DNA of 64,000 nucleotides from Clostridia bacterium (GCA_017519405.1 JAFWSH010000006.1:9284-73283), one strand, 5' to 3'; positions 1 to 64,000 are shown, counted from the first letter of the stretch. Numbers and translations: made by a program. Notes: a model not told the origin generated them from the sequence alone.

Positions 1-1
1 C

Positions 2-2386
2 GAGGGAGAGACTGCGAAACTCAGCGCAGTTTTCACGCCTGCCGATACTGATAATAAAACTGTGACATGGACCAGCACGAATCCTTCTGTTGCTATGGTT
101 GACAGCAATGGCACAGTGACAGCTGTCGGTAATGGTCAGGCAGAGATCGTCTGCATACCTGCTGACACGTACCTGAGCAGTATGGTTTGCACAGTGTATG
201 TGGAAGACTATCTTGCCATTGAGACGGGAGAAAGCCAGGCCAGTCTCTATAAGCAGGGAAATCAGACCAATGAGGTATTCACCGCAAACCTTACGGAAGG
301 CACAATCAAGCGGCTGAACATCGCGGGCACTGATCCGGCTTGGGAACTGACCAGGGTAAGCGGAGACCATAGTGAAGTCATATCCACTGTTTCTGCGGAC
401 GGAGATGCTGTGACGATCACCTCTGCAGCGTTGCTCTCTGGGGGTGCAGATCAATATAGACTGACTTGCACCGCCGGGGACTACGCCAAGGCATTTGACT
501 TCAGCCTCAATGTCGTTGACCTTGCAAATACGGCAGAAACCATCAGCGCGGCTCAGACGCAAGTGCATTTGGCGGTTGGTGAAACAGCAGTCATTGATTT
601 CACGCCTGTAAGTTCTCCTGCAGGAACACAGATGCCTCAGGATGATCATATGTGGAGCCTCTACGCAGGTGTAGGCCAGGATTTCCATGATGCTATGGAC
701 TATAGCGTGTATGCCGAAAACGGCGACCATGTCACGGTTCGCTTTACCAAGGCAGGACACTATCTGCTCTCGCGTCAGTTCTTCCTCAGCAACCTGCACT
801 ATGAACAAACATGTGAAATCGTTGTCGGAGAACAGACCGAAAGTGGCCTTAATCTTCTGAAGCCAAGCACAACTGACGCGCTTGTGTACATGGGTGGTAC
901 TGCCGGAACCGTTGCGTCGATCACTTTCAGTGATTCAATCATGACCGACGTGTTTGCCGAGCGGATTGAATGGTCTCTGGATCACGTGTCTGGCGACAGC
1001 ACAGACGCGGTTGTGAAAGAAACGGGCAACGGCGCGGAGCTCGTTACCGTAGCCACTTATCATACTGGAGAAGATGTGTGGCGTGTCACTTGCACTTATG
1101 GCGAGTATTCGGAAAGTGTCGACATCAGAATCAGTGTGAGAGAAGCCAGGAGCGAAATCCCTGAAACCGTTACTCTGAGTATCAATCATTTGGACGGCAT
1201 GATGGGTAACTGGCTTTCCATGCCGATTGCAGTGGCATGCATGCCTTCTGGATCTGCACTTCCGGAGACCGGTGATGACTTCTGGTCCTTCCATCCGATC
1301 GGTATGGCAGCGGATGTGTGCGAATGGGAGATTGAGGACGGTGTCTTGCGTGCAAGATTCCTGTGGCCCGGCTACTACACCGGTACTCTTCAGTATGAAG
1401 CGGGAAATTTCAAATACGCCATGCCGGTGTATTCCGCCATCACCGACGAGGAAGGGATCCTCAATGCGCCGGCGCTTGAACTCCACCTGCTGAATATGCC
1501 CGGAACCGTTTATACAAACGGCCAGACCAATGTGGTGATTGGCTCTGTGGAGCTCAGCCACGGCATTGGTTCCTATTACGCCGGTGAGGCTTCCGCTTAT
1601 ATGGAATCACACGAGGGAAGCTGGAATATAAGCGTGGTTTCCGGCAGTGCCGCAACACTGGCTATTGAGGAAAACGGTAACAATAGCGCTTCCATTGTAC
1701 TTGCTGCCGCGAATGGCACCGGAGCCGTCATTTACTCTGTGACATGCACTGTTGATGGCAGCACGTATACCAAGGAAGGCTCGTTTATGGTCCTGGATGG
1801 TACGGCTCAGCCTGATCCAACACTGAAGCACAGTGTCTATCACGCAGTTACCGGCGATACAATCACGATTCCTACGATTGTGTATGAACGCAGTTCCGGC
1901 GCAATTCTGCAGAGCACAACCAAATGGGTTCCTGATTCGGTGCTTCCTGCCATTGGGTATGAATACACTGAGAGAAACGATTGCCTGCAGATGGTGTTCT
2001 ATAGAGAGGGCACATTTACTACATCCCTCACAGTGGTCATTGGCAACCTGAGCTACAGTATTCCGTTCACAATCGTGGTCAGCAATACGCCTGTCACTTA
2101 CAGGAATGTGATGAAGCTACCGGCGGCCTTGATGACGATTGACGACTATGCGTTTGAAGGGGTAAACGCTGAGGTTGTCGATCTTCGCGGCACAAGGATC
2201 ACAAGTATTGGTGCCGGAGCGTTCAGCCATTGTACAGATCTGGCGGTTGTCTACATTCCCGCAACCGTAACAAGCATTGCTTCCGATGCCTTCTACGGTT
2301 GCCTGAATGTAACGATTGTGTGCGAGAAGAATTCCAAGGCAGATACATTTGCTCAGCAGCACAACATACCGGTCGAATATGAATAA
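2..2386 (+). CDS. Cell-surface protein, 5-prime end outside window: Big_2 Ig-like region plus C-terminal BspA-type leucine-rich repeats
   Basis: Frame is open from base 2 (GETAKLSAVFTPADTDNKTVTWTSTNPSVAMVDSNGTVTAVGNGQAEIV, Big_2-like), so the ATG at 62 is internal. C-terminus IDDYAFEGVNAEVVDLRGTRITSIGAGAFSHCTDLAVVYIPATVTSIASDAFYGC is LRR_5/BspA-type. Stop at 2384-2386. Confidence 0.8.
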   Translation, partial: EGETAKLSAVFTPADTDNKTVTWTSTNPSVAMVDSNGTVTAVGNGQAEIVCIPADTYLSSMVCTVYVEDYLAIETGESQASLYKQGNQTNEVFTANLTEGTIKRLNIAGTDPAWELTRVSGDHSEVISTVSADGDAVTITSAALLSGGADQYRLTCTAGDYAKAFDFSLNVVDLANTAETISAAQTQVHLAVGETAVIDFTPVSSPAGTQMPQDDHMWSLYAGVGQDFHDAMDYSVYAENGDHVTVRFTKAGHYLLSRQFFLSNLHYEQTCEIVVGEQTESGLNLLKPSTTDALVYMGGTAGTVASITFSDSIMTDVFAERIEWSLDHVSGDSTDAVVKETGNGAELVTVATYHTGEDVWRVTCTYGEYSESVDIRISVREARSEIPETVTLSINHLDGMMGNWLSMPIAVACMPSGSALPETGDDFWSFHPIGMAADVCEWEIEDGVLRARFLWPGYYTGTLQYEAGNFKYAMPVYSAITDEEGILNAPALELHLLNMPGTVYTNGQTNVVIGSVELSHGIGSYYAGEASAYMESHEGSWNISVVSGSAATLAIEENGNNSASIVLAAANGTGAVIYSVTCTVDGSTYTKEGSFMVLDGTAQPDPTLKHSVYHAVTGDTITIPTIVYERSSGAILQSTTKWVPDSVLPAIGYEYTERNDCLQMVFYREGTFTTSLTVVIGNLSYSIPFTIVVSNTPVTYRNVMKLPAALMTIDDYAFEGVNAEVVDLRGTRITSIGAGAFSHCTDLAVVYIPATVTSIASDAFYGCLNVTIVCEKNSKADTFAQQHNIPVEYE

Positions 2387-2404
2387 TCAAAAGGAGTGAT
2401 CATC

Positions 2405-5400
2405 ATGAAGCGCATTCTCTCTTTAGTGTTGGCATTGTCGCTGATCTTGTCAGTAACTCCGATGACTCCATTCGCCGCAGTCGCTGCAGCTGAGCAGGTT
2501 TTCGCACTGCCGTCTGGATTACAGGAGGTCGAAGAACAGGCGTTTGCTGGGAATACCAGCATTACAACACTTGTGATTCCAAATGGCGTGACATCCATCG
2601 GCAGTGAAGCGTTTGAGGGCTGCACAGGCCTGACAGATGTTTCTATTGCCAGCATGAATGTCGTCATTGCCAATGACGCTTTCAAAAACTGCAGCGGAGA
2701 CATTGTGTTCTATGCGCACAATGGATCCACTGCCATGCTGTGGGCTATGGCGCATGGGTACAAGTGTATCTCCCTGGACGATGATTCTGATCATCTTGCC
2801 AGATTCTCTGCGATGATTGCGCATAGTGGCTTTAATCCGAGCTTGTTGATGAGCGATACGTTCGCTTCAGGGTGTTTGATTGTCAGAACGCCAAGTGGTA
2901 TGGATCGGCTCCCGGATATATCGGCATATAATCCAATTGACATATTCAGAAGTGATGATCACCTCTATTACATTCAGTTTAGTACAGATGGGCATGATGC
3001 AGAGGATTGTTTTGGCTATCTCAATGGCAACTCCGGAATCAGAGTTGAACCGGATCGCGTGGGTGCCAGCGATGATGTCTCTGCCCAAGGCGTAACCATC
3101 GCTGAAAACTGGGGAACCAATGATACGATGGGCTTTGATGTTTATGCGCCTTTCGTAGCCCAGCACAGATCTGGCAATGTGACCATTGCTGTCATCGACA
3201 GCGGCGTCAGCGAGAGCGCGTGGGGAGGGCAAAAGTCTCCGCATGCCATCAGCTTTGTAGGCGGCAGTGCCTCTTCTGACTCAGCGAGGCACGGCAGCAA
3301 GGTTGCTTCGATCATCAGTGATTGCCTTGGTTCGAACAAAAGCAGTGTCACACTTCTTCCTATCAAGGTCGTCAACAGCAGCTCCATGTACCGCACGAGC
3401 GTGATCATTGAGGGCATTAAGCACGCATATACGCATGGCGCGAACATCATCAACATGAGTCTTGGCTGGGATGTGAGCGAGGGAACCAGTCCTGAGATTG
3501 AGCATCAGCTTAGCGTTGCCAGCGGCAAGGGTATTCTGATCGTTGCCGCAGCTGGCAACGGTAGTGGCAATGTCATGTATCCTGCAAGCTGCGGTGGTGT
3601 GCTGGCTGTTTCGGCTCTTGCCTACAGTACCGAGTCCGGTTATAGTGTTCGTTCCAGAACTGGCAGTGCCATTGACTACACAGCGCCTGGTATGCATTTG
3701 ACTACTTCAGCTTATGATCCTGTTGATGCAGCAGGTGATATTATTGGCACCGCATCCACGTCTTTTGCGGCTCCTCAGATTACCGCCGCGTTGGCACTGA
3801 TTTCGCTTGATTCTAAGCACGGCGGAAGTCCGACTACCTGGCTGAATAAGTGCTGTATCGCTCCCGAGGGCGTTTCAAGCAGCGCATATGGACACGGTCT
3901 ACCTCAATTGGAAAAACTCATAAATATTGACACGGTAGATATAGAACTCTATAACATCGACGGTGGAGAAATTCCCAGCCGGCTTTGGCTTGGAGATAAA
4001 GGCAATGACTTTATGCTGGGCTGGAATATCATCCCAGAAGACGCAACAAATCAAACAGTAACTGTCACCAGCAATAAGCCCTCCGTTGTTTCCGTGCGCA
4101 AATATGGTAACCTCTATGCACTGATCACAGCGAAGGGAACAGGTGAAGCAGTGGTGTCTGTTTCCAATGGCGAGATCACAAAAGAGATCAGCATCGTTGT
4201 TGAAAAGCCGGTTACCGAAGTTTTGATCACAGGTACTGACGGGACAATGATTGTTGGTAAAGAACTTGATCTGGCAGTTTCTGTTCTGGCAGAAAATGCA
4301 ACCAACCGGGCTGTTCAGTGGAGATCGTCTGACGAGAACGTTGTTTCTGTATCTGAAACAGGGCATTTGATTGCTCTCGCTGCCGGCAAGGTGACGATCA
4401 CTTGTGAAGCACTTGACGGTTTTGGAACAAAAGGGCAGGTTGAGATCACTGTTATTGAGGTCCCCGACGCAACAGATATTTCGCTGACCGCTGAGGAAAA
4501 GGACATTTCTGGCGGTCGGGTAACGCTTGCAGTCGGCGAGACACTGACACTCATTCCGGAGATTCTGCCCGAGGAAGCTCCTCAAGAGTGCAGATACAGC
4601 TTCTTCCCCAAGGGAATCGTCACCGTGACTGATGAAGGCGTTGTGGAAGCTGTTTCACCGGGAACGGCAACGATTGTAGCTACTGCGACAACTGGTCAAA
4701 ACGTTTATACAGGCTTAAGCGTAACAGTTGTAATTTATCCTGAATCTGTGAGTATTTCGGCTGACAAGACAACACTTAACCCTGAGGAAACAATAGTCCT
4801 TGCTGCTGAAGTGCTTCCTGAAACCGCAACCGATAAGACTGTCACTTGGAGCAGCAGAAACGCTGCTGTCGCAACGGTCAACAGCAAATCTGGCAAGGTC
4901 ACAGCTTTGACTCCCGGCACGGCAGAGATCGTGTGCACGACATCTAATGGGCTGGAAGATACGATCACAATGACGGTCCGGCAGCCCATCACGATTACCT
5001 TTGACGCCGCCGGTGGTAACTGCAGTGAACCCTCAAGGCCTGCATATAGTGAGTATGATATAGGCACCTTGCCGAATGCAACGAGAAACTACTGGACGTT
5101 TGACGGATGGTACACTGCCGCAAGCGGCGGAACAGTCGTAACTGCGACTTCTGCGTTTGCTGAGGATACAACAGTGTATGCTCATTGGACCGGTTTGCCG
5201 TATACTGTCAGCTTCAATACAAACGGTGGTACCTGTTCTATTACAACAATGGATGCCAGAGTCGGCACTAAACTGGGCACACTTCCTGCGGCAGCAAAAG
5301 ATAACTATACTTTTGCGGGCTGGTACACTTCTGCTGATGAAGACGAAGGTACGAAAATCACAGCAGATTACATCCAAAACAACAACAGCAATCTTACGGT

Positions 5401-5935
5401 ATACGCCCACTGGACGGCAAATCCGTATACGATCAAATTCAGTGCCAATGGTGGTGTATGCGATACCGAAGAAATGACAGGCACTGTAGACAAGCCTATT
5501 GGCATCCTGCCACAGGCTGCGCGTGACTACTATATCTTTGACGGCTGGTTTACGACGCTCGATGACAGCGGAACTGAGATTACCGAGTCCTACACTCAGA
5601 GCACTGTTTCTGAAATAACCGTCTATGCGCACTGGATACCGATGACATATGTCATGACGTTCAACGCAAATGGCGGAAGCTGCGACGAGCTTACAAGGAC
5701 GTTTACTGTTGATACTGAAATCGGTGAGCTTCCTGTTCCCACGCGGTCCTATTATAGCTTTACAGGATGGTATACGCATGCTTCTTATCTCTACACGAAG
5801 TCTTATCAGTGGGTCAACACACCCCGGCAGGTTTTTGATGCACGAGTTGAATATCAGAATCGAACCACTGATAGCGTTCAAATCAGGGTATTCTGGAAGA
5901 ATACAATCTTCAGTGGTTACTCAGCATATGCGTAG
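2405..5935 (+). CDS. Secreted multidomain S8 (subtilisin-like) serine peptidase with BspA-type LRRs, Big_2 domains and Listeria-Bacteroides (Flg_new) repeats; ORF ends at an in-frame TAG inside a domain
   Basis: AAGGAG 2391-2396 lies 8 nt before ATG 2405. Signal peptide MKRILSLVLALSLILSVTPMTPFAAVAAA. LRR_5-type repeats (AFAGNTSITTLVIPNGVTSIGSEAFEGCTGLTDV). S8 catalytic motifs AVIDSGV (Asp), HGSKVASII (His), GTSTSFAAPQITAA (Ser). Big_2-like units (e.g. VTSNKPSVVSVRKYGNLYALITAKGTGEAVVSV). Then ~70-aa repeats, each ending VYAHW(T/I). Confidence 0.85.
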   Translation: MKRILSLVLALSLILSVTPMTPFAAVAAAEQVFALPSGLQEVEEQAFAGNTSITTLVIPNGVTSIGSEAFEGCTGLTDVSIASMNVVIANDAFKNCSGDIVFYAHNGSTAMLWAMAHGYKCISLDDDSDHLARFSAMIAHSGFNPSLLMSDTFASGCLIVRTPSGMDRLPDISAYNPIDIFRSDDHLYYIQFSTDGHDAEDCFGYLNGNSGIRVEPDRVGASDDVSAQGVTIAENWGTNDTMGFDVYAPFVAQHRSGNVTIAVIDSGVSESAWGGQKSPHAISFVGGSASSDSARHGSKVASIISDCLGSNKSSVTLLPIKVVNSSSMYRTSVIIEGIKHAYTHGANIINMSLGWDVSEGTSPEIEHQLSVASGKGILIVAAAGNGSGNVMYPASCGGVLAVSALAYSTESGYSVRSRTGSAIDYTAPGMHLTTSAYDPVDAAGDIIGTASTSFAAPQITAALALISLDSKHGGSPTTWLNKCCIAPEGVSSSAYGHGLPQLEKLINIDTVDIELYNIDGGEIPSRLWLGDKGNDFMLGWNIIPEDATNQTVTVTSNKPSVVSVRKYGNLYALITAKGTGEAVVSVSNGEITKEISIVVEKPVTEVLITGTDGTMIVGKELDLAVSVLAENATNRAVQWRSSDENVVSVSETGHLIALAAGKVTITCEALDGFGTKGQVEITVIEVPDATDISLTAEEKDISGGRVTLAVGETLTLIPEILPEEAPQECRYSFFPKGIVTVTDEGVVEAVSPGTATIVATATTGQNVYTGLSVTVVIYPESVSISADKTTLNPEETIVLAAEVLPETATDKTVTWSSRNAAVATVNSKSGKVTALTPGTAEIVCTTSNGLEDTITMTVRQPITITFDAAGGNCSEPSRPAYSEYDIGTLPNATRNYWTFDGWYTAASGGTVVTATSAFAEDTTVYAHWTGLPYTVSFNTNGGTCSITTMDARVGTKLGTLPAAAKDNYTFAGWYTSADEDEGTKITADYIQNNNSNLTVYAHWTANPYTIKFSANGGVCDTEEMTGTVDKPIGILPQAARDYYIFDGWFTTLDDSGTEITESYTQSTVSEITVYAHWIPMTYVMTFNANGGSCDELTRTFTVDTEIGELPVPTRSYYSFTGWYTHASYLYTKSYQWVNTPRQVFDARVEYQNRTTDSVQIRVFWKNTIFSGYSAYA

Positions 5936-5980
5936 AAAGTATCAGGAACCTGTGGAGGTGTCAGTATTCCTTTAACAACG

Positions 5981-8020
5981 GTGGTTCCTTATAATGCTTG
6001 GAGTAATAATAGTAGTGGTATCAGATCTCGAGAAGCTTATTCAAGCTGGATTACTGTTCCGCTTAACGGTGAAGATCAAACAACACTAAGCTTGGAGATT
6101 AAGTATCATCAGTACAACAGTGCAGGAACCGATATGTCGGCGACTTTGGGTAAATATGAAGATACGTGGACCATTGTAATTCCGGCATATCAAGCTACTG
6201 TCGCAGATAATGCTCACATTACTGCTTCCTACCTGCAGGCAACTACTAATGCTATTACAGTGTTCGCTCATTGGACGCCACACGAGTACACCATGTCTTT
6301 TGATCCTAATGAAGGCAACTGCACGACCGAGAGTATCGTTGGCATAGTCGATGCAGAGATTGACACGTTGCCCGAAGCTACCAGGGATTATTACGACTGG
6401 GATGGCTGGTATACTGCGAAAACAGGTGGATCTCGAATTGATGTAGGCTTTGTGCATGATACAGATTCTGATATTACAGCATACGCCCATTGGACGCCAC
6501 ATACATACACTATGACGTTTGATGTAAACATCGAGGACGCATCGTGCGATCTGATGGAAAAGCAGGGTACTGTTGATTCTTCAATTGGGACTTTGCCGAC
6601 ACCCACAAAACAATACTATACCTTTAATGGTTGGTTTACTGACGGAACGGGTGGTACTCGCGTCACCGATGCGTATGTGCAAGGCACAGATCAGCCAATT
6701 TCGGTTTATGCGCAGTGGACACCGGGTACGTACACGATGACGTTTAACAAAAATGGCGGCGCTTGCTCAACAACTAGCAAGACTGGAACAGTTGATGCTG
6801 CAATCGGCATACTGCCTTCTGCAACCAAAGAACTATATTCGTTCAAGGGATGGTTCACCTCTGCTTCAGGTGGAACGAAGATTACAGAGAGTTATGTGCA
6901 GAGCACAACGAGTAATATCACTGTCTATGCACAATGGGACGCCCTGCCATATACCATGGTATTTAATGGGAATGGAAACTCTGCTTTCCCGGTCACTGTT
7001 CCTTCACCGAGTACCAGAACATACTATGCCGATACACCTGTTGGATCATTGCCAACTCCTACCCGCAGCTATCATACCTTTGATGGGTGGTATACTGCAG
7101 CTACTGGAGGAAACAAGATAACAACAACCTACGCGCATCCATCAACTAACCCTATCACTGTTTATGCGCATTGGACTCCATATACCTTCAGTTTGAGCCT
7201 GAATCCTGGCGGAGGGTCTTGCTCTGAAACAGTGAGAACTTGTTCTGTGGGTGTTGCCATAGGTACGCTGCCTACGCCGACCAGAACCGGTTACACTTTT
7301 AAGGGTTGGTACGATGCAGCAAATAACGGTAACAAAGTAGAAGCCACCAAGGTCTACATGACAAACAGTGCCGCAGCAGTTTTTGCACAATGGACAGCGA
7401 ACGAGTATACTTACAGCGTTGTTTACAAATCGGCCAACGGTACGAGTTTGGGATCTTCGTCCGTCACAAAGACATTCGGAACGACAAACACGATTACACC
7501 ACCTGCTTATTCAGGCTACACGACTCCTGCTGCACAGAATGTTACCTGGGATGCAACATCGAAGACTATAACATTTACGTATGGGATTGCGAGTGTTACA
7601 TCTGCAACGACATCGGGAACATTTACCACAAGCCCGCAAATCACATATACAACCGAAACATCATACCGCAACAGAACTGCGACGAGCGTTGAGATTTGTG
7701 TTAAGTGGACCCTTACAATACATGGAAAAGGCAAAACCGTTATGCAAAACGCCATACATTTCTGGGGAACATGTGGTAGTGTATCAATACCTAACACGAA
7801 AATCACTTCCTGGAATGAATGGCAAGGACCGTACGCGGCTGGTGTAAACAAGACAAAATCAGCTACTTCCTCGTGGGTAACCGTTCCCCTTACCACAACT
7901 AATCAAACGACTCTTTCACTGAGTATGGAGTTGTGGCAGTGTAATGCAAACGGAACAAAGCTGACTGGCAATACCCATAAAACCGGACTTCCGTTGACAG
8001 TAAACATCCCAGCGTACTAA
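5981..8020 (+). CDS. Same-frame continuation of the surface peptidase gene: five more Listeria-Bacteroides repeats plus a C-terminal ~125-aa domain; probably the distal part of one gene interrupted by TAG 5933-5935
   Basis: Same reading frame as 2405-5935. Codons 5936-5980 are open (KVSGTCGGVSIPLTT). The GTG at 5981 has no Shine-Dalgarno. Repeats of the type YTMTFN.NGG.C....G.VD..IG.LP..T...Y.F.GW(Y/F)T...GG..I......Q......VYA(H/Q)WT. The C-terminal domain is homologous to the one split by the TAG. Confidence 0.7.
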   Translation: MVPYNAWSNNSSGIRSREAYSSWITVPLNGEDQTTLSLEIKYHQYNSAGTDMSATLGKYEDTWTIVIPAYQATVADNAHITASYLQATTNAITVFAHWTPHEYTMSFDPNEGNCTTESIVGIVDAEIDTLPEATRDYYDWDGWYTAKTGGSRIDVGFVHDTDSDITAYAHWTPHTYTMTFDVNIEDASCDLMEKQGTVDSSIGTLPTPTKQYYTFNGWFTDGTGGTRVTDAYVQGTDQPISVYAQWTPGTYTMTFNKNGGACSTTSKTGTVDAAIGILPSATKELYSFKGWFTSASGGTKITESYVQSTTSNITVYAQWDALPYTMVFNGNGNSAFPVTVPSPSTRTYYADTPVGSLPTPTRSYHTFDGWYTAATGGNKITTTYAHPSTNPITVYAHWTPYTFSLSLNPGGGSCSETVRTCSVGVAIGTLPTPTRTGYTFKGWYDAANNGNKVEATKVYMTNSAAAVFAQWTANEYTYSVVYKSANGTSLGSSSVTKTFGTTNTITPPAYSGYTTPAAQNVTWDATSKTITFTYGIASVTSATTSGTFTTSPQITYTTETSYRNRTATSVEICVKWTLTIHGKGKTVMQNAIHFWGTCGSVSIPNTKITSWNEWQGPYAAGVNKTKSATSSWVTVPLTTTNQTTLSLSMELWQCNANGTKLTGNTHKTGLPLTVNIPAY

Positions 8021-8044
8021 CCTTTACATGCGATGAATGTCAAG

Positions 8045-8080
8045 GCGGAGACAGGAAGAAAGTTTCTTGTCTCCGCTTCC
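8045..8080 (+). terminator. Rho-independent terminator candidate after the surface-protein gene
   Basis: GCGGAGACA (8045-8053) pairs with TGTCTCCGC (8068-8076), 14-nt loop, followed by TTCCTT. Starts 25 nt after stop 8018-8020. Confidence 0.55.
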
Positions 8081-8270
8081 TTGGCAGGATATTGTAAGAG
8101 CTTCGGAAACAACAATTATCCCTAAATCAGACCAAGATTGGCAAGCAATGATTCTGTTATACAGAATGCAAATGCTTGTTGGTTGGCTCCGCCCCCAAGC
8201 CCCTGAAAGCCAGAGCATAGCTCTGTGGTTGTGAAGGCTGCCTGCGTCATCCTCCGTTTGGCTTTCGCCC

Positions 8271-8338
8271 ATAATAGGAAAAAGCCCCTGTGCCTGAGTT
8301 TGGATTGCGCGATCAATCCGGTCAGGTACAGGGGCTTT
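8271..8338 (-). terminator. Rho-independent terminator candidate after the ICE relaxase gene
   Basis: AAAGCCCCTGT (8281-8291) pairs with ACAGGGGCTTT (8328-8338), with inner CCTGA/TCAGG pairing. Read on the minus strand the stem runs into TTTTTCCTATTAT. Begins 2 nt after the relaxase stop. Confidence 0.55.
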
Positions 8339-8339
8339 A

Positions 8340-9743
8340 TCATCGTTCTGTGTGCTCATCGATCTGGAGATCCCGGTCTTCTGGCAGGGTGTCCCGCAGC
8401 AGGATATCGAAGTTGAACTTGACATGATTCAGTGTTGTGATCCTTGGCTTGAGTTCCTCCAGCGCAGCATAATCTCTCTTTCGCTGGGCCTGAAGCGCGT
8501 TGTATTCAGCAGTAAGCTCTCTCAATGTGGGCATCTGTCCCTCATGAGAAGAATAGACAGCCTGCGCTGCTTTGTGTGCTTCGATCTCATCCCGATGCTC
8601 ACTGTAGAATCTGGATGACCAGCCGGATTCCCGGTATTGCCGATAAACGTCCTTTGTCCGGCGATAATCCCGGATCGCCTGGCGGAGATGGTTGATCTCG
8701 TCCATCCGGCTTTTGCTCTGGCGGATGGCGGCATGCAGATTGTTTCGCTCCGCTCGGAGCGACTGCAGTTCCGCTTGAAGCTCCTCGATGGATCCGATCT
8801 GATGCTCTTTCAGGAAAATCACGGATTGGGCTACAGCGTCTATGTTGTTCCGCTCTGCCCAGATCTGGAAGCCCCGGCCTTTCCCTTCACGGAGCTTCGC
8901 CTCAATATCAATCAGCCGCCTGATCTGAATCGCGGTGTAATCGCCGCGGGGAATCCGGGGGATGTGGACATGTTGGCCATCAATTGCGGAGCGTAAAGTT
9001 GCTTCAGAGTATTCAGCACCCAGGCTTTCCAGACGGATAAAGCGCTGGCCACCTGGCGGCTTCATGCTGATATGCGCGCCTCGCTTAATTCTGCAGCCGG
9101 CTTCTTCTATCAGCTGCATCAGTGCGTCAAAGCCATCAGGCTGCATCCGCAGGGCGGCGTCCAGGATCATCCGCAGATGATCCCGGTGGGATAAACCGGC
9201 ATCTTCACCCTGCCACTCGTTGTAGGAAACTGTCCTGTTCTGCGGATGCTGCACCACCGAAAGATGATGTTCCCGGCATAGCTGATCACTGATCTCCGCC
9301 ACAAGCCTGCTGGAGTTCCAGCGGTTCTGATATTTTCGCTTACAGTCCAAAGTGGTTGCGCAGAAAACAATGTGATTATGGATATGGTGTCTGTCCGTAT
9401 GAGTCGCCACCAGGAAAGCGTGTTCACCGCCCAGAAGCCGGGAGGCCAGCTCGTATCCAATCCTGTTTGCTTCTTCCGGCGTGACCTCTCCAGGCTTGAA
9501 AGACTGTCGGAGCTGGTAGGCGATCACCTCGTCTTTGCGCCTTTTGCCGGTAAAGGAGATGTATTCATTCCTGGCCATTACAAACTCATGATCCGCGCTT
9601 TGTGCTGTGCAAGCAAATGTTGAAATCAGCGATCCGTCTTCCGTCTTGTCCGGGTTCTTCACATAATCTACCCGAGCTTTCATACACTGCGCGATGGTTT
9701 TGCCCTGATTGATGTGCATGGGCATAATACGTGTCGTTGCCAT
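8340..9743 (-). CDS. Conjugative relaxase (relaxase/mobilisation nuclease domain, MobP-like)
   Basis: GGGAGGTG immediately upstream of ATG 9743. MATTRIMPMHINQGKTIAQCMKARVDYVKNPDKT N-terminus and the HTDRHHIHNHIVF histidine-triad metal motif. Long coiled-coil C-terminus. Confidence 0.85.
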   Translation of the reverse strand: MATTRIMPMHINQGKTIAQCMKARVDYVKNPDKTEDGSLISTFACTAQSADHEFVMARNEYISFTGKRRKDEVIAYQLRQSFKPGEVTPEEANRIGYELASRLLGGEHAFLVATHTDRHHIHNHIVFCATTLDCKRKYQNRWNSSRLVAEISDQLCREHHLSVVQHPQNRTVSYNEWQGEDAGLSHRDHLRMILDAALRMQPDGFDALMQLIEEAGCRIKRGAHISMKPPGGQRFIRLESLGAEYSEATLRSAIDGQHVHIPRIPRGDYTAIQIRRLIDIEAKLREGKGRGFQIWAERNNIDAVAQSVIFLKEHQIGSIEELQAELQSLRAERNNLHAAIRQSKSRMDEINHLRQAIRDYRRTKDVYRQYRESGWSSRFYSEHRDEIEAHKAAQAVYSSHEGQMPTLRELTAEYNALQAQRKRDYAALEELKPRITTLNHVKFNFDILLRDTLPEDRDLQIDEHTER

Positions 9744-9812
9744 GGGCACCTCCCAAAATACAAAAAGCGGCGATCTGTGTTTTGCACAAACCGCCGCCAA
9801 AGGACCTGTCGT

Positions 9813-10103
9813 TCAGCAGAGAAGGCCCTCAAAGAAGCCCAGAATATGATCCATCCGATTGAGAAGGAAGTTGGCCAGCGCAGGCAAGCCGATTGGACTG
9901 ACCAGCAGTGCCAGAGCCATGAAGGCAAATCCGTTCTGCCAGTAACCGATGGCAAACTCGATTGCGCCAAGCAGAGCGAAGACGCCTGTGGCCAGACCGA
10001 TCACCGTGGAAGCGATCGAAGTGACAAAAGCAGCCAGCCCCAGCATAAGACGGGTAATCAGCATCAGGGGCGCGAGCGCGATTCGTAACGTGAGCTTCAT
10101 CAT
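9813..10103 (-). CDS. Small integral membrane protein (3 predicted TM segments), paralog of 49852-50154
   Basis: GAGGAGG 7 nt before ATGATG. Start overlaps the mobC stop. Hydrophobic sequence LMLGLAAFVTSIASTVIGLATGVFALLGAIEFAIGYWQNGFAFMALALLVSPIGL aligns with the 100-aa protein of the nested transposon. Confidence 0.65.
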   Translation of the reverse strand: MMKLTLRIALAPLMLITRLMLGLAAFVTSIASTVIGLATGVFALLGAIEFAIGYWQNGFAFMALALLVSPIGLPALANFLLNRMDHILGFFEGLLC

Positions 10104-10459
10104 GGGGCAGCCTCCTCTTGCTTTTGTTCCAGCCTGGTCAGAATCCGGTTCATGACGTTCCAGACGTCATCCAGGCGGCGAAGAATATCATCCATCTCGG
10201 TCTCATACACAGATCCGCGTTCATTCAGGCGCTTCGCCATCTGGTTGACATTGTTGGTCAGGTTCTTCATCAGACGAAGCAATTCCCGGATTTCAGGGAG
10301 ATCGAGTTTCAGAAGATAGCCGTTCAGTGCCATGGCCCGCAGGTAGGCTGACTGGTTTCTGATCCCGAAGGCTTTCATCTTCTGCTGGAGCAGAGCATCT
10401 TCGGCTTCGGTGGTCTTGAAGTTGTGCTGCACCAGCCGCTTCTCCTGTTCCGTCTTCAT
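10100..10459 (-). CDS. mobC: MobC-family relaxosome accessory protein
   Basis: FKTTEAEDALLQQKMKAFGIRNQSAYLRAMALNGYLLKLDLPEIRELLRLMKNLTNNVNQMAKRLNERG matches the MobC (ribbon-helix-helix plus helical) family. ATG 10459 overlaps the upstream TAA (TAATG) with GGAG 5 nt upstream. The TTG at 10486 in the ORF track is less likely. Confidence 0.8.
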   Translation of the reverse strand: MKTEQEKRLVQHNFKTTEAEDALLQQKMKAFGIRNQSAYLRAMALNGYLLKLDLPEIRELLRLMKNLTNNVNQMAKRLNERGSVYETEMDDILRRLDDVWNVMNRILTRLEQKQEEAAP

Positions 10460-10947
10460 TATCGCTCCATACCACTCTTTCGGCAAGGCTGTCGCCGGGC
10501 GGCATCTCCGATCTCCGGATCTTTGGCCGGCATCGGCATCAGTCCAAATGCCCGGGAGACTTTCTCAATCGCTTTGTCGCGATTCTGTTCAAAGCCGGCG
10601 GCCAGCTGCTTTGCCTCGCTCTCCGTCATCAGCTCCAGACTCTCATCCGGCGCGCGAACCACCAGCGCGTTACCGATGATCGGATCTCCATGCCTGTCGG
10701 AACCATACAATTCGCTGGCAATACAGTTGATTGACAGATCCCCGTCACGCAGCTTTCCTTCCTCGTCGATCAGCAGCAGACAGCCCTTATCGGCCAGCGG
10801 CTCAACCTCAACAAGCTCAATCCAGTCACAGCCGATGAATCCTCTCGCGATCCCGAAGATCTCTTCCTGGGGATCGCATTCCACAACCTTCACTTCCTGG
10901 TTGTCGGTCAGCAAAACAGCGAACTTCTTTTCATCCATATCATTCAC
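10459..10947 (-). CDS. DUF3846 domain protein (ICE-associated)
   Basis: KKFAVLLTDNQEVKVVECDPQEEIFGIARGFIGCDWIELVEVEPLADKGCLLLIDEEGKL is typical DUF3846. Start is GTG 10947 or ATG 10938. Confidence 0.7.
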   Translation of the reverse strand: MNDMDEKKFAVLLTDNQEVKVVECDPQEEIFGIARGFIGCDWIELVEVEPLADKGCLLLIDEEGKLRDGDLSINCIASELYGSDRHGDPIIGNALVVRAPDESLELMTESEAKQLAAGFEQNRDKAIEKVSRAFGLMPMPAKDPEIGDAARRQPCRKSGMER

Positions 10948-10951
10948 CGCC

Positions 10952-12022
10952 TTATCGCGCCATATCAGGGGCTTTACGTTTTGCAGGCTTCACCGGAGCC
11001 GCTACTACGGCGAGTTCCGGTTTCGCTTCCCTGGGCATCTCCCGTTCCCGGATCGCCTGCCGCACCAGATTGATGAACCCATCCAGAATAGCCGGATGGG
11101 TCGTGACCGCATAGCTGTCTCTCCGGTCGCCGCCCAGGTCATTCTTCGGATCAGGAAAGTCAAAGCTGAAAGCCCAGTCCTTGTTTGCTTTCGAGAAGCG
11201 TCCATCCCAGGCTTTCACCTGAACCGTGGCCGCCAGCACAAGGCTGACGCGCTCAGGACCGTACTTTTCCATAACGCCATCAATTGCATGACGGTCCAGG
11301 CGGAAGCCATCGAAATGTGCGGCAACAGCTTCCTCGATCTCACGCTTGCAGTCGATATTCGCAAAGTGAGATTTCCTGTACTGCTCGAGTTCACCAAACT
11401 TCCGGGCATGCGCCGCGGACTCGTGATAAACCGGCACGTCAACAATCGGTTCCATATATGTTTCCTCCCGTTTTCTTCTGATCTCACGCAGACAGTCGGA
11501 CACAATCATCCGTTTTTCAGCATCAGATCCTGTGAGCAGTGCATCCAGCTGATACTCGACCGTAGCCAGATTGACGATCGCCTCCTGAAACCGTGGATCG
11601 ATTTCCGCGTCCATTGATTCCGGCTCATACTGGCTTGACCACTGCATCAGCTGATTCCGGTATGCGACCAGTTCATCAAACACGAAGGATAGCCGGTGAC
11701 GAAAGAGCTCCGGCTCACTGATCGTGTAGTTTTGCCGGACAGGCGAAGGCCGGGACTGCCCGTCGTACTGAATACCGAAATCAGAGGCAAGCCGCAGCGC
11801 CGCGTCCCTTGCCGTGGTACCGAAAAGGCGGCTGGTGAACCCGATCACATCACCATCCGCCTGGCACCCAAAGCAGTGAAAGCGCTTATCCACCTTCATG
11901 CTGGGATTCTTATCATCATGAAACGGGCATCTGCACATGCCCCCGTGTCCCACCCGCAGACCGTAGCGTTCCGCGGCCTGTCGGGTAGTGACACTGTTCT
12001 TTACAGCTTCAAACAGATTCAT
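10952..12022 (-). CDS. CHC2 zinc-finger (DnaG-N-like) primase-related protein
   Basis: GGAGG 7 nt before ATG 12022. MNLFEAVKNSVTTRQAAERYGLRVGHGGMCRCPFHDDKNPSMKVDKRFHCFGCQADGDVIGF carries the CHC2 Zn-finger (C-x-C-P-F-H...C-F-G-C). Confidence 0.8.
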   Translation of the reverse strand: MNLFEAVKNSVTTRQAAERYGLRVGHGGMCRCPFHDDKNPSMKVDKRFHCFGCQADGDVIGFTSRLFGTTARDAALRLASDFGIQYDGQSRPSPVRQNYTISEPELFRHRLSFVFDELVAYRNQLMQWSSQYEPESMDAEIDPRFQEAIVNLATVEYQLDALLTGSDAEKRMIVSDCLREIRRKREETYMEPIVDVPVYHESAAHARKFGELEQYRKSHFANIDCKREIEEAVAAHFDGFRLDRHAIDGVMEKYGPERVSLVLAATVQVKAWDGRFSKANKDWAFSFDFPDPKNDLGGDRRDSYAVTTHPAILDGFINLVRQAIREREMPREAKPELAVVAAPVKPAKRKAPDMAR

Positions 12023-12054
12023 GGGATGCCTCCGTGACATCAAAAATTTTGATC

Positions 12055-15000
12055 TCAGATTTCCGGCTCATTGTGCTTCTTCTCCCTTTGCTGGGGCCTG
12101 TCCAGGCTCAGCTTTGCGTCCAGCTCCGCCAGGCGCGCACTCTTTCGCCGGAGCTCTTCCTCCTGCGGGAAGGGCTTGCCCAGCTCAGCCCGGGCCGTCG
12201 TCATCTGCTGATTCAGATCCGCCAGCCGGTTCTGTGTCGTTTCAATCCGTTTCGGAATGCCGGCCAGGACGTTGTCGATGCGGGTAATCACGCCGCGGGG
12301 ATCTCCGCCCAGCTCCACCTGATGACTCATCGCACCCTTCAGGATCAGCATGTACTGACTCGAGAAGGGGTTGAACATAGCGCTCACGGCAAACCCACGG
12401 TACTCGCCAATGGAGACCTCCACGTCGCTGCGGATCTTCTTGCAGGCTGCCAGGATTGCTTCGCCGGCATCCTTTGCCTCGGCGAAGGTTTTTCCGCCGA
12501 CAGTCATACCGACAAAGTCCTTCTCCGGCAGCGGGTGAGCCGCGAGCGTGGCAAGATCCTGCTCAAAGCCGCGGATGAACCCGTTACAGCGCTCAATCTC
12601 CTGTGGGAAATGCTTCAGCAGCCGGTCTTCCAGCCTGTACTGCTGACTCTGATGATCCGCCTTCATCAGGCGGAGCCGCGCCACATCCACATCCAGGTCC
12701 ATCTTTTCCTTGATGTCAGGATCGCCGGCGCACAGGGCCTTGATCTCTGCATAGGAGAGCGCGGCCTCGTCGATATCCTCACAGGAACGGACAGGGCTTT
12801 TGCTGGTCATGACCTGGGAGATGAACTTCTGCTTGTTCTCCACGGTCTGCCAGAGGTAGGCGTCGAAGGTGCCTTCGGTCACGTAACGGTAGATCTGAAC
12901 ATCCGGATTGCCGTTGCCCTGACGGACAATGCGTCCGGCGCGCTGTTCCAGGTCACCAGGCCGCCAGGGACAGTCCAGATCGTGCAGAGCAATCAGTCTG
13001 TCCTGCACGTTGGTGCCCGCGCCCATCTTGGCGGTGCTGCCCAGCAGAATACGCACCTGACCCGCACGTACTTTCGCAAACAGCTCTTTCTTTTTCAGCT
13101 CCGAGTTTGCGTCATGGATGAAGGCGATCTCCTCTGGAGGCACGCCACGGGCGATCAGTTTGGCACGGATGTCCTCATACACGCTGAAGTCGCTCTCCAC
13201 GGCATTGCTGGAAACATGTGAGGCATCCAGCGGCTCCGTGCTTTCTTCCAGCGGCGGCAGTTCATCCTCTGTTGATTCTGCCGGTGTGTCCAGCCTGGCC
13301 GGCGCAGCCTTATCCGCTCCCTTGGGCGTGGAAATGTCGCAGAAGATCAGCTGCGTCAGCCGATCCGCCGCGCCTTCCTGCCAGATCCGGAATACGTTTC
13401 CAACACAGGCGTTGACCTTGCTGCCCGGATCATCCGGGAGAAGCGGATTGATCAGCCGTTGATCCAGACCAAGCTTTCTGCCATCACTGGTGATTTTCAG
13501 CATGTTGTCCACACGGGGATCCACGCTGCCGCTGTGCACCTTGCTGGCACGCTCAGACAGGCTCTGCACCATGGCCTTCTGAAGCTCTGTCGGCTGCACC
13601 ACAACAGTCTCATAATGCGGGGTGGGTGTGGGCAAATGCAGCTGATCCGCCGTCTTGATGTCGGCCACTTCGCGGAACATGGTCATCAGCTCCGGCAGAT
13701 TAAAGAACCGGGCAAAGCGTGTGCGTGCCCGGTATCCGGTGCCCTCCGGAGCCAGTTCAATGGCAGTGGTGGTTTCCCCGAAGGTGGAAGCCCAGGCGTC
13801 GAAGTGCGTCAGGTTCTGGCGCTTCAGGGTGGCGTACTGCAGATAGCGCTGCATGGTGTACATTTCCGTCATGCTGTTGCTGATGGGCGTGCCGGTTGCG
13901 AAGACAACGCCACGCCCACCGGTCAGCTCATCCATGTAACGGCACTTCATGAACATATCCGAAGACTTCTGCGCTTCGGAGGTGGACAGACCAGCCACAT
14001 TCCGCATCTTGGTTGTCAGGAAGAGGTTTTTGTAGGCATGCGCTTCGTCAACAAAGAGTCGATCCACGCCGAGCTCCTCAAAGGTTACCACGTCATCCTT
14101 CCGATCCTCCGCCTGCAGCTTCCGCAGCCGTCCTTCCAGCTGCTTTTTTGTGCGCTCCATCTGTTTGATGGAGAACTGCTCGCCGCGCATGAACTTCAGT
14201 TCCTGTACTCCCTTGGTGATCTCCTCGATCTGTTCCTGCAGCAAGCGCTCCTGACGCTCTCTGGACATGGGAATCCGCTCGAACTGACTGTGACCGATAA
14301 TGATCGCGTCATAATCCCCGGTGGCGATACGGGAACAGAACCGGCGGCGGTTGTTCTTCTCAAAGTCTTTCTTTGTGGTCACCAGAATCCGGGCGGAGGG
14401 ATACAGGCGCATGAACTCGCTGGCCCACTGTTCCGTCAGGTGATTGGGCACCACAAACATACTTTTGCTGCACAGGCCAAGGCGCTTGCTCTCCATGGCC
14501 GCGGCAATCATCTCATACGTTTTGCCCGCGCCGACCACATGAGCCAGCAGCGTGTTGCCGCCGTAGAGCATATGGGCGATTGCGTTCCGCTGATGCTCCC
14601 GCAGGGTGATCTCCGGGTTCATGCCGGAAAAGGTGATGTGCTGCCCGTCGTACTCCCGGGGGCGCACGCTGTTGAACAGCTCGTTGTACTTCTCTACCAG
14701 TGCGGCGCGCCGGTCAGGATCACGCCACACCCAGTCCCGGAAGGCTTCCTTGAGTGCCTGCTGCTTCTGCTGCGCCAGGGTGGTGGCCTCCTGATTCAGC
14801 ACTCGTTTTTCCTTACCGTCCGCGTCTTCCACGGTGTCGTAAACCCGGACATCACGCAGGTTCAGCGTGTCCTCCAGAATCCGAAGGCCGGTAACCCGGT
14901 CTGTACCGAAGGTCATGTTGTTGGCCACGTTGCTATAGGACAGGCTTGTCTTTCCGTTGATCCGCCATTCGGAAGTGAAATTGGAATACTGCACCTGCAC

Positions 15001-18000
15001 CGCCCGGCGCTGGTAGAACGGAATCTCGAATACTTCTTCCATGAACTGCTGGATGTATTTCCTGTCCACCCAGGTCGCGCCAAGCCGGACATCGATCTCT
15101 GATGCATCGAGGTCCTTGGGCTGTGCTTTTTCTAGAGCAGCCACGTTCGGTGCGAAGATTGGCGAAACCGCCGCGGCCTCTCTGGCCTCCCGGAGTTTCT
15201 GACGGACATTCCCGGACAGGTACTCGTCAGCGGTCACATACTGCGGGTTTCCCTGCTCATCCACCGGAGCTGGTAAACGAAAGATCACGCCGGTCAGATC
15301 CGATGCGATCTGTTCAGGCTCCATGCCCGTCAGTTCTGCCATATAGGGCAGATCCACACGCGCTCTTTCAGAGATGGAGACTGCCAGCGCCTCTACCGGT
15401 GTGTCCACGTGTTCCACAACCCGCTGCTGTCGGATCGTCCGCCGGGTGAACATGTCCGCTTTCTGCTTCAGCTGGCCATCCTCCGTCAGGATTTCCAGCG
15501 AGGAGAGGAGGTAATAGGACGAGTCATCGGAGAACGCCTGCATGTTGGGTCTGCTGTTGATCAGCCCAAATCTGGCAGTGAAATTGTCATACAGGGAGTT
15601 CAGCTCTGCCTGAATCTCATGAACGGAATAGTCATCCGCGTCATGGAGCTGTGCTTCCATCAGGCGATGCACACAGTCCCGCATGGCCACCATACCCATG
15701 ACACGCTCCTGCGCTGTGGCGTTCAGGTCAGGACGAACCATGATCGAGTTTTCCCGGTAATAGACTTGTCCATCCACCACGGTATAGGAATAGTTCCGGA
15801 CATTGGGATCGGCGGGAATACTGCTCCGGATGGCATCGCCCTCTGACAGATCAGGCAGTTCAGCCTCCTGATAAGTACCGGTGATATGGGACACAGCCTC
15901 CCGCAGCTGCTCAGCCAGATCCTCGCCGGGGAATGCCTGGCATGCTGTTTCCTGCTGACTGCCATACATGCTGTCATCCCAGATCATGTTGCCCAGCACC
16001 ATTTCAGGGTGCTCCGCAAAGTAGGCATTGACAGGGATGCCGTTCGCCGTCTGTCCAAGATGCACCCAATCCGGTTCAATATCGATGGCCCGATCCCGCT
16101 TCTGCAGGAAAATGATATCGCTGGTGACATCCGTGCCGGCGTTAGCCCGGAAAGCATTATTCGGCAGACGGATCGCGCCCAGCAGTTCAGCCCGCTGGGC
16201 GATGTACTTCCGCACTTCCGGGGACTGCTTGTCCATCGTGCCTTTGGAGGTGATAAAGGCGACAATACCGCCGGGCCTGACTTGGTCTAACGCTTTGGCA
16301 AAGAAGTAGTCATGAATCAGGAAATTGTACCGGTCGAACTGACGGTCCGGAACCCTGTATGCGCCGAAGGGTACATTGCCGATCGCGAGGTCGAAGAAGT
16401 CCTTGCGGTCTGTCTTTTCAAACCCGGTCACGGCGATGTCGGCCTGCGGATACAGGTGCTGCGCAATTCTGCCGGTGATGCTGTCCAGCTCCACGCCATA
16501 CAGCGAGCTGCCCGCCATGCTTTCCGGCAAAAGACCGAAGAAATTGCCGACACCGCAGGAGGGCTCCAGAATGTTGCCGCTCCGGAAACCCATCTGCTCC
16601 ACCGCCGCGTAGATCGCCCGGATCACAGTCGGCGAGGTATAGTGGGCGTTCAGGGTGGATGCCCTGGCCATCTCATACTCTTCCGGGGTAAGGAGGCTTC
16701 TCAGCTCAGCGAACTCTTCTGACCAGGCCGGGTTATCCCCGTCGAAGGCCTGAGGCATACCGCCCCATCCCACATACCGGGACAGGATTTCCTGCTCTTC
16801 CTGAGTCGCCTGCCTGTTCTCAGCTTCAATGGCTTTCAGGGTGCGAATGGCTTCGATATTCCATTTGAATTTGGTCTTCCGGCTGCCTTCACCCAGATGG
16901 TCATCGGTGATATGAAAGTTTGCCCCATCGGCAGGCACAGCTTCCTGCACTTGCTGTTCTTCCCGCGGTGCTTCGGAAACGCTCTGTTCTACCAGCGGTT
17001 CAGTCCTGAAAGGCCTGTTCCGTTCGTCGCGGTCCAGCAGACGCCACAGGATGGACTTGCTTTCTGCCCGGAAGATCGGATAGATCATAGCCGGATCGCG
17101 GAAAGCGACATCATAGAAGCGAACCTCATCCACCGTAAAGGGACGACCATCCATGTAGATGGTGTCACCGTGCTTCAGATCGTAGGGAAAGTCAGGCATA
17201 ACAGGCTGCTGGGGTTCTCTGGGGACAGGAACCTCATCCAAAGAGCGATCTGTCAGGTCAATGACGACCTCCCGCATAGCAGGCAGGCCGTCATGCTCCG
17301 GGATAATCCTCTCATCCGGGTGGAGAGGCGGAGTATTCTCCGCTGCAGGCTCCGATTCCCCAGATACCGGTTCAGTCACCGGCTCCTCAGCTTCCTCATC
17401 CCGAGTGATCGCAGCCACATCCGCTTCCACCTGCTGAACGAAAGGATTCCGGGCCAGAGCTTCGGGATCAACCAACTCGCCGTTCACAATTCCGCTTTCT
17501 GCCAGGCTCGCCCGGATCGCAGCGGGGTCAATATCGTCCAGACTATCATCTGGTTCCTGGCTTTCCGCGGGCGCGCTCTCCGTAAGCTGTTCTTCTGCAT
17601 TCTCTGGGGAGCTTGCCGAAAAGGACGGATAAGCGGCACGCGCGGCTGGCACAGGAAGCCCGGTATCGGCGAACGCTACCCGCATTTCAGCGAGGCGTGC
17701 CTGTTCCGCGTCCGTCAGGTAAGAACCGCTCTCTACCAGGCGGCGGATATGCTGCTCCACAGCCGGCCAGCGCAGCTTCATTTCCTCCCTGAAGCCACGC
17801 CGGGAGAGGCGCATGCCCTGGCTGTTGTAATCCACAAAGCCGCTGGAGCCGTCCAGGTATGTATGACTGTGGCCGCCGATACCGTATTCGTCCTTCAGGA
17901 ACGCCTGCGCGTCCTTCGGCGACGGATGGCTGTCATAGAAAGCAGCGATTCGCAGCCTGCCGCCCTCAAAGCCCGAGCCCCGACGGAGGACGTGGTCGAT

Positions 18001-19263
18001 CTCCTCATCGGAAACAGAAAACGCAGAGACGGCTGTCTCTGCGCGGGGAGTGGGATGGGGTTGTTCAGATTCTGCCTGGCTTTCGTCGATAGCGGCGATC
18101 TGCTCAGCCTCTGTGGGAATCAGGAGTGAGAGCTGTTCTGTCTCCGGCTCCTGGCCTGTCAGGTGTAGATCAGCTCCGACAGGATCATTTCCTCCGCCTG
18201 CTGCTTCAGGTTGTTCATCAGGCCCACCCAGGCCATCTGATCCCTGGCCTTCAGTTCCTCGGTCACGCCGTTCTGCTTCGTCAGCAGACTCATCAGGCTC
18301 TCCAGCCTTGCGTGCGCCGTCTCGTCGATCTCCTGCAGGTGCGCCATCAGGCTGCCGTTCAGGATCAGCCGTGTGTACAGTCCCGGACGGCTCTGCTCCA
18401 GGTAGCGCTGCCTCATGATCCCGTACTTGCCCAGCGGCTTCTGTTCCGCTTCGGTCAGACCCAGGTCCGGCAGCAGGTAGTCTCCGTTCCGCTTGTAGAT
18501 CAGTTCGCTCATGATTCATGCTCCTTTCAGCAGTCCTGACAGTTGTTTCGATCTGTCGCAGGATCTGTCCGCTGATGTCGCTGACAGCCCTGCCGAGTTC
18601 CGCCACGGTGGCGGGAGTGTTCCAGTCCAGCACCTCGATGAAGTCCTCCCGGCGCAGCTCCGGATCCAGGCCGCAGCGGGTCTGAATGCTGTAGGAGATG
18701 CTGGCCGCCGCGGCCTTCCGGAAGGAAGCTCCGATGCTGAAATCATCATAATCCAGCAGCGCCGGACTGTCCACGCTGTCGCGGATGTCACGGGCGTGAT
18801 CCCGCCACCAGGCCAGCGCCTGCTGCTGGGCAATCTGATCGATCTGCTGGACAAGGCCCATGGCAGCGTCCGCGTAATACTGGTCTTCCAGCATCTGCCG
18901 CACCGGCTCCTGCGTGTCCACTGTCAATGCCCAGGGCTCAACGCTCCGGGAGTTCTGCCGTGTGCCGGTGTCTGACACGTCGAAGACATACCGGACACGC
19001 ATTCCTTCCGATCCGGGAGCAAGCAGGGCGATGCCCTTTGAACCGCGCCGGATATAGCGCCGCATCGTGTCATTCCAGAGATCATACGAAGCGCACGCGG
19101 TGGCCTCCGGCCTTTGGGCATAAATCAACAGCTGATCGTGAAAGGGATACTTGTACAGCCGGGAGGCGGTTGTGAGGAAGGAAGTCCATTCCAGGTAATC
19201 CGCGCTGATTCTGCCGGCGGTCTCATCCGCCATGAGCGCATAAGCCTGCGCCTTGTTCGGCAT
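12055..19263 (-). CDS. Giant polyvalent protein: ArdC-N-like ssDNA-binding domain + N6-adenine DNA methyltransferase + SNF2-family helicase
   Basis: GGGAGGAAG precedes ATG 19263 (alternative ATG 19281 overlaps the upstream stop). ArdC-N-like FHDQLLIYAQRPEATACASYDLWNDTMRRYIRRGSKGIALLAP. MTase motifs LEPSCGVGNFFG (SAM-binding) and AIGNVPFG (motif IV). Helicase motifs VVGAGKTYEM, FVDEAHAYKN (DEAH), QRAGRIVRQGN (motif VI). Confidence 0.9.
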   Translation of the reverse strand: MPNKAQAYALMADETAGRISADYLEWTSFLTTASRLYKYPFHDQLLIYAQRPEATACASYDLWNDTMRRYIRRGSKGIALLAPGSEGMRVRYVFDVSDTGTRQNSRSVEPWALTVDTQEPVRQMLEDQYYADAAMGLVQQIDQIAQQQALAWWRDHARDIRDSVDSPALLDYDDFSIGASFRKAAAASISYSIQTRCGLDPELRREDFIEVLDWNTPATVAELGRAVSDISGQILRQIETTVRTAERSMNHERTDLQAERRLPAAGPGSDRSGTEAAGQVRDHEAALPGAEPSGTVHTADPERQPDGAPAGDRRDGARKAGEPDESADEAERRDRGTEGQGSDGLGGPDEQPEAAGGGNDPVGADLHLTGQEPETEQLSLLIPTEAEQIAAIDESQAESEQPHPTPRAETAVSAFSVSDEEIDHVLRRGSGFEGGRLRIAAFYDSHPSPKDAQAFLKDEYGIGGHSHTYLDGSSGFVDYNSQGMRLSRRGFREEMKLRWPAVEQHIRRLVESGSYLTDAEQARLAEMRVAFADTGLPVPAARAAYPSFSASSPENAEEQLTESAPAESQEPDDSLDDIDPAAIRASLAESGIVNGELVDPEALARNPFVQQVEADVAAITRDEEAEEPVTEPVSGESEPAAENTPPLHPDERIIPEHDGLPAMREVVIDLTDRSLDEVPVPREPQQPVMPDFPYDLKHGDTIYMDGRPFTVDEVRFYDVAFRDPAMIYPIFRAESKSILWRLLDRDERNRPFRTEPLVEQSVSEAPREEQQVQEAVPADGANFHITDDHLGEGSRKTKFKWNIEAIRTLKAIEAENRQATQEEQEILSRYVGWGGMPQAFDGDNPAWSEEFAELRSLLTPEEYEMARASTLNAHYTSPTVIRAIYAAVEQMGFRSGNILEPSCGVGNFFGLLPESMAGSSLYGVELDSITGRIAQHLYPQADIAVTGFEKTDRKDFFDLAIGNVPFGAYRVPDRQFDRYNFLIHDYFFAKALDQVRPGGIVAFITSKGTMDKQSPEVRKYIAQRAELLGAIRLPNNAFRANAGTDVTSDIIFLQKRDRAIDIEPDWVHLGQTANGIPVNAYFAEHPEMVLGNMIWDDSMYGSQQETACQAFPGEDLAEQLREAVSHITGTYQEAELPDLSEGDAIRSSIPADPNVRNYSYTVVDGQVYYRENSIMVRPDLNATAQERVMGMVAMRDCVHRLMEAQLHDADDYSVHEIQAELNSLYDNFTARFGLINSRPNMQAFSDDSSYYLLSSLEILTEDGQLKQKADMFTRRTIRQQRVVEHVDTPVEALAVSISERARVDLPYMAELTGMEPEQIASDLTGVIFRLPAPVDEQGNPQYVTADEYLSGNVRQKLREAREAAAVSPIFAPNVAALEKAQPKDLDASEIDVRLGATWVDRKYIQQFMEEVFEIPFYQRRAVQVQYSNFTSEWRINGKTSLSYSNVANNMTFGTDRVTGLRILEDTLNLRDVRVYDTVEDADGKEKRVLNQEATTLAQQKQQALKEAFRDWVWRDPDRRAALVEKYNELFNSVRPREYDGQHITFSGMNPEITLREHQRNAIAHMLYGGNTLLAHVVGAGKTYEMIAAAMESKRLGLCSKSMFVVPNHLTEQWASEFMRLYPSARILVTTKKDFEKNNRRRFCSRIATGDYDAIIIGHSQFERIPMSRERQERLLQEQIEEITKGVQELKFMRGEQFSIKQMERTKKQLEGRLRKLQAEDRKDDVVTFEELGVDRLFVDEAHAYKNLFLTTKMRNVAGLSTSEAQKSSDMFMKCRYMDELTGGRGVVFATGTPISNSMTEMYTMQRYLQYATLKRQNLTHFDAWASTFGETTTAIELAPEGTGYRARTRFARFFNLPELMTMFREVADIKTADQLHLPTPTPHYETVVVQPTELQKAMVQSLSERASKVHSGSVDPRVDNMLKITSDGRKLGLDQRLINPLLPDDPGSKVNACVGNVFRIWQEGAADRLTQLIFCDISTPKGADKAAPARLDTPAESTEDELPPLEESTEPLDASHVSSNAVESDFSVYEDIRAKLIARGVPPEEIAFIHDANSELKKKELFAKVRAGQVRILLGSTAKMGAGTNVQDRLIALHDLDCPWRPGDLEQRAGRIVRQGNGNPDVQIYRYVTEGTFDAYLWQTVENKQKFISQVMTSKSPVRSCEDIDEAALSYAEIKALCAGDPDIKEKMDLDVDVARLRLMKADHQSQQYRLEDRLLKHFPQEIERCNGFIRGFEQDLATLAAHPLPEKDFVGMTVGGKTFAEAKDAGEAILAACKKIRSDVEVSIGEYRGFAVSAMFNPFSSQYMLILKGAMSHQVELGGDPRGVITRIDNVLAGIPKRIETTQNRLADLNQQMTTARAELGKPFPQEEELRRKSARLAELDAKLSLDRPQQREKKHNEPEI
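18159..18512 (-). CDS. TnpV-family protein ORF nested out of frame inside the polyvalent-protein gene
   Basis: AAAGGAG 8 nt before ATG 18512. The 117-aa product (GDYLLPDLGLTEAEQKPLGKYGIMRQRYLEQSRPGLYTRLILNGSL...ARDQMAWVGLMNNLKQQAEEMILSELIY) aligns along its length, roughly half identical by eye, with the TnpV homolog at 50295-50708 (GDYYFPDLTAPEADSKPIGKWGRMHRNYLKEHRPGMYTRLILSGKL...AQDQMLWVGRMNSIRNRAEEIILAELIF). Confidence 0.6.
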   Translation of the reverse strand: MSELIYKRNGDYLLPDLGLTEAEQKPLGKYGIMRQRYLEQSRPGLYTRLILNGSLMAHLQEIDETAHARLESLMSLLTKQNGVTEELKARDQMAWVGLMNNLKQQAEEMILSELIYT

Positions 19264-19277
19264 ATCTCTTCCTCCCG

Positions 19278-19580
19278 TCATTCAATCTCATCATCCGGAT
19301 CCACTTCGTCCAGCCAGAAAGCCATGCCCGTGCCCCACGCGGAGTCCTCGTCCGGGAAGACCGGGGAATACTCCGGCGTCAATTCCTCGGACAGATCGTC
19401 AAAATCGTTATCGGTCATGCCTTCCAGCTTGGCGATCACACCCTGCGCAAGGTCCAGCAGATCCGTTTCATCCGGCATCAGGTAACCGATCATCCTGCGC
19501 AGCTCCTCGATGGTTCCTTTCCGGCTGCCGGGATCATAGAGCGTGATCAGGTTGAGTTCATCTATCGTAAATATCGTCAT
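19278..19580 (-). CDS. Transposon-transfer assisting protein (TTRAP family)
   Basis: MTIFTIDELNLITLYDPGSRKGTIEELRRMIGYLMPDETDLLDLAQGVIAKLEGMTD is typical of the TTRAP family of Firmicute ICEs. Confidence 0.7.
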   Translation of the reverse strand: MTIFTIDELNLITLYDPGSRKGTIEELRRMIGYLMPDETDLLDLAQGVIAKLEGMTDNDFDDLSEELTPEYSPVFPDEDSAWGTGMAFWLDEVDPDDEIE

Positions 19581-19837
19581 GAATCCTCCTTGGCAGAACT
19601 GTCGTCCGTTCCGTCATACCAAAGCGCGTAAGAGATCAGGTCGTCCATATCCCATCCCACAGGCAGCACATTTTTCAGGCATGGTTCACAGTCCATCAGG
19701 CCGTCAACCGGCGCGTACCTGTTTTCATAGCGTGCGGGGCAGGCATTACCGGACTCCATGCATTTCCCATTCCGGTAATAGGGGCACTCGTTCCGGAGGA
19801 GCGCCCGGATGCTTGTCCGAATCCTTCTTCTGGTCAT
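19577..19837 (-). CDS. Cysteine-rich VLP domain protein
   Basis: ECPYYRNGKCMESGNACPARYENRY...CEPCLKNVLPVGW: Cys pattern plus the VLP motif. Start overlaps nothing; stop overlaps the TTRAP start. Confidence 0.7.
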   Translation of the reverse strand: MTRRRIRTSIRALLRNECPYYRNGKCMESGNACPARYENRYAPVDGLMDCEPCLKNVLPVGWDMDDLISYALWYDGTDDSSAKEDS

Positions 19838-19888
19838 AGGGCCTCGCTTCTGACTGCCCGGCCCTAAGGCCGGGCATAAAAGAAGGCA

Positions 19889-20524
19889 TCACACCAATGG
19901 CGCGATGTCTTCCTTCGTCATGTAGATATTGAAGCTGGCCAACTCCGGAACGGCATTGAGCTCGGTGCAGTTCTTGGCCTCCTTGAACGCGTCTTCCTCG
20001 TCGCCTTCCTGCAAGGTGCGCAGGGAGTATACGGGCTGATCCAGGCATTCGTCCCGGAGAGCGTCGAAGCGGGTCACCAGCTTCTGACCATGCAGCCGGC
20101 ACAGGTGATCAACCAGGCCCAGCAGGAAGAAAGCGCATCTGTAAAGGCCGTCGGCGTAGAACCGCTCAATCCAGTAATCCTTGCAGATGGCTTTGACAAA
20201 GCCCATGTCCCCGCAGGAACCCAGCTTGATCAAGGTGCAGTCCACCATCACATAAAAGTCCAGCATGGAAGAATCATCATGCCGTTCAGTCTTCGGCAGC
20301 TGATCCCCGCCGCAGAGCGCCTCATCGATGTGGCTGCCCAGAAGCTCTTCCATCGTAGTGTCAAGCGCGCCGGCAATGCACGCCACCGTCAGCACCTCGC
20401 AGCGGTCAAACTGCGCCTTGCCGCTCAGAATGTCCCGCAGGGTGGACTCCGGAACACCGCTCTTGCGGCTCAGTTCAGCACGGGTCATGTTCTTTTCCTT
20501 CATCAGTTCGTTCAGAAACATCAT
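19889..20524 (-). CDS. XRE-family helix-turn-helix protein with uncharacterised C-terminal domain
   Basis: N-terminal MTRAELSRKSGVPESTLRDILSGKAQ is a Cro/C1-type HTH. The C-terminal ~140 aa are not recognised. Confidence 0.7.
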   Translation of the reverse strand: MMFLNELMKEKNMTRAELSRKSGVPESTLRDILSGKAQFDRCEVLTVACIAGALDTTMEELLGSHIDEALCGGDQLPKTERHDDSSMLDFYVMVDCTLIKLGSCGDMGFVKAICKDYWIERFYADGLYRCAFFLLGLVDHLCRLHGQKLVTRFDALRDECLDQPVYSLRTLQEGDEEDAFKEAKNCTELNAVPELASFNIYMTKEDIAPLV

Positions 20525-21447
20525 CTGTCCATTCCTTTCTGCTTGTTCGCATGCCTGGCCGGCTTTACCGGCGGCGTTGTCTCAGTTTTCTCAGCAGCCC
20601 GCGCCAGCTTGTGCGCCCGCTGGGCCTGCCGGTCGTAAATGTAGAGATAGAAATTGTAGTCATCATGCCGGGGCGTACACCGGAGACAGTATTCATACCG
20701 TGGTGTCTCCGCGTGAAAGCCAAAGCTGTCGTCACAGCGGCTGCCATTCCGACAGGCCTTGCGCATGGTTTCAAAGTCCTTCAGCAAGTGACCATCGGCA
20801 CGCAGGCCTGTCATCACATCCCGAAGCTCCTTTGAGAATGATTCCGTGTTCAGATCCGGCTGATGGTCAAACCAGCTTGACCAGAATTCCTTGCCGCTGT
20901 GACCGAAATCCCCGCGCAGGTGTCCCACGCAGCCGCGCTCCAGATCCGTGCTTTTGTCCGCGGAATACAGCCAGCTTTTCTGATCCTCCTGAATGGGCGC
21001 CCAGACCAGGTTCTGCCGGCACTCGCGTTCCATCGCCTGGAGCGCGTTTTCAAACGCATACAGAGCCGTACGGGAGAACTCATCGTAATAATCCGTGGCA
21101 TTACGGATGCCAAAATCCTTTGACAATCCCTGCTGCTGCACAAAGGAGGAGGAATCCGCCGCGTCCAGATACCCTGTGATCTCAGCACGCAGATCAGCGA
21201 TTAACTCATGCATGCTTTCGCCATCGTCTCCGGCGTAGATCATTTCTTCCGTCCCCATATCCGGATCCTCGGAACTGAAGGACAGGGTCAGTTCGGAGCG
21301 CTGCCCAGTCCGGGTGAACTCAAGCCTTGTGTCAGCCGTATAATCGTGCGTGAAGTACCGGATGCTCCGCTCATCCGGCCCATCATCCGGGCGGTGCCTG
21401 TCCTGGAGGCTGTCCCGCCAGTTTTCATAGTCTTCCATTGACTGCAT
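20521..21447 (-). CDS. Hypothetical protein (ICE-associated, family not recognised)
   Basis: 308-aa ORF, co-directional, stop overlaps the downstream start. Normal amino-acid composition, unlike the antisense ORFs. Confidence 0.55.
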   Translation of the reverse strand: MQSMEDYENWRDSLQDRHRPDDGPDERSIRYFTHDYTADTRLEFTRTGQRSELTLSFSSEDPDMGTEEMIYAGDDGESMHELIADLRAEITGYLDAADSSSFVQQQGLSKDFGIRNATDYYDEFSRTALYAFENALQAMERECRQNLVWAPIQEDQKSWLYSADKSTDLERGCVGHLRGDFGHSGKEFWSSWFDHQPDLNTESFSKELRDVMTGLRADGHLLKDFETMRKACRNGSRCDDSFGFHAETPRYEYCLRCTPRHDDYNFYLYIYDRQAQRAHKLARAAEKTETTPPVKPARHANKQKGMDR

Positions 21448-21464
21448 CTGCGTCCTCCTGATGA

Positions 21465-22214
21465 TTATCTTTCGGGGCCCTTGGGATGCTTACGCTCCTT
21501 ATGATGACCTTCATGAGGAGTATCCGCAGCCCCAGGCACAACCGGCGTCTCCGGGTTCCGCTCCTGCTTCGGCCCATTGTTGATGATCCCGTCAATCATG
21601 CCGTAATCATCCTCCAGGGTCATCTCCGCGTTCCGGAGCGGGTTATCCGGCATGAAGTCCGGCAATTCCCTGAAACCGAAGCTGTCGGTGTAATAGCACC
21701 GGATCGTATCATGCTGTCTCAGCGCTATCACATCGCTGACACTCAGGCTGTGCCCGTGGAAGTCCGCTGGCCGATCAAGGTTGAACCTGGCGTAAAGGCT
21801 TTCCAGAATGGCAAGCGGCTCACGGGTGTCATCTGACGGGAGCGTACCGGTGTAGATCAGATCGTAATGTGCCGACCGGATACTCTGATCGACCGCTCTG
21901 GTATCACAGCCTTCCAGCCAGCAGCAGTTGGCTCCGATGCTCAGGTAAAGAACCGACTCCTGCATAACCGCGTTCCGGACAGAGATCATCTGCGAATCTG
22001 TATTGGGGATCACCGTAAATCCAGCGTCCCGGAGATACTGTTCAGCAGCAGCTTTGTCCGGGAAAAAGATGCCTTCCGCTGTTTCAAGAATCTTGTGCAC
22101 ATCCCGCCGCAGGCGCAGCGCGTCACGGTTCAGATCATCCAGGCTGGCAAATCGGAGCATGTGATAATCCGGGCCGTCCTTCAGCTGATAAATCGCATAG
22201 CTGTTATCCGGCAT
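21465..22214 (-). CDS. YodL-like domain + DUF4316 protein
   Basis: GGAGGTG 6 nt before ATG 22214. MPDNSYAIYQLKDGPDYHMLRFASLDDL is a YodL-like N-terminus. C-terminal NPLRNAEMTLEDDYGMIDGIINNG is DUF4316-like. Confidence 0.7.
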   Translation of the reverse strand: MPDNSYAIYQLKDGPDYHMLRFASLDDLNRDALRLRRDVHKILETAEGIFFPDKAAAEQYLRDAGFTVIPNTDSQMISVRNAVMQESVLYLSIGANCCWLEGCDTRAVDQSIRSAHYDLIYTGTLPSDDTREPLAILESLYARFNLDRPADFHGHSLSVSDVIALRQHDTIRCYYTDSFGFRELPDFMPDNPLRNAEMTLEDDYGMIDGIINNGPKQERNPETPVVPGAADTPHEGHHKERKHPKGPER

Positions 22215-22274
22215 TGCTGTCACCTCCAAAAGACATCAGGCCGGATGCCCGGAAAGCATCCAGCCTGAAAGAGA

Positions 22275-23189
22275 TTACTCAAACACCATGCCGCTGGTCT
22301 TCGCACCATCCGAGAGCACCAGCGCATACTTGTACTGCCCGTCCTGTACGCTCTGGCGGCAGATGCGCAGACCGTAGAGTTCCACCGAGTCACCACGGGC
22401 CAGGGTCAGCTCAAACTCAGAATCGTTCCAGTAACGGTTGCGGGCGCTGTCATAGTAGTCAATCGACCAGGTGCCGGACCATTGCACCTCGCGTCCGCTT
22501 TTCAGGGTTGACGTGCCGGTCACAGTACCGTCCTCATGGAATACAATCCGGCTGGCATCCATCGCGCTGCCCACATAGAGCTTCCAGCTGCCGACCACGG
22601 CGTGCCGGGCTTCCCGCAGGGTTGTGACTGTGCCGGAAAGGCAATCCGTGGGCACAAAGCCCCGGAACGGAACGCCTTTGTCCTCAGACTCAATGTAGGT
22701 CCAGGTGCCCATGGTGCCGAGACACGTAACCTTCGTGTTCTCAGCCAGTTTGACCAGAAGCGCCTTACTGCCCAGGGGATCGTCTGTGACCTCAACATTG
22801 TAGTTGACGATGGCGGTCGCCTTTGTCAGCCTGAGTTCAGGCACCTCGGTGTCCTTCGGCAGTGCGTTCTTGTAGATATATCCGATGCGGTTGCGCTCTC
22901 CCTTGATGTCATACTGCACCAGGATCCAGTCGCCCTCTGATCCGAAGACCTGAATCCAGCCGTTCGTACTGACACGGGCGCGGCCCTTGGCACCACGAAT
23001 GCTCTTTTTGTTGGGAGCGGAGTAAACCGCATAGGTCTGATTGCCTGTGAAAGAGACTACCTCGGCACTGAAGGTTCCCCCAGGAATGGCGGGGACCTTG
23101 GACGTGTCCATGGTGATCACTGTATCCGCCATCGCGGCAGGGCACAGGAGCAGGCAGATCAAAAGCATCGACAGAAGTTTCTTTATCAT
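22275..23189 (-). CDS. Secreted protein with SH3b-like domain(s)
   Basis: GGAGG 6 nt before ATG 23189. Signal peptide MIKKLLSMLLICLLLCPAAMA. NGWIQVFGSEGDWILVQYDIKGERNRIGYIYKNALP is SH3b-like. The longer 450-aa track ORF (to 23627) overlaps topB with an R/G/H-rich extension. Confidence 0.7.
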   Translation of the reverse strand: MIKKLLSMLLICLLLCPAAMADTVITMDTSKVPAIPGGTFSAEVVSFTGNQTYAVYSAPNKKSIRGAKGRARVSTNGWIQVFGSEGDWILVQYDIKGERNRIGYIYKNALPKDTEVPELRLTKATAIVNYNVEVTDDPLGSKALLVKLAENTKVTCLGTMGTWTYIESEDKGVPFRGFVPTDCLSGTVTTLREARHAVVGSWKLYVGSAMDASRIVFHEDGTVTGTSTLKSGREVQWSGTWSIDYYDSARNRYWNDSEFELTLARGDSVELYGLRICRQSVQDGQYKYALVLSDGAKTSGMVFE

Positions 23190-23200
23190 GGAAAGCCTCC

Positions 23201-25303
23201 TCATTTGAAAGTTGGGCGAAGAAACGGTTTTCCGTTCTCGTTGTAATCCAGGTGCAGCGTCGCGTTGTACTTGATATGGGACTTTGCGGAAACAAGGCCC
23301 TTCTTGAACACCGAGCCCTTTTCCACCAGCGCTTTCACATCGCTGGCTGTGAGCGGGTGTTCTGCGCCGGTGAGGATGCCGCCTGTTTTCCAGAGCACAA
23401 AACCGCAGATCCGGTTTTCGCACATAAAGCCTTTGGCATGATCCGTGATCGCCGCACCACACCTGGGACAGGCACAGATTTTCTGCCGCATGGGTGCAAA
23501 GAGCGCATCCGCGTTCTCCGCGCGGGTGGTATCCTTTGTCAGCTCCTGAACCCAGGCGCGAATGTCCCGCATGAAGTCCTCCGGCTTTTCTTCGCCGTTC
23601 TCGATTCGCTTCAGCCGCTGTTCCCAATCAGCCGTCAGCTGGGCTGAACAGAGCCGCGCAGGCAGCACAGCTGTCAATGCTTTGCCCTTGGCTGTCGGGA
23701 TCAGCACGCGCTTTCGCCGGTCGCCGGTGCGCTCTACCAGCTTTGTTTCCAGGAGCTTTTCCAGGATCGCTGCCCGGGTAGCCGGAGTGCCGATGCCCTT
23801 GTGCTCAGCGTCGTCCGGCATATCTTCCGCGCCGGCGGTTTCCATGGCGTGCAGGATCGTGTCCTCTGTATGATGGGCAGGCGGCGTGGTCTTGCCCTCC
23901 GCCAGTTCGGCCCGGGGCAGCGGAAGCTCATCGCCTTCCTTCCAGTCAGGAAGTTCGGTGTCCCTGGTTTCATCCTCTTCCTTGTCACGCGGAACGCGGC
24001 TGCCGATGCTGTCCCGGAATGCCTGCCAGACCTGATACCATCCCGGCTGAATCGTCTTCCTGCCTTTCAGGCGGAACTCTCTTCCGGCGCACTCCACGGT
24101 ATAGGTGGTCTCTTCCAGCACACGGGGCTGGGAGAGTGCGCAAAGCAGCCGCACACAGACAAGGTTCAGCAGATCCGCCACACAGGAAGGCAGAGCGGAA
24201 ATCGCCGCTGCCTGGTTCGGCATGGATTCTGTCGGAATGATGGCATGATGATCCGTCACCTTGCTGTCGTTGATCACACGCCCAGCTTCCGCGGTGAACT
24301 CGCTGCCGCTTGTGTACGGCAGCGTGCCGTTGACGCGGGAGGCCAGCTCCTGCAGTCCGGACTCCGCGTTGTGCGTCAGGAACCGGCTGTCAGTGCGCGG
24401 ATAAGTCAGGAGCCGCTTTTCATAGAGTGACTGTGCATACTCCAGTGTCTGCTGAGCGGTGAAACCGAAGACACGGTTTGCGTCCCGCTGCAGAGTGGTG
24501 AGGTCATAGAGTAAGGGCGGGTTCTCCGTTTTCTGTCTGCGCTCCACACGCTTGACGATGGCATTTGACTGGTTGCAGGATTCCATCAGCGAACGGGCCT
24601 CTGCCAGATCCTGAATCCGATTCGAGTGTGCCTGCTGTCCGTCGCCCAGATTCAGCTTGACGGTATAGAAGGTTTCCGGCCTGAAGTTCGCGATGCTGTC
24701 TTCCCGCTCGGTCAGCATGGCCAGCGTCGGCGTCATGACCCGCCCGATATGCAGGGTGGAGCCATAGAGCAGCGAGTACAGGCGTGTGGCGTTCATGCCG
24801 ATCAGCCAATCTGCCTGCGCCCGGCAGAGGGCAGCCTGATACAGGTTGTCATAGGCGGACATGCTTTTCAGGCTGTGAAAGCCCTCCTGAATCGCGCTCG
24901 CTTCCATGGAGGAAATCCAGAGCCTGCGCACCGGCTTCCTGCATTCCGCCATCTGATAGACCAGACGGAAGATGAGCTCACCCTCGCGCCCGGCGTCCGT
25001 GGCGCAAATGATACCGTCCACATGTTCATCCTTCATCAGGGAGGAGACAATGCCGAACTGCTTCGCGCTTTCCGGAGAAATGTTGTATTTCCACTTTTCC
25101 GGGATGATCGGAAGATCCTGATAACGCCAGTGCGCATACTCTGCCTTGTAGTCCTCCGGCATGGCCAGCTCCACCAGGTGTCCCACGCACCAGGTCACAA
25201 TCATGCCCCGTCCCTGCATATAGCCGTCCGCGTTTTCATTCACGCCAAGCACGGCGGCAATTGTTCTGCCCACGCTGGGCTTTTCCGCAATGATCAGTTC
25301 CAC
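23201..25303 (-). CDS. topB: DNA topoisomerase III (type IA)
   Basis: GGAGG 6 nt before GTG 25303 (VELIIAEKPSVGRTIAAVLG is the Toprim start). Active-site Tyr region LLTYPRTDSRFL. C-terminal zinc ribbon CPRCGAAI...CENRICGF. Confidence 0.9.
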   Translation of the reverse strand: MELIIAEKPSVGRTIAAVLGVNENADGYMQGRGMIVTWCVGHLVELAMPEDYKAEYAHWRYQDLPIIPEKWKYNISPESAKQFGIVSSLMKDEHVDGIICATDAGREGELIFRLVYQMAECRKPVRRLWISSMEASAIQEGFHSLKSMSAYDNLYQAALCRAQADWLIGMNATRLYSLLYGSTLHIGRVMTPTLAMLTEREDSIANFRPETFYTVKLNLGDGQQAHSNRIQDLAEARSLMESCNQSNAIVKRVERRQKTENPPLLYDLTTLQRDANRVFGFTAQQTLEYAQSLYEKRLLTYPRTDSRFLTHNAESGLQELASRVNGTLPYTSGSEFTAEAGRVINDSKVTDHHAIIPTESMPNQAAAISALPSCVADLLNLVCVRLLCALSQPRVLEETTYTVECAGREFRLKGRKTIQPGWYQVWQAFRDSIGSRVPRDKEEDETRDTELPDWKEGDELPLPRAELAEGKTTPPAHHTEDTILHAMETAGAEDMPDDAEHKGIGTPATRAAILEKLLETKLVERTGDRRKRVLIPTAKGKALTAVLPARLCSAQLTADWEQRLKRIENGEEKPEDFMRDIRAWVQELTKDTTRAENADALFAPMRQKICACPRCGAAITDHAKGFMCENRICGFVLWKTGGILTGAEHPLTASDVKALVEKGSVFKKGLVSAKSHIKYNATLHLDYNENGKPFLRPTFK

Positions 25304-25326
25304 AGTTTTCCTCCTGTCCGATGAAA

Positions 25327-25400
25327 CTCCGCAAAAGGTGGCTTTTTGCGGAGCGTTGTTCAATGGATACACCCCGCGGTTTGCATGTCCCGCGGGGTGT
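25327..25400 (-). terminator. Two hairpins between the DUF4366 gene and topB (terminator/attenuator candidates)
   Basis: ACACCCCGCGG (25369-25379) pairs with CCGCGGGGTGT (25390-25400). CTCCGCAAAA (25327-25336) pairs with TTTTGCGGAG (25344-25353). On the minus strand the second stem is followed by TTTCATC. T-runs are weak. Confidence 0.4.
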
Positions 25401-25405
25401 TTCGG

Positions 25406-26803
25406 TTACTCGGCGCTTTCGCCGCTGTCCTCGGCATCATCGTCGTCCAGATCAAAATCCGTATCCGCGGATCGGGTGTTACCCTTGCCCTTGTTGCGGA
25501 AGAAGAGGAACGCGCCGACTCCCGCGAGCAGCACAATCGCCGCCAGCGCCAGGATGGCCGTCATCTGATCCGGTCCTTCCTGCTTCTCTGTTTCCACGGA
25601 GACAGTTGTCGGCTGAGGAACGGCGGTGGGCTCCGGGGTCACGTAGATGATCTCCGGAGTCGGGGTCGGAACCTCCTCCTTCTCCTCATCGCTCATAAGC
25701 GCCAGCAGATCCCGCTCATCCACGAGGTTCAGGAAATGCGTCTCATACATTTCCGCGTCCTCATCGATGGGCTTGTCGTAGTCGATCACCAGGTAGAAGG
25801 TGTTGCCGCTCTTGCTTTGCAGGGTGATGAACTGCTTGTTTGTCGCGGCGGAGTACAATACATCGAGGGTATGAGAATTGCCATCCGCCAGGTAAGGCAT
25901 GCCGGGGCCAATGGTGATGTATTCCTTCTCAATGATCGGCTCCGGGGTAGGGGCAACAGTCGGCACCGCGGTAGCAACGGGGATATCCTCGTCGGAGACA
26001 TAGATCAGGGAACTTCCCAGACCCGGGCGTTCGGTGGCCGCAGGCAGTGTGGAATCATCCGGCTGCAGAACCGTTACAGGCGCAGGCGTCGCTTTTGTCT
26101 CTTCGGTCTCCTTTGTCGGAGCCGGCTTTTTCGTGGGCTTCACCGTTGCTGTGGGCTCCGGCGTGGGGTCCGCGGGCTTCTGATAATGCGGGTTGTCCAT
26201 GCTCACAGGATCCGAGAAATTGCCGGCGTAATCAAAAGCCCTGACCGCCAGCCGCTCGAACTGGTTCATCTCCTGATCCAGCTCCACATCCAGATCTCCG
26301 CCGGTCACAGTGGTGAACAGCATGCTGTTGACCTGCACGCCGGCAACACCGGACAGATCGTCCCGGATGTCAATGTGCAGCGTTGTGCCGTTGATCCCGG
26401 CGTTCACGACAGGCGGTGTCCGGTCAATGGTCGTAACCTCCGCGGTCTCCTCGCTGATCTCACCGTTGGGGCCGGTCACGCGGAGCGTAAAGGTGCCGTT
26501 CTCATACACGGTGATCTCCGCCTTGTTCTGATCAAACAGATCCTCGCAGTCTGACCAGCTGCCCTGATTCAGGCGGTATTCGATCTTCTGCCAGCCAATA
26601 CTGTCCGGATCATTGACCGTCGCCCTGATCACCGCGCCCTGACCGTCTGTCCAGCCGCCGGGTGCCGTCAGCACAATCCGGTAGGGCGAAACGCCCTCGG
26701 CGCTGACCGTGTATACAGAAGCAAGAAGCGTGAAAGCCAGCAGCAGAATAACCCACGGCCAGACCTTACGCACGTTCATCGTCAATGGAATCATCCTCCT
26801 CAT
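25406..26803 (-). CDS. DUF4366 domain surface/membrane protein
   Basis: N-terminal signal/TM VWPWVILLLAFTLLASVYTVSA. GNTFYLVIDYDKPIDEDAEMYETHFLNLVDERDLLALM is the DUF4366 signature. C-terminal TM AILALAAIVLLAGVGAFLFF. Start uncertain (ATG 26803, 26794 or 26779). Confidence 0.75.
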   Translation of the reverse strand: MRRMIPLTMNVRKVWPWVILLLAFTLLASVYTVSAEGVSPYRIVLTAPGGWTDGQGAVIRATVNDPDSIGWQKIEYRLNQGSWSDCEDLFDQNKAEITVYENGTFTLRVTGPNGEISEETAEVTTIDRTPPVVNAGINGTTLHIDIRDDLSGVAGVQVNSMLFTTVTGGDLDVELDQEMNQFERLAVRAFDYAGNFSDPVSMDNPHYQKPADPTPEPTATVKPTKKPAPTKETEETKATPAPVTVLQPDDSTLPAATERPGLGSSLIYVSDEDIPVATAVPTVAPTPEPIIEKEYITIGPGMPYLADGNSHTLDVLYSAATNKQFITLQSKSGNTFYLVIDYDKPIDEDAEMYETHFLNLVDERDLLALMSDEEKEEVPTPTPEIIYVTPEPTAVPQPTTVSVETEKQEGPDQMTAILALAAIVLLAGVGAFLFFRNKGKGNTRSADTDFDLDDDDAEDSGESAE

Positions 26804-27116
26804 CGGGAATCTCTTCTTCCGCGCCGGTCAGGGGACTTGCCGCCGTTTCCATCATGGGCACAGACGGCACCGGCCGATCGCGTTCGCCCTTCATGATCTG
26901 CATGATCTCGTCAAACATCTCAGGGGTCACATGATACAGGGCAGCCGTGGCGTTGATCGCCGTGAAGTCCGCCTGCTTTACCCGTTCGCGCAGTTCCTGC
27001 ACCTCATCCTGAAGTTCCCGCAGCTCCTGCTCCTTTTTCTCCAGCAGTGCGTGCAGCTTCAGGCGGTCCGAAGGGTATCTCTTCTTCTTGTTCTCGTTAT
27101 TCTGGTTTTCGTTCAT
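26766..27116 (-). CDS. DUF4315 family protein
   Basis: GAGGTGG 6 nt before ATG 27116. Coiled-coil KLHALLEKKEQELRELQDEVQELRERVKQADFTAINATAALYHVTPEMFDEIMQ is typical of DUF4315. Confidence 0.7.
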   Translation of the reverse strand: MNENQNNENKKKRYPSDRLKLHALLEKKEQELRELQDEVQELRERVKQADFTAINATAALYHVTPEMFDEIMQIMKGERDRPVPSVPMMETAASPLTGAEEEIPDEEDDSIDDERA

Positions 27117-27126
27117 TCAGTCCACC

Positions 27127-27828
27127 TCAGTCGATGGGCAGCCGGCCATAGGCATAGATTTTCTTGGCCCACTGCCCGTTCTTCAGGTCCGCAAACCCTA
27201 CCGGGTCGCCAGCATGGATCATCATGCCATTGCCCACATAGATCCCCACATGAGTGATGCCCTTCGTATTGCCCATGGTTTTCTCGAAGAATACCAGGTC
27301 TCCGGGGCGCACTTCCTCAGCCGGAATATCCTCGCAAACACCGTACAGCCCAGAAGCGCCAAGACGCTTGGTCTTGTAAACCCCGGAGTGATTGAACACC
27401 CAGCAGACGAACCCGGAGCAGTCAAAGCCCGTGTCCGGGCTGCCTGCGCCGTACACGTAGGGATAGCCGATATACTTCTCCGCCTCGATCATCAGGGCGA
27501 GGAAATCCGGATCCGCCGCAAGCAGCTGCTCTGGGATGGTGTACCTCACAAGCTTGCCTTTGGACTTCACACCGTTTACTTTGACGTTGCTCTTGCCTGC
27601 GGAGCTGATCACGGGAAACTCGTACTCATCCTCGTCATCAAGCATGAAGAATTCCGGATCGTCGAGGATGACGTAGGCGTCGCCCCAGTCTTCTTCCTCC
27701 TCAAATCCTTCGGCGTAACCGCTCATCCCGGGCACCAGGGCAGACATCAGGATCATGGCGAGCAGCAGAGCAACGAACCGCTTCGCGGTGAACATGGTGA
27801 AATCATACTTTCTCAGAATCATGGTCAT
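27127..27828 (-). CDS. NlpC/P60 (C40) cell-wall peptidase
   Basis: AAGGAG before ATG 27828. TM/signal FVALLLAMILMSALVPGMSGYA. GYPYVYGAGSPDTGFDCSGFVCWVF (catalytic Cys) and HVGIYVGNGMMIHAGDP (His). Confidence 0.85.
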   Translation of the reverse strand: MTMILRKYDFTMFTAKRFVALLLAMILMSALVPGMSGYAEGFEEEEDWGDAYVILDDPEFFMLDDEDEYEFPVISSAGKSNVKVNGVKSKGKLVRYTIPEQLLAADPDFLALMIEAEKYIGYPYVYGAGSPDTGFDCSGFVCWVFNHSGVYKTKRLGASGLYGVCEDIPAEEVRPGDLVFFEKTMGNTKGITHVGIYVGNGMMIHAGDPVGFADLKNGQWAKKIYAYGRLPID

Positions 27829-27893
27829 CTTCTCCTTCCGGCTGCCTGGCAGCCGCAAATAAGGCAGGGCCTGTTTCAGACTCCTGCCGTTTG

Positions 27894-29825
27894 TCAGTAC
27901 GGGACACGCCCGTAGGAATGGAAGTGTTTGCGCCAGTAGGAATCGTTCAGGTTGGCATAGCCGATGGGGCTGCCACAGTGGATCATCATGTTGTTGCCAA
28001 CATAGATGCCGCAGTGTGTGATGCCGGCCACGTCATCGCCCATAGTACCGTCGAAGAACACGATATCCCCGGGGCGCACATCCTCCGGCAATACATTCCG
28101 GCACAGGCTTCGCAGGCCTTTGGCTCCCAAGCGGCCCGTGTTGTACACACCGCTGTTGGTGAAGACGTAGCTGACAAAACCGGAACAGTCAAAGCTGGTT
28201 TCCGGATCAGAGCCGCCCCACACATAGGGATAGCCGACGTACTTGTTGGCTTCTTCCATGAGGCGGGCGAAGGTGGGATCCGCGTCCAGGGTGGCTTGCG
28301 GGATGTCATACAGCATCGGGTCTCTGAGCGGGGTGGCATGGCCGCCCCGGAAGATGCCTTCCATGTTGCCGTGGGTGCCCATGTACAGGGCGTACATGCT
28401 CATCATGTGATGACTCATGCTGACCACCGGCAGATGGGACAGATCCTTGTTCTCCAGCGTGACATTGCAGATGGTGTAGGTATAAGGAACGCTCTCACCG
28501 TTCACCGTCCGATAACGGGTCTGGGTGGTTACGGTCTCCCTTACCTGGTACTGCAGGTCAAAATACTTGTTGATGACAGGCATGGCCGAGTCGATATCCC
28601 ACTGTTCGCCGTCATGGTACGCGGAGATGATCGCGATCAGCACATAGGGATCATGCCAGATTTCATCCGCGTCGACATGGTACTCGTCATACCCGGGATG
28701 ATACCGGCTGTAGTGATCCATCTCATCCTTCAGCGCTCTTTCCTTGTCCGCGTAGGCACGCTCAGCAGCCCTGACATCCGCTTCCTCAGCCGGATAGGTG
28801 CCGATCACGATGGATTCCAGCACGGCCTGTACCAGCGGGCTGCAGGACTGCAGGGCACTGACCAGGAAAAGAAGCATGGCACCCAAAGCCAGAATGACCA
28901 GGATGGTCGGATGCTTGCGGACCGTATCCACCGCTTTGCCCGCGACCTCACTGGTCTTTTCAGCCGCCTTGTCAGCGGCTTTGGCTGTCGTGTGAACGGA
29001 GCCTTTTCCGCGTTTGGCGGCGGCATACTCCCGGCGGATCGCCCGCTTCTGCTGCCAGCGGGAATAGGGATTGCTGGTGAACTGCGGATGTTCCTGCTGA
29101 CGTTTGGCTTCCAGAAATCGGATGTTCGCCTGATCCAGCTTCTTTTCGGCTTTCTCTGCCTGCCGGTAGTGCCGCACGTTCTTCGCGTGATAGGCATGCT
29201 CACCGGCCTGCAGGGCAGTTTCCCTTACGTCGTCGGCTTTCAGGACAGCGTCGACCGCCGCGTTGTCATCCTCGTTGGCTTGCGCGACCTGCCGGTGCAG
29301 CTGATCTCCCGCGGTCCGGATGGTCTTTTCAACGGAGTGCGTCAGGTGAGAAGGCTTTTTCTCCCGGGTCTCCTCGAACTTCAGCCCGACTGCCTTCCTG
29401 CTTGCGGGGGCATCTGAACCGGTTTTTAGATTGCCGCCGCTCTTTCCGCCGGTCGTGGCGACAGGCTTCTTCGTGCCGGAGGCCGCTTGCGGAGCAGGGG
29501 TGTCAGGCTGTGCCGGATTCGATTTTGCTCCTGGCCGCTGCCGGGTGTTCCGGACAGCGGGGGCCTGGGGATCAGTACGCTCACCAGGAACAACACCCTC
29601 AGGCACGCCAGCAGCAGGCTCCGGCATGGGTTCAGCCGCAGGAGCCGGTTCAGCCTCTTCACGGGACAGCCTCAGCCGGTAGTGCTTCTTCAGCTTCTTC
29701 CGGGCTTTATCATACCTGTCCGCTGCCTTCTCCGCTCTCGCGATGGGGCGGGAAAGCGCGTCGTTCTCCAGCTCCTCTTTGGAGAACTGGAGGCGAGGAG
29801 AACCCCTGTTATGCTGCTCATCCAT
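27894..29825 (-). CDS. CD1108-type mobile-element protein with C-terminal NlpC/P60 peptidase domain
   Basis: Long charged N-terminus, TM (ILVILALGAMLLFLVSAL), C-terminal GYPYVWGGSDPETSFDCSGFVSYVF ... HCGIYVGNNMMIHCGSP. Confidence 0.8.
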   Translation of the reverse strand: MDEQHNRGSPRLQFSKEELENDALSRPIARAEKAADRYDKARKKLKKHYRLRLSREEAEPAPAAEPMPEPAAGVPEGVVPGERTDPQAPAVRNTRQRPGAKSNPAQPDTPAPQAASGTKKPVATTGGKSGGNLKTGSDAPASRKAVGLKFEETREKKPSHLTHSVEKTIRTAGDQLHRQVAQANEDDNAAVDAVLKADDVRETALQAGEHAYHAKNVRHYRQAEKAEKKLDQANIRFLEAKRQQEHPQFTSNPYSRWQQKRAIRREYAAAKRGKGSVHTTAKAADKAAEKTSEVAGKAVDTVRKHPTILVILALGAMLLFLVSALQSCSPLVQAVLESIVIGTYPAEEADVRAAERAYADKERALKDEMDHYSRYHPGYDEYHVDADEIWHDPYVLIAIISAYHDGEQWDIDSAMPVINKYFDLQYQVRETVTTQTRYRTVNGESVPYTYTICNVTLENKDLSHLPVVSMSHHMMSMYALYMGTHGNMEGIFRGGHATPLRDPMLYDIPQATLDADPTFARLMEEANKYVGYPYVWGGSDPETSFDCSGFVSYVFTNSGVYNTGRLGAKGLRSLCRNVLPEDVRPGDIVFFDGTMGDDVAGITHCGIYVGNNMMIHCGSPIGYANLNDSYWRKHFHSYGRVPY

Positions 29826-29974
29826 CAGGCATCGACCTCCTTATGCTCCCGCTGCCATTCCTCGAAGAGCGCTTCTTCCCGCCGGTCAGCTTCAGATGCC
29901 GCGGCACAGAGGGCCCACATCATCAGGCCAAACAATGCGGCCGCGGGAATCGCAATGATGAGAAATACCGTCAT
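29825..29974 (-). CDS. 49-aa single-pass membrane protein (below the ORF-track size cut-off)
   Basis: GAGGAGG 6 nt before ATG 29974. MTVFLIIAIPAAALFGLMMWALCAAASEADRREEALFEEWQREHKEVDA. Its TGA overlaps the ATG of the downstream gene (TGATG at 29823-29827). It fills the otherwise empty 160-nt gap between virB4 and the CD1108-type gene. Confidence 0.6.
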   Translation of the reverse strand: MTVFLIIAIPAAALFGLMMWALCAAASEADRREEALFEEWQREHKEVDA

Positions 29975-29985
29975 GCGCGTCCTCC

Positions 29986-32415
29986 TCAGCTCCCAGCGGC
30001 ATGCACCTCGGTGGGCTTGGTGGTCATGATGCTGTAGAGCTTCGTATTCTTGGGGAACCGGTCCTGGAAAGGCAGGATCACATTACCGTAGAACAGCAGT
30101 CCTTCACCTTCGCCGCTCTGGGTCACATACGACAGCTGATGCGGTGAAATACCCAGCTTCTTCGCCAGAATCTCACGGTCGCCAGCGGCCTGGTTGAGCA
30201 TGTAGATGTAGTCGCTGTTCTCAAAGATGTTCTCGATCTCCTGACTGGCCAGCAGATCCTTCACATTCTGTGTGATCCCAGTGGGAATTCCGCCCCACTT
30301 GCGGAAGCGCTTCCAGATCTCCACGCTGTAGGCAGCCGTCTGCTCCTCCTTCAGGAGCAGATGGAACTCGTCCATGTAGTAGCGGGTGGACTTGCCTTCG
30401 GCCCGGTTTTCGGTGACGCGGCCCCAGACCTGATCCTGCACGATCAGCATGCCCAGCTTTTTCAGCTGCTTGCCCAGTTCCTTGATGTCGTAGCAGACAA
30501 GACGATTCTGTACATCCACGTTTGTCCGGTGATTGAACACATTGAGTGAACCAGTCACGTAGATTTCCAGCGCTGTCGCCAGGGACTGTGCTTCCTTTTC
30601 CTCCTGCTGCCGCAGGGCGTTGTACAGATCCTCCAGGATCGGCACATTCTCCGGGCACGGATGGTTCAGGTAGGGCTGATAGATGATGTGCACCGCGCGG
30701 TCGATAATGGTCTTTTCAATCGGCTGAAGCCCATCCCGGCCGCCGACAATCAGCTCACACAGCGACAGGATGAAGTCGGATTTCAAGGACAGCGGGTTCT
30801 CATCGTCCGAATAGTTCAGGTTGATGTCCATCGGATTGATGTACGAATCACTGGTGGGCGAAATCCGGATGACCTGACCATGGAACATGTTGACCAGCGG
30901 GTAATACTCGCCCTCGGGGTCGCAGATGATCACGTCATCGTCCGTCAGCAGGATCACATTGGCAATCTCACGCTTTGCGGCGAAGGATTTGCCGGAACCG
31001 GGCGTGCCGAGAATCAGGCCGTTGGGGTTCTTCAGCCATTTCCTGTCCACCATGATCAGGTTGTTGGACAGGGCATTCAGGCCGCAGTACAGGGCTTCCT
31101 TGCTGGTCTGGAACAGCTCCTGTGTGGTGAAGGGCACAAAAATAGCGGTTGACGATGTGGTCAGACCGCGCTGAATGTGGACCATGTTGTGCCCCAGGGG
31201 CAAGCAGGACACCATGCCGGCCTCCTGCTGGAAGTCCAGAGGAATCAGCTGGCAGTTGTGCTGCTGCGCCAGACTCTGCGCCTGTTTCACATTCAAGCTG
31301 AGCTGCTTTTTGTTGTCAGCCGTATTCATCACCAGGAAGGTGATGAGGAACATGCGCTCATTCCGACTCTGCAGATCTTCCAGCAGCTTCTTGGCTTCGC
31401 CGCCGTAGGTGGCCAGATCACTGGGGATGATGTCCATATCGTAGCCGGCACGGACTGCCTTTTTCTGTTCCTCAATCTTCATCTTGTCCAGGTCGGTGAT
31501 CTTCCGCTTCACATCCTTGATAGCCGCCACCTGGTCGATCGCCTGGATATGCAGCGAAACGATCAGGCTGGATTCCATCGCCAGGAAATCCGCCAGACAC
31601 CGGTCGTTCAGGTCGGCAGCCAGAATCGAGAAGAAGCTGACTTCACCCTGCTTGCTGCCCATGCCGAAAGTGTTCTTCTGCCGGAAATCGAAGGAGGCCG
31701 GCGCGATGAAGTCTTTGGTGGACAGTCCCGTCGGGGCCAGCCATTTCCAGTCGAACTGGAAGGGGGCCTGGGTGTCCATGTGAAACATGCCATGCATGAG
31801 CTTCAGGCGTTCCCGTCCATCCAGCGGGCTTGCCGCCACACCCAGCCGCTTGAAGTTGTTCAGAAGATCAATCTCAATGCGCTCCAGCCGTGGCTTGGCT
31901 GCCTTGTAATTCTCCGCGTCAATGCCGAAGGTGATGAACTTGGTCTTCGTCAGGCCGTTGTTGCCCTTGGCCAGCTGGCTCTGCAGCATTTCGGCGTACT
32001 CGTGCCGGACATCGTTGAAGCCATCATCCCGGTCAGGAATCACAATGCTCTGCTCGAAGGTTTCCGGACTGGCTGTCAGGTTCAGGAAGGAAAACTGCAG
32101 GTGAATGCTGGAATCGAAATAGTTCAGGAAATCACACCAGCCCTCAAAGATCGAGGTCTTGTCATCGTTCTGGGCCAGCTGGTAATTGATATCCTGGAAC
32201 TGAATGGTCTTGGTATAGTAGCTGTCCGTGACCCGGCAGATGCCATCCGGCCACATCCGCTGATACGGAATGGTTGCCTGGGCAGTGCGCGGGCCCTTCT
32301 TCGTCTGCCGCTGATTCCGGGCCATGAGCTCCTGCAGCTGCTTTTTCTCTGACCGGGTAAGGCGGAGCTTCCTGCCCTCCGCCTTTTCCCGGCCCCTCTC
32401 ATTTGTCTTTGCCAT
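29986..32415 (-). CDS. virB4: VirB4-like conjugal transfer ATPase (CD1110-type)
   Basis: 809 aa. Walker A GTPGSGKSF, Walker B-like RYYMDEFHLLL. Position after prgI-like gene with overlapping stop/start. Confidence 0.9.
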   Translation of the reverse strand: MAKTNERGREKAEGRKLRLTRSEKKQLQELMARNQRQTKKGPRTAQATIPYQRMWPDGICRVTDSYYTKTIQFQDINYQLAQNDDKTSIFEGWCDFLNYFDSSIHLQFSFLNLTASPETFEQSIVIPDRDDGFNDVRHEYAEMLQSQLAKGNNGLTKTKFITFGIDAENYKAAKPRLERIEIDLLNNFKRLGVAASPLDGRERLKLMHGMFHMDTQAPFQFDWKWLAPTGLSTKDFIAPASFDFRQKNTFGMGSKQGEVSFFSILAADLNDRCLADFLAMESSLIVSLHIQAIDQVAAIKDVKRKITDLDKMKIEEQKKAVRAGYDMDIIPSDLATYGGEAKKLLEDLQSRNERMFLITFLVMNTADNKKQLSLNVKQAQSLAQQHNCQLIPLDFQQEAGMVSCLPLGHNMVHIQRGLTTSSTAIFVPFTTQELFQTSKEALYCGLNALSNNLIMVDRKWLKNPNGLILGTPGSGKSFAAKREIANVILLTDDDVIICDPEGEYYPLVNMFHGQVIRISPTSDSYINPMDINLNYSDDENPLSLKSDFILSLCELIVGGRDGLQPIEKTIIDRAVHIIYQPYLNHPCPENVPILEDLYNALRQQEEKEAQSLATALEIYVTGSLNVFNHRTNVDVQNRLVCYDIKELGKQLKKLGMLIVQDQVWGRVTENRAEGKSTRYYMDEFHLLLKEEQTAAYSVEIWKRFRKWGGIPTGITQNVKDLLASQEIENIFENSDYIYMLNQAAGDREILAKKLGISPHQLSYVTQSGEGEGLLFYGNVILPFQDRFPKNTKLYSIMTTKPTEVHAAGS

Positions 32416-32773
32416 GAAGGATCTTATTTACCTCCTGTCGGTTACGGATGTTCTGCTCCACCGTTGCGTAAAAGTTGTCCGTCTCGTACACCCGCGTCCG
32501 GGGCCGGACGAAGCGGGCCTGGACGTAGTGCTTCAGGAGAACCTCCAGGGGCTGTCCATGCCGCTCAAACATGGCGAACATGAAAAACGGCAGCATCACG
32601 ACGATCATGAGCGCTGCCGCCATGCTGACGCCGATGACGTTCTTGGTCAGGAAGAACAGAGGCACACCCACCAGCGCGCCCAGGCCGAAGCAGATGACCT
32701 GGCGCTTGGTCAGATTGAAGAGAAACTTGGATTTAACCCTTGTAAGGTCCTTGGGTACCGGCACATAGGCCAT
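32399..32773 (-). CDS. PrgI-family T4SS membrane protein
   Basis: MAYVPVPKDLTRVKSKFLFNLTKRQVICFGLGALVGVPLFFLTKNVIGVSMAAALMIVVMLPFFMFAMFE is a typical PrgI family N-terminus with two TM segments. Confidence 0.8.
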   Translation of the reverse strand: MAYVPVPKDLTRVKSKFLFNLTKRQVICFGLGALVGVPLFFLTKNVIGVSMAAALMIVVMLPFFMFAMFERHGQPLEVLLKHYVQARFVRPRTRVYETDNFYATVEQNIRNRQEVNKILHGKDK

Positions 32774-32776
32774 TTC

Positions 32777-32980
32777 TTATCCCTCCTTCCCACGTCGGGG
32801 CTGATTCCGCCAGCAGCAGTTGCGCTGCCTCTCCGGCAGGATCTTGCCCCGCTGATCCCGGCTGCCTTGCCGCTTGGGCTTGCGCTTCCGCAGCCGTCCA
32901 CGCTGCTTCTGCCTGCCCTTCGGCTCCGGCGGCTTCCCGAAGACGGAAGCGATACTGGTCGCTATTTTCATATTGCTCAT
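32777..32980 (-). CDS. 67-aa extremely basic small protein (hypothetical)
   Basis: GAGGAG 6 nt before ATG 32980. MSNMKIATSIASVFGKPPEPKGRQKQRGRLRKRKPKRQGSRDQRGKILPERQRNCCWRNQPRRGKEG. The longer 105-aa track ORF has no SD. Confidence 0.45.
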   Translation of the reverse strand: MSNMKIATSIASVFGKPPEPKGRQKQRGRLRKRKPKRQGSRDQRGKILPERQRNCCWRNQPRRGKEG

Positions 32981-32996
32981 CGTTTGCTCCTCAGGC

Positions 32997-33866
32997 TTAA
33001 TGGGCGTTAAAGATGGACTTCGCCACACTGCTGGACTTGAACAGCGTGAAACACAACAGCACCGTGTAGCCAATGCATGTCCAAAGCGCCGCACTCACAT
33101 CGCTGCCCACGCTGATGCCCTGCACCAGTACCGCGTAGATGCCGACACAGACCATGATCAGGAAAGCCTGGAATCCCAGCGCGAACAGGGAACGCAGGTA
33201 GTTCTGTCCCATCTGGCCCCATTCCCGGTTCACCATGGTCGCCATGGGGATCGGGGCAACGGAGGTCACCATGTAGATCTCGATCATGCGTCCATAAACG
33301 ATGATGAAGATGCAGATGCTGAGAACCCACGCGATAATGCCCATGAGGGAAGACTGGAACCACAATCCGAACAGCGGGCCGATGTCCATCTCCATGAGCC
33401 GGGCTTCCATGTCTCCCAGGATCGTTGACACATCCAGCGCGGTCTCTCCGATGATCACGCCCGCCGCCTGACTGACCACATGCTGCGCGACGTCAAATAC
33501 GGCCATCACGATGTTCCAGGTGTTGGTGACGATGAGCACAGCCGCAAAAGTCTTGATGATCCATTTGAAGAAAATGAACGTCTCAAACTCGTGCATGTTG
33601 TTGCGGTCGATCAGGAGCTGGATAAGCTCCATGCACATGACGAAGGTCAGGATAATGCCCGCAATAGGCACCACCACGTTTTCCGAAAGGGTCCGGATCA
33701 TGCTGAAGATGCTGCCGTTCCACGCCTGGGGCGTCTTGCCCACAGTGGAAGCCACATCGGCCACACGGGTATTGATGCTGTCAAACAGCCCGGAAAGGTT
33801 GCTGACAATGCCGCCGACCAGGAGCCCTTTCAGCCATTCTGTGATCTTGTCCCATATGAAGTTCAA
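32997..33866 (-). CDS. VirB6/TrbL-like polytopic T4SS membrane protein (CD0415/CD1112-type)
   Basis: 289 aa, about 6 TM segments. N-terminus MNFIWDKITEWLKGLLVGGIVSNLSGLFDSINTRVADVASTVGKTPQAWN is typical of this family. Confidence 0.8.
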   Translation of the reverse strand: MNFIWDKITEWLKGLLVGGIVSNLSGLFDSINTRVADVASTVGKTPQAWNGSIFSMIRTLSENVVVPIAGIILTFVMCMELIQLLIDRNNMHEFETFIFFKWIIKTFAAVLIVTNTWNIVMAVFDVAQHVVSQAAGVIIGETALDVSTILGDMEARLMEMDIGPLFGLWFQSSLMGIIAWVLSICIFIIVYGRMIEIYMVTSVAPIPMATMVNREWGQMGQNYLRSLFALGFQAFLIMVCVGIYAVLVQGISVGSDVSAALWTCIGYTVLLCFTLFKSSSVAKSIFNAH

Positions 33867-33933
33867 AGGGCATCCCTCCTAAAAGCCCCCTCCCGCGGGC
33901 TGCGGGAGAGGGCGGTTGGTGCTGCGAGAGGCA

Positions 33934-34149
33934 TCAGCCGAAGAGACCGCTCAGCAGAGGAACGAGGGTGGTGCCGATCAGGGCGACACCGCCGCCGGCC
34001 ATCAGCTGCTTGATACCCTGGGACTTGGCACCGGGGTTATCGTTGCCGTAACCTTCCAGCAGATTGATGACGCCCCAGATGCCGAGACCGGCACCGATGG
34101 CAATCACAAGCGTCTGCAGCACAGTGACGGCAGAGGAGAAAAAAGCCAT
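33934..34149 (-). CDS. Maff2-family small membrane protein
   Basis: GGAGG 7 nt before ATG 34149. MAFFSSAVTVLQTLVIAIGAGLGIWGVINLLEGYGNDNPGAKSQGIKQLMAGGGVALIGTTLVPLLSGLF is Maff2. Confidence 0.8.
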   Translation of the reverse strand: MAFFSSAVTVLQTLVIAIGAGLGIWGVINLLEGYGNDNPGAKSQGIKQLMAGGGVALIGTTLVPLLSGLFG

Positions 34150-34283
34150 ACACATACCTCCTTGTACGTGAAAGGGCCGCCGTTTCCGGCAGCCCAGGTG
34201 GAATGAATGCCTGTTCGGACTGGCAGCGCTCTTCACTGCCACGACAGGCGTATTATCTGGTTATTCAGTTGTTGGCAGGACCA

Positions 34284-35597
34284 TCAGAGCAGGTTGTCAT
34301 ACCCGTCTGTCAGCAGCGTATCGTCCGTCATATCCTCCAGAAGCGCCTCTTCATCCTCTTCTGTTACATCCATCTCCCAGACCTGGCTTTCTTCCTCCAG
34401 GCGTAGTTTCATCTGCCGGTGCAGATAGCTTTCGATGTGGAAGGCGTTCTTTGGATCGGAATCTGACAGATACCGGTAGTTGGGGTGTGCCGTGATGTCA
34501 TACTTGTCCGACAGGAAGGGCCGAACGCCGCGCAGCTGCAGAATGCACTTCCCGCCGTCCATCACAGCCAGCTCATCCATGGACATCAGGCTCTTGCCGA
34601 GCTTCTGGTAGTTCAAGCTGTGGGAGATTTCCCGGCCCCGGCTTTCACCGGTATTGAAGGTGTCGATGGTTTCCTTGCCCAGCAGTTCTTCCATCTCCTT
34701 CAGGGTGGTCTTTTCCTTTCCGCCCAGGAACAGCAGCGTATCGCAGTTGCCCACAATGGTATCCGCGTTGTCCTTGTAGATGGCTTTCAGCTGGGACTGG
34801 GCCTGCAAGACGATGCACGCGGAGATCTCCCGGCTGCGGATGGTGGCGATGAGCTTTTCAAAGTTCGGAATCTGTCCGATATTGGCAAACTCATCGATCA
34901 GGCACCGCACATGCACCGGGAGCCTGCCGCCGTAGACATCATCCGCCTTCTCGCAGAGCAGGTTGAACATCTGACTGTAGGCCATGCTGATCAGGAAATT
35001 GAAGCTGGCGTCCGTGTCGGACATGATCAGGAACAGGGCTGTCCGCTGGTCACCGATGGTGTCCAGGTGCAGCTCATCATAGGCGGTGATGTCCCGCAGC
35101 TCCTGAATATCGAAGACCGCCAGGCGCGCGCCGCAGCTGACGAGTATGCTCTTGGCCGTCTTGCCGGCAGCCATCCGATACTTCGCGTACTGCCTGACGG
35201 CAAAGTGCCCCGGTTTCTCCCTGGCAAGCTTTTCAAAGGCCAGATCCACCTCATTCCGGAAGTCCTCATCGTCCTCCCGGACCTCCATCTTGTTCAGCAT
35301 ATCGATCAGCTCAGAGAAGTTCTGACGCTCCGGGGGCAATTCATAATGAATGTACCCAATCAGCGCGATGTAGAGCAACGTTTCCGCCTTCACCCAGAAA
35401 TCCTCGCCGGCCTTGCCTTCACCCTTGGTATTGGAGATCAGGACCGTGACCAGCTTCAGGATGTCCTTTTCACTGTGAATGTAGGCGAAAGGATTGTAGT
35501 GCATCGACTTGCCGAAATTGATCGTATTGAAGGCGCGCACGTCATATCCGGCGGCGACCAGAAGCTTGCCGGTTTCAACGATCAGGGTCCCTTTGGG
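34284..35597 (-). pseudogene. virD4: VirD4/TraG-type coupling protein (T4CP), C-terminal 437 codons, severed from its N-terminus by the nested transposon
   Basis: Frame reads (stop TGA 35598-35600) PKGTLIVETGKLLVAAGYDVRAFNTINFGKSMHYNPFAYI...RCLIDEFANIG. There is no start codon or SD at the point where homology begins. It continues exactly from ...IVVTDPKG of the fragment at 53355-53894. Confidence 0.85.
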
Positions 35598-35643
35598 TCA
35601 AGTACTTTTACGCTGTTTTTTTCAGGAAATTTAAAAAAAACCT

Positions 35644-35814
35644 TTACGATGTTGGTTCACAAAGAGAATTTGAGCGAATCAGCTTCAAAACCTTGTCGTT
35701 CATGGTCGCTTTGCCCTTCTCCGCAAAGCGAAAGATGACCTTGTAGATCGTCTTGCCATATCTGATGGTCATTGCTGTTTTCAGCTCAGTCACTTCTTTC
35801 TTTTCCTTGTCCAT
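35644..35814 (-). CDS. tnpW: TnpW-like small protein (56 aa; below ORF-track cut-off)
   Basis: GAGGTG 7 nt before ATG 35814. MDKEKKEVTELKTAMTIRYGKTIYKVIFRFAEKGKATMNDKVLKLIRSNSLCEPTS resembles the transposon-encoded TnpW family (..IG.TTY.V...F.......T..DK(I/V)L.LI). It is the last gene before the element end, as in Tn4451. Confidence 0.6.
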   Translation of the reverse strand: MDKEKKEVTELKTAMTIRYGKTIYKVIFRFAEKGKATMNDKVLKLIRSNSLCEPTS

Positions 35815-35874
35815 TGGAATCACCTCTTTGTCTTACTCCCCGGCAGAGCCTTTCACAGCCCAGCCGGGGAGATT

Positions 35875-37515
35875 TTATTGTCGCTCCTGATCGTACTTTT
35901 TCTCCAGCACGGGGCTTTTCGCCACAGGCTGCTGCTCATCATCTTCCTGCGTCACCGCATCAATGGCAGCATTCATAACCTGTTCCAGCTCACGCCGGTT
36001 TTCCCGTACTTCCATCTGCTCTGAAAAGTCTTCCCGCTCCGGCAGCGCATCCGGGATCGCCTTGCGCGTCCAGTAGCGGAGCTTGCTCAGCTGATCCAGC
36101 TCTGCATGAATCTGTCCCAATTTGGGACGAAGTGATTCGTTCTGTTCTGTCAGCTCTTGCCGCTGTGCTTTCAGCTTCTTCACGCCGGCCTTGTCCAGGG
36201 GAAGGGAAACACCCAGCTTCTTCGAGAGTTTCTCGCGAAGGTAGGTTGCCTTGCGGAGCCGCTTCAGTTCATCGGCGTGTTCGGCCTGGAAGGCTTCGCG
36301 CCGGCCTTTGAAATGAATCCTGTCCAACTGATCCTGGAGAGGAGCAAGCTCTCTGTAATCCTCGATCGCTGTAAAGAAGTCATCGATATCACGAATCACT
36401 TGATTGTTGCTGCGGACATCGCCCTGCATCAGTTCAAGCTGAACCCTGGTGTTGGACAGTCGAAGCGCCAGATCTTCCACTGTAGTAATGCCGGTCTCTT
36501 TCATCAGAATGATCATCTTGGACATATCCTGCAGATCTCTGATGCCAGCCTTTTCACGTGCGTATTTACCCCAGCTCTCCCGGCCTGCTTCGCGCATGGC
36601 CCGGTAGCTGAGGATCACATCGGTCAGGGAATGAGTCTGCGGATTCTCCAGCACTTCCTGGTGGTGGATTGCTGCCATCAGTTCCGCGATCTTATCGCCC
36701 AGCTTCTTCGCTGCCCGTTTCAGAGAACCGAGAAGTCGATTGATGCTGAGAATCTCACGATTCTTTTCGCCCATCTCCGTGACGGTGCCTTTCCGCTCCA
36801 TGGCGGCTGCGGCGGGGCCGAGATGCCGTTGAGGCAGACGGTCTTCAATGCCTTGTCGCTCCAAAGAGCGCATGTCGATTCGCTCCGGCCTGCCAGCAGC
36901 TTCAAGGGCAGCGTTCTGCATCACTTCCCAGTCATGTCGCCAGATCTCGGCGTACTTGTGATCGTTCCAGTCTACAGTGTTGACGTTGCGGCGTTTCCAT
37001 TTCCCATTCTTGCCCTTGACACGGTTGCCTCGTTCATCCAGCACGTATTCCGTCCGGGTCTTATCGAGCCACTTGCCATGCTCGTCCATAGCCCGGAGAG
37101 TCAGCAGAAGATGAACATGGGGGTTGCCGTCGCCTTCGTCGTGATAGTACAGATCACAGATCATGCCTTTGCTGACAAACTCCTGCTGGCAGTAGTCCCG
37201 AATCAGCGCCAGGTTCTGCTCATACGTCAGTTCCTTCGGGAGAACAATGAGCATCCGTCGGGCCGTCTGAGCATCCTTTCTTTTCTCAGCGGCATCCACC
37301 GCATTCCAGAGTGCCTGGCTGTCAGCGTATTCCCGGGGAGCGTTGTCTGGCAGCATGACTTCCCGATAAACGACACGCTCCGGGCTGCTGTGTGGATGCT
37401 TCCATTCATGATCGCGCTCGGAGTACATTTTCTCTCCGGCGTTATAAGCTGCAGTAGCCATGACGGACTGATCTTTGCGGCCTATATACGATATGGAAAA
37501 CGTGGGACAGGGAAT
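35875..37515 (-). CDS. MobQ-type (MobA/MobL family) relaxase; first ATG at 37461 but homology starts upstream, probable ATT start at 37515
   Basis: AAYNAGEKMY (catalytic Tyr region), HDEGDGNPHVHLLLT (HxDx..NPHxH motif), long coiled-coil C-terminus. In-frame codons upstream of the ATG encode IPCPTFSISYIGRKDQSV, matching the family N-terminal strand. GGAGGTG 10 nt upstream of ATT 37513-37515. Confidence 0.8.
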   Translation of the reverse strand: MPCPTFSISYIGRKDQSVMATAAYNAGEKMYSERDHEWKHPHSSPERVVYREVMLPDNAPREYADSQALWNAVDAAEKRKDAQTARRMLIVLPKELTYEQNLALIRDYCQQEFVSKGMICDLYYHDEGDGNPHVHLLLTLRAMDEHGKWLDKTRTEYVLDERGNRVKGKNGKWKRRNVNTVDWNDHKYAEIWRHDWEVMQNAALEAAGRPERIDMRSLERQGIEDRLPQRHLGPAAAAMERKGTVTEMGEKNREILSINRLLGSLKRAAKKLGDKIAELMAAIHHQEVLENPQTHSLTDVILSYRAMREAGRESWGKYAREKAGIRDLQDMSKMIILMKETGITTVEDLALRLSNTRVQLELMQGDVRSNNQVIRDIDDFFTAIEDYRELAPLQDQLDRIHFKGRREAFQAEHADELKRLRKATYLREKLSKKLGVSLPLDKAGVKKLKAQRQELTEQNESLRPKLGQIHAELDQLSKLRYWTRKAIPDALPEREDFSEQMEVRENRRELEQVMNAAIDAVTQEDDEQQPVAKSPVLEKKYDQERQ

Positions 37516-37650
37516 TTCGTTCTCACCTCCGTTTCTCAGCGCTATGCGCTGTAAAGGGGTAGCTGACGCCAGTCAGCGCAGGGGCTTGCCCCTGTGATGC
37601 CACAAAGGCAGCGCCGACTGGCATCGAGCTCCCCGCAGGGGCCCTCGGAG

Positions 37651-37700
37651 AGCGCACTGTGTTCCGAAGGAACACATAAGTGCGCCCTCAACAAGTTGAG
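37651..37700 (+). promoter_or_regulatory. oriT of the nested transposon (MobQ / RSF1010-pIP501 type nick region)
   Basis: Inverted repeat GTGTTCC (37659-37665) / GGAACAC (37669-37675), followed immediately by A-TAAGTGCGCCCT (37677-37688), the conserved MobQ nic-region core. Further hairpins lie upstream (GCTGAC..GTCAGC, CAGGGG..CCCCTG) and downstream (CCCTCAAC..GTTGAGGG). Located just upstream of the MobQ relaxase gene. Confidence 0.75.
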
Positions 37701-37703
37701 GGA

Positions 37704-38069
37704 TCAGCTTGTTGCCGAAAACCGTTCCTCCGTCCGGGTGGCCTGCGGGGCGGTCTGCGGCGTGGTCCGGGCATTCTCAAACAGCTGCTCCATGGTGATC
37801 CTGTTCTCGCCGGAGCGGATTTCCCGCATCTGGGTCAGCAGCTTCTGAATGCCGGAGAAGCTGAACACATGGTTCAGGAAAAGCTTGATGTCTTCGTCGG
37901 TGAAGACTTCAGCCTTGTCGCCCAGGTGCATGGTCAGTTCGCCGCCACGCTGATAGATACTGTGGTTGCGATCCTTCCGTGCCTGAACTTTGATCTTTTG
38001 ATCCAGTTCTGCCTTTTGTGCCTCAATGCGCTGCATCGAAGCTTTCAGCTTATCCAACTGTTTGCTCAT
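37704..38069 (-). CDS. DUF3847 domain protein (usual partner of MobA/MobL relaxases in Firmicute elements)
   Basis: MSKQLDKLKASMQRIEAQKAELDQKIKVQARKDRNHSIYQRGGELTMHLG...FLNHVF is the typical DUF3847 coiled-coil plus C-terminal segment. Confidence 0.7.
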   Translation of the reverse strand: MSKQLDKLKASMQRIEAQKAELDQKIKVQARKDRNHSIYQRGGELTMHLGDKAEVFTDEDIKLFLNHVFSFSGIQKLLTQMREIRSGENRITMEQLFENARTTPQTAPQATRTEERFSATS

Positions 38070-38164
38070 CGGAATCCTCCTTCCTCATTGATACTTTTGC
38101 TGGCCAGCAAAGGAAAAGGCACCGGCTGTTTTGATCAGTCGATGCCCTCTGCTTTGATGGCCGT

Positions 38165-38464
38165 TCAAGTGTTGGTTCTGATGCCGAGTCCTGCTGCTTT
38201 CGCTTTCTCGCTGGCCGCACTCCGTTTTTCCTCGCTCATGGGCGGGAGAAGCCGGATGGACACACGATCCTTCTGAATCTCGTACTCGGCATAGTCCGGA
38301 TACTTCTGCTTGTCAACGCGCCGGCACACTTCCGGGTATCGGGTGGCAAACTCCCGCAGGCGTCTGCGCAGGCCAGGGTCGTATGTGCAGATGGTTACGG
38401 GATCGCGGCTCTGGTTGTAGAGCAGGACGGTCTCTTTTTCGTGCTTGGTGAGACGATAGGACAT
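38165..38464 (-). CDS. Hypothetical 99-aa protein of the transposon backbone
   Basis: GGAGG 7 nt before ATG 38464. MSYRLTKHEKETVLLYNQSRDPVTICTYDPGLRRRLREFATRYPEVCRRV... Family not recognised. Confidence 0.6.
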   Translation of the reverse strand: MSYRLTKHEKETVLLYNQSRDPVTICTYDPGLRRRLREFATRYPEVCRRVDKQKYPDYAEYEIQKDRVSIRLLPPMSEEKRSAASEKAKAAGLGIRTNT

Positions 38465-38525
38465 GGGAACCTCCTATTTCGATAACTTGTTTCATTTGGC
38501 TGAAATCTCGCCAAACTAATTGCAC

Positions 38526-38716
38526 CTATTCGTTCTATTCGTTAATTGCCAAAAAGCCCTTGATACATAAGGGATTTGAGCTACTTTGAAATGCAGTTCC
38601 TTCCAGAATCGCATTTTCCACCATTATCAATATATAGGCATCAATTTAATGGCGCATACTATATGTTGTATTAAACGCCCTTGAGGAAGAAAAACAATAA
38701 CGTCGAATAGAACGAA
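38526..38716. repeat. 9-mer repeats CTATTCGTT: two tandem direct copies plus an inverted 13-nt copy 160 bp away, bracketing the AT-rich divergent control region
   Basis: CTATTCGTT at 38526-38534 and 38535-38543. CGAATAGAACGAA at 38704-38716 is the exact reverse complement of TTCGTTCTATTCG at 38529-38541. The inverted copy ends 17 nt before the -35 box. Confidence 0.7.
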
Positions 38717-38732
38717 AGCAAAAAATACATTA

Positions 38733-38761
38733 TTGACAATGTTATAGTTTACATGTATACT
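38733..38761 (+). promoter_or_regulatory. Near-consensus sigma-70/sigma-A promoter of the peptide-rSAM-UvrA operon
   Basis: TTGACA (38733-38738), 17-nt spacer, TATACT (38756-38761). 30 nt upstream of ATG 38792. Lies in the AT-rich intergenic region. Confidence 0.7.
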
Positions 38762-38791
38762 GGCATCAACCTATAGAAGGAGGTGCAGTAC

Positions 38792-38974
38792 ATGGTCTCT
38801 TATTCTGGAGATGCGTACAATGCGCTTTACGGCAACATTACCCCCACAATGATGGCTGGTCCCCGCGAGAAGTGCATGTCTCAGTGCACTGGCTGTAAGT
38901 GCAGCTGCAGCTCTAAGTGCAAGTACACTGACAATCGCCCTGAGGTTACGGACGAAGAATGGGAGGTTCTGTAA
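38792..38974 (+). CDS. Cys-rich precursor-like peptide A (60 aa, 6 Cys)
   Basis: GAAGGAGG with 8-nt spacing to ATG 38792. MVSYSGDAYNALYGNITPTMMAGPREK-CMSQCTGCKCSCSSKCK-YTDNRPEVTDEEWEVL. Layout is leader / Cys core / acidic tail. Homologous to peptide B. Confidence 0.75.
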   Translation: MVSYSGDAYNALYGNITPTMMAGPREKCMSQCTGCKCSCSSKCKYTDNRPEVTDEEWEVL

Positions 38975-38975
38975 C

Positions 38976-39140
38976 ATGAGTGCAACCACGAACGAGTATG
39001 CCCAGATGTTCGGCAACATCTCTGATATGAGCAACATCTCCATGGCAAAGTGCGCCTGTGTGAAGTGCAACTCCTGCACTTGCGCCTGCTCCTGCTCCAG
39101 GTGCAAGCGGGCTCCTGAGAAGGAGGATATCGAATGGTAA
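38976..39140 (+). CDS. Cys-rich precursor-like peptide B (54 aa, 8 Cys; below ORF-track cut-off)
   Basis: GGGAGG (38961-38966) 9 nt before ATG 38976, 1 nt after the stop of peptide A. MSATTNEYAQMFGNISDMSNISMAK-CACVKCNSCTCACSCSRCK-RAPEKEDIEW. Its TAA (39138-39140) overlaps the rSAM ATG (ATGGTAA). Confidence 0.75.
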   Translation: MSATTNEYAQMFGNISDMSNISMAKCACVKCNSCTCACSCSRCKRAPEKEDIEW

Positions 39141-40540
39141 AGCTTTCTCGCTTTGCACATGAGTATGACCTCGGTGATGCGATAGCCCTTTATCACTCGC
39201 TGAGGATGAAACCTGTGTATTTGACGAGAAAGGCTTATGAGGACTTGCAGGTGTGGCTTGCAAGTCCTCTTTGCTCTACACCCGAAAATGCACCGGAGAA
39301 TCTGACCAACGAAGTCGCTGAACTGATAAAATGCAAGGTGCTTACCAAAACGGATGATGAAGATGATAAGGTGCTCAGGTTTATCCGCTCCAGAGCACCT
39401 GTCCCCGCTATTAGTGTCTGCTACATGATTCTAAGTGAGCAGTGCAATCTGGCCTGCAAATACTGCTTCCTCGGAAACAACGATGAAGAAAAACGGCGGC
39501 AGTTCTTGCTTGAGGATATGAGTGCTGAGACAGCAGATCAGGCAATTGATTTTTTCATCAGGCAGATGAAACTTTCTGATCTGGATTTTGAAGACGCAAA
39601 TCCGGTCGTGATTTTCTATGGCGGCGAGCCAATGGTCAATTTTCCGGTACTTGTTCACATTGCTGAAAGACTCAATGCACTCAGGAGTGTTGAGAAGTGC
39701 GTTAAGAATGTCGAGATGTCCATGGTCACGAACGGATTATTGCTGACTGAAGAACGCATTCTGAAGCTCAAGGAGCTCGGCGTCTCAATTGCTATCTCTT
39801 GCGATGGTTTTACCGATGCCGCGAACAATATGCGTGTTGATCTCGGTGGAAACCCCGTCTTTGCCCGTGTGCTTAAGACTCTAGACCTTTGCAAACGCTT
39901 GGGCGTAGACGTCGCACTCTCTGTGACACTGAGTGAGGAAACAATCAAAGACACCGTGAATATTCTGAATCTTGTAGACAATTACGGTGTCAAGTCCTTT
40001 GGGTTTAACATCTTGATGTCGAGTGATACATTCGTTCTTCCGGAAAGCTACAATGAAGCAGCAGCTCAATTCATCATTGATGAGTTTGTAGAGCTTCGGA
40101 AAAAAGGCATATACGAAGACCGTATGATGCGGAAACTCGACTCTTTCTCCAAGGCGCAGGTCTATTATTCTGACTGTGCCGCAACAGCGGGCGGACAGAT
40201 CGTTGTGGCACCTAACGGCCAGGTCGGCATCTGTCATGGATGCCTGTACGATAAAAAATACTTTGTCACTTCGATTTACGATCAATCATTTGATGCCACA
40301 AAGGATCCAACGTTTATCGAGTGGTCGCAGCTTACACCGCTGAACAAAGATTGTTGTCTCGACTGCCCGGCCCTTGGAATCTGCGGCGGAGGCTGCCCGA
40401 TCAATGCGATGCACCTAAAGCCCGGCAACACGATTCATTCCGTTGACGAGCGATTCTGCGTGCATGCCAAGAAGACGCTGGATTTCTTCATCCGTGATCT
40501 ATATCGCATCATATGCGAAAGCAGGGGTAAAAATGGCTGA
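39134..40540 (+). CDS. Radical SAM / SPASM-domain peptide-modifying enzyme with N-terminal RRE-like extension
   Basis: GAGAAGGAGGA SD. CNLACKYC (CX3CX2C). C-terminal full SPASM pattern: C-X18-C with GX4C (CAATAGGQIVVAPNGQVGIC), then CLDCPALGICGGGC (CX2CX5CX3C). About 100 aa N-terminal to the rSAM core, where RiPP-recognition elements normally sit. Confidence 0.9.
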   Translation: MVKLSRFAHEYDLGDAIALYHSLRMKPVYLTRKAYEDLQVWLASPLCSTPENAPENLTNEVAELIKCKVLTKTDDEDDKVLRFIRSRAPVPAISVCYMILSEQCNLACKYCFLGNNDEEKRRQFLLEDMSAETADQAIDFFIRQMKLSDLDFEDANPVVIFYGGEPMVNFPVLVHIAERLNALRSVEKCVKNVEMSMVTNGLLLTEERILKLKELGVSIAISCDGFTDAANNMRVDLGGNPVFARVLKTLDLCKRLGVDVALSVTLSEETIKDTVNILNLVDNYGVKSFGFNILMSSDTFVLPESYNEAAAQFIIDEFVELRKKGIYEDRMMRKLDSFSKAQVYYSDCAATAGGQIVVAPNGQVGICHGCLYDKKYFVTSIYDQSFDATKDPTFIEWSQLTPLNKDCCLDCPALGICGGGCPINAMHLKPGNTIHSVDERFCVHAKKTLDFFIRDLYRIICESRGKNG

Positions 40541-42671
40541 TGTCATTCGGGTTGAAGGAATCGAAACCAACAATCTTAGAGGCCTTGATGTTGAGCTTGA
40601 AAAAAGAGCTCTTAACCTGATTATCGGGCCATCCGGTAGTGGAAAGTCATCTTTAGCATACGATACAATTGCACAGATTGGTCAGCATGAATATATGGCC
40701 ATGTTTGCTGACGATGTTGCTGAACCCTCTTACAAGGTTAAGGGGTATCACAATATGGTTGTTGCGGTGCCGATCAGACAATCTAACAGCAACAATAATA
40801 TGCACTCAACCATTGGAACGTATTTCGGTCTTAACCGGAGTATCGCTTTCATTTTTGCGTCCATGACAGGTATCCCAGAGGAGCACTTCACATTAAACCG
40901 AGCTGCTAATCTGTGCGAAAACTGTCATGGACTTGGTTTTATCAGCGTTATTGACGAAAACAGGATTATCGATTACAGCCTTCCGATCTCACAGAATCCT
41001 TTCCGATGCTGGAATAAATTCAAAGATTTCTACCGCCAGATTCTTGTCGCTTACTGCCACGATGTAGGAATTGACCCGTCAAAAACATTCCGGCAGCTGT
41101 CGGAAAAAGAAAAGCATCTGCTTCTCTATGGTGAAGGGAAGACTAAGTACAAGTTCCTCTACAAGCGAACCAACGGAACCTCACAACGTACATCCTGCTA
41201 TTATGGCATCATGACTGGGAAAGCGATGATGCCAGATTACAGTACCGCGAGCAGGTTTTATAGCGAGAGGACTTGCCCATGTTGTGGAGGTCAGAAGTAC
41301 GGAGCTGAACAACGGCAGTACCTGTTTAACGGTCTGTCAATTGGCGACTTTATGACTATGCCCTTTGCGGAACTCATCAATTTCGTAGAGGAATCAAAGA
41401 AAAAGGTAAAGGATGTTCGTATCTCTTTTGCTTTCAATAGTCTCCACTCCTTTCTGAAAAAGGCTATTGATCTAAATCTGGGGCATCTGTTCTTCCATCG
41501 CGCAATACCGACTTTGTCTGGTGGAGAATTGCAGCGCCTGAGAATGGTGCAGGTTTTTAATGCGCAGCTTTCTGATATGCTGGTTGTCCTGGATGAACCT
41601 CTGGCAGGGTTGTCGGGACGCGAGAAGAAAGCAATCTATGAAAACATCATAGCTCTCTGTGACCGTCATACTGTTCTTGTGGTCGATCATAGCGACGTGT
41701 TTGTCAGCAAAGCCCGCAGAATCTATGCTCTTGGCCCAGGTGGCGGTTCAAAGGGCGGACAGATGATTGATGCTGCTCAATATATCCAGCAAGAGAGTCA
41801 ATCGCGCTCTTTGAGTGTGTTCAAGACTGATGCTATGCTACCAATAGAGGTATCAAGTCCTGTCTATCAATATCAAGGCACCAGAATCGCGATCATGCAG
41901 TCTGCTATGAATATGATCACCGGGCCTTCCGGGGTCGGAAAATCAACACTGCTTCGTGAGTATTTCCCGCAGGTTTTTGATGAGTACTTGTATATAAACC
42001 AGAAACCAATGATGGGAAACAAAACTTCCAGTGTTATTACAGCTCTGGATCTGTTTGGAAGAATCCAGGATCTATTTGCGAAGAAAACTGGGAAAGACCG
42101 GCGTTGGTTCTCCAACCAATCCGGCTGCGATGGAGCTTGCCCGGTTTGTGGTGGCGCCGGCTACATAGAGTACGGATACGATGCCAGGACAAAATCAATA
42201 CTGCCTTGCGAAGAGTGTGAAGGAACAGGATTCAACAAAGTTCTGAAGAAATATAAGATTGATGGCAAAACCATATTTGATATATGGAACATGACCATTG
42301 ATGAAGGTATTCAGTACTTTAGAAAGCTCGACTCCAAGATCAGTACTACCTTCGAAGAAGCATCTTCAATCCTCCTGGGGCACTTGAAGATTGGGCAACC
42401 TACTTCCACTCTTTCAGGTGGAGAAAATATCCGCATCAAGATCATGAAGGCTGCCAAATCAACAGCGAAGGTTCTCGGCATTGATGAACCGTTCAAAGGG
42501 TTAAGTCCATCTGAAATATATCTTGTCGCTTCTTTCTTTGATCGCATTCGAGCGAAAGGTAAAACGATTGTCGTTGTAGATCACTCAGAGGAAGCTGAGA
42601 GATACTTTGGACACAGGATTGTATTAGCACAGAAGGACGGCATACTAATAGAATCTCGGAGACAAATATAA
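40533..42671 (+). CDS. UvrA paralog (712 aa), class II-like: both ABC ATPase modules and Zn modules present, UvrB-binding domain absent
   Basis: ATG 40533 overlaps the rSAM stop by 8 nt. VEGIETNNLRGLDVELEKRALNLIIGPSGSGKSSLAYDT (compare UvrA ..THNLKNIDLDIPR.KL.V.TGLSGSGKSSLAFDT). FTLNRAANLCENCHGLGF and CPCCGGQKY Zn module. LSGGELQRLRM. Second Walker A ITGPSGVGKSTLL. CPVCGGAGY...CEECEGTGF. LSGGENIRIKI. The segment between LLFARVG-equivalent and FSFN-equivalent that carries Zn1 plus the UvrB-binding domain in UvrA is missing. Confidence 0.85.
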   Translation: MADVIRVEGIETNNLRGLDVELEKRALNLIIGPSGSGKSSLAYDTIAQIGQHEYMAMFADDVAEPSYKVKGYHNMVVAVPIRQSNSNNNMHSTIGTYFGLNRSIAFIFASMTGIPEEHFTLNRAANLCENCHGLGFISVIDENRIIDYSLPISQNPFRCWNKFKDFYRQILVAYCHDVGIDPSKTFRQLSEKEKHLLLYGEGKTKYKFLYKRTNGTSQRTSCYYGIMTGKAMMPDYSTASRFYSERTCPCCGGQKYGAEQRQYLFNGLSIGDFMTMPFAELINFVEESKKKVKDVRISFAFNSLHSFLKKAIDLNLGHLFFHRAIPTLSGGELQRLRMVQVFNAQLSDMLVVLDEPLAGLSGREKKAIYENIIALCDRHTVLVVDHSDVFVSKARRIYALGPGGGSKGGQMIDAAQYIQQESQSRSLSVFKTDAMLPIEVSSPVYQYQGTRIAIMQSAMNMITGPSGVGKSTLLREYFPQVFDEYLYINQKPMMGNKTSSVITALDLFGRIQDLFAKKTGKDRRWFSNQSGCDGACPVCGGAGYIEYGYDARTKSILPCEECEGTGFNKVLKKYKIDGKTIFDIWNMTIDEGIQYFRKLDSKISTTFEEASSILLGHLKIGQPTSTLSGGENIRIKIMKAAKSTAKVLGIDEPFKGLSPSEIYLVASFFDRIRAKGKTIVVVDHSEEAERYFGHRIVLAQKDGILIESRRQI

Positions 42672-42720
42672 ACGCTACATGATAGACACCGGGCGCACAT
42701 CTGTAGTTGGGGGTGACGAC

Positions 42721-45714
42721 ATGGGACGTCCAGAGGACGAGCGGGTGAAAATTCCAGCCTTGCTACATCTGACAAGGCTTGGTTATAGCTACCTCTCGCT
42801 CCAGGAATGCGAGCATGACGAGGAAACCAATATCTTCCTCTCCATATTTCGCGACTCCCTGGCACAGATCAACATGCAGCCCGTAAGCGAGGAGAAGGCT
42901 GCTGACATCATCCGAGAGATTCGGAACGCCTTGGATAATGACGATCTGGGTCGTGAGTTTTTCAAGCTCCTTCAGGCTGGCTGCAGCGGGTTGAAGCTGA
43001 TTGACTTTGAGCATCCAGATCAGAATAGTTGGCATGTGGTCACTGAGCTACCCTGCAAGAGGGATCAGGACGAATTCAGGCCTGACATCACGCTGCTGAT
43101 CAACGGATTGCCGCTGGTGTTCATCGAGGTCAAACGACCCAACAATGTAGATGGCATCCAGGCTGAACGGGATCGGATGGATCGCCGGCTGAGTAATCCA
43201 AAGTTCCGGCGGTTCATCAACATGACCCAGTTGATGATCTTCTCGAACAATGGAGAATATGATGATTCCGAGACGCCTCCGCTCTCCGGCGCTTTCTATG
43301 CGACCATCGGAAAGAAGCGACTGTTCTTCAATCATTTTCGAGAGGAACAGGAAGGCCGGTTTGCGCAGATTGCGGATTTGGATCCCACGGCGGAACGGAA
43401 GATCCTGCTGGACACACATCTCCCTGCCATCAAGCACCATGCAGAGTATCTGACCAATCTGAGCCCTACCACACCGACGCACCGCATTCTCTCTTCCATG
43501 GCCAGCAGGGATCGACTGCTGTTCTTGCTGCGCTATGGTTTGGTCTATGTTGATCGGGTGAACGATAACGGCATCACGGAGACAGAGAAGCATGTGATGC
43601 GCTACCCGCAGTTGTTCGCCACGCAGGCCATTGAGAAGCGAATCTCTGATGGCGGCCGAAAAGGTGTCATCTGGCACACCCAGGGAAGCGGTAAAACAGC
43701 ATTGGCCTACTTCAATGTCCGGTACCTGTCGGACTATTTCCAGCATCAGGGAGTGATCGCCCGGTTCTACTTCATCGTGGATCGGTTGGATCTGCTTCAG
43801 CAGGCAGCGGATGAATTCCGCGCCAGAGGACTGACGGTCAACGAAGTCAATTCCAAGGATGCTTTTGAAAAGGCTTTGACACCGGTTCGGGAGAGCAGCA
43901 CCTCCGGCGGTCTCTCCATAACCGTGGTGAATATCCAGAAGTTCTCCGATGAAGCGGTAGCTCAGCCAAGTGACTACGGCCTTCGGGTACAGCGTGTGTA
44001 CTTCATGGATGAAGCGCACCGCAGCTACAATCCTAAAGGCTCATTCCTGTCTTATTTGCAGGCTTCGGACCGGCAGGCGATATGGATTGCACTGACCGGC
44101 ACTCCGCTGATCGGTGAAGGCTATAACACCAAAGATGTCTTTGGACCCTACATTCATAAATACTACTACAATGCCTCCATCAAGGATGGCTATACCCTGC
44201 GGTTGATGCGGGAGGGTATTCGCACCGAATACCGTGTGCAGATGCAAGGCGTTCTGGAGAGCATCCGCACTCTCGAGCGCTCCATTCAACGGGAAGACCT
44301 CTATGCCCATGAGAAGTATGTTCAGCCGTTGGTGCAGTATATCGTGGAGGATTTCACACAAGCCCGCGTCAGGCTTCACGATCCCTCCATCGGCGGAATG
44401 ATCATCTGCGATTCCTCCAAGCAGGCCCGGGAGGTCTTCCGGCAGATGAAGGATCTGCCGGATCTGAAGGTCGCGCTGATCCTGCACGATGAGGATGACA
44501 TCGAAACCAGAAAGCAGGAGCGTATCGACTTCAAGAAGGGCGCTATCGATATTCTGATTGTCTTCAACATGCTACTGACGGGCTTTGACGCACCTCGGCT
44601 CAAGCGGCTGTACGTAGGCAGAGTGATCAAGGATCACAACCTGCTGCAGGCGCTTACCCGTGTTAATCGACCCTATGGACAGCATCGTTTCGGCACCGTG
44701 ATTGACTTTGCCGACATCCGGAAAGAGTTCGACAAGACCAACCAGGAATACATGCGGGAGCTGCAAACGGAGCTGGGTGATGCTTTTTCCGAGTATGACA
44801 GCATCTTCATGACCGAAGATGAAATCAGGACCGCTCTGACGGCTATTGAGGACGTACTGTTCCTCTATGACCGGGTCAACATCTCTGTCTTCACGCAGCA
44901 GATCTCTGACAATGTGGGCAAACCGGAATTGCTTCAACTGCAAAAAGCTCTGACCCAGTATCGAGAAATGGCGAATGTTGCCCGGCTGTATGGCTATGAT
45001 GCCCTTGCCTCATCGTTCACCGTGAGCAACGCTTCCGCCATGCTGACCGAGGTCACTAATCGGATCAAATTGCTGAATCAGCGCGAAACGCTGGATCAAG
45101 CCGTTGATATGCAGTCTGTGCTGAACATCGCCATGGATCAGATCCAATTTGTATTCAAGCGGATCTCCAAGGATGAAATGGTCATCGCGGACAGTTACCG
45201 GGAGATGCTGGAGCGTACCCGACAGACGATGCACAGCAATCACGACCCGGACGATCCGGAGTATGTCACACTGCTGGAAGAGCTGCAACGGCTGCTGCAG
45301 AAGAAAAAGATCGAGGAACTGACCGCCGAGGAGATGCGGGAGGATATGGCCGCCCTGGATCGCATCCGGACACAAGCTGCGGAGCTCAACCGTCGGGATG
45401 CAATGCTGACCCAGCGTTACGAGAACGATCCACGCTTTATGCGCATCCATAAGCGCCTGCGGGCCAATCCGCCGCCTATCGGGAGCGATGTGCAGATCCA
45501 TCAGGTGCTGATGCGCTTGAAGCACTCAACAGATGAGAGTGTGATGATGAACAGCGGCATTCTTCGGAACGAAGCTTATTTCACTCAGGCGCTGATGCCT
45601 CAGATCATTGACGCTCTACGTTCCAGCCATCTGCCCTTCACCCTGCCGCAGGTGCAGTTTGTGGGACAAACAATCTCCCGGGAATACTTCCGTGAAAGGA
45701 CATGGGCCAGCTGA
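42721..45714 (+). CDS. hsdR: Type I restriction enzyme R subunit
   Basis: MGRPEDERVKIPALLHLTRLGYSYLS N-terminus (alternative ATG 42679). PD-(D/E)xK-like region ITLLINGLPLVFIEVKRP. Helicase motifs VIWHTQGSGKTALA and VYFMDEAHRS. Stop overlaps the hsdM start (TGATG). Confidence 0.9.
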   Translation: MGRPEDERVKIPALLHLTRLGYSYLSLQECEHDEETNIFLSIFRDSLAQINMQPVSEEKAADIIREIRNALDNDDLGREFFKLLQAGCSGLKLIDFEHPDQNSWHVVTELPCKRDQDEFRPDITLLINGLPLVFIEVKRPNNVDGIQAERDRMDRRLSNPKFRRFINMTQLMIFSNNGEYDDSETPPLSGAFYATIGKKRLFFNHFREEQEGRFAQIADLDPTAERKILLDTHLPAIKHHAEYLTNLSPTTPTHRILSSMASRDRLLFLLRYGLVYVDRVNDNGITETEKHVMRYPQLFATQAIEKRISDGGRKGVIWHTQGSGKTALAYFNVRYLSDYFQHQGVIARFYFIVDRLDLLQQAADEFRARGLTVNEVNSKDAFEKALTPVRESSTSGGLSITVVNIQKFSDEAVAQPSDYGLRVQRVYFMDEAHRSYNPKGSFLSYLQASDRQAIWIALTGTPLIGEGYNTKDVFGPYIHKYYYNASIKDGYTLRLMREGIRTEYRVQMQGVLESIRTLERSIQREDLYAHEKYVQPLVQYIVEDFTQARVRLHDPSIGGMIICDSSKQAREVFRQMKDLPDLKVALILHDEDDIETRKQERIDFKKGAIDILIVFNMLLTGFDAPRLKRLYVGRVIKDHNLLQALTRVNRPYGQHRFGTVIDFADIRKEFDKTNQEYMRELQTELGDAFSEYDSIFMTEDEIRTALTAIEDVLFLYDRVNISVFTQQISDNVGKPELLQLQKALTQYREMANVARLYGYDALASSFTVSNASAMLTEVTNRIKLLNQRETLDQAVDMQSVLNIAMDQIQFVFKRISKDEMVIADSYREMLERTRQTMHSNHDPDDPEYVTLLEELQRLLQKKKIEELTAEEMREDMAALDRIRTQAAELNRRDAMLTQRYENDPRFMRIHKRLRANPPPIGSDVQIHQVLMRLKHSTDESVMMNSGILRNEAYFTQALMPQIIDALRSSHLPFTLPQVQFVGQTISREYFRERTWAS

Positions 45715-47345
45715 TGGATACGATTGAGATTACCCGGCAAACCAAGGCCATGATTGATGGTCTGAAGACCATATGCGCCAATTTCGGCCTGGGCAATGCC
45801 GCCAGCGAATACAAGATCATAACCGAGGTTTTCCTCTACAAATTTCTGAACGACAAGTTCCTCTGGCAGGTACGGAAGGTGGTTCCAGCCCTGCAGGGGT
45901 GTACCGACGCACAGGTAGAGGAGTATCTTGCTACACTCAGCGAAGACGACTTCACGCTGATCCTCTATCAGCTGGCTCCCGACACCGCCCGTCTGCAGCG
46001 GAATCAACTCATCTCTGCTCTGTACAATCGACAGAATGAGGAGCGCTTCCATGAGCTGTTCGACACGACTCTGAAGGACATCTCCGATCAGAATCTTGAG
46101 GTCTTTTCGGTGTCGGCAGGCACATCCTCACGCATCCGTCTCTTCGGCGGCCTCTCTCAGTATGTGATTGAGGAAGAAAAGAAAGCGCCCTTCTGTCGTG
46201 CGCTGATCGGACAGCTGGTGTCGGATTCTTTCTCCGCTGTGTTCGACCAGAAGTATGATTTCTTCGCTGACATCTTCGAGTACCTGGTGAAGGATTACAA
46301 CAAGGACAGCGGTAAATACGCTGAGTACTACACGCCCCATGCCATCGCCACGATTCTGGCCCGCATCCTTGTGCGAGAACCAGTGCAGGATGTGTCCGTG
46401 TATGACCCCGCAGCAGGATCCGGCACGCTGGTGCTGGCCACCGCTCATGCCATCGGCGAGAACAAGTGCACCATCTATACCCAGGATATCAGCCAGAAAT
46501 CCAATGAATTCCTGCGCCTGAACCTGATCCTGAACAGCCTGGTGCACTCCCTGCCCAATGTAATTCATGACGATACTCTTGTGAGCCCCCGGCACCTGAA
46601 CGCCCGGGGCGATGGCATCGCCACCTTCGATTTCATCGTCAGCAATCCGCCCTTTAATATGGACTTCAGCAAAACCCGGGATCAGCTGGCTGGTGAAGCC
46701 TACAAAGCCCGCTTCTTCGCCGGGGTTCCAAATATCCCCAACAAGAAGCTGGACAGCATGGCTGTCTACCAGATGTTCCTGCAGCACATCATCGTCTCCC
46801 TGAATGAGCACGGAAAGGCAGCGGTAGTAGTTCCGACAGGCTTTCTGACTGCCGGTAGCGGCATCCCGCTGAATATTCGTCAGCGCCTGGTGGATCATCA
46901 CTGGCTCCGTGGCGTTGTGAGCATGCCAAGCAATATCTTTGCCAATACCGGCACCAACGTTTCCGTGGTGTTCATCGATAAGGATCATACCGGGGACGTC
47001 ATCCTGATGGATGCCAGTAAGCTGGGCAGTAAGGTCAAGGTGGATGACAACCAGCGAACCGTCCTTTCCGACGAGGAGATTGAACGGATCATCACCGCAT
47101 TCAACGCTGGAGAACCTATCGAAGATTTCTGCGTTGTCGTCAGTGAGGAGCAGATCAAAGAAAAGAAATACAGCTTCTCCGCCGGGCAGTATTTCGAGGT
47201 GAAGATTGAGTACGTGAACCTGACCCCGGCCGAATTTGCGGAGAAAATGCAGGACTACCAGTCCCGGTTGCAGGCAATGTTTGAGGATGGACATCGGCTG
47301 GAGGCAGAGATTATGGAGCAGTTGGGGCGGGTGAAATATGAATAA
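45714..47345 (+). CDS. hsdM: Type I R-M N6-adenine DNA methyltransferase subunit
   Basis: VYDPAAGSGTLVL (SAM-binding motif I), IVSNPPFNMDF (NPPF motif IV), HsdM-N-like N-terminus (ITEVFLYKFLNDKF). Alternative ATG at 45702. Confidence 0.9.
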   Translation: MDTIEITRQTKAMIDGLKTICANFGLGNAASEYKIITEVFLYKFLNDKFLWQVRKVVPALQGCTDAQVEEYLATLSEDDFTLILYQLAPDTARLQRNQLISALYNRQNEERFHELFDTTLKDISDQNLEVFSVSAGTSSRIRLFGGLSQYVIEEEKKAPFCRALIGQLVSDSFSAVFDQKYDFFADIFEYLVKDYNKDSGKYAEYYTPHAIATILARILVREPVQDVSVYDPAAGSGTLVLATAHAIGENKCTIYTQDISQKSNEFLRLNLILNSLVHSLPNVIHDDTLVSPRHLNARGDGIATFDFIVSNPPFNMDFSKTRDQLAGEAYKARFFAGVPNIPNKKLDSMAVYQMFLQHIIVSLNEHGKAAVVVPTGFLTAGSGIPLNIRQRLVDHHWLRGVVSMPSNIFANTGTNVSVVFIDKDHTGDVILMDASKLGSKVKVDDNQRTVLSDEEIERIITAFNAGEPIEDFCVVVSEEQIKEKKYSFSAGQYFEVKIEYVNLTPAEFAEKMQDYQSRLQAMFEDGHRLEAEIMEQLGRVKYE

Positions 47346-48585
47346 AGTCAAGCTTATAGATATATGTGATGACTTGAGCGATGGACTCCATGCTGCCCCC
47401 GTTTTTAATCCTCAAGGGGAATACCTTTTTGTGAATGCTATCAATCTCGAAAATGGATATATCATTGACACAGGGGATGGGAAGCGCGCTGATTATTCCG
47501 AATATGTAAAATACAGGATTGACTTGAATGACAGAACAATACTGTATTCAATTGATGGTACAATCGGAAAGATAGCGCGATATCGTGGTGAAAAAGTCAT
47601 TCTGGGAAAAGGGGCTTGTTATATCAAGCTTAAAGAGACTGTAAATGCTGATTACATCTATTACTTACTCCAATCATCTATATTTCAAGCATACTTAAAA
47701 AGCATGACCACAGGTTCGACAATACACCATATATCACTCGAAACTATGCGGAACTTTAGCTTTGCATTACCGGATCGGGTAATTCAAGATTGTATTGCTA
47801 AAGTTCTATTAGTCATAGATCAGAAAATCGATCTTAATACTCGCATCTGTACTGAGCTGGAATCCATGGCCCGCACCCTCTATGACTACTGGTTTGTGCA
47901 GTTTGATTTCCCGGATGAAAACGGCAAGCCCTACCGCAGCAGCGGCGGGGAAATGATGTGGTGCCAGGAGCTGGGGCGTGAGGTGCCGAAGGGATGGAAG
48001 TTGGGGACAATTGGTGACCTGGGAGAGGTTGTTTCAGGAGCCACCCCTTCAACAACAGAAGACAGTTATTATACTGATAGCGGTATAGCTTGGATTACTC
48101 CGAATGACCTCTCAAACAATGGACAAAACATGTTCATTGCTCATGGTGAAAGAGATATTACAGAAGCCGGATTACAAAGCTGCTCTTCTGTACTCATGCC
48201 AGAAGGCAGCGTTCTGATGAGTTCCAGAGCTCCTATTGGATATCTTGCAATTGCCGCAAATGACGCATGTACAAACCAGGGATTCAAATCTATCATCTGC
48301 AATAAGGGATTTCTGTCTCTGTATGTTTACTATACGCTAAAGAGAAATGTGGATGGAATTGCAAGGCAGGGGGTCGGCACCACCTTCAAAGAGGTATCGA
48401 GAGAAGCGCTTACAAGGTACCCTGTTCTTCTCCCGCCACAATGTATCGCTGAAAGATTTGAATACCTACTGCAACCAGTAGGAAAAGCGCGGCTAAAGTG
48501 CGAGCAGGAAGCAAGCGAATTAGTTCATCTCCGCGACTGGCTCCTGCCGATGCTGATGAACGGGCAAGCAAAGGTGGTACTATAA
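47338..48585 (+). CDS. hsdS: Type I R-M specificity subunit (two target-recognition domains)
   Basis: ATG overlaps the hsdM stop by 8 nt. Two TRDs separated by the conserved helix LNTRICTELESMARTLYDYWFVQFDFPDENGKPY, and C-terminal conserved helix CEQEASELVHLRDWLLPMLMNGQ. Confidence 0.9.
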   Translation: MNKVKLIDICDDLSDGLHAAPVFNPQGEYLFVNAINLENGYIIDTGDGKRADYSEYVKYRIDLNDRTILYSIDGTIGKIARYRGEKVILGKGACYIKLKETVNADYIYYLLQSSIFQAYLKSMTTGSTIHHISLETMRNFSFALPDRVIQDCIAKVLLVIDQKIDLNTRICTELESMARTLYDYWFVQFDFPDENGKPYRSSGGEMMWCQELGREVPKGWKLGTIGDLGEVVSGATPSTTEDSYYTDSGIAWITPNDLSNNGQNMFIAHGERDITEAGLQSCSSVLMPEGSVLMSSRAPIGYLAIAANDACTNQGFKSIICNKGFLSLYVYYTLKRNVDGIARQGVGTTFKEVSREALTRYPVLLPPQCIAERFEYLLQPVGKARLKCEQEASELVHLRDWLLPMLMNGQAKVVL

Positions 48586-48608
48586 AACAGAAAGCGAGGA
48601 AAGAATTC

Positions 48609-48995
48609 ATGGAAAGAGATATGGATTTGGTTCGTCTGATCCTGCTGGAAATCGAGAAAGAGTACAAATCAACAGTCCTTTATGATTTGAAGATCGATGG
48701 CTATGACATGGAAACGGTAGCCTATCATTGCAAAATACTTCATGAGGCAAAACTGATTTCAGCATATAAAGGCATGTATGCCGATAATGCCCTTCAGGAC
48801 TTCGCAGTAGGATCTCTTACATGGGAAGGTCATGACTATCTTGATAAAGTTCGTGACAACAGCCGTTGGGGAAAGATAAAGAAATTACTGAAGGAGAAGA
48901 CCCTCCCGCCAACAATTGAGGTTATCAAAATGCTGGCTGATGGTCTGATCAGCGCTGCAACTGCCGCTGCTGTCAGCAGTATTACCGGGGCATAA
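48609..48995 (+). CDS. DUF2513 domain protein
   Basis: GAGGA 9 nt before ATG 48609. MDLVRLILLEIEKEYKSTVLYDLKIDGYDMETVAYHCKILHEAKLISA....SLTWEGHDYLDKVRD is typical DUF2513 (winged-helix-like). Confidence 0.75.
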   Translation: MERDMDLVRLILLEIEKEYKSTVLYDLKIDGYDMETVAYHCKILHEAKLISAYKGMYADNALQDFAVGSLTWEGHDYLDKVRDNSRWGKIKKLLKEKTLPPTIEVIKMLADGLISAATAAAVSSITGA

Positions 48996-49055
48996 CAGAA
49001 ATATTCCTTTATCAGTTTTGAATGGCGTAGAGGCGGCACTCTCCAACAAGTGTTG

Positions 49056-49325
49056 TTAATCCAGCGCCCACTCCACGCCTTCCTCGTCATCCATCCATTC
49101 TTGTGAATCAACCAGCGCTTCAACGCCCACACTGAGTTCCCCAAAGGGTTTCGATCCATCATACGCCGGCTCCACACAGACAACCTGTGTGGGGCCGTTT
49201 CTGCGCCAGTTCAAATCATCATATCCGTTGCGCTCCATGGCGATCTCCACGGCTTCCTCTTCGCTCTCTGCTTCGATAGCGTCCTCAAATACCAACTGCC
49301 GGCACAAAGTCACGTTCCACATCAT
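49056..49325 (-). CDS. Hypothetical acidic 89-aa protein (transposon backbone)
   Basis: Start overlaps the upstream stop. Composition is normal. Family not recognised. Confidence 0.5.
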   Translation of the reverse strand: MMWNVTLCRQLVFEDAIEAESEEEAVEIAMERNGYDDLNWRRNGPTQVVCVEPAYDGSKPFGELSVGVEALVDSQEWMDDEEGVEWALD

Positions 49326-49762
49326 GTTTTTTCCGTCTCCTTCCTGCCAGTGGGAGTGGCGTTTCGATTGAGCAGCTTCAGTAAAATATCCTGATGTACG
49401 CCTTGCAAAATGAACTTGGAAATCAGATTGCTGTCGGTGTTACGGGCAACAAGTACATGCTTCCGGTATTCGTCCTCAAAGTCGGGATCATCGAGTGAGG
49501 GCAGTTCATCGCAGACACGGCGATTCCGCAGATACCTCTTGGCCTTCCGGTCAAACCCTCTCAGATACTGCATGAGCATCCTGGACTTTTCCAGACTTTT
49601 TAGCTGGTCTGGATGTGCCATACGAAGGTACAGGTAGTGCAAGGTGCCGTATTCGCTAATTCCTTTAAGCTCGGGCAGTTCAGGGCTGTAGGGAATGTAG
49701 ATGCTTCCGCAGAGGCGGTAGTTGATGCCGTTGATGGTGACGTTCTTCTTCATTTTCGTCAT
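49322..49762 (-). CDS. Hypothetical 146-aa protein, distantly TnpV-like N-terminal pattern
   Basis: AAGGAG 9 nt before ATG 49762. INGINYRLCGSIYIPYSPELPELKGISEYGTLHYLYLRMAHPDQLKSLEKSRMLMQYL loosely parallels the TnpV G.YY.PDL....KP.G..G....YL....P pattern. Confidence 0.55.
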   Translation of the reverse strand: MTKMKKNVTINGINYRLCGSIYIPYSPELPELKGISEYGTLHYLYLRMAHPDQLKSLEKSRMLMQYLRGFDRKAKRYLRNRRVCDELPSLDDPDFEDEYRKHVLVARNTDSNLISKFILQGVHQDILLKLLNRNATPTGRKETEKT

Positions 49763-49851
49763 GTTGATCTCTCCTTGTGTTTATGGGAATGGAAAAGCCG
49801 CCTCCGAAGAAGCGGCTGGGTGACAAAGTGGGTGTTAAACCGGGTGATAAA

Positions 49852-50154
49852 TCAGGCTGTGATGAAGTCCAGCACTCTGTACAGCAGGTCGGCGGCTTTG
49901 CCGATGATCCAGCTGGCAAGGTGCGGTGCTGCCAAAAGGAACAGGCCCAGGCCCAGACATTGATACGCCATTGCCGATGGAGCACCGGCAATCCACTCGA
50001 TGGCGGCACCAAAAATGAACAGCCCTGCGACCAGGTTTGTGACCATAGAACCGATCCCGATCACGATGGCACAGGCCGCATGACACAGGAACAGTGCCAG
50101 GGCCGCGGGCATGGCAATCAGCTTCAACGGCAGTCTGATGATGCGTCTGATCAT
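49852..50154 (-). CDS. Small integral membrane protein, paralog of 9813-10103
   Basis: AGGAGG 7 nt before ATG 50154. MIRRIIRLPLKLIAMPAALALFLCHAACAIVIGIGSMVTNLVAGLFIFGAAIEWIAGAP... The longer 137-aa track ORF has no SD. Confidence 0.65.
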   Translation of the reverse strand: MIRRIIRLPLKLIAMPAALALFLCHAACAIVIGIGSMVTNLVAGLFIFGAAIEWIAGAPSAMAYQCLGLGLFLLAAPHLASWIIGKAADLLYRVLDFITA

Positions 50155-50294
50155 AGTCGGCACCTCCTGCATCCATTCTTTGTGCAAAACTCCAGTCTTG
50201 AGTCTATCCGTTTCTGCTCCGGGCGGGCAACGGTGATCTTGCCCACCCGGAGTATCGGTTCCCAAAGGTCTGGTCTGGAACTTACTTTTTGAGC

Positions 50295-50708
50295 TCAGAT
50301 GAAGATCAATTCAGCCAGGATGATTTCTTCCGCTCTATTCCTGATGCTGTTCATTCTCCCGACCCACAGCATCTGGTCCTGCGCCTTCATCCTCTCATCA
50401 ACGCCCTCGCTGCACTGCATCTGCCGGATGATGACTTCCAGCCGGGCTTGGGCTTGCTCGTTCAACTCAGCCAAGGTCTGATACAGCTTGCCGGACAGGA
50501 TCAGCCGGGTGTACATTCCGGGCCTGTGCTCCTTCAGGTAGTTCCGATGCATCCGGCCCCATTTCCCGATGGGCTTGGAATCCGCTTCCGGGGCAGTGAG
50601 ATCCGGGAAGTAGTAGTCACCGTGGAGCGTGTAATCCAGTCCGTTCTGATTGTCGTGAATGTGCCGGGGAAGATGGGGATTCATGTTCATACTGGTTTCC
50701 ATAGCCAT
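50295..50708 (-). CDS. tnpV: TnpV-family protein
   Basis: Immediately downstream of the large serine recombinase, as in Tn4451. GDYYFPDLTAPEADSKPIGKWGRMHRNYLKEHRPGMYTRLILSGKLYQTLAELNEQAQARLE. Confidence 0.8.
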   Translation of the reverse strand: MAMETSMNMNPHLPRHIHDNQNGLDYTLHGDYYFPDLTAPEADSKPIGKWGRMHRNYLKEHRPGMYTRLILSGKLYQTLAELNEQAQARLEVIIRQMQCSEGVDERMKAQDQMLWVGRMNSIRNRAEEIILAELIFI

Positions 50709-50726
50709 TCTCCTTTCGCCGTTTGG

Positions 50727-53270
50727 TCATACTGCCTGCTGTGCTGATGGTTTATGCGCTGCGTAGTAGTCTCTTCGGTGAGCAAGATGCTTCTCACGTT
50801 TGGCTGCGGCTATCGGATCGGTGAGGGCTGCTTGGTTGAGCTTTCGCCTGCTCCTGGTGGTTGCTTCGACTTGCTTTGCCCGCTCGGCAGTAAGCCTCTC
50901 CGCCGCAACGGGATCTGTTTCAGCCTGTGCCCGAAGCTCAGCGCGCCGCCGTTTCTGCCGCTCGTTATTCTTACGCTGCTTTTCCCGCTGCTTTGCCTCA
51001 TATTCAGCGGCAAACTCAGGATCATTGGCGGCTCTCTGCTTCTGTCGTTCTGCAAATGCTCTGCCATAGCTGCGTCGGCGTTCTATCTTTTCTTCCAGAT
51101 CTCTGGCTGCTTCAGGATCGGTTTTGGCCCGTTCCGTAAGATCATCCATCTTCGCCTTTGCTCTTGCATTAGCTGCTGCATTCTTCGCTTTGAGCGCCTC
51201 TGCAAATGCAGGATCTGAAGCTGCCTTTTCTTTGGTCTTTGTCCGGTACTGTGCCTGCTTTGCCCTCCCGTAGGCTCTGCGTTTTTCCAGCTCTGCGGCC
51301 GCGGCGGGATCGCTGTCAGCAATCTGGGCAAGCTCTTTCTGACTCATGGATAGGAATGGGTTCGGTGGAACATATGTGCCATTCGCAATGGCTTCCTGCT
51401 TTTTCTCTTCTTGCCGCTTCTGCTGGTAGGCCCGGTTGTATGCCCGCCTCTTTTCCTTTTCCGCTTCGAGCTTCGCAGCGATTTCCGGATCGTGCTCAGC
51501 CTGTTCGATGAGCTCAGCCCTTCTCCGGGCTTTTCGTTCTTTTTCCCTCTGTTTCGACTGCTCGTCCAGGTTACGCTTCCGTTCTGCTTTCTCCGCAGCC
51601 TTTCTTGCCCTGGTCTGGGCGATTTCAAAGGCAATAGCTTCCGGTGCGGGCTGGTAGCTTCCGATGAAGGAGAAGGTGATGTCGATCTGCTGGATGCGTT
51701 CGCCGGTCTTGGTATCGGTCTCGGCTTGATGAACATCGACCCGGTCGATCAGTTCAAAGACCATGTCTTGGGTCAGCTCGTCGAATTCCCGGTATTTGCG
51801 GATGGCTCTGAGGAAACGGTCAGGGTCTGATCTTCCGGCCTTCGTGTCTTCGATCTTTGTCTCCAAAGATGTGATCTTCGATTCCAGATCTTCCTGCTCC
51901 TGGTCATACTGGGCAATCAGTCTGTCCACCTGTCTGGCCGGCATATGGCCAAGCTGCCGATCCTCATAAAGACCGCGAATCAGATTGTCGAGTTCCGCAA
52001 TCCGTTTCCTGGCCGCAGCGAGATCTCTTTTGCTTTCGTTCAGCTCACTGCTGTGCTGTTCAGCCCACTGCTGATTGAGCTTTGTCCTGAAGGATTCTTC
52101 GTCCTCAAGCGCTTCTGCGGCAACAACCTTGAGTGCCAGCCTCACAGCCTCGGTCAGTGCCGTTGCGGAGATGGAGTGGCTGGTGCATTCCTGATAGATA
52201 CTTTTGTAATGCCGGCATCGGAAAGAGTAGTTGTAGTAAGCTCCGTTCGTTTTGTTGCGGATCAGAGCCAGCTTCGCGCCGCAGTCTGGGCAGAAAGCCA
52301 GGCCGAATAACATGTGCGTATGCGTCCCGCTGGGGCTGCGCCTGGTGCATCTCTTCCGCAGCTTCTGAGCCTGATCCCAGATGTCCTGATCGATGATTGC
52401 CTCGTGCGTGTCCGGGAAGAAAAGGCGTTCATCCCGTGTGGTTGGTCGGCGCTTTTTACTGCGGAAGTTGACTCGCACTGACTTACCCAGAATCGTATGG
52501 CCGAGATACTCCTCCCGATCAAGGATTGTGCGGATCGCATGAGGGGACCACAAACATGGATCTATGTACGATCTGCTGTGGACTGCCTCCGGGTGATACT
52601 TGGCGGCATAGGCTGATGGAATCAGAATCTTTTCCTCTGTCAGCATTCTGGCAATACCCGGCGCGTTCATACCCTGAGCGGCCAGTTCAAAGATTCTTCT
52701 GACCACCGCCGCCGCTTCATCATCAACCACAAGGGTCTGCTTGTCTCCCTGAAGCCTGATGTATCCATATGGCACCGAACCGCTGCACCGCAATCCTTCT
52801 GACATTCTGGATTTGAAGATCGCACAGATCTTCCGGCTAGTATCCTTGGCATACCACTCGTTGATCACATTCAGGAACGGGGTAAACTCATTCTCTGTCG
52901 GGTTGTCGCTGTCCACATTGCTGTTGATAGCGATGAATCGGACACCTTTCTCAGGAAAGTGGATCTCAGTGTAAAGGCCGACTTCCAGATAGTTTCTTCC
53001 GAATCGGCTCATGTCCTTGACGATCACGGTGCTGATCAGACCGGCATCAATATCGGCCAGCATCTGCATGAAGCCAGGTCGGTTGAAGTTAGTGCCGGTG
53101 TAGCCATCATCGGAATAGTGCCGAATGTTCGTGAAACCATGCTGCCTCGCGTAGTCTTCCAGATACCTCTTCTGGTTCTGAATCGAGTTGCTTTCCCCGG
53201 CAGAGTCATCATCTCTGGAAAGCCGCTCATATAACGCTGTAATGCCGCTTTCTCGCTTGGTTTGGTTCAT
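50727..53270 (-). CDS. tnpX: Large serine recombinase (TnpX-like) with a 255-aa repetitive basic C-terminal tail
   Basis: GGGGGTG 7 nt before ATG 53270. Resolvase domain ITALYERLSRDDD (catalytic Ser), IVKDMSRFGRNY. Recombinase domain. Zn-ribbon CPDCGAKL...FRCRHY. Coiled-coil/DUF4368-like region. Then seven DP..AA-type repeats (50730-51494). Confidence 0.9.
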   Translation of the reverse strand: MNQTKRESGITALYERLSRDDDSAGESNSIQNQKRYLEDYARQHGFTNIRHYSDDGYTGTNFNRPGFMQMLADIDAGLISTVIVKDMSRFGRNYLEVGLYTEIHFPEKGVRFIAINSNVDSDNPTENEFTPFLNVINEWYAKDTSRKICAIFKSRMSEGLRCSGSVPYGYIRLQGDKQTLVVDDEAAAVVRRIFELAAQGMNAPGIARMLTEEKILIPSAYAAKYHPEAVHSRSYIDPCLWSPHAIRTILDREEYLGHTILGKSVRVNFRSKKRRPTTRDERLFFPDTHEAIIDQDIWDQAQKLRKRCTRRSPSGTHTHMLFGLAFCPDCGAKLALIRNKTNGAYYNYSFRCRHYKSIYQECTSHSISATALTEAVRLALKVVAAEALEDEESFRTKLNQQWAEQHSSELNESKRDLAAARKRIAELDNLIRGLYEDRQLGHMPARQVDRLIAQYDQEQEDLESKITSLETKIEDTKAGRSDPDRFLRAIRKYREFDELTQDMVFELIDRVDVHQAETDTKTGERIQQIDITFSFIGSYQPAPEAIAFEIAQTRARKAAEKAERKRNLDEQSKQREKERKARRRAELIEQAEHDPEIAAKLEAEKEKRRAYNRAYQQKRQEEKKQEAIANGTYVPPNPFLSMSQKELAQIADSDPAAAAELEKRRAYGRAKQAQYRTKTKEKAASDPAFAEALKAKNAAANARAKAKMDDLTERAKTDPEAARDLEEKIERRRSYGRAFAERQKQRAANDPEFAAEYEAKQREKQRKNNERQKRRRAELRAQAETDPVAAERLTAERAKQVEATTRSRRKLNQAALTDPIAAAKREKHLAHRRDYYAAHKPSAQQAV

Positions 53271-53354
53271 ATGTTTTCACCCCCTTCCTTCGCTTACAAA
53301 CCCTGTAGCCGCTGTTTACAAACGTCCGGCACATGGACAGCTTACCAGATTCTG

Positions 53355-53894
53355 CCCCTTCGGGTCGGTCACCACAATGGAAGTGCCTTTCGTCTTCGTG
53401 CACTGCATGATGTTCGGCTTGATGAAGAACCGCGTTTTGCCGGAGCCGGAACCGCCCACAACCAGCACGTTCTTGTTCCGGGCGTTCCGGGGATCCTTGG
53501 GGCGGCTGCGCATGGTCAGGCTTTCCGTCTTCGTCAGGATGATGTTGTTCCACGGATCCGGATCGATAAACGGCGCGATGTCCGCGTGCGTGCCCCAGCG
53601 GGCGGAGCCGTACTCGATGTTGTGCCGGTACTTCTTGGCGTTCTTGCCCTTCTGGTAGACAGCGAACCGGAGCAGACCCCCGACCAGCAGCCCGACCAGC
53701 AGATCAACGGGATGGAAGCTGGGCAGCAGGGACTGAAAGGCCGCCGAGAAGCCGTCCAGCAGATGCAGCAGCTTCTGGGAGGCGTCCGCGCCTTCCGCCA
53801 GCCGCCAGGCCTCGCCAAGCTTTGTGGCATAGAGGCCGATCAGGACATAGGGCAGATTCAGGATCAGCTGCTTTTTGAGCCGCTGTGTGTTCAT
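53355..53894 (-). pseudogene. virD4: VirD4/TraG-type coupling protein, N-terminal 180 codons (TM region + Walker A), severed by the nested transposon
   Basis: MNTQRLKKQLILNLPYVLIGLYATKLG..(two TM)..NVLVVGGSGSGKTRFFIKPNIMQC...SIVVTDPKG, then 12 transposon-derived codons (QNLVSCPCAGRL) and stop at 53316. ATG overlaps the pcfB stop (ATGA). Confidence 0.85.
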
Positions 53895-54397
53895 CGCTGC
53901 TGTCCTCTCTCCCTGGTCCGGTGCCGTCTCCTGTCGGGGCTCAGCTCGCCCAGCGGATCCACCACGGCCTCGATGGGCGCGCGCGTCCTGCGATGCTTTC
54001 TCGCGAACTCCGCTGCGTAGGCAGCCATTGCCTGATCGATAGCCGCCCGGTCACGGGCTTTGAAGAACAGCATGTACCGCTGCTTTCCGTCCGGTGAGAC
54101 GCCTTTTTTGATGGCATAGTCCACGCCGTACTGTTTGGCGATGCGGTCAAACCTTCTTACCTCGGCCTTGTCCGCCAGCTCGGTTTTCTCCACGCCCTGA
54201 TTCTGTTCAATGAGCTCCCTGACGGTCTGCTTGCCCTGAGGCTTGACGTCCTGGCGCTCCTTATGCTCCTTCATCTTGTTTCTCGAATAATTGAGAAACT
54301 TCGTAAAGGCGGCGGCCAGGGTCCGAGCGGTCAGCTTGCTGGAATTGATGATCAGCGTGACCGATTTGTTTTCAAGATCTTCCTGCGTGATGATCAC
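53891..54397 (-). CDS. PcfB-family (DUF3801) protein
   Basis: SVTLIINSSKLTARTLAAAFTKFLN...GKQTVRELIEQNQGVEKTELADKAEVRRFDRIAKQYGVDYAIKK......YMLFFKARDRAAIDQAM is the typical PcfB family. Only a GTG start abutting GGGAGG is available, so the start is uncertain. Confidence 0.75.
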   Translation of the reverse strand: MIITQEDLENKSVTLIINSSKLTARTLAAAFTKFLNYSRNKMKEHKERQDVKPQGKQTVRELIEQNQGVEKTELADKAEVRRFDRIAKQYGVDYAIKKGVSPDGKQRYMLFFKARDRAAIDQAMAAYAAEFARKHRRTRAPIEAVVDPLGELSPDRRRHRTRERGQQR

Positions 54398-54404
54398 CTC
54401 CCGG

Positions 54405-54448
54405 TGAAGGAAAGGACCCGGGGACGCTTATCCGGCATCCCCGGGTCC
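54405..54448 (-). terminator. Rho-independent terminator candidate after the 788-aa surface-protein gene
   Basis: GGACCCGGGGA (54414-54424) pairs with TCCCCGGGTCC (54438-54448). On the minus strand it is followed by TTTCCTTC. Confidence 0.55.
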
Positions 54449-54490
54449 GGAAGAAACCGCTTTTCAACGGTTCCTTCGGGAACTGCGCTG

Positions 54491-56857
54491 TCACGACGCC
54501 TTCCGCCGGCGACGGCGGCGCACCAGGCCGACGATCCCGCTGGTGACCATCACGGCGAGGCCCACCCACATGATGCCGGTAACCGCCAGGTGCACGCCAG
54601 TCTGGATCGTGGTGTAGTTGACCAGCCTCCGCATCTGTTCCGGAACGGCGTAGTACGCGTCCAGCTTGACCCTGATGACCTCTCCGGTCACGGTAAAGCC
54701 TTCCAGGGTCTCCGTTTCCCGGATCACATAGGTGCCGGGCTTCAGGCTGGTGAAGCGGACAATGCCGTCCTTGTCGGACTCCGCGGTGCCCAGCTCCTTG
54801 CCGCTCTCGTCCTCCAGACGGAACTTCACGCCGGCCAGGGGCTGACCAGAGCTGTCCGTCTTGATGAACTCGTAGTGGTCGGGAATGTTCACGCACAGAA
54901 TCGGCTTGGGCTCTGTCCAGCCGTCACCCACACGGAAACGGACGTCCTCCATGCGGCTGTAGCCCTCAGGGGCAGCCGTTTCCCGGATGATCCACTCGCC
55001 ATAGTCAAACCGGTGGAAGGTAAACACGCCGTCAGCGTCGCTGACCGCGGTTTCCACCTTTTCCATGGTGGTCGCGTTCCAGAGCGTGAACTCCACGCCC
55101 GGCAGGGGCTTGCCGGAGGGATCGGACTTGATGCACATGATCTTCTTCTCCGGGTTCACCACCGTCGCGGCGGGCTCCTCAGCGTTGGCATAGCCCTCGT
55201 CAATGCTCAGGCTGATCACCTCATGGGTCATCAGGTAACCTTCCGGAGCGGAAAGCTCCCGGATGGTGTACTTGCCATAGTCAGCGCCGATGAAGCGGGC
55301 CAGGCCTTGCGCGTCAGAGACAGCGGTCATGACCAGCCGGCCTTTGCTGTCATACAGCCCGAACTCCGCGCCCTGCAGGGGTGTGCCGTTCTGGTCGGTT
55401 TTCCGGATCAGGATCACGGACTGGACGTTCACCAGCGTGGCCACAGGCTTCTTCGGATTGACGAAGGTGCCGTCCACCGTGATGGGCACCACCGTAGCGT
55501 TCAGCAGATAGCCGGGCAGCGCTTTGGTTTCCCGGATCTCATACTGGCCATACGGAATCTTTTCAAAGACAGCCAGGCCATCCTCACCGGTGACGGCTTT
55601 CGCCTGCAGGGTACCGTCCTGCCTGAAGAGGCCGAACTCTACGCCGGCGAGAGGACGATGCTTTTCGTCCTCCTTCCGGATGCTGAACCGGGTATAGTCA
55701 TCCGCGACCGCCGTCTTTCCGACGATCTTGCCGTCCTGGCTGATGGAGAAGGACAGCTCTGTCACAGACAGCTCATAGCCCTCCGGAGCCAGGACTTCCC
55801 GGTAGGTATAGGAACCGGGCACCGCGGGGAACGCGGGCAGATAACCGTCCTCACCGGTATAGCCCTTCAGCACAATGGTTCCGTCGCTGTTTCTGATCTC
55901 GATCAGGGTGTGCGGCAGGTAATCCGATCCGGTCAGGTCGGTCTTGGAAACCCTGACTTCCGCGTGAATCAGACGGTTCAGGACAGGCTGCTCAAAGGCC
56001 AGCCGCATTTCGCCATCCTGGATCTGCGTGTCCGCCGGGAGGCTGAACACGCGGGGATTGGGATTCAGCGTCCAGCCCTCAGGGCCGGAGAGCTCCCGTA
56101 CCTCATACGTTCCCGCCGGGAAGCGGCCATAGAAGGAAACCGCGCCGTTCTTGTCCGAGATAGCAGTGGACATCAGGGAACCGGCGTTCAGGGAACCGGA
56201 CCTGCTGTTCAGCTGATCCATGCAGAAGAGGCCGAACACAAAGCCCTCGCCGGGCTCAATCGCCAGCGTGGTGGTGACCATGCCGTCCGCGTCAGTCACG
56301 GTGGACAGGACTTCCTTTTCCTTCTTCAGGCTGATCCTTGCCGGCATGAGTTCGTTGCTGGCCGCCAGGGTGACCGTGAGCACCGGCGTCTCATGATCCC
56401 GCGCATCCAGCACCACATCAAAGCGGGTGCTGTCAAAGGCATAGCCATCCGGTGCGGAGACCTCGGTCACATAGTAGTGGCCCAGGGGCAGGAGCTTGCT
56501 CTGATCCGTCTTCTCACCGGTGGTGACAATGGTATCGGCCATATCACCGGCCCTGAACCATACCGTGCCGTCCTTGCCGACGATGTCTTCCACGGCGCGC
56601 ACCTCAAACACGGCCCCTTCCAGATACCCTGTCCCGTAGATCGGCGTGTACACCAGATTCCCGAAGGGATCCTGATGCTCGTTGAAGCCCGTCAGGACAG
56701 GCCCCTGCTTCTCAATCTGGATCAGGCCCTTCACCGGCGTGTTGGTGATCGCGATTTCCGCCGTGCCCGCCTCAGCGAAGGCCATGGCGGGGATGGTGAG
56801 CAGCAGCAGGAGCAGAGCAATCAGGAGGACCGGCGTCTTGTTTTTTGTGATATACAT
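54491..56857 (-). CDS. Sortase-anchored surface protein built of Cna-B/SpaA-type (prealbumin-like fold) repeats
   Basis: Signal peptide MYITKNKTPVLLIALLLLLLTIPAMAFA. Repeated units of type G(A/V)(E/V)F.L......(V/A)......(S/T)D..G...F..(L/I).(P/Y)G.Y.(I/V)(R/T)E..AP.GY. C-terminal sorting signal TIQTG + hydrophobic VHLAVTGIMWVGLAVMVTSGIVGLV + RRRRRRK. Confidence 0.8.
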   Translation of the reverse strand: MYITKNKTPVLLIALLLLLLTIPAMAFAEAGTAEIAITNTPVKGLIQIEKQGPVLTGFNEHQDPFGNLVYTPIYGTGYLEGAVFEVRAVEDIVGKDGTVWFRAGDMADTIVTTGEKTDQSKLLPLGHYYVTEVSAPDGYAFDSTRFDVVLDARDHETPVLTVTLAASNELMPARISLKKEKEVLSTVTDADGMVTTTLAIEPGEGFVFGLFCMDQLNSRSGSLNAGSLMSTAISDKNGAVSFYGRFPAGTYEVRELSGPEGWTLNPNPRVFSLPADTQIQDGEMRLAFEQPVLNRLIHAEVRVSKTDLTGSDYLPHTLIEIRNSDGTIVLKGYTGEDGYLPAFPAVPGSYTYREVLAPEGYELSVTELSFSISQDGKIVGKTAVADDYTRFSIRKEDEKHRPLAGVEFGLFRQDGTLQAKAVTGEDGLAVFEKIPYGQYEIRETKALPGYLLNATVVPITVDGTFVNPKKPVATLVNVQSVILIRKTDQNGTPLQGAEFGLYDSKGRLVMTAVSDAQGLARFIGADYGKYTIRELSAPEGYLMTHEVISLSIDEGYANAEEPAATVVNPEKKIMCIKSDPSGKPLPGVEFTLWNATTMEKVETAVSDADGVFTFHRFDYGEWIIRETAAPEGYSRMEDVRFRVGDGWTEPKPILCVNIPDHYEFIKTDSSGQPLAGVKFRLEDESGKELGTAESDKDGIVRFTSLKPGTYVIRETETLEGFTVTGEVIRVKLDAYYAVPEQMRRLVNYTTIQTGVHLAVTGIMWVGLAVMVTSGIVGLVRRRRRRKAS

Positions 56858-56940
56858 CCGTTATACCTCATTTCTCTGTCGGCATGGAACGAAAAGGGGC
56901 AGCGGAGAAGCCCGCTGCCCGTAACGTTCCATGCGCCGGG

Positions 56941-58962
56941 TTACTTCGTGCTGCCTTCGGTGTCCATGGGAATGCGGACGCGGACCGTGTATCCCTCGTC
57001 CAGATAGTTGTCCGGGACGCTGGTCTCCACGATCTCATACTCACCCCAGGTCAGCAGCGGAGTTTCGGCGATGCCATCCTTGCCGGAGGTCAGCACCGCG
57101 ACAATCTCGCCGTTGTCATCCCCGTTGTGGGAGGGCAGGCCGGAAACGCGGGTCACGGTAAAGACCGCGCCGGGCAGGGGCATGCCTGTTTCGCTGTCGG
57201 TCTTCACAATGCGGATCTTGCCCTGAATGGGCTTGTTGGTCACAGTCCGGGTGATCGTCTCATCCATGCCCAGGGTAATGACCTCGCTCCAGAGTTCATC
57301 GGCATAGCCGGTGGGATTCTCGCGCTCCTTCACCAGGTAGGTGTTCGGGAACAGGGCAGGGGATTCAGCCATGCCGCTCTTGTCGGTGACAATGGTCACC
57401 ACCAGATCGCCGGGATTGCCGTCATCGTCAACCTCATAGATATCAAACTGAACGCCCGCGATGGGATGATCGTCCAGCTCGTCCTTCTTCAGGATCGTGA
57501 TGCGGCCAGGCGCGGGCTGGTTGATGACAGTGGCCAGCAGCTTGCTGGGGTTCACATAGGTGCCGTCGATCACGATGGACCATTCCTCATCGGAAGCGTG
57601 ATATCCGCTGGGAGCGCTCAGCTCACGGATGGTGTAGCTGCCGTAGGGGATCTTCGAGAACAGCACGATGCCGTCCGCGTCCGAAACGGCTTCCTGCACC
57701 TTATTGCCCTTCTCGTCAAAGAGGCCGAAGACCGCGCCGGGCAGCGGCTCATCGCTGTCGGTCGTCTTCATCAGCATGACCTTGTTGACTTCATTGCGGA
57801 TTTCCGTCTTGCCGGTTACCTTGCCATCCGCGCTGACGGTAAAGGTCAGAGTCTCCACGTTCAGGGCATACCCGCTGGGCGCGTAGGTTTCCTTGAACGT
57901 GTAGGTGCCGGGCACCACGGGGATGTCCGGGATCTCGCCATTGGCGTCGGTGTATTCGCGGCAGATGACCGTACCGGTCGAGTCATAGACCTCGATCAGA
58001 GCGCCGGGAAGGCTGACCTTGCCGGTGATATCCTTCTTGGTGATCGTTACGGGCGTGTAGATGAGGCGGTTCAGGATGGGCTGGGCCAGCACGACGTCAA
58101 TCACGTCCTCCTCGGAAGACATGTTGGCGGAGGTCAGCTTCACAGGATACTTGTCTGCGCTCTGCAGATAGCCCGCGGGAACAGCGAGCTCCTTGAGGTA
58201 GTAATCCCCGTGGGGATACATGCCGGAGAACACGAGAAGACCGTCAGCATCGGTCTTGCCGGTGGCCATGAGCGTTCCTGCGGGCAGCTTCTGATTGTCG
58301 CCATACGTGATGACGCTGCTGTTGTACAGGCCGAACACAAAGCCCTCGCCGGGCACTGTCTCCACCTCCTGGTGGATCATGCCTTCCTCGGTCTCCGTTC
58401 GCGTCAGCGCTTCTTTCTGCTTCCGAAGGGTTACGCGGACAGGCAGGTAGGTGTTGGAAGCGGACACCCGGATCTCCACAATGGCCGTCTTGTTGTCCAC
58501 GGCGGAGAGGGTCACGTTATAGGGCCGGCTGTCAAAGATGTATCCGTCAGGAGCGGAAATCTCCGTCAGGTAGTAGCGGCCCAGGGGCAGGATCTTGGAC
58601 TTTACCGCGCCGGTTTTGCTGGTGGTCAGCGTTTCCACGAGGTCGTCCTTTTGGTAGAAGACCGTGCCTTCCTTGCCGACGATATCCTCGGCGGCGCGCA
58701 GTTCAAAGATCGCGCCTTCCATGTACCCGTCCTGATAGACGGGCTTCATCAGGGTATTGCCGAACTCGTCTGTCTCATCGGCAAAGCGGACCAGCTGCAG
58801 GCCGGTTTTCTCCAGCACGATATCGCCCTGGACCGGCGTGTTGGTCACGTTCAGGACAATGGTCACCGGCTCGTCGTCGGCCAGGACCGTGGGCACCTGA
58901 AAGCAGGTCATCAGAATGACAAGGGCAAGGCCCAAATGCAGCATTCTCTTCATGAAATTCAT
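56941..58962 (-). CDS. Secreted Cna-B/SpaA-type repeat protein, paralog of 54491-56857 but without a sorting signal
   Basis: Signal peptide MNFMKRMLHLGLALVILMTCFQVPTVLA. N-terminal 150 aa colinear with the 788-aa protein (NTPV.G.I..EK.G..L..F.......FGN......Y..GY(L/M)EGA(V/I)FE(V/L)RA.EDIVGK(D/E)GTV). Ends ...RVRIPMDTEGSTK with no TM. Confidence 0.8.
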   Translation of the reverse strand: MNFMKRMLHLGLALVILMTCFQVPTVLADDEPVTIVLNVTNTPVQGDIVLEKTGLQLVRFADETDEFGNTLMKPVYQDGYMEGAIFELRAAEDIVGKEGTVFYQKDDLVETLTTSKTGAVKSKILPLGRYYLTEISAPDGYIFDSRPYNVTLSAVDNKTAIVEIRVSASNTYLPVRVTLRKQKEALTRTETEEGMIHQEVETVPGEGFVFGLYNSSVITYGDNQKLPAGTLMATGKTDADGLLVFSGMYPHGDYYLKELAVPAGYLQSADKYPVKLTSANMSSEEDVIDVVLAQPILNRLIYTPVTITKKDITGKVSLPGALIEVYDSTGTVICREYTDANGEIPDIPVVPGTYTFKETYAPSGYALNVETLTFTVSADGKVTGKTEIRNEVNKVMLMKTTDSDEPLPGAVFGLFDEKGNKVQEAVSDADGIVLFSKIPYGSYTIRELSAPSGYHASDEEWSIVIDGTYVNPSKLLATVINQPAPGRITILKKDELDDHPIAGVQFDIYEVDDDGNPGDLVVTIVTDKSGMAESPALFPNTYLVKERENPTGYADELWSEVITLGMDETITRTVTNKPIQGKIRIVKTDSETGMPLPGAVFTVTRVSGLPSHNGDDNGEIVAVLTSGKDGIAETPLLTWGEYEIVETSVPDNYLDEGYTVRVRIPMDTEGSTK

Positions 58963-58977
58963 GTCGTTTCCTCCCGA

Positions 58978-61941
58978 TCATTCGATCTTGACAATTGTAG
59001 TGAATCCGGAGTCAACATAGCCCTCAGGCACTCCGGTTTCCGTTACCTGATACTCGCCCCAGACCAGCCAGGACGTTTCCGCAATCCCGTTCTCATCGGT
59101 GGTGATTACCGCGACCACCTTGCCGATATTCGTGACATCATAGGAGTCCGGCCCGGAAAGGCGGGTGATGGTGAACACAGCGCCGGCCAGCGGCTGCCCC
59201 GTCACGGTGTCAGTTTTCATAATCCGGATCTTTCCCAGGATGGACTTGTTCGCAAACGTGACCGTGCTGGTCGTGCCGGCTGTCACTTCGACCTCCCGGG
59301 ACGGTTTTGCCGCCAGCTGGAAGCCCTGAGGCGGCGTTTTCTCACGCACGGTATACTTGCCCGGCTGAAGACCAGTGAACGAGGCGATGCCGTTGGCGTT
59401 GGTGGACGCGGTCGCGATCACGCTGCCCGTGCTGTCCAGCAGTTCAAACACGGCCCCCTTCAGAGACGTCCCGTCGGTCATGGTCTTGGTGACCTGGATT
59501 TCACCCTGGCTCAGTTCAAAGACCAGCGTCGCGCTTTTCAGAGGATAAGGATGCCCATAGAGGGGGACCATGATCTTCTGAATGGAAACGGAGGGAACGC
59601 CTACCAGGAAACTCGCTTCCTCGTCATCCGAGGAAATGGATTCCATGTCAACGCTGAACAGGCTGCGGGACGAGGTGACCCGGATGGTGTCGCCGCTTTT
59701 CACGTAATAGTAGTCGTTGTCCGAGCCGCCGGTATTCCCCGTCAGGGTTCTGCTGGCAATCTTCGGAATGCGGATCAGGTCAGCGTCCGTTCTCAGCGTC
59801 GCGGTGCCGATATACTGATCTCCGGAAATGCTGGTGCTCATGTTGGACACGGTGATGTCCCCGGTGATCCTGGAACGGGCAATGCCGTTCTCCGCCAGCC
59901 AGCGGGCATAGGTCAGATACACAGCGGGCGCACCACCGGAGAAGCTGTAGAAGTTGTCCATGTTCCAGTAATCCCGGACATACTGCGCGCCTTCCAGCTG
60001 CTTGATGACCTCACGCATGGCAAACTGTCCCGCGACACGGCTCCAGACCTCATTGTTGGCGTCCGAGCGGTTCAGGGCCATGAAGGGATAGGTGTGGCGC
60101 AGCACCCAGGCCAGCGCGTGCATGGTGGATTCGCTGTAGCGCACACCGGTTGTGCCGCCGTAGTTGGGATCGTTGGAAAAGGTCTCCATGTCCACCAGAA
60201 CATAGGAGCCTTTCGGCTGCTGGTTGGAGCCGGAGCCCTCGCCGGGACCGGACAGCTTGTGCTCCAGGCAGAACACGGTAAAGCCATCCAGGTAGTGGGG
60301 CGTGGCGTACACAATGCCATGCTCCGGGGATTTCGCGATCTGCGGGTACTCGCTGTCGTGGCCGGAAGAGCCGTACAGACCCGATTGCCACTCATAGAAT
60401 CCGCCGATGCTGCCGCTGATGTTCTTCAGGGTAAAGCCGTTCATGGGCGTGGACCGCAGCGACCGCTGGCTGCTCCGGTTCATCCGGAAGTATTCCAGCG
60501 TCCAGGCAAAATCCGTGACCGTGCAGGAATCGCTGGTCGCGTCGCCGGTCTCATCCGCCCTGATCCAGGCCGTGCTGTAGTCCGTCCACTTGAGCGTTCC
60601 GTCAGTGAAATCATCGCCGTACAGGAAGCGCACCTGGTACCAGACGCCGCCGCTCTTGTCCAGCTCCACAGACAGGACCTGCACCGTGGCGGCCTTCACA
60701 AAGTGCCCCAGATATTCGCCGCTGTACTGGGTTTCCGCGGCCTGCTCGTCGATCCCGGCAAACACGCGGGTGCTCCGGGTAACGCCGATGTAAGCGCCGG
60801 GCTCCGCGTGCGCGGGCGTTTCCTCAGCATCCTCGGGCGGGAGTTCCGTGTCAGTGGCCGGGGACTCCTCCAGCGGATCTTCCGGTTCATCGGAGGTCTC
60901 GGCGGGGTCTCCGTCTTCCGGTTCGGGCTCCTGACTGGTCTCCACGGGCTCGGAGGTTTCCTCCGGAACATCGGTTTCCTCAGGGTCATCCTGCGGAATG
61001 GTCTTATCCTGTTCGTCAGGAAGAGGTTCCGGGATTGTCTCCGTCTCGCTGCCGGGATAGAAGCCATTCACCACAAAGAGGCCCATCAGGCCAATGGAGG
61101 TCATGCCTTCACCCATGGGCAGATAGTTGATCTCCGCCGCGTCCTCATCCAGCAGGAAGTGGTCGTCCAGGTTTTTCACGCTGACAAAACCCTTGACCAC
61201 ATACCCCTCCTCGTCCAGGAACCAGACCACCACCGTGTCATGCTCAGTATACGCGGTGGCCAGCACCAGAAAGATGTCGGAAGTCGTGGTATAGATCAGC
61301 GTGTCCGCCTTCAGCACCGGACTGCTGTAGACACTGGTTTTCCGGACGGTCGGGACATAGACGTGTCCGTAGGTTTCCAGCGCGATTTGCAGGGGATGCC
61401 GGTCGTCCACGGACTCATCCTGTTCGGGCTCGGTGACATCCGACTCGGTGGTGTCCGAGGAAGCATCCGTCTCCGGGACTGAAGGATCCTCGCTTTCCAC
61501 GGGATCGGCAGGCTCCGTTTCGGACTGTTCAGGAACTACCGGGTCCTCAGGCTCCGTCTCGTCAACGGGCTCCGGCATGGACGTGTCAGAAGGAGCAGTC
61601 GTGCTTTCCTCATCCTCTTCTGTCACAGGATCCGGGGAAGCCTGCTGCTCTTCGGTATCGTCAGGCGCGGATGTCTCTTCCATCGACAGCACAGGTGCGT
61701 CCGCCTCTGTTTCTTCAGCGGGCAGATCAGCAGCCGGCTGTTCTTCCGGCAGCGGCTCCTGTTCCGCGGGAGAGGAAGCAGCAGACTCTTCGCCGGAATC
61801 CACGGGAATGACTTCCACGGTAACGCCGTCCTCCGGCACCGCCGTCTCTTCCGCCAGCGCGGCCATGGGCATACAGGTGAGCGCCATGCACACGGACAGA
61901 ATGAGGGCGGCAATACGATTGAGTTTTCCTTTCATTTGCAT
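58978..61941 (-). CDS. Large secreted adhesin-like protein: acidic P/E/T/D-rich regions, central globular region, two C-terminal Cna-B-type repeats
   Basis: Signal peptide MQMKGKLNRIAALILSVCMALTCMPMAALA. About 150-aa and 100-aa acidic low-complexity tracts. C-terminal GAVFELLDSTGSVIATASTNANGIASFTGLQPGKYTVREKTPPQGF and GAVFTITRLSG...GEYQVTETGVPEGY. Confidence 0.75.
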   Translation of the reverse strand: MQMKGKLNRIAALILSVCMALTCMPMAALAEETAVPEDGVTVEVIPVDSGEESAASSPAEQEPLPEEQPAADLPAEETEADAPVLSMEETSAPDDTEEQQASPDPVTEEDEESTTAPSDTSMPEPVDETEPEDPVVPEQSETEPADPVESEDPSVPETDASSDTTESDVTEPEQDESVDDRHPLQIALETYGHVYVPTVRKTSVYSSPVLKADTLIYTTTSDIFLVLATAYTEHDTVVVWFLDEEGYVVKGFVSVKNLDDHFLLDEDAAEINYLPMGEGMTSIGLMGLFVVNGFYPGSETETIPEPLPDEQDKTIPQDDPEETDVPEETSEPVETSQEPEPEDGDPAETSDEPEDPLEESPATDTELPPEDAEETPAHAEPGAYIGVTRSTRVFAGIDEQAAETQYSGEYLGHFVKAATVQVLSVELDKSGGVWYQVRFLYGDDFTDGTLKWTDYSTAWIRADETGDATSDSCTVTDFAWTLEYFRMNRSSQRSLRSTPMNGFTLKNISGSIGGFYEWQSGLYGSSGHDSEYPQIAKSPEHGIVYATPHYLDGFTVFCLEHKLSGPGEGSGSNQQPKGSYVLVDMETFSNDPNYGGTTGVRYSESTMHALAWVLRHTYPFMALNRSDANNEVWSRVAGQFAMREVIKQLEGAQYVRDYWNMDNFYSFSGGAPAVYLTYARWLAENGIARSRITGDITVSNMSTSISGDQYIGTATLRTDADLIRIPKIASRTLTGNTGGSDNDYYYVKSGDTIRVTSSRSLFSVDMESISSDDEEASFLVGVPSVSIQKIMVPLYGHPYPLKSATLVFELSQGEIQVTKTMTDGTSLKGAVFELLDSTGSVIATASTNANGIASFTGLQPGKYTVREKTPPQGFQLAAKPSREVEVTAGTTSTVTFANKSILGKIRIMKTDTVTGQPLAGAVFTITRLSGPDSYDVTNIGKVVAVITTDENGIAETSWLVWGEYQVTETGVPEGYVDSGFTTIVKIE

Positions 61942-61954
61942 TCGCAGATCTCCT

Positions 61955-63028
61955 TTATTCTTGTACAGCCATGACGATCAGCCGCCCGCTGACGCCGCCA
62001 TAGCCGCGGTCGCAGGTGATCAGGGTCAGGATGTGATCCGACGCCGTCACCTGAACACCGGTGTCATACAGGGCTTTTCGTCTGGCCCGGTTCACAAAGC
62101 GCATGAAGCTCTCGTCACTGGCAAAGGTAGCCGTCGCCGCGTCCCACTCGCTGACGTTCATGTTCACCACCGCGAAGACGCGATAGTCGCGCGCACCGTA
62201 CAGGGTGTCCAGATGAATCATGGAGTGGGCGTTGCAGTACGCCTGATCCTTGTACTCGAGCAGGGTGCTGAACATGGCGTCGCTGTGGCTCAGATGATGA
62301 CCGTAGATGGCGATGCTCCGGCTCGGCGTCCTGTAATCCGAGCTTTTCAGGGAGAACAGGGTGCCCAGCTTGCTCTGCTTTCCGGTGAACAGATGGTGCA
62401 GGTAGTATTCGGTGTTGTCAGAGCGCACCACAGGGTAATCAATCCCGGTCCCGGGGATGGTGATCCACGCGACGAAGTCCCGGTTCTGCGCCAGACAGGC
62501 CTCCAGATCCACACCGGACTGCGGCTTGGGCGTCGGGGTAGCCGGCGCGGGCTTGTCTGTCGGCCGTTGTGTCGCTGTGCCCGGGTCAGTCGTGTTCCTG
62601 GGCGGATCACTGGTTGGTTCTTCTGTCACCGGTGTATCCGGTGTGGCATCCGGCTCAGGCTCCACGGGCGGTGAAGCGGTCGCTTCCGGGGCGGGCGTTT
62701 CCGTGCAGGTTGCTTCCGGGGCTTCGGTTCCCGGCGGTTCCTCTGGCAGAAGCCCGTTGGGATCGGGCGGTTCCTCCGGTGGCGCAGGATCAGCCGCGTT
62801 GGTTTCCGTCGGTGCGGGCGTCGGACGGATTACCGGTCCGGTTTCCTGCAGGCGGACCTGTTCCGCCATGGTTCCGTACTCCTCGTCATCCGTCTGATAG
62901 GAGACCCATTCGGAAGCCATCGGCCAGACGAACATGAACGCGCCGATCAGAAACAGGAGAACCAGTATGACAGCGCTTCGCTTCTGAGATCCATTCTTCA
63001 ATTCGTACCTCCAATTGAAAAGACGCAC
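61955..63028 (-). CDS. srtB: Class B sortase with an unusually long Pro/Thr/Glu-rich linker
   Basis: N-terminal TM (AVILVLLFLIGAFMFVWPMA), ~130-aa P/T/E-rich linker. Catalytic domain NRDFVAWITIPGTGIDYPVV...IAIYGHHL...HILTLITCD (TLxTC Cys motif). Confidence 0.8.
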   Translation of the reverse strand: MRLFNWRYELKNGSQKRSAVILVLLFLIGAFMFVWPMASEWVSYQTDDEEYGTMAEQVRLQETGPVIRPTPAPTETNAADPAPPEEPPDPNGLLPEEPPGTEAPEATCTETPAPEATASPPVEPEPDATPDTPVTEEPTSDPPRNTTDPGTATQRPTDKPAPATPTPKPQSGVDLEACLAQNRDFVAWITIPGTGIDYPVVRSDNTEYYLHHLFTGKQSKLGTLFSLKSSDYRTPSRSIAIYGHHLSHSDAMFSTLLEYKDQAYCNAHSMIHLDTLYGARDYRVFAVVNMNVSEWDAATATFASDESFMRFVNRARRKALYDTGVQVTASDHILTLITCDRGYGGVSGRLIVMAVQE

Positions 63029-63044
63029 ATCTCACGACATGCGT

Positions 63045-63971
63045 CTATCGCTGCTCCTTGGCCTGCTCACGTTTCCGGAGCCAGCCGTCCAGGAGCTTCA
63101 GGATGACGGCTTCCATCTGCTTGACCGTGTACGACCTCGGAAAGTACTTCTTCAGCGTGTCATGGCTCAGCGTGACGGAATTGTACAGGGGCTTCTTTTC
63201 CTCAGAAATGATCTTCTTGACCCCTTCCTCGGTGAGCGTTCCCGCTTTGCTCTCCTGCTTGATGCGCTGCGCCTGGGAAAGAGACGGTGTCTGCTGTGTC
63301 TCTTCCAGTGCGGTGAACACCCATTCCTGCTCCTGCGGCTGCAGGAAGGACAGCTCCACCGCCGGCGTGAAAGCCAGCTCACCCTGATCCACCTTGTCCA
63401 GGAGGGGCGGCGTCAGGTCATTCAGCCGTATGAAGCGCTGGACTTGCCGTTCGCTCGTTCCTGCGTCTTCTGCCACTTGGGTCACGGACAACTTCTCGCC
63501 AACTTGGCGAGAAGTTAGGTCACGCCGTGCACCTTGATGGCTCAGCGCATCCATCTTCATCTGGTACGCCTTCGCCCGTTCGCTGGGCAGGATGTTCTCC
63601 CGCTGAAGGTTGCTGTCCACCATGATGATCGTGGCTTCGTCGTCGTCCAGGTCGCGGATGATCGCCGGGATCTCGTCAATCCCGGCCAGCTCACAGGCAC
63701 GCTTGCGCCGGTGGCCGGAGATGATCTCATAGGTGCCGTCGCTCAGGGGCCGCACAATGATGGGTGACAGAACGCCGTATTCCCTGACGCTCTCCACGGT
63801 TTCCATCATGCGCTCATCGTCCAGCACACGGAACGGATGGTTCAGGAAGGGCACCAGATCGGTCAGCGGAAGATTCTGCACCTGTACACGCTTTTCGCCC
63901 TGACGATCCGCTTCCGTGGAGAAGATGTCATCGAGCGGCGTTAAGCTGATGTTTCTGCCGCTGCTGTTCAA
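63045..63971 (-). CDS. parB: ParB/Spo0J-like nuclease-domain protein
   Basis: GAAGGAGGTG 7 nt before TTG 63971. GVLSPIIVRPLSDGTYEIISGHRRKRACELAG is the ParB box (GxxxPIxVR...GHRR). HTH region follows. Confidence 0.85.
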   Translation of the reverse strand: MNSSGRNISLTPLDDIFSTEADRQGEKRVQVQNLPLTDLVPFLNHPFRVLDDERMMETVESVREYGVLSPIIVRPLSDGTYEIISGHRRKRACELAGIDEIPAIIRDLDDDEATIIMVDSNLQRENILPSERAKAYQMKMDALSHQGARRDLTSRQVGEKLSVTQVAEDAGTSERQVQRFIRLNDLTPPLLDKVDQGELAFTPAVELSFLQPQEQEWVFTALEETQQTPSLSQAQRIKQESKAGTLTEEGVKKIISEEKKPLYNSVTLSHDTLKKYFPRSYTVKQMEAVILKLLDGWLRKREQAKEQR

Positions 63972-64000
63972 GCTGAAGCACCTCCTTCGTCAGCGCGTGA

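Follow-up and report, generated by a model that had tools for sequence, protein, structure and literature searches.

A UvrA-like ATPase of class II architecture as a near-obligate component of mobile FibroRumin peptide cassettes

Linkage of the UvrA-like ATPase to peptide maturases

A UvrA-like ABC ATPase was newly recognized here as a near-obligate third component of the FibroRumin cassette, and we propose its addition to the definition of this system. With the ATPase as anchor, an adjoining peptide maturase gene was present in 55 of 57 assessable loci and an orphan ATPase in 2/57; with the radical SAM (rSAM) maturase as anchor, a UvrA-like gene was located directly downstream in 31 of 33. 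A FibroRumin rSAM gene lay directly upstream of the ATPase gene in 43 loci, and the ATPase and maturase genes overlapped or were at most 30 nt apart in 43 of 49, while two FibroRumin-like cassettes carried a GNAT and a kinase-like protein in place of the ATPase. The earlier note on this DNA had described a UvrA paralog fused into a RiPP-like operon, as an unusual recruitment on one mobile element; the adjacency to the rSAM is indeed conserved, but the ATPase is a separate ORF and the regular third gene of a widespread cassette. The ATPase is named "hypothetical protein", "excinuclease" or "ATP-binding cassette domain-containing protein" in databases, and no curated family model for it was found in the profile search. 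As catalogued (TIGR04135, TIGR04136; Pfam PF27848), the FibroRumin system, of which the rSAM and pepB described below are members, names only peptides and maturase and does not include the ATPase; the PGAP annotation of a cassette on a Campylobacter plasmid likewise gives FibroRumin names to that cassette but leaves the ATPase a "hypothetical protein". No mention of the FibroRumin system or of a UvrA–RiPP link was found in the literature searched.

Organization of the cassette

The cassette was analysed in a stretch of 64,000 nt from a Clostridia bacterium (GCA_017519405.1 JAFWSH010000006.1:9284-73283), hereafter the window, with the following features:

38733..38761, plus strand: promoter-like site TTGACA-17-TATACT upstream of pepA, by consensus match only (11/12 positions)
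38792..38974, plus strand: pepA, 60-aa Cys-rich precursor of the A type (MVSYSGDAYNALYGNI...CMSQCTGCKCSCSSKC...EEWEVL), ATG at 38792, 7 nt after AGGAGG
38976..39140, plus strand: pepB, 54-aa Cys-rich precursor of the B type (MSATTNEYAQMFGNI...AKCACVKCNSCTCACSCSRC...EDIEW), TIGR04135 match
39134..40540, plus strand: radical SAM/SPASM peptide maturase, 468 aa (TIGR04136; Pfam Radical_SAM)
39239..39269, plus strand: conserved hairpin resembling a terminator, at about codons 36-46 of the rSAM ORF and with a T-run after it
40533..42671, plus strand: UvrA-like ABC ATPase of class II architecture, 712 aa (motifs, Pfam, profile scores, alignments, AF2/Foldseek)
40842..40940, plus strand: junction of the missing Zn1/UvrB-binding domain (IAFIFASMTG, then IPEEHFTLNRAANLCENCHGLGF), from alignments to T. 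maritima UvrA and a canonical 971-aa UvrA
40914..41285, plus strand: Zn module 2 (C128, C131 ... C248, C251) around the insertion/DNA-binding domain, the four Cys invariant in the family
42138..42218, plus strand: Zn module 3 (C536, C539, C559, C562), from motif positions, invariant in the family
42679..48585, plus strand: hsdR, hsdM and hsdS of a type I restriction-modification (R-M) system directly downstream, local context only (Pfam HSDR_N, ResIII, N6_Mtase, Methylase_S)

By profile matches, the window operon is assigned to the FibroRumin RiPP system, with two Cys-rich precursors and a SPASM rSAM maturase. The rSAM scored 806 bits on TIGR04136 (FibroRumin maturase; cutoff 400; match 1-457 of 458), its CxxxCxxC motif and eight further Cys being invariant, and pepB scored 72.8 bits on TIGR04135 (FibroRuminTarg; cutoff 45). 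The 63-aa GTG version of pepA reached 36.9 bits, below the same cutoff, and A-type precursors were found again in more than 40 loci. The maturases of PapB/SCIFF-type ranthipeptides and of sactipeptides are likewise SPASM enzymes acting on Cys-rich cores, but PapB, the second-best family of the rSAM, matched with 129.6 bits, far below its cutoff of 340.

The promoter-like site is the best match within 38300-49200. The hairpin inside the rSAM gene (14-bp stem, dG -26.5 kcal/mol, z -4.0) recurs in almost every FibroRumin rSAM gene; 97% of cells are paired, and 47 double-change cells were observed against 13.8+-7.4 in shuffles, a value reached in 0/500 shuffles. The pepB stop overlaps the rSAM start (ATGGTAA), and at the rSAM/UvrA-like junction (ATGGCTGA) the rSAM TGA (40538-40540) and the UvrA-like ATG (40533), which has AGGGG 6 nt upstream, give an 8-nt overlap, in line with the operonic coupling to a peptide-modifying rSAM claimed before. 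The ORF listing places an alternative TTG start upstream, at 40443, but P0001, a database protein of 712 aa with 100% identity, begins with MADVIRV, as do all homologues.

The cassette of the window is located in the cargo region of an integrative and conjugative element (ICE), so that the mobile element proposed in the earlier note could be confirmed. Other cassettes are carried by ICEs, plasmids, small mobilisable elements and defence/mobile islands in at least eight phyla, from gut, rumen and oral communities, with Selenomonas sputigena ATCC 33150 and Ruminococcus albus 8 among the natural carriers. In the window, the UvrA-like stop is followed after 8 nt by the first ATG of hsdR, and no strong terminator was predicted between the two genes; the R-M adjacency was not kept in the other loci examined. 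No recurring exporter/transporter, protease or peptidase was found near the cassette among about 60 loci. An ABC immunity/export system of the LanFEG/LanT type was rejected, with no permease or C39 peptidase in the window cassette and none recurrent in the ~60 loci.

Architecture of the UvrA-like ATPase

The UvrA-like protein matches Pfam ABC_tran and contains two nucleotide-binding domains with all ATPase motifs intact: Walker A (GPSGSGKSS 32-40; GPSGVGKST 464-472), ABC signature (LSGGEL 328-333; LSGGEN 627-632), Walker B (VVLDEP 351-356; LGIDEP 648-653) and H-loops (VVDHS at 383-387 and 681-685). Together with the motifs of Zn2 (CENC 128-131; CPCC 248-251) and Zn3 (CPVC 536-539; CEEC 559-562), these show no variation among 42 homologues; the Walker A, LSGGE and Zn motifs reported from the sequence earlier were all located exactly. 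Pfam UvrA_DNA-bind (PF17755) covers residues 141-228 (E = 2.4e-14), and the AF2 model (pLDDT 87.5) shows the Zn2/insertion-domain region folded; this model superposes on UvrA, UvrA2 and Ecm16 with Foldseek TM-scores up to 0.85, the outcome of a structural check that had been suggested. Sequence similarity was also far above chance (E = 4e-75 to 3pih; 4.5e-74 to Ecm16, 7sh1).

By alignment, the UvrA-like protein has class II UvrA architecture, in which Zn1 and the UvrB-binding domain are absent while Zn2, Zn3 and the insertion domain are present, as this class is defined in the work on Ecm16 (PMC10192343); the wording "class II UvrA" appears in the title of bioRxiv 10.1101/2022.02.02.478902. 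Residues 5-108 align with 4-112 of T. maritima UvrA and residues 115-412 with 263-550, and because query positions 108 and 115 flank positions 112 and 263, about 150 aa are absent. Against the canonical 971-aa UvrA, about 175 aa are missing, exactly between IAFIFASMTG and IPEEHFTLN, a boundary that is identical in all RiPP-linked and Ecm16-type short UvrAs. The claimed loss of the insertion after IAFIFASMTG therefore stands, and alignment revealed no intact UvrB-binding domain, but the missing segment is larger (~150-175 aa) than the ~130 aa first estimated. A canonical UvrA was ruled out by this absence and by profile scores below cutoff (TIGR00630, 335.6 bits against 729.8, with profile positions roughly 115-260 skipped; NF001503, 304.2 bits against 1147). 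Since the domain is absent, loading of UvrB by this protein is not to be expected, and it would probably be unable to pass damage to UvrB.

Relationship to known UvrA-type proteins

The UvrA-like protein has in common with Ecm16 (PDB 7SH1) and DrrC-type proteins the tandem ABC ATPase, Zn2, Zn3 and insertion domain, the lack of the Zn1/UvrB-binding domain and a place in a biosynthetic gene cluster, and superposes on Ecm16 with a TM-score of 0.82-0.83 (normalised on Ecm16; rmsd 3.2-3.3 A). However, identity to Ecm16 is ~24% (253 bits); true Ecm16-type proteins reach 805-1086 bits to 7sh1 and are longer (744-755 aa against 712 aa). Their partners also differ, with ribosomal Cys-rich peptides in anaerobes for the UvrA-like protein and NRPS/PKS intercalators in actinomycetes for the Ecm16-type proteins. 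In a neighbor-joining tree that left out DrrC and DrUvrA2 sequences, the RiPP-linked ATPases formed their own clade (bootstrap 100/100), sister to the Ecm16-type proteins. The phylogeny thus bears out a clade tied to peptide cassettes, and the class II assignment made previously holds for the architecture but not for close kinship to DrrC, Ecm16 or UvrA2, close kinship to Ecm16-type proteins being ruled out by the separate clade and the gap in bit scores.

D. radiodurans UvrA2 (PDB 2VF7) has the same domain deletion and fold (E = 4e-57, TMq 0.74), but it is encoded on its own, outside any peptide cassette, its role is unclear, and it is farther in sequence from the UvrA-like protein than the canonical T. 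maritima UvrA is. Canonical UvrA, the damage sensor of nucleotide excision repair (TIGR00630), has the ATPase cores, Zn2, Zn3 and insertion domain in common with it (TMq 0.83-0.85 to B. stearothermophilus UvrA) and differs by the Zn1/UvrB-binding domain. The NBD-II motif GRTPRSNPATY has become GN(K/V)xSxVxT in the UvrA-like family, so that RSNPATY is altered, unlike in Ecm16. K680 and R691 of B. stearothermophilus UvrA, two residues reported to contact DNA, are opposite E484 and N496 (our numbering) of the UvrA-like protein.

The ATPase clade pairs with at least five unrelated peptide-modification chemistries, seen in all seven more distant relatives examined: FibroRumin, CXXX-like, graspetide-like, basic sactipeptide-like and ThiF-dependent. 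The partner peptides include one strongly basic family (RCQRSQCRTTHKRKDC). The CXXX-like rSAM partners (~385 aa) start directly at the CxxxCxxC motif and thus are without an N-terminal leader-recognition extension. In the ATPase alignment, divergence between cassette types was no greater in the insertion domain than in the remaining domains, so that no specificity signal of the kind expected from Ecm16 was seen.

Possible function of the cassette

We tentatively favor, at somewhat less than an even chance, a reading in which the UvrA-like protein of the four-gene cassette acts as a UvrB-independent DNA-scanning ATPase and could shield the host from DNA-directed peptides of its own making that act inside the cell. 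The two readings of the earlier note, a DNA-directed peptide product and a DNA-distortion sensor recruited into a mobile system, are both still candidates. In the mechanism that we infer, a strong promoter would drive high expression of both precursors, and the conserved hairpin, as a leaky terminator ~100 nt into the rSAM gene, would let only part of the transcripts reach the rSAM and overlapping UvrA-like genes. The rSAM would put cross-links, probably thioethers, into the Cys-rich cores, and the matured peptides would stay in the cell, because the cassette has no exporter or leader protease, and could act on DNA or a DNA-bound target. The UvrA-like dimer, with no UvrB-docking domain, could use its two ATPase sites, insertion domains and Zn modules to bind and recognize peptide-loaded or distorted DNA and to clear or tolerate it without nucleotide excision repair, sparing the host chromosome, in the way supposed for Ecm16 and DrrC with intercalators.

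Ecm16 confers resistance without the need of UvrB, requires its insertion domain for DNA binding and has an ATPase stimulated by drug-bound DNA (PMC10192343), and UvrB-independent resistance to a DNA-binding compound is established for it (PMC10192343, PMC9328131). Membership of the UvrA-like protein in the cassette, together with the loss of UvrB docking, suggests that the peptides may act on DNA inside the cell, and the near-invariance of the peptide cores across phyla, diderm hosts included, suggests a conserved intracellular target. The rarity of orphan ATPases argues against a freely diffusible weapon, and the service of one ATPase clade to at least five chemistries parallels that of DrrC/Ecm16-type proteins to chemically different DNA binders. 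The architecture and fold shared with UvrB-independent class II UvrAs, the gene linkage in both directions and the strongly basic partner peptide family also speak for this reading. Nevertheless, FibroRumin peptides show no marked basic character and have acidic EWE-type tails, hence they are not obviously DNA-philic, which counts against a DNA target. The changed DNA-contact positions and NBD-II motif would likewise count against DNA scanning, as would the lack of a specificity signal in the insertion domain, and the replacement of the ATPase in two cassettes counts against a protective ATPase. Since the protein falls outside the Ecm16-type clade, the transfer of function from Ecm16 is a long reach.

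Chemical defence against phages or plasmids, in which modified peptides would block incoming DNA or its transcription in the cell while the ATPase would either keep them off host DNA or guide them to DNA, is possible but unlikely; it overlaps the protective reading, with immunity against invaders as the selective benefit. It is favored by the lack of an exporter, by the R-M genes 8 nt after the window cassette, by BREX with DUF2357/PDDEXK_7, BrxL, an HsdR fragment or HD-CE/HATPase_c_3 adjoining other copies, and by AbiLi (3), AriA (3), DrmD (2), GajA (2), AbiE, AbiD and MzaB among 136 immediate neighbours (raw counts). However, many neighbours simply belong to mobile elements (Mob_Pre, recombinases, transposases) or have housekeeping roles, as the trp operon does, and the cassette matched no specific PADLOC system. 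The ATPase was rejected as Mad3 of MADS defence, as its PADLOC mad3 match (136 bits in four short stretches) is generic ABC similarity; an unrelated AAA_15-type neighbour matches MAD3 likewise, and no other mad genes were found near the UvrA-like gene among the ORFs and Pfam matches of the window. As a precedent, lanthipeptide clusters in defence islands guard Streptomyces from phages and change phage transcription (bioRxiv 10.1101/2024.06.26.600839). These class I lanthiphage clusters and the FibroRumin cassette are both RiPP clusters near defence systems, with an intracellular or antiviral role proposed for both, but lanthiphages differ in chemistry, enzymes and hosts and have no UvrA-like partner, and their anti-phage function was shown by experiment.

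The translational coupling and near 1:1 linkage of ATPase and maturase genes, the CXXX-like rSAMs that are devoid of a leader-recognition extension and the changes at some canonical DNA-contact positions could also fit a biosynthesis or handling factor, an ATP-driven clamp or chaperone presenting, releasing or scaffolding peptides or passing them to an unlinked exporter. We regard this as improbable, given that the protein has kept its insertion (DNA-binding) domain and its two Zn modules, with invariant residues, and that rSAM, ATP-grasp and ThiF enzymes, which have no mechanism in common, all have partners from one ATPase clade. To our knowledge, no soluble UvrA-type ABC protein is known to act on peptides.

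There is similarly little probability of a secreted bacteriocin with an intracellular immunity protein, exported and cleaved by unlinked host functions or released by lysis, and killing element-free neighbours. RiPP precursors, maturase and a resistance-type gene are a classical layout for it, the mobile elements come from dense communities of the gut, rumen and mouth, and MatE and EamA transporters occur twice each among the neighbours; yet a conserved exporter or protease was not found in the ~60 loci, FibroRumin precursors have no double-glycine-type leader, orphan immunity genes are rare, and the cores hardly vary between Gram-positive and diderm hosts, although bacteriocins diversify fast. 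A post-segregational addiction module, with a very stable cross-linked DNA-directed peptide as toxin and the less stable ATPase as antidote, is very unlikely, because chromosomal copies sit in stable housekeeping contexts in many samples and a 712-aa ATPase is an unusually costly antidote, even though the cassette lacks an exporter, occurs on ICEs, small mobilisable elements and plasmids, and lies among RelE/ParE and HicAB toxin–antitoxin pairs on the Campylobacter plasmid.

In a wider view, to which we attach a small probability, the cassette could be a mobile form of chemical immunity, in which cross-linked Cys-rich peptides would bind DNA and block phage and plasmid genomes, the UvrA-like ATPase would clear the host chromosome, and the re-use of its clade would extend to at least five chemistries. 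If true, these peptides would be the first DNA-directed radical-SAM RiPPs, and would provide RiPP-based defence in gut, oral and rumen anaerobes.

A UvrA-like ATPase closing a four-gene peptide cassette

The UvrA-like protein of the window (hereafter the ATPase) belongs to a widespread clade of UvrA-like ATPases, unnamed until now, that is dedicated to RiPP systems. Its gene is the last of a cassette that also holds two Cys-rich precursor genes and the gene of a SPASM radical-SAM maturase (rSAM):

38733-38761, forward strand: promoter-like site, near consensus
38792-38974, forward strand: pepA, precursor
38976-39140, forward strand: pepB, precursor (TIGR04135, 72.8 bits)
39134-40540, forward strand: SPASM radical-SAM enzyme, 468 aa (TIGR04136, 806 bits, cutoff 400)
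39239-39269, forward strand: hairpin with a 12-14-bp stem and a T-run, within the rSAM ORF, about 100 nt past the precursor genes
40533-42671, forward strand: UvrA-like ATPase, 712 aa, from the ORF call and homologue starts

The stop of pepB is overlapped by the rSAM start, and an 8-nt overlap (ATGGCTGA) joins the rSAM stop to the ATPase start, which agrees with the coupling to the rSAM gene described in an earlier note. The ORF listing offers an alternative upstream start, the TTG at 40443, and the start was set at MADVIRV, which is common to all homologues and to a 100%-identical 712-aa database protein.

NCBIfam names the 468-aa enzyme 'FibroRumin system radical SAM peptide maturase' (TIGR04136) and the precursors 'FibroRumin family radical SAM-modified Cys-rich RiPP' (TIGR04135), a system that is catalogued but uncharacterised; pepB scores over the TIGR04135 cutoff of 45 bits and pepA under it (36.9 bits). 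A literature search found no paper for the name FibroRumin, and only irrelevant papers linking UvrA to RiPP, sactipeptide or precursor-peptide terms; an actinomycete genome-mining paper lists 'RiPPs' among the BGC classes with uvrA-like genes and leaves the point there.

The peptide inventory, built from a Cys-rich ORF scan and NCBIfam, contains two types kept across phyla, an A-type (..AYxxMLGNI....CISQCTGCMCNCRCSCSGG..D(V/F)(D/E)WEE(M/L)) and a B-type (MSAN..EYAKMFG.I....MARCACVACNSCTCACSCR.IP..EI(E/D)W), with cores nearly invariant from Gram-positive through diderm hosts and no double-glycine leader in either. At seven of the compared loci (L029, L032, L034-L038), a single precursor fusing B-type and A-type Cys motifs (..AKCNCTACNSCACGRCSGCISQCTGC..) replaces the two peptides.

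Architecture of the ATPase

Every motif named in the earlier note could be located by residue in the ATPase:

Walker A: residues 32-40 and 464-472
LSGGE signature: residues 328-332 and 627-631
Walker B DE: residues 354-355 and 651-652
H-loops: H386 and H684
Zn2: CENC 128-131 and CPCC 248-251
Zn3: CPVC 536-539 and CEEC 559-562

None of these motifs varies across 42 aligned homologues, and both ATPase sites are complete in their catalytic motifs. In the alignment to solved structures, ATPase residues 5-108 correspond to Thermotoga maritima UvrA 4-112 and residues 115-412 to 263-550; because the alignment jumps from 112 to 263, about 150 aa are absent from the ATPase. The multiple alignment likewise places about 175 extra residues of a canonical 971-aa UvrA precisely between IAFIFASMTG and IPEEHFTLN. 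Residues 141-228 match the Pfam model of the UvrA DNA-binding (insertion) domain. The NCBIfam UvrA equivalog reaches 335.6 bits on the protein, against a cutoff of 729.8. An AlphaFold2 model (pLDDT 87.5) matches UvrA, UvrA2 and Ecm16, the class II UvrA for echinomycin self-resistance, with TM-scores up to 0.85. The class II assignment of the earlier note is upheld, the UvrB-docking segment being missing and the insertion domain, Zn2 and Zn3 kept, so that the architecture, as read from the protein sequence, is predicted to be UvrB-docking-deficient.

Conservation of the ATPase-maturase linkage

The earlier note had treated a class II UvrA within a RiPP-like operon as unusual, and that reading of a one-off should be replaced, as the ATPase recurs with peptide cassettes in a scan of one genome per GTDB species. 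Four weaker rows being left out as non-family, this ATPase-anchored scan yielded 68 loci, 47-99% identical, from Bacillota, Synergistota, Fibrobacterota, Actinomycetota, Spirochaetota, Verrucomicrobiota, Bacteroidota and Campylobacterota. Among the 57 loci with a judgeable flank, a FibroRumin rSAM lies directly upstream of the ATPase with one to four precursors in 43, a PapB/CXXX-like rSAM of about 385 aa accompanies it in nine (precursors ...GCGCTGNCGQSCSGGCETGCSGNCGRSCS), an MvdC/MvdD-like ATP-grasp peptide maturase follows 3' in three, and two lack any peptide maturase. Maturase stop and ATPase start overlap or lie at most 30 nt apart in 43 of 49 loci. All four genes are also found on a Campylobacter plasmid, where PGAP names the peptides and the maturase and calls the ATPase a 'hypothetical protein'.

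With the rSAM as anchor instead, metagenome contigs gave 33 intact FibroRumin-type genes whose 3' flank is long enough to judge; 31 have the ATPase as the next gene downstream, and in the other two a GNAT and a kinase-like protein take its place. The adjacency is therefore conserved in both directions (55/57 and 31/33), and the ATPase is tightly coupled to peptide maturases of several chemistries. In those two exceptions (metagenome loci L115 and L116), a FibroRumin-like rSAM of 55-58% identity is followed by a GNAT-like and a large kinase-like protein, in L116 with a long Cys-rich precursor, which looks like an alternative partner set.

Other partner chemistries and the wider clade

Among 1.84 billion cluster representatives, the ATPase family appears as one full-length 50%-identity cluster, with the next relatives at 715-745 aa and 31-39% identity; all seven distant relatives with readable context sit in peptide cassettes. 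ATPases of 34-39% identity (L079, L080, L084) accompany a StsB-like rSAM and very basic three-Cys peptides (..RCQRSQCRTTHKRKDC), with a SAM methyltransferase added in L079 and L084, and a further cassette type among the distant relatives pairs a CXXX-like peptide with a PapB-like rSAM. In Acinetobacter johnsonii pXBB1-8 (L077) and L085-L087, two ThiF-family enzymes precede an ATPase of 706-741 aa, with the peptide ..GCSGSRSDCCTRTCTR...NAGV(L/I)QY; the Acinetobacter copy adjoins BrxL, and the other copies adjoin HD-CE/HATPase_c_3 and VapE-like genes.

Closer to the window protein, loci L039-L049 (e.g. L041 592-4162) carry a sister sub-clade of 48-52% identity, whose upstream rSAM of about 385 aa is PapB/CXXX-like, falls under every NCBIfam cutoff and goes with precursors ..YYASGCGCTGNCGQSCSGGCETGCSGNCGRSCSGSGS. 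The ATP-grasp arrangement, the ATPase and then an MvdC/MvdD-like RiPP maturase, occurs in L045 (5146-8464), L063 and L067, and in L045 the ATP-grasp gene is followed by a Thr/Ser/Asp/Glu-rich, non-Cys-rich ORF of 81 aa, a possible graspetide precursor.

A bootstrapped, distance-based NJ tree, built with a single canonical outgroup and without DrrC and DrUvrA2, groups all RiPP-linked ATPases in one distinct, monophyletic clade (100/100). Its sister group consists of class II UvrAs of the Ecm16 type, which stand alone and come from Streptomyces, Deinococcus, Clostridium and Staphylococcus plasmids; those of Streptomyces and Deinococcus, the only ones tested against Ecm16, score 805-1086 bits. 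No peptide genes were found near the stand-alone Ecm16-type proteins, and the deletion boundary is identical in both groups in the multiple alignment.

Possible regulation within the cassette

The hairpin inside the rSAM gene (dG -26.5 kcal/mol, z = -4.0) is shared by nearly all FibroRumin rSAM genes, always over the codons for ..E-D-L-Q-A-W-L-A-S-P... Compensatory changes are seen at pairs 18-42 (AU 23, GC 20) and 19-41 (GC 21, AU 19), 97% of alignment cells are paired against 30-58% in slid controls, and 47 cells are doubly changed against 13.8±7.4 in shuffled alignments, with none of 500 shuffles reaching the observed value. The amino acids encoded by the two arms co-vary (ED..SP versus ES..SS), and therefore selection on the hairpin acts at the nucleic-acid level. 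The hairpin would likeliest be a leaky terminator/attenuator or a stabiliser of the precursor mRNA, either of which would raise precursor output above that of the enzyme. No SOS box (GAAC-N4-GTTC) lies near the cassette, with two matches elsewhere in the window against 0.86 expected, and no Rfam element matches in the window.

Mobile carriage

The cassette is carried on mobile DNA; in the window it sits in the cargo region of an ICE, whose backbone comprises a MobA/MobL relaxase, a T4SS coupling protein, a VirB4-like ATPase, TrbL/VirB6, a CD1107-like protein, NlpC/P60, topoisomerase III, a 2408-aa SNF2 protein and a large serine recombinase. Features mapped on either side of the cassette are:

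8340-9800, reverse strand: MobA/VirD2-type relaxase
12055-19281, reverse strand: 2408-aa ORF, weak SNF2/ResIII helicase signal in the C-terminal third and no Pfam match outside it
34284-35540, reverse strand: coupling protein ORF, 418 aa, matching positions 99-442 of the T4SS-DNA_transf profile
35875-37461, reverse strand: MobA/MobL relaxase
42679-48995, forward strand: type I R-M genes (hsdR, hsdM, hsdS) and a DUF2513 gene, downstream of the ATPase

The two different relaxases may reflect two nested or tandem mobile elements. The N-terminus of the coupling protein may be lost or frameshifted, so that the ICE may be conjugation-defective. G+C over 38001-50000 is mostly 46-50% (54% in 44-46 kb) versus 55-60% in the flanking ICE backbone, which suggests a donor of lower G+C as the source of both the cassette and the R-M genes. 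A human-gut 'Clostridiales' MAG holds a 99%-identical copy.

As the first hsdR ATG lies 8 nt past the ATPase stop, with no strong predicted terminator in the gap, the R-M and DUF2513 genes may be co-transcribed from the cassette promoter. The type I R-M system was rejected as a cassette part, its adjacency not being conserved in other loci, and MADS or another catalogued defence system was rejected as the identity of the cassette, the similarity being generic to ABC proteins. All-against-all clustering of neighbours across loci gave no conserved accessory genes besides the ATPase, maturase and peptides, the next commonest clusters belonging to serine recombinases and to a small mobilisable element. 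Pfam and PADLOC identified Mob_Pre, recombinases and IS or Mu transposases among 136 immediate neighbours, together with scattered defence genes (AbiLi, AriA, DrmD, GajA, AbiE, AbiD, MzaB) and no recurrent exporter or peptidase; the cassette is without dedicated export or processing genes. Single copies adjoin BREX, toxin-antitoxin pairs or plain housekeeping genes. No family member occurs in 2.9 million IMG/VR contigs, and a phage GenBank set gave only generic UvrA-like matches of 24-28% identity.

Proposed function

Protection against echinomycin by Ecm16, a protein of the same architecture, does not depend on UvrB; Ecm16 requires its insertion domain for DNA binding and has an ATPase stimulated by drug-bound DNA (PMC10192343). 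By this analogy, we tentatively propose, at somewhat less than even confidence, that the modified peptides could act intracellularly on DNA and that the ATPase would shield the host chromosome. The main rival outside DNA is a purely biosynthetic or chaperone role of the ATPase. Against the DNA model, the tails of FibroRumin peptides are acidic, and some positions that we take to be the reported DNA contacts of UvrA are changed in the ATPase. The excess divergence of the insertion domain between cassette types, expected as a signal of specificity, was not seen, which weakens the DNA model: across cassette types the insertion domain shows an identity of 0.45, compared with 0.44-0.61 for the remaining folded domains and 0.25 for the variable inter-NBD linker.

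The gain for the mobile element could lie in defence against phages or plasmids, for which anti-phage lanthipeptide clusters in defence islands provide a precedent (bioRxiv 10.1101/2024.06.26.600839). Addiction of the host to the element and competition with neighbours are the alternative benefits.

Implications

To our knowledge, class II UvrAs have so far been stand-alone paralogues or resistance genes against actinomycete DNA intercalators only. The proteins described here are a separate monophyletic class II-type clade, almost always with a peptide-modification cassette, in mostly host-associated anaerobes of at least eight phyla and mostly on mobile DNA. Their annotation, now 'hypothetical protein', 'excinuclease' or 'ATP-binding cassette domain-containing protein', could be corrected accordingly. 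We know of no earlier proposal of a function for FibroRumin, CXXX-like and other orphan RiPP families; DNA becomes a candidate cellular target for several of them, including FibroRumin and CXXX-like, and the compact four-gene system could allow UvrB-independent UvrA action to be studied with a genetically encoded ligand. Our results also make it conceivable that ICEs in the human gut microbiota carry RiPP-based modules for defence or addiction.
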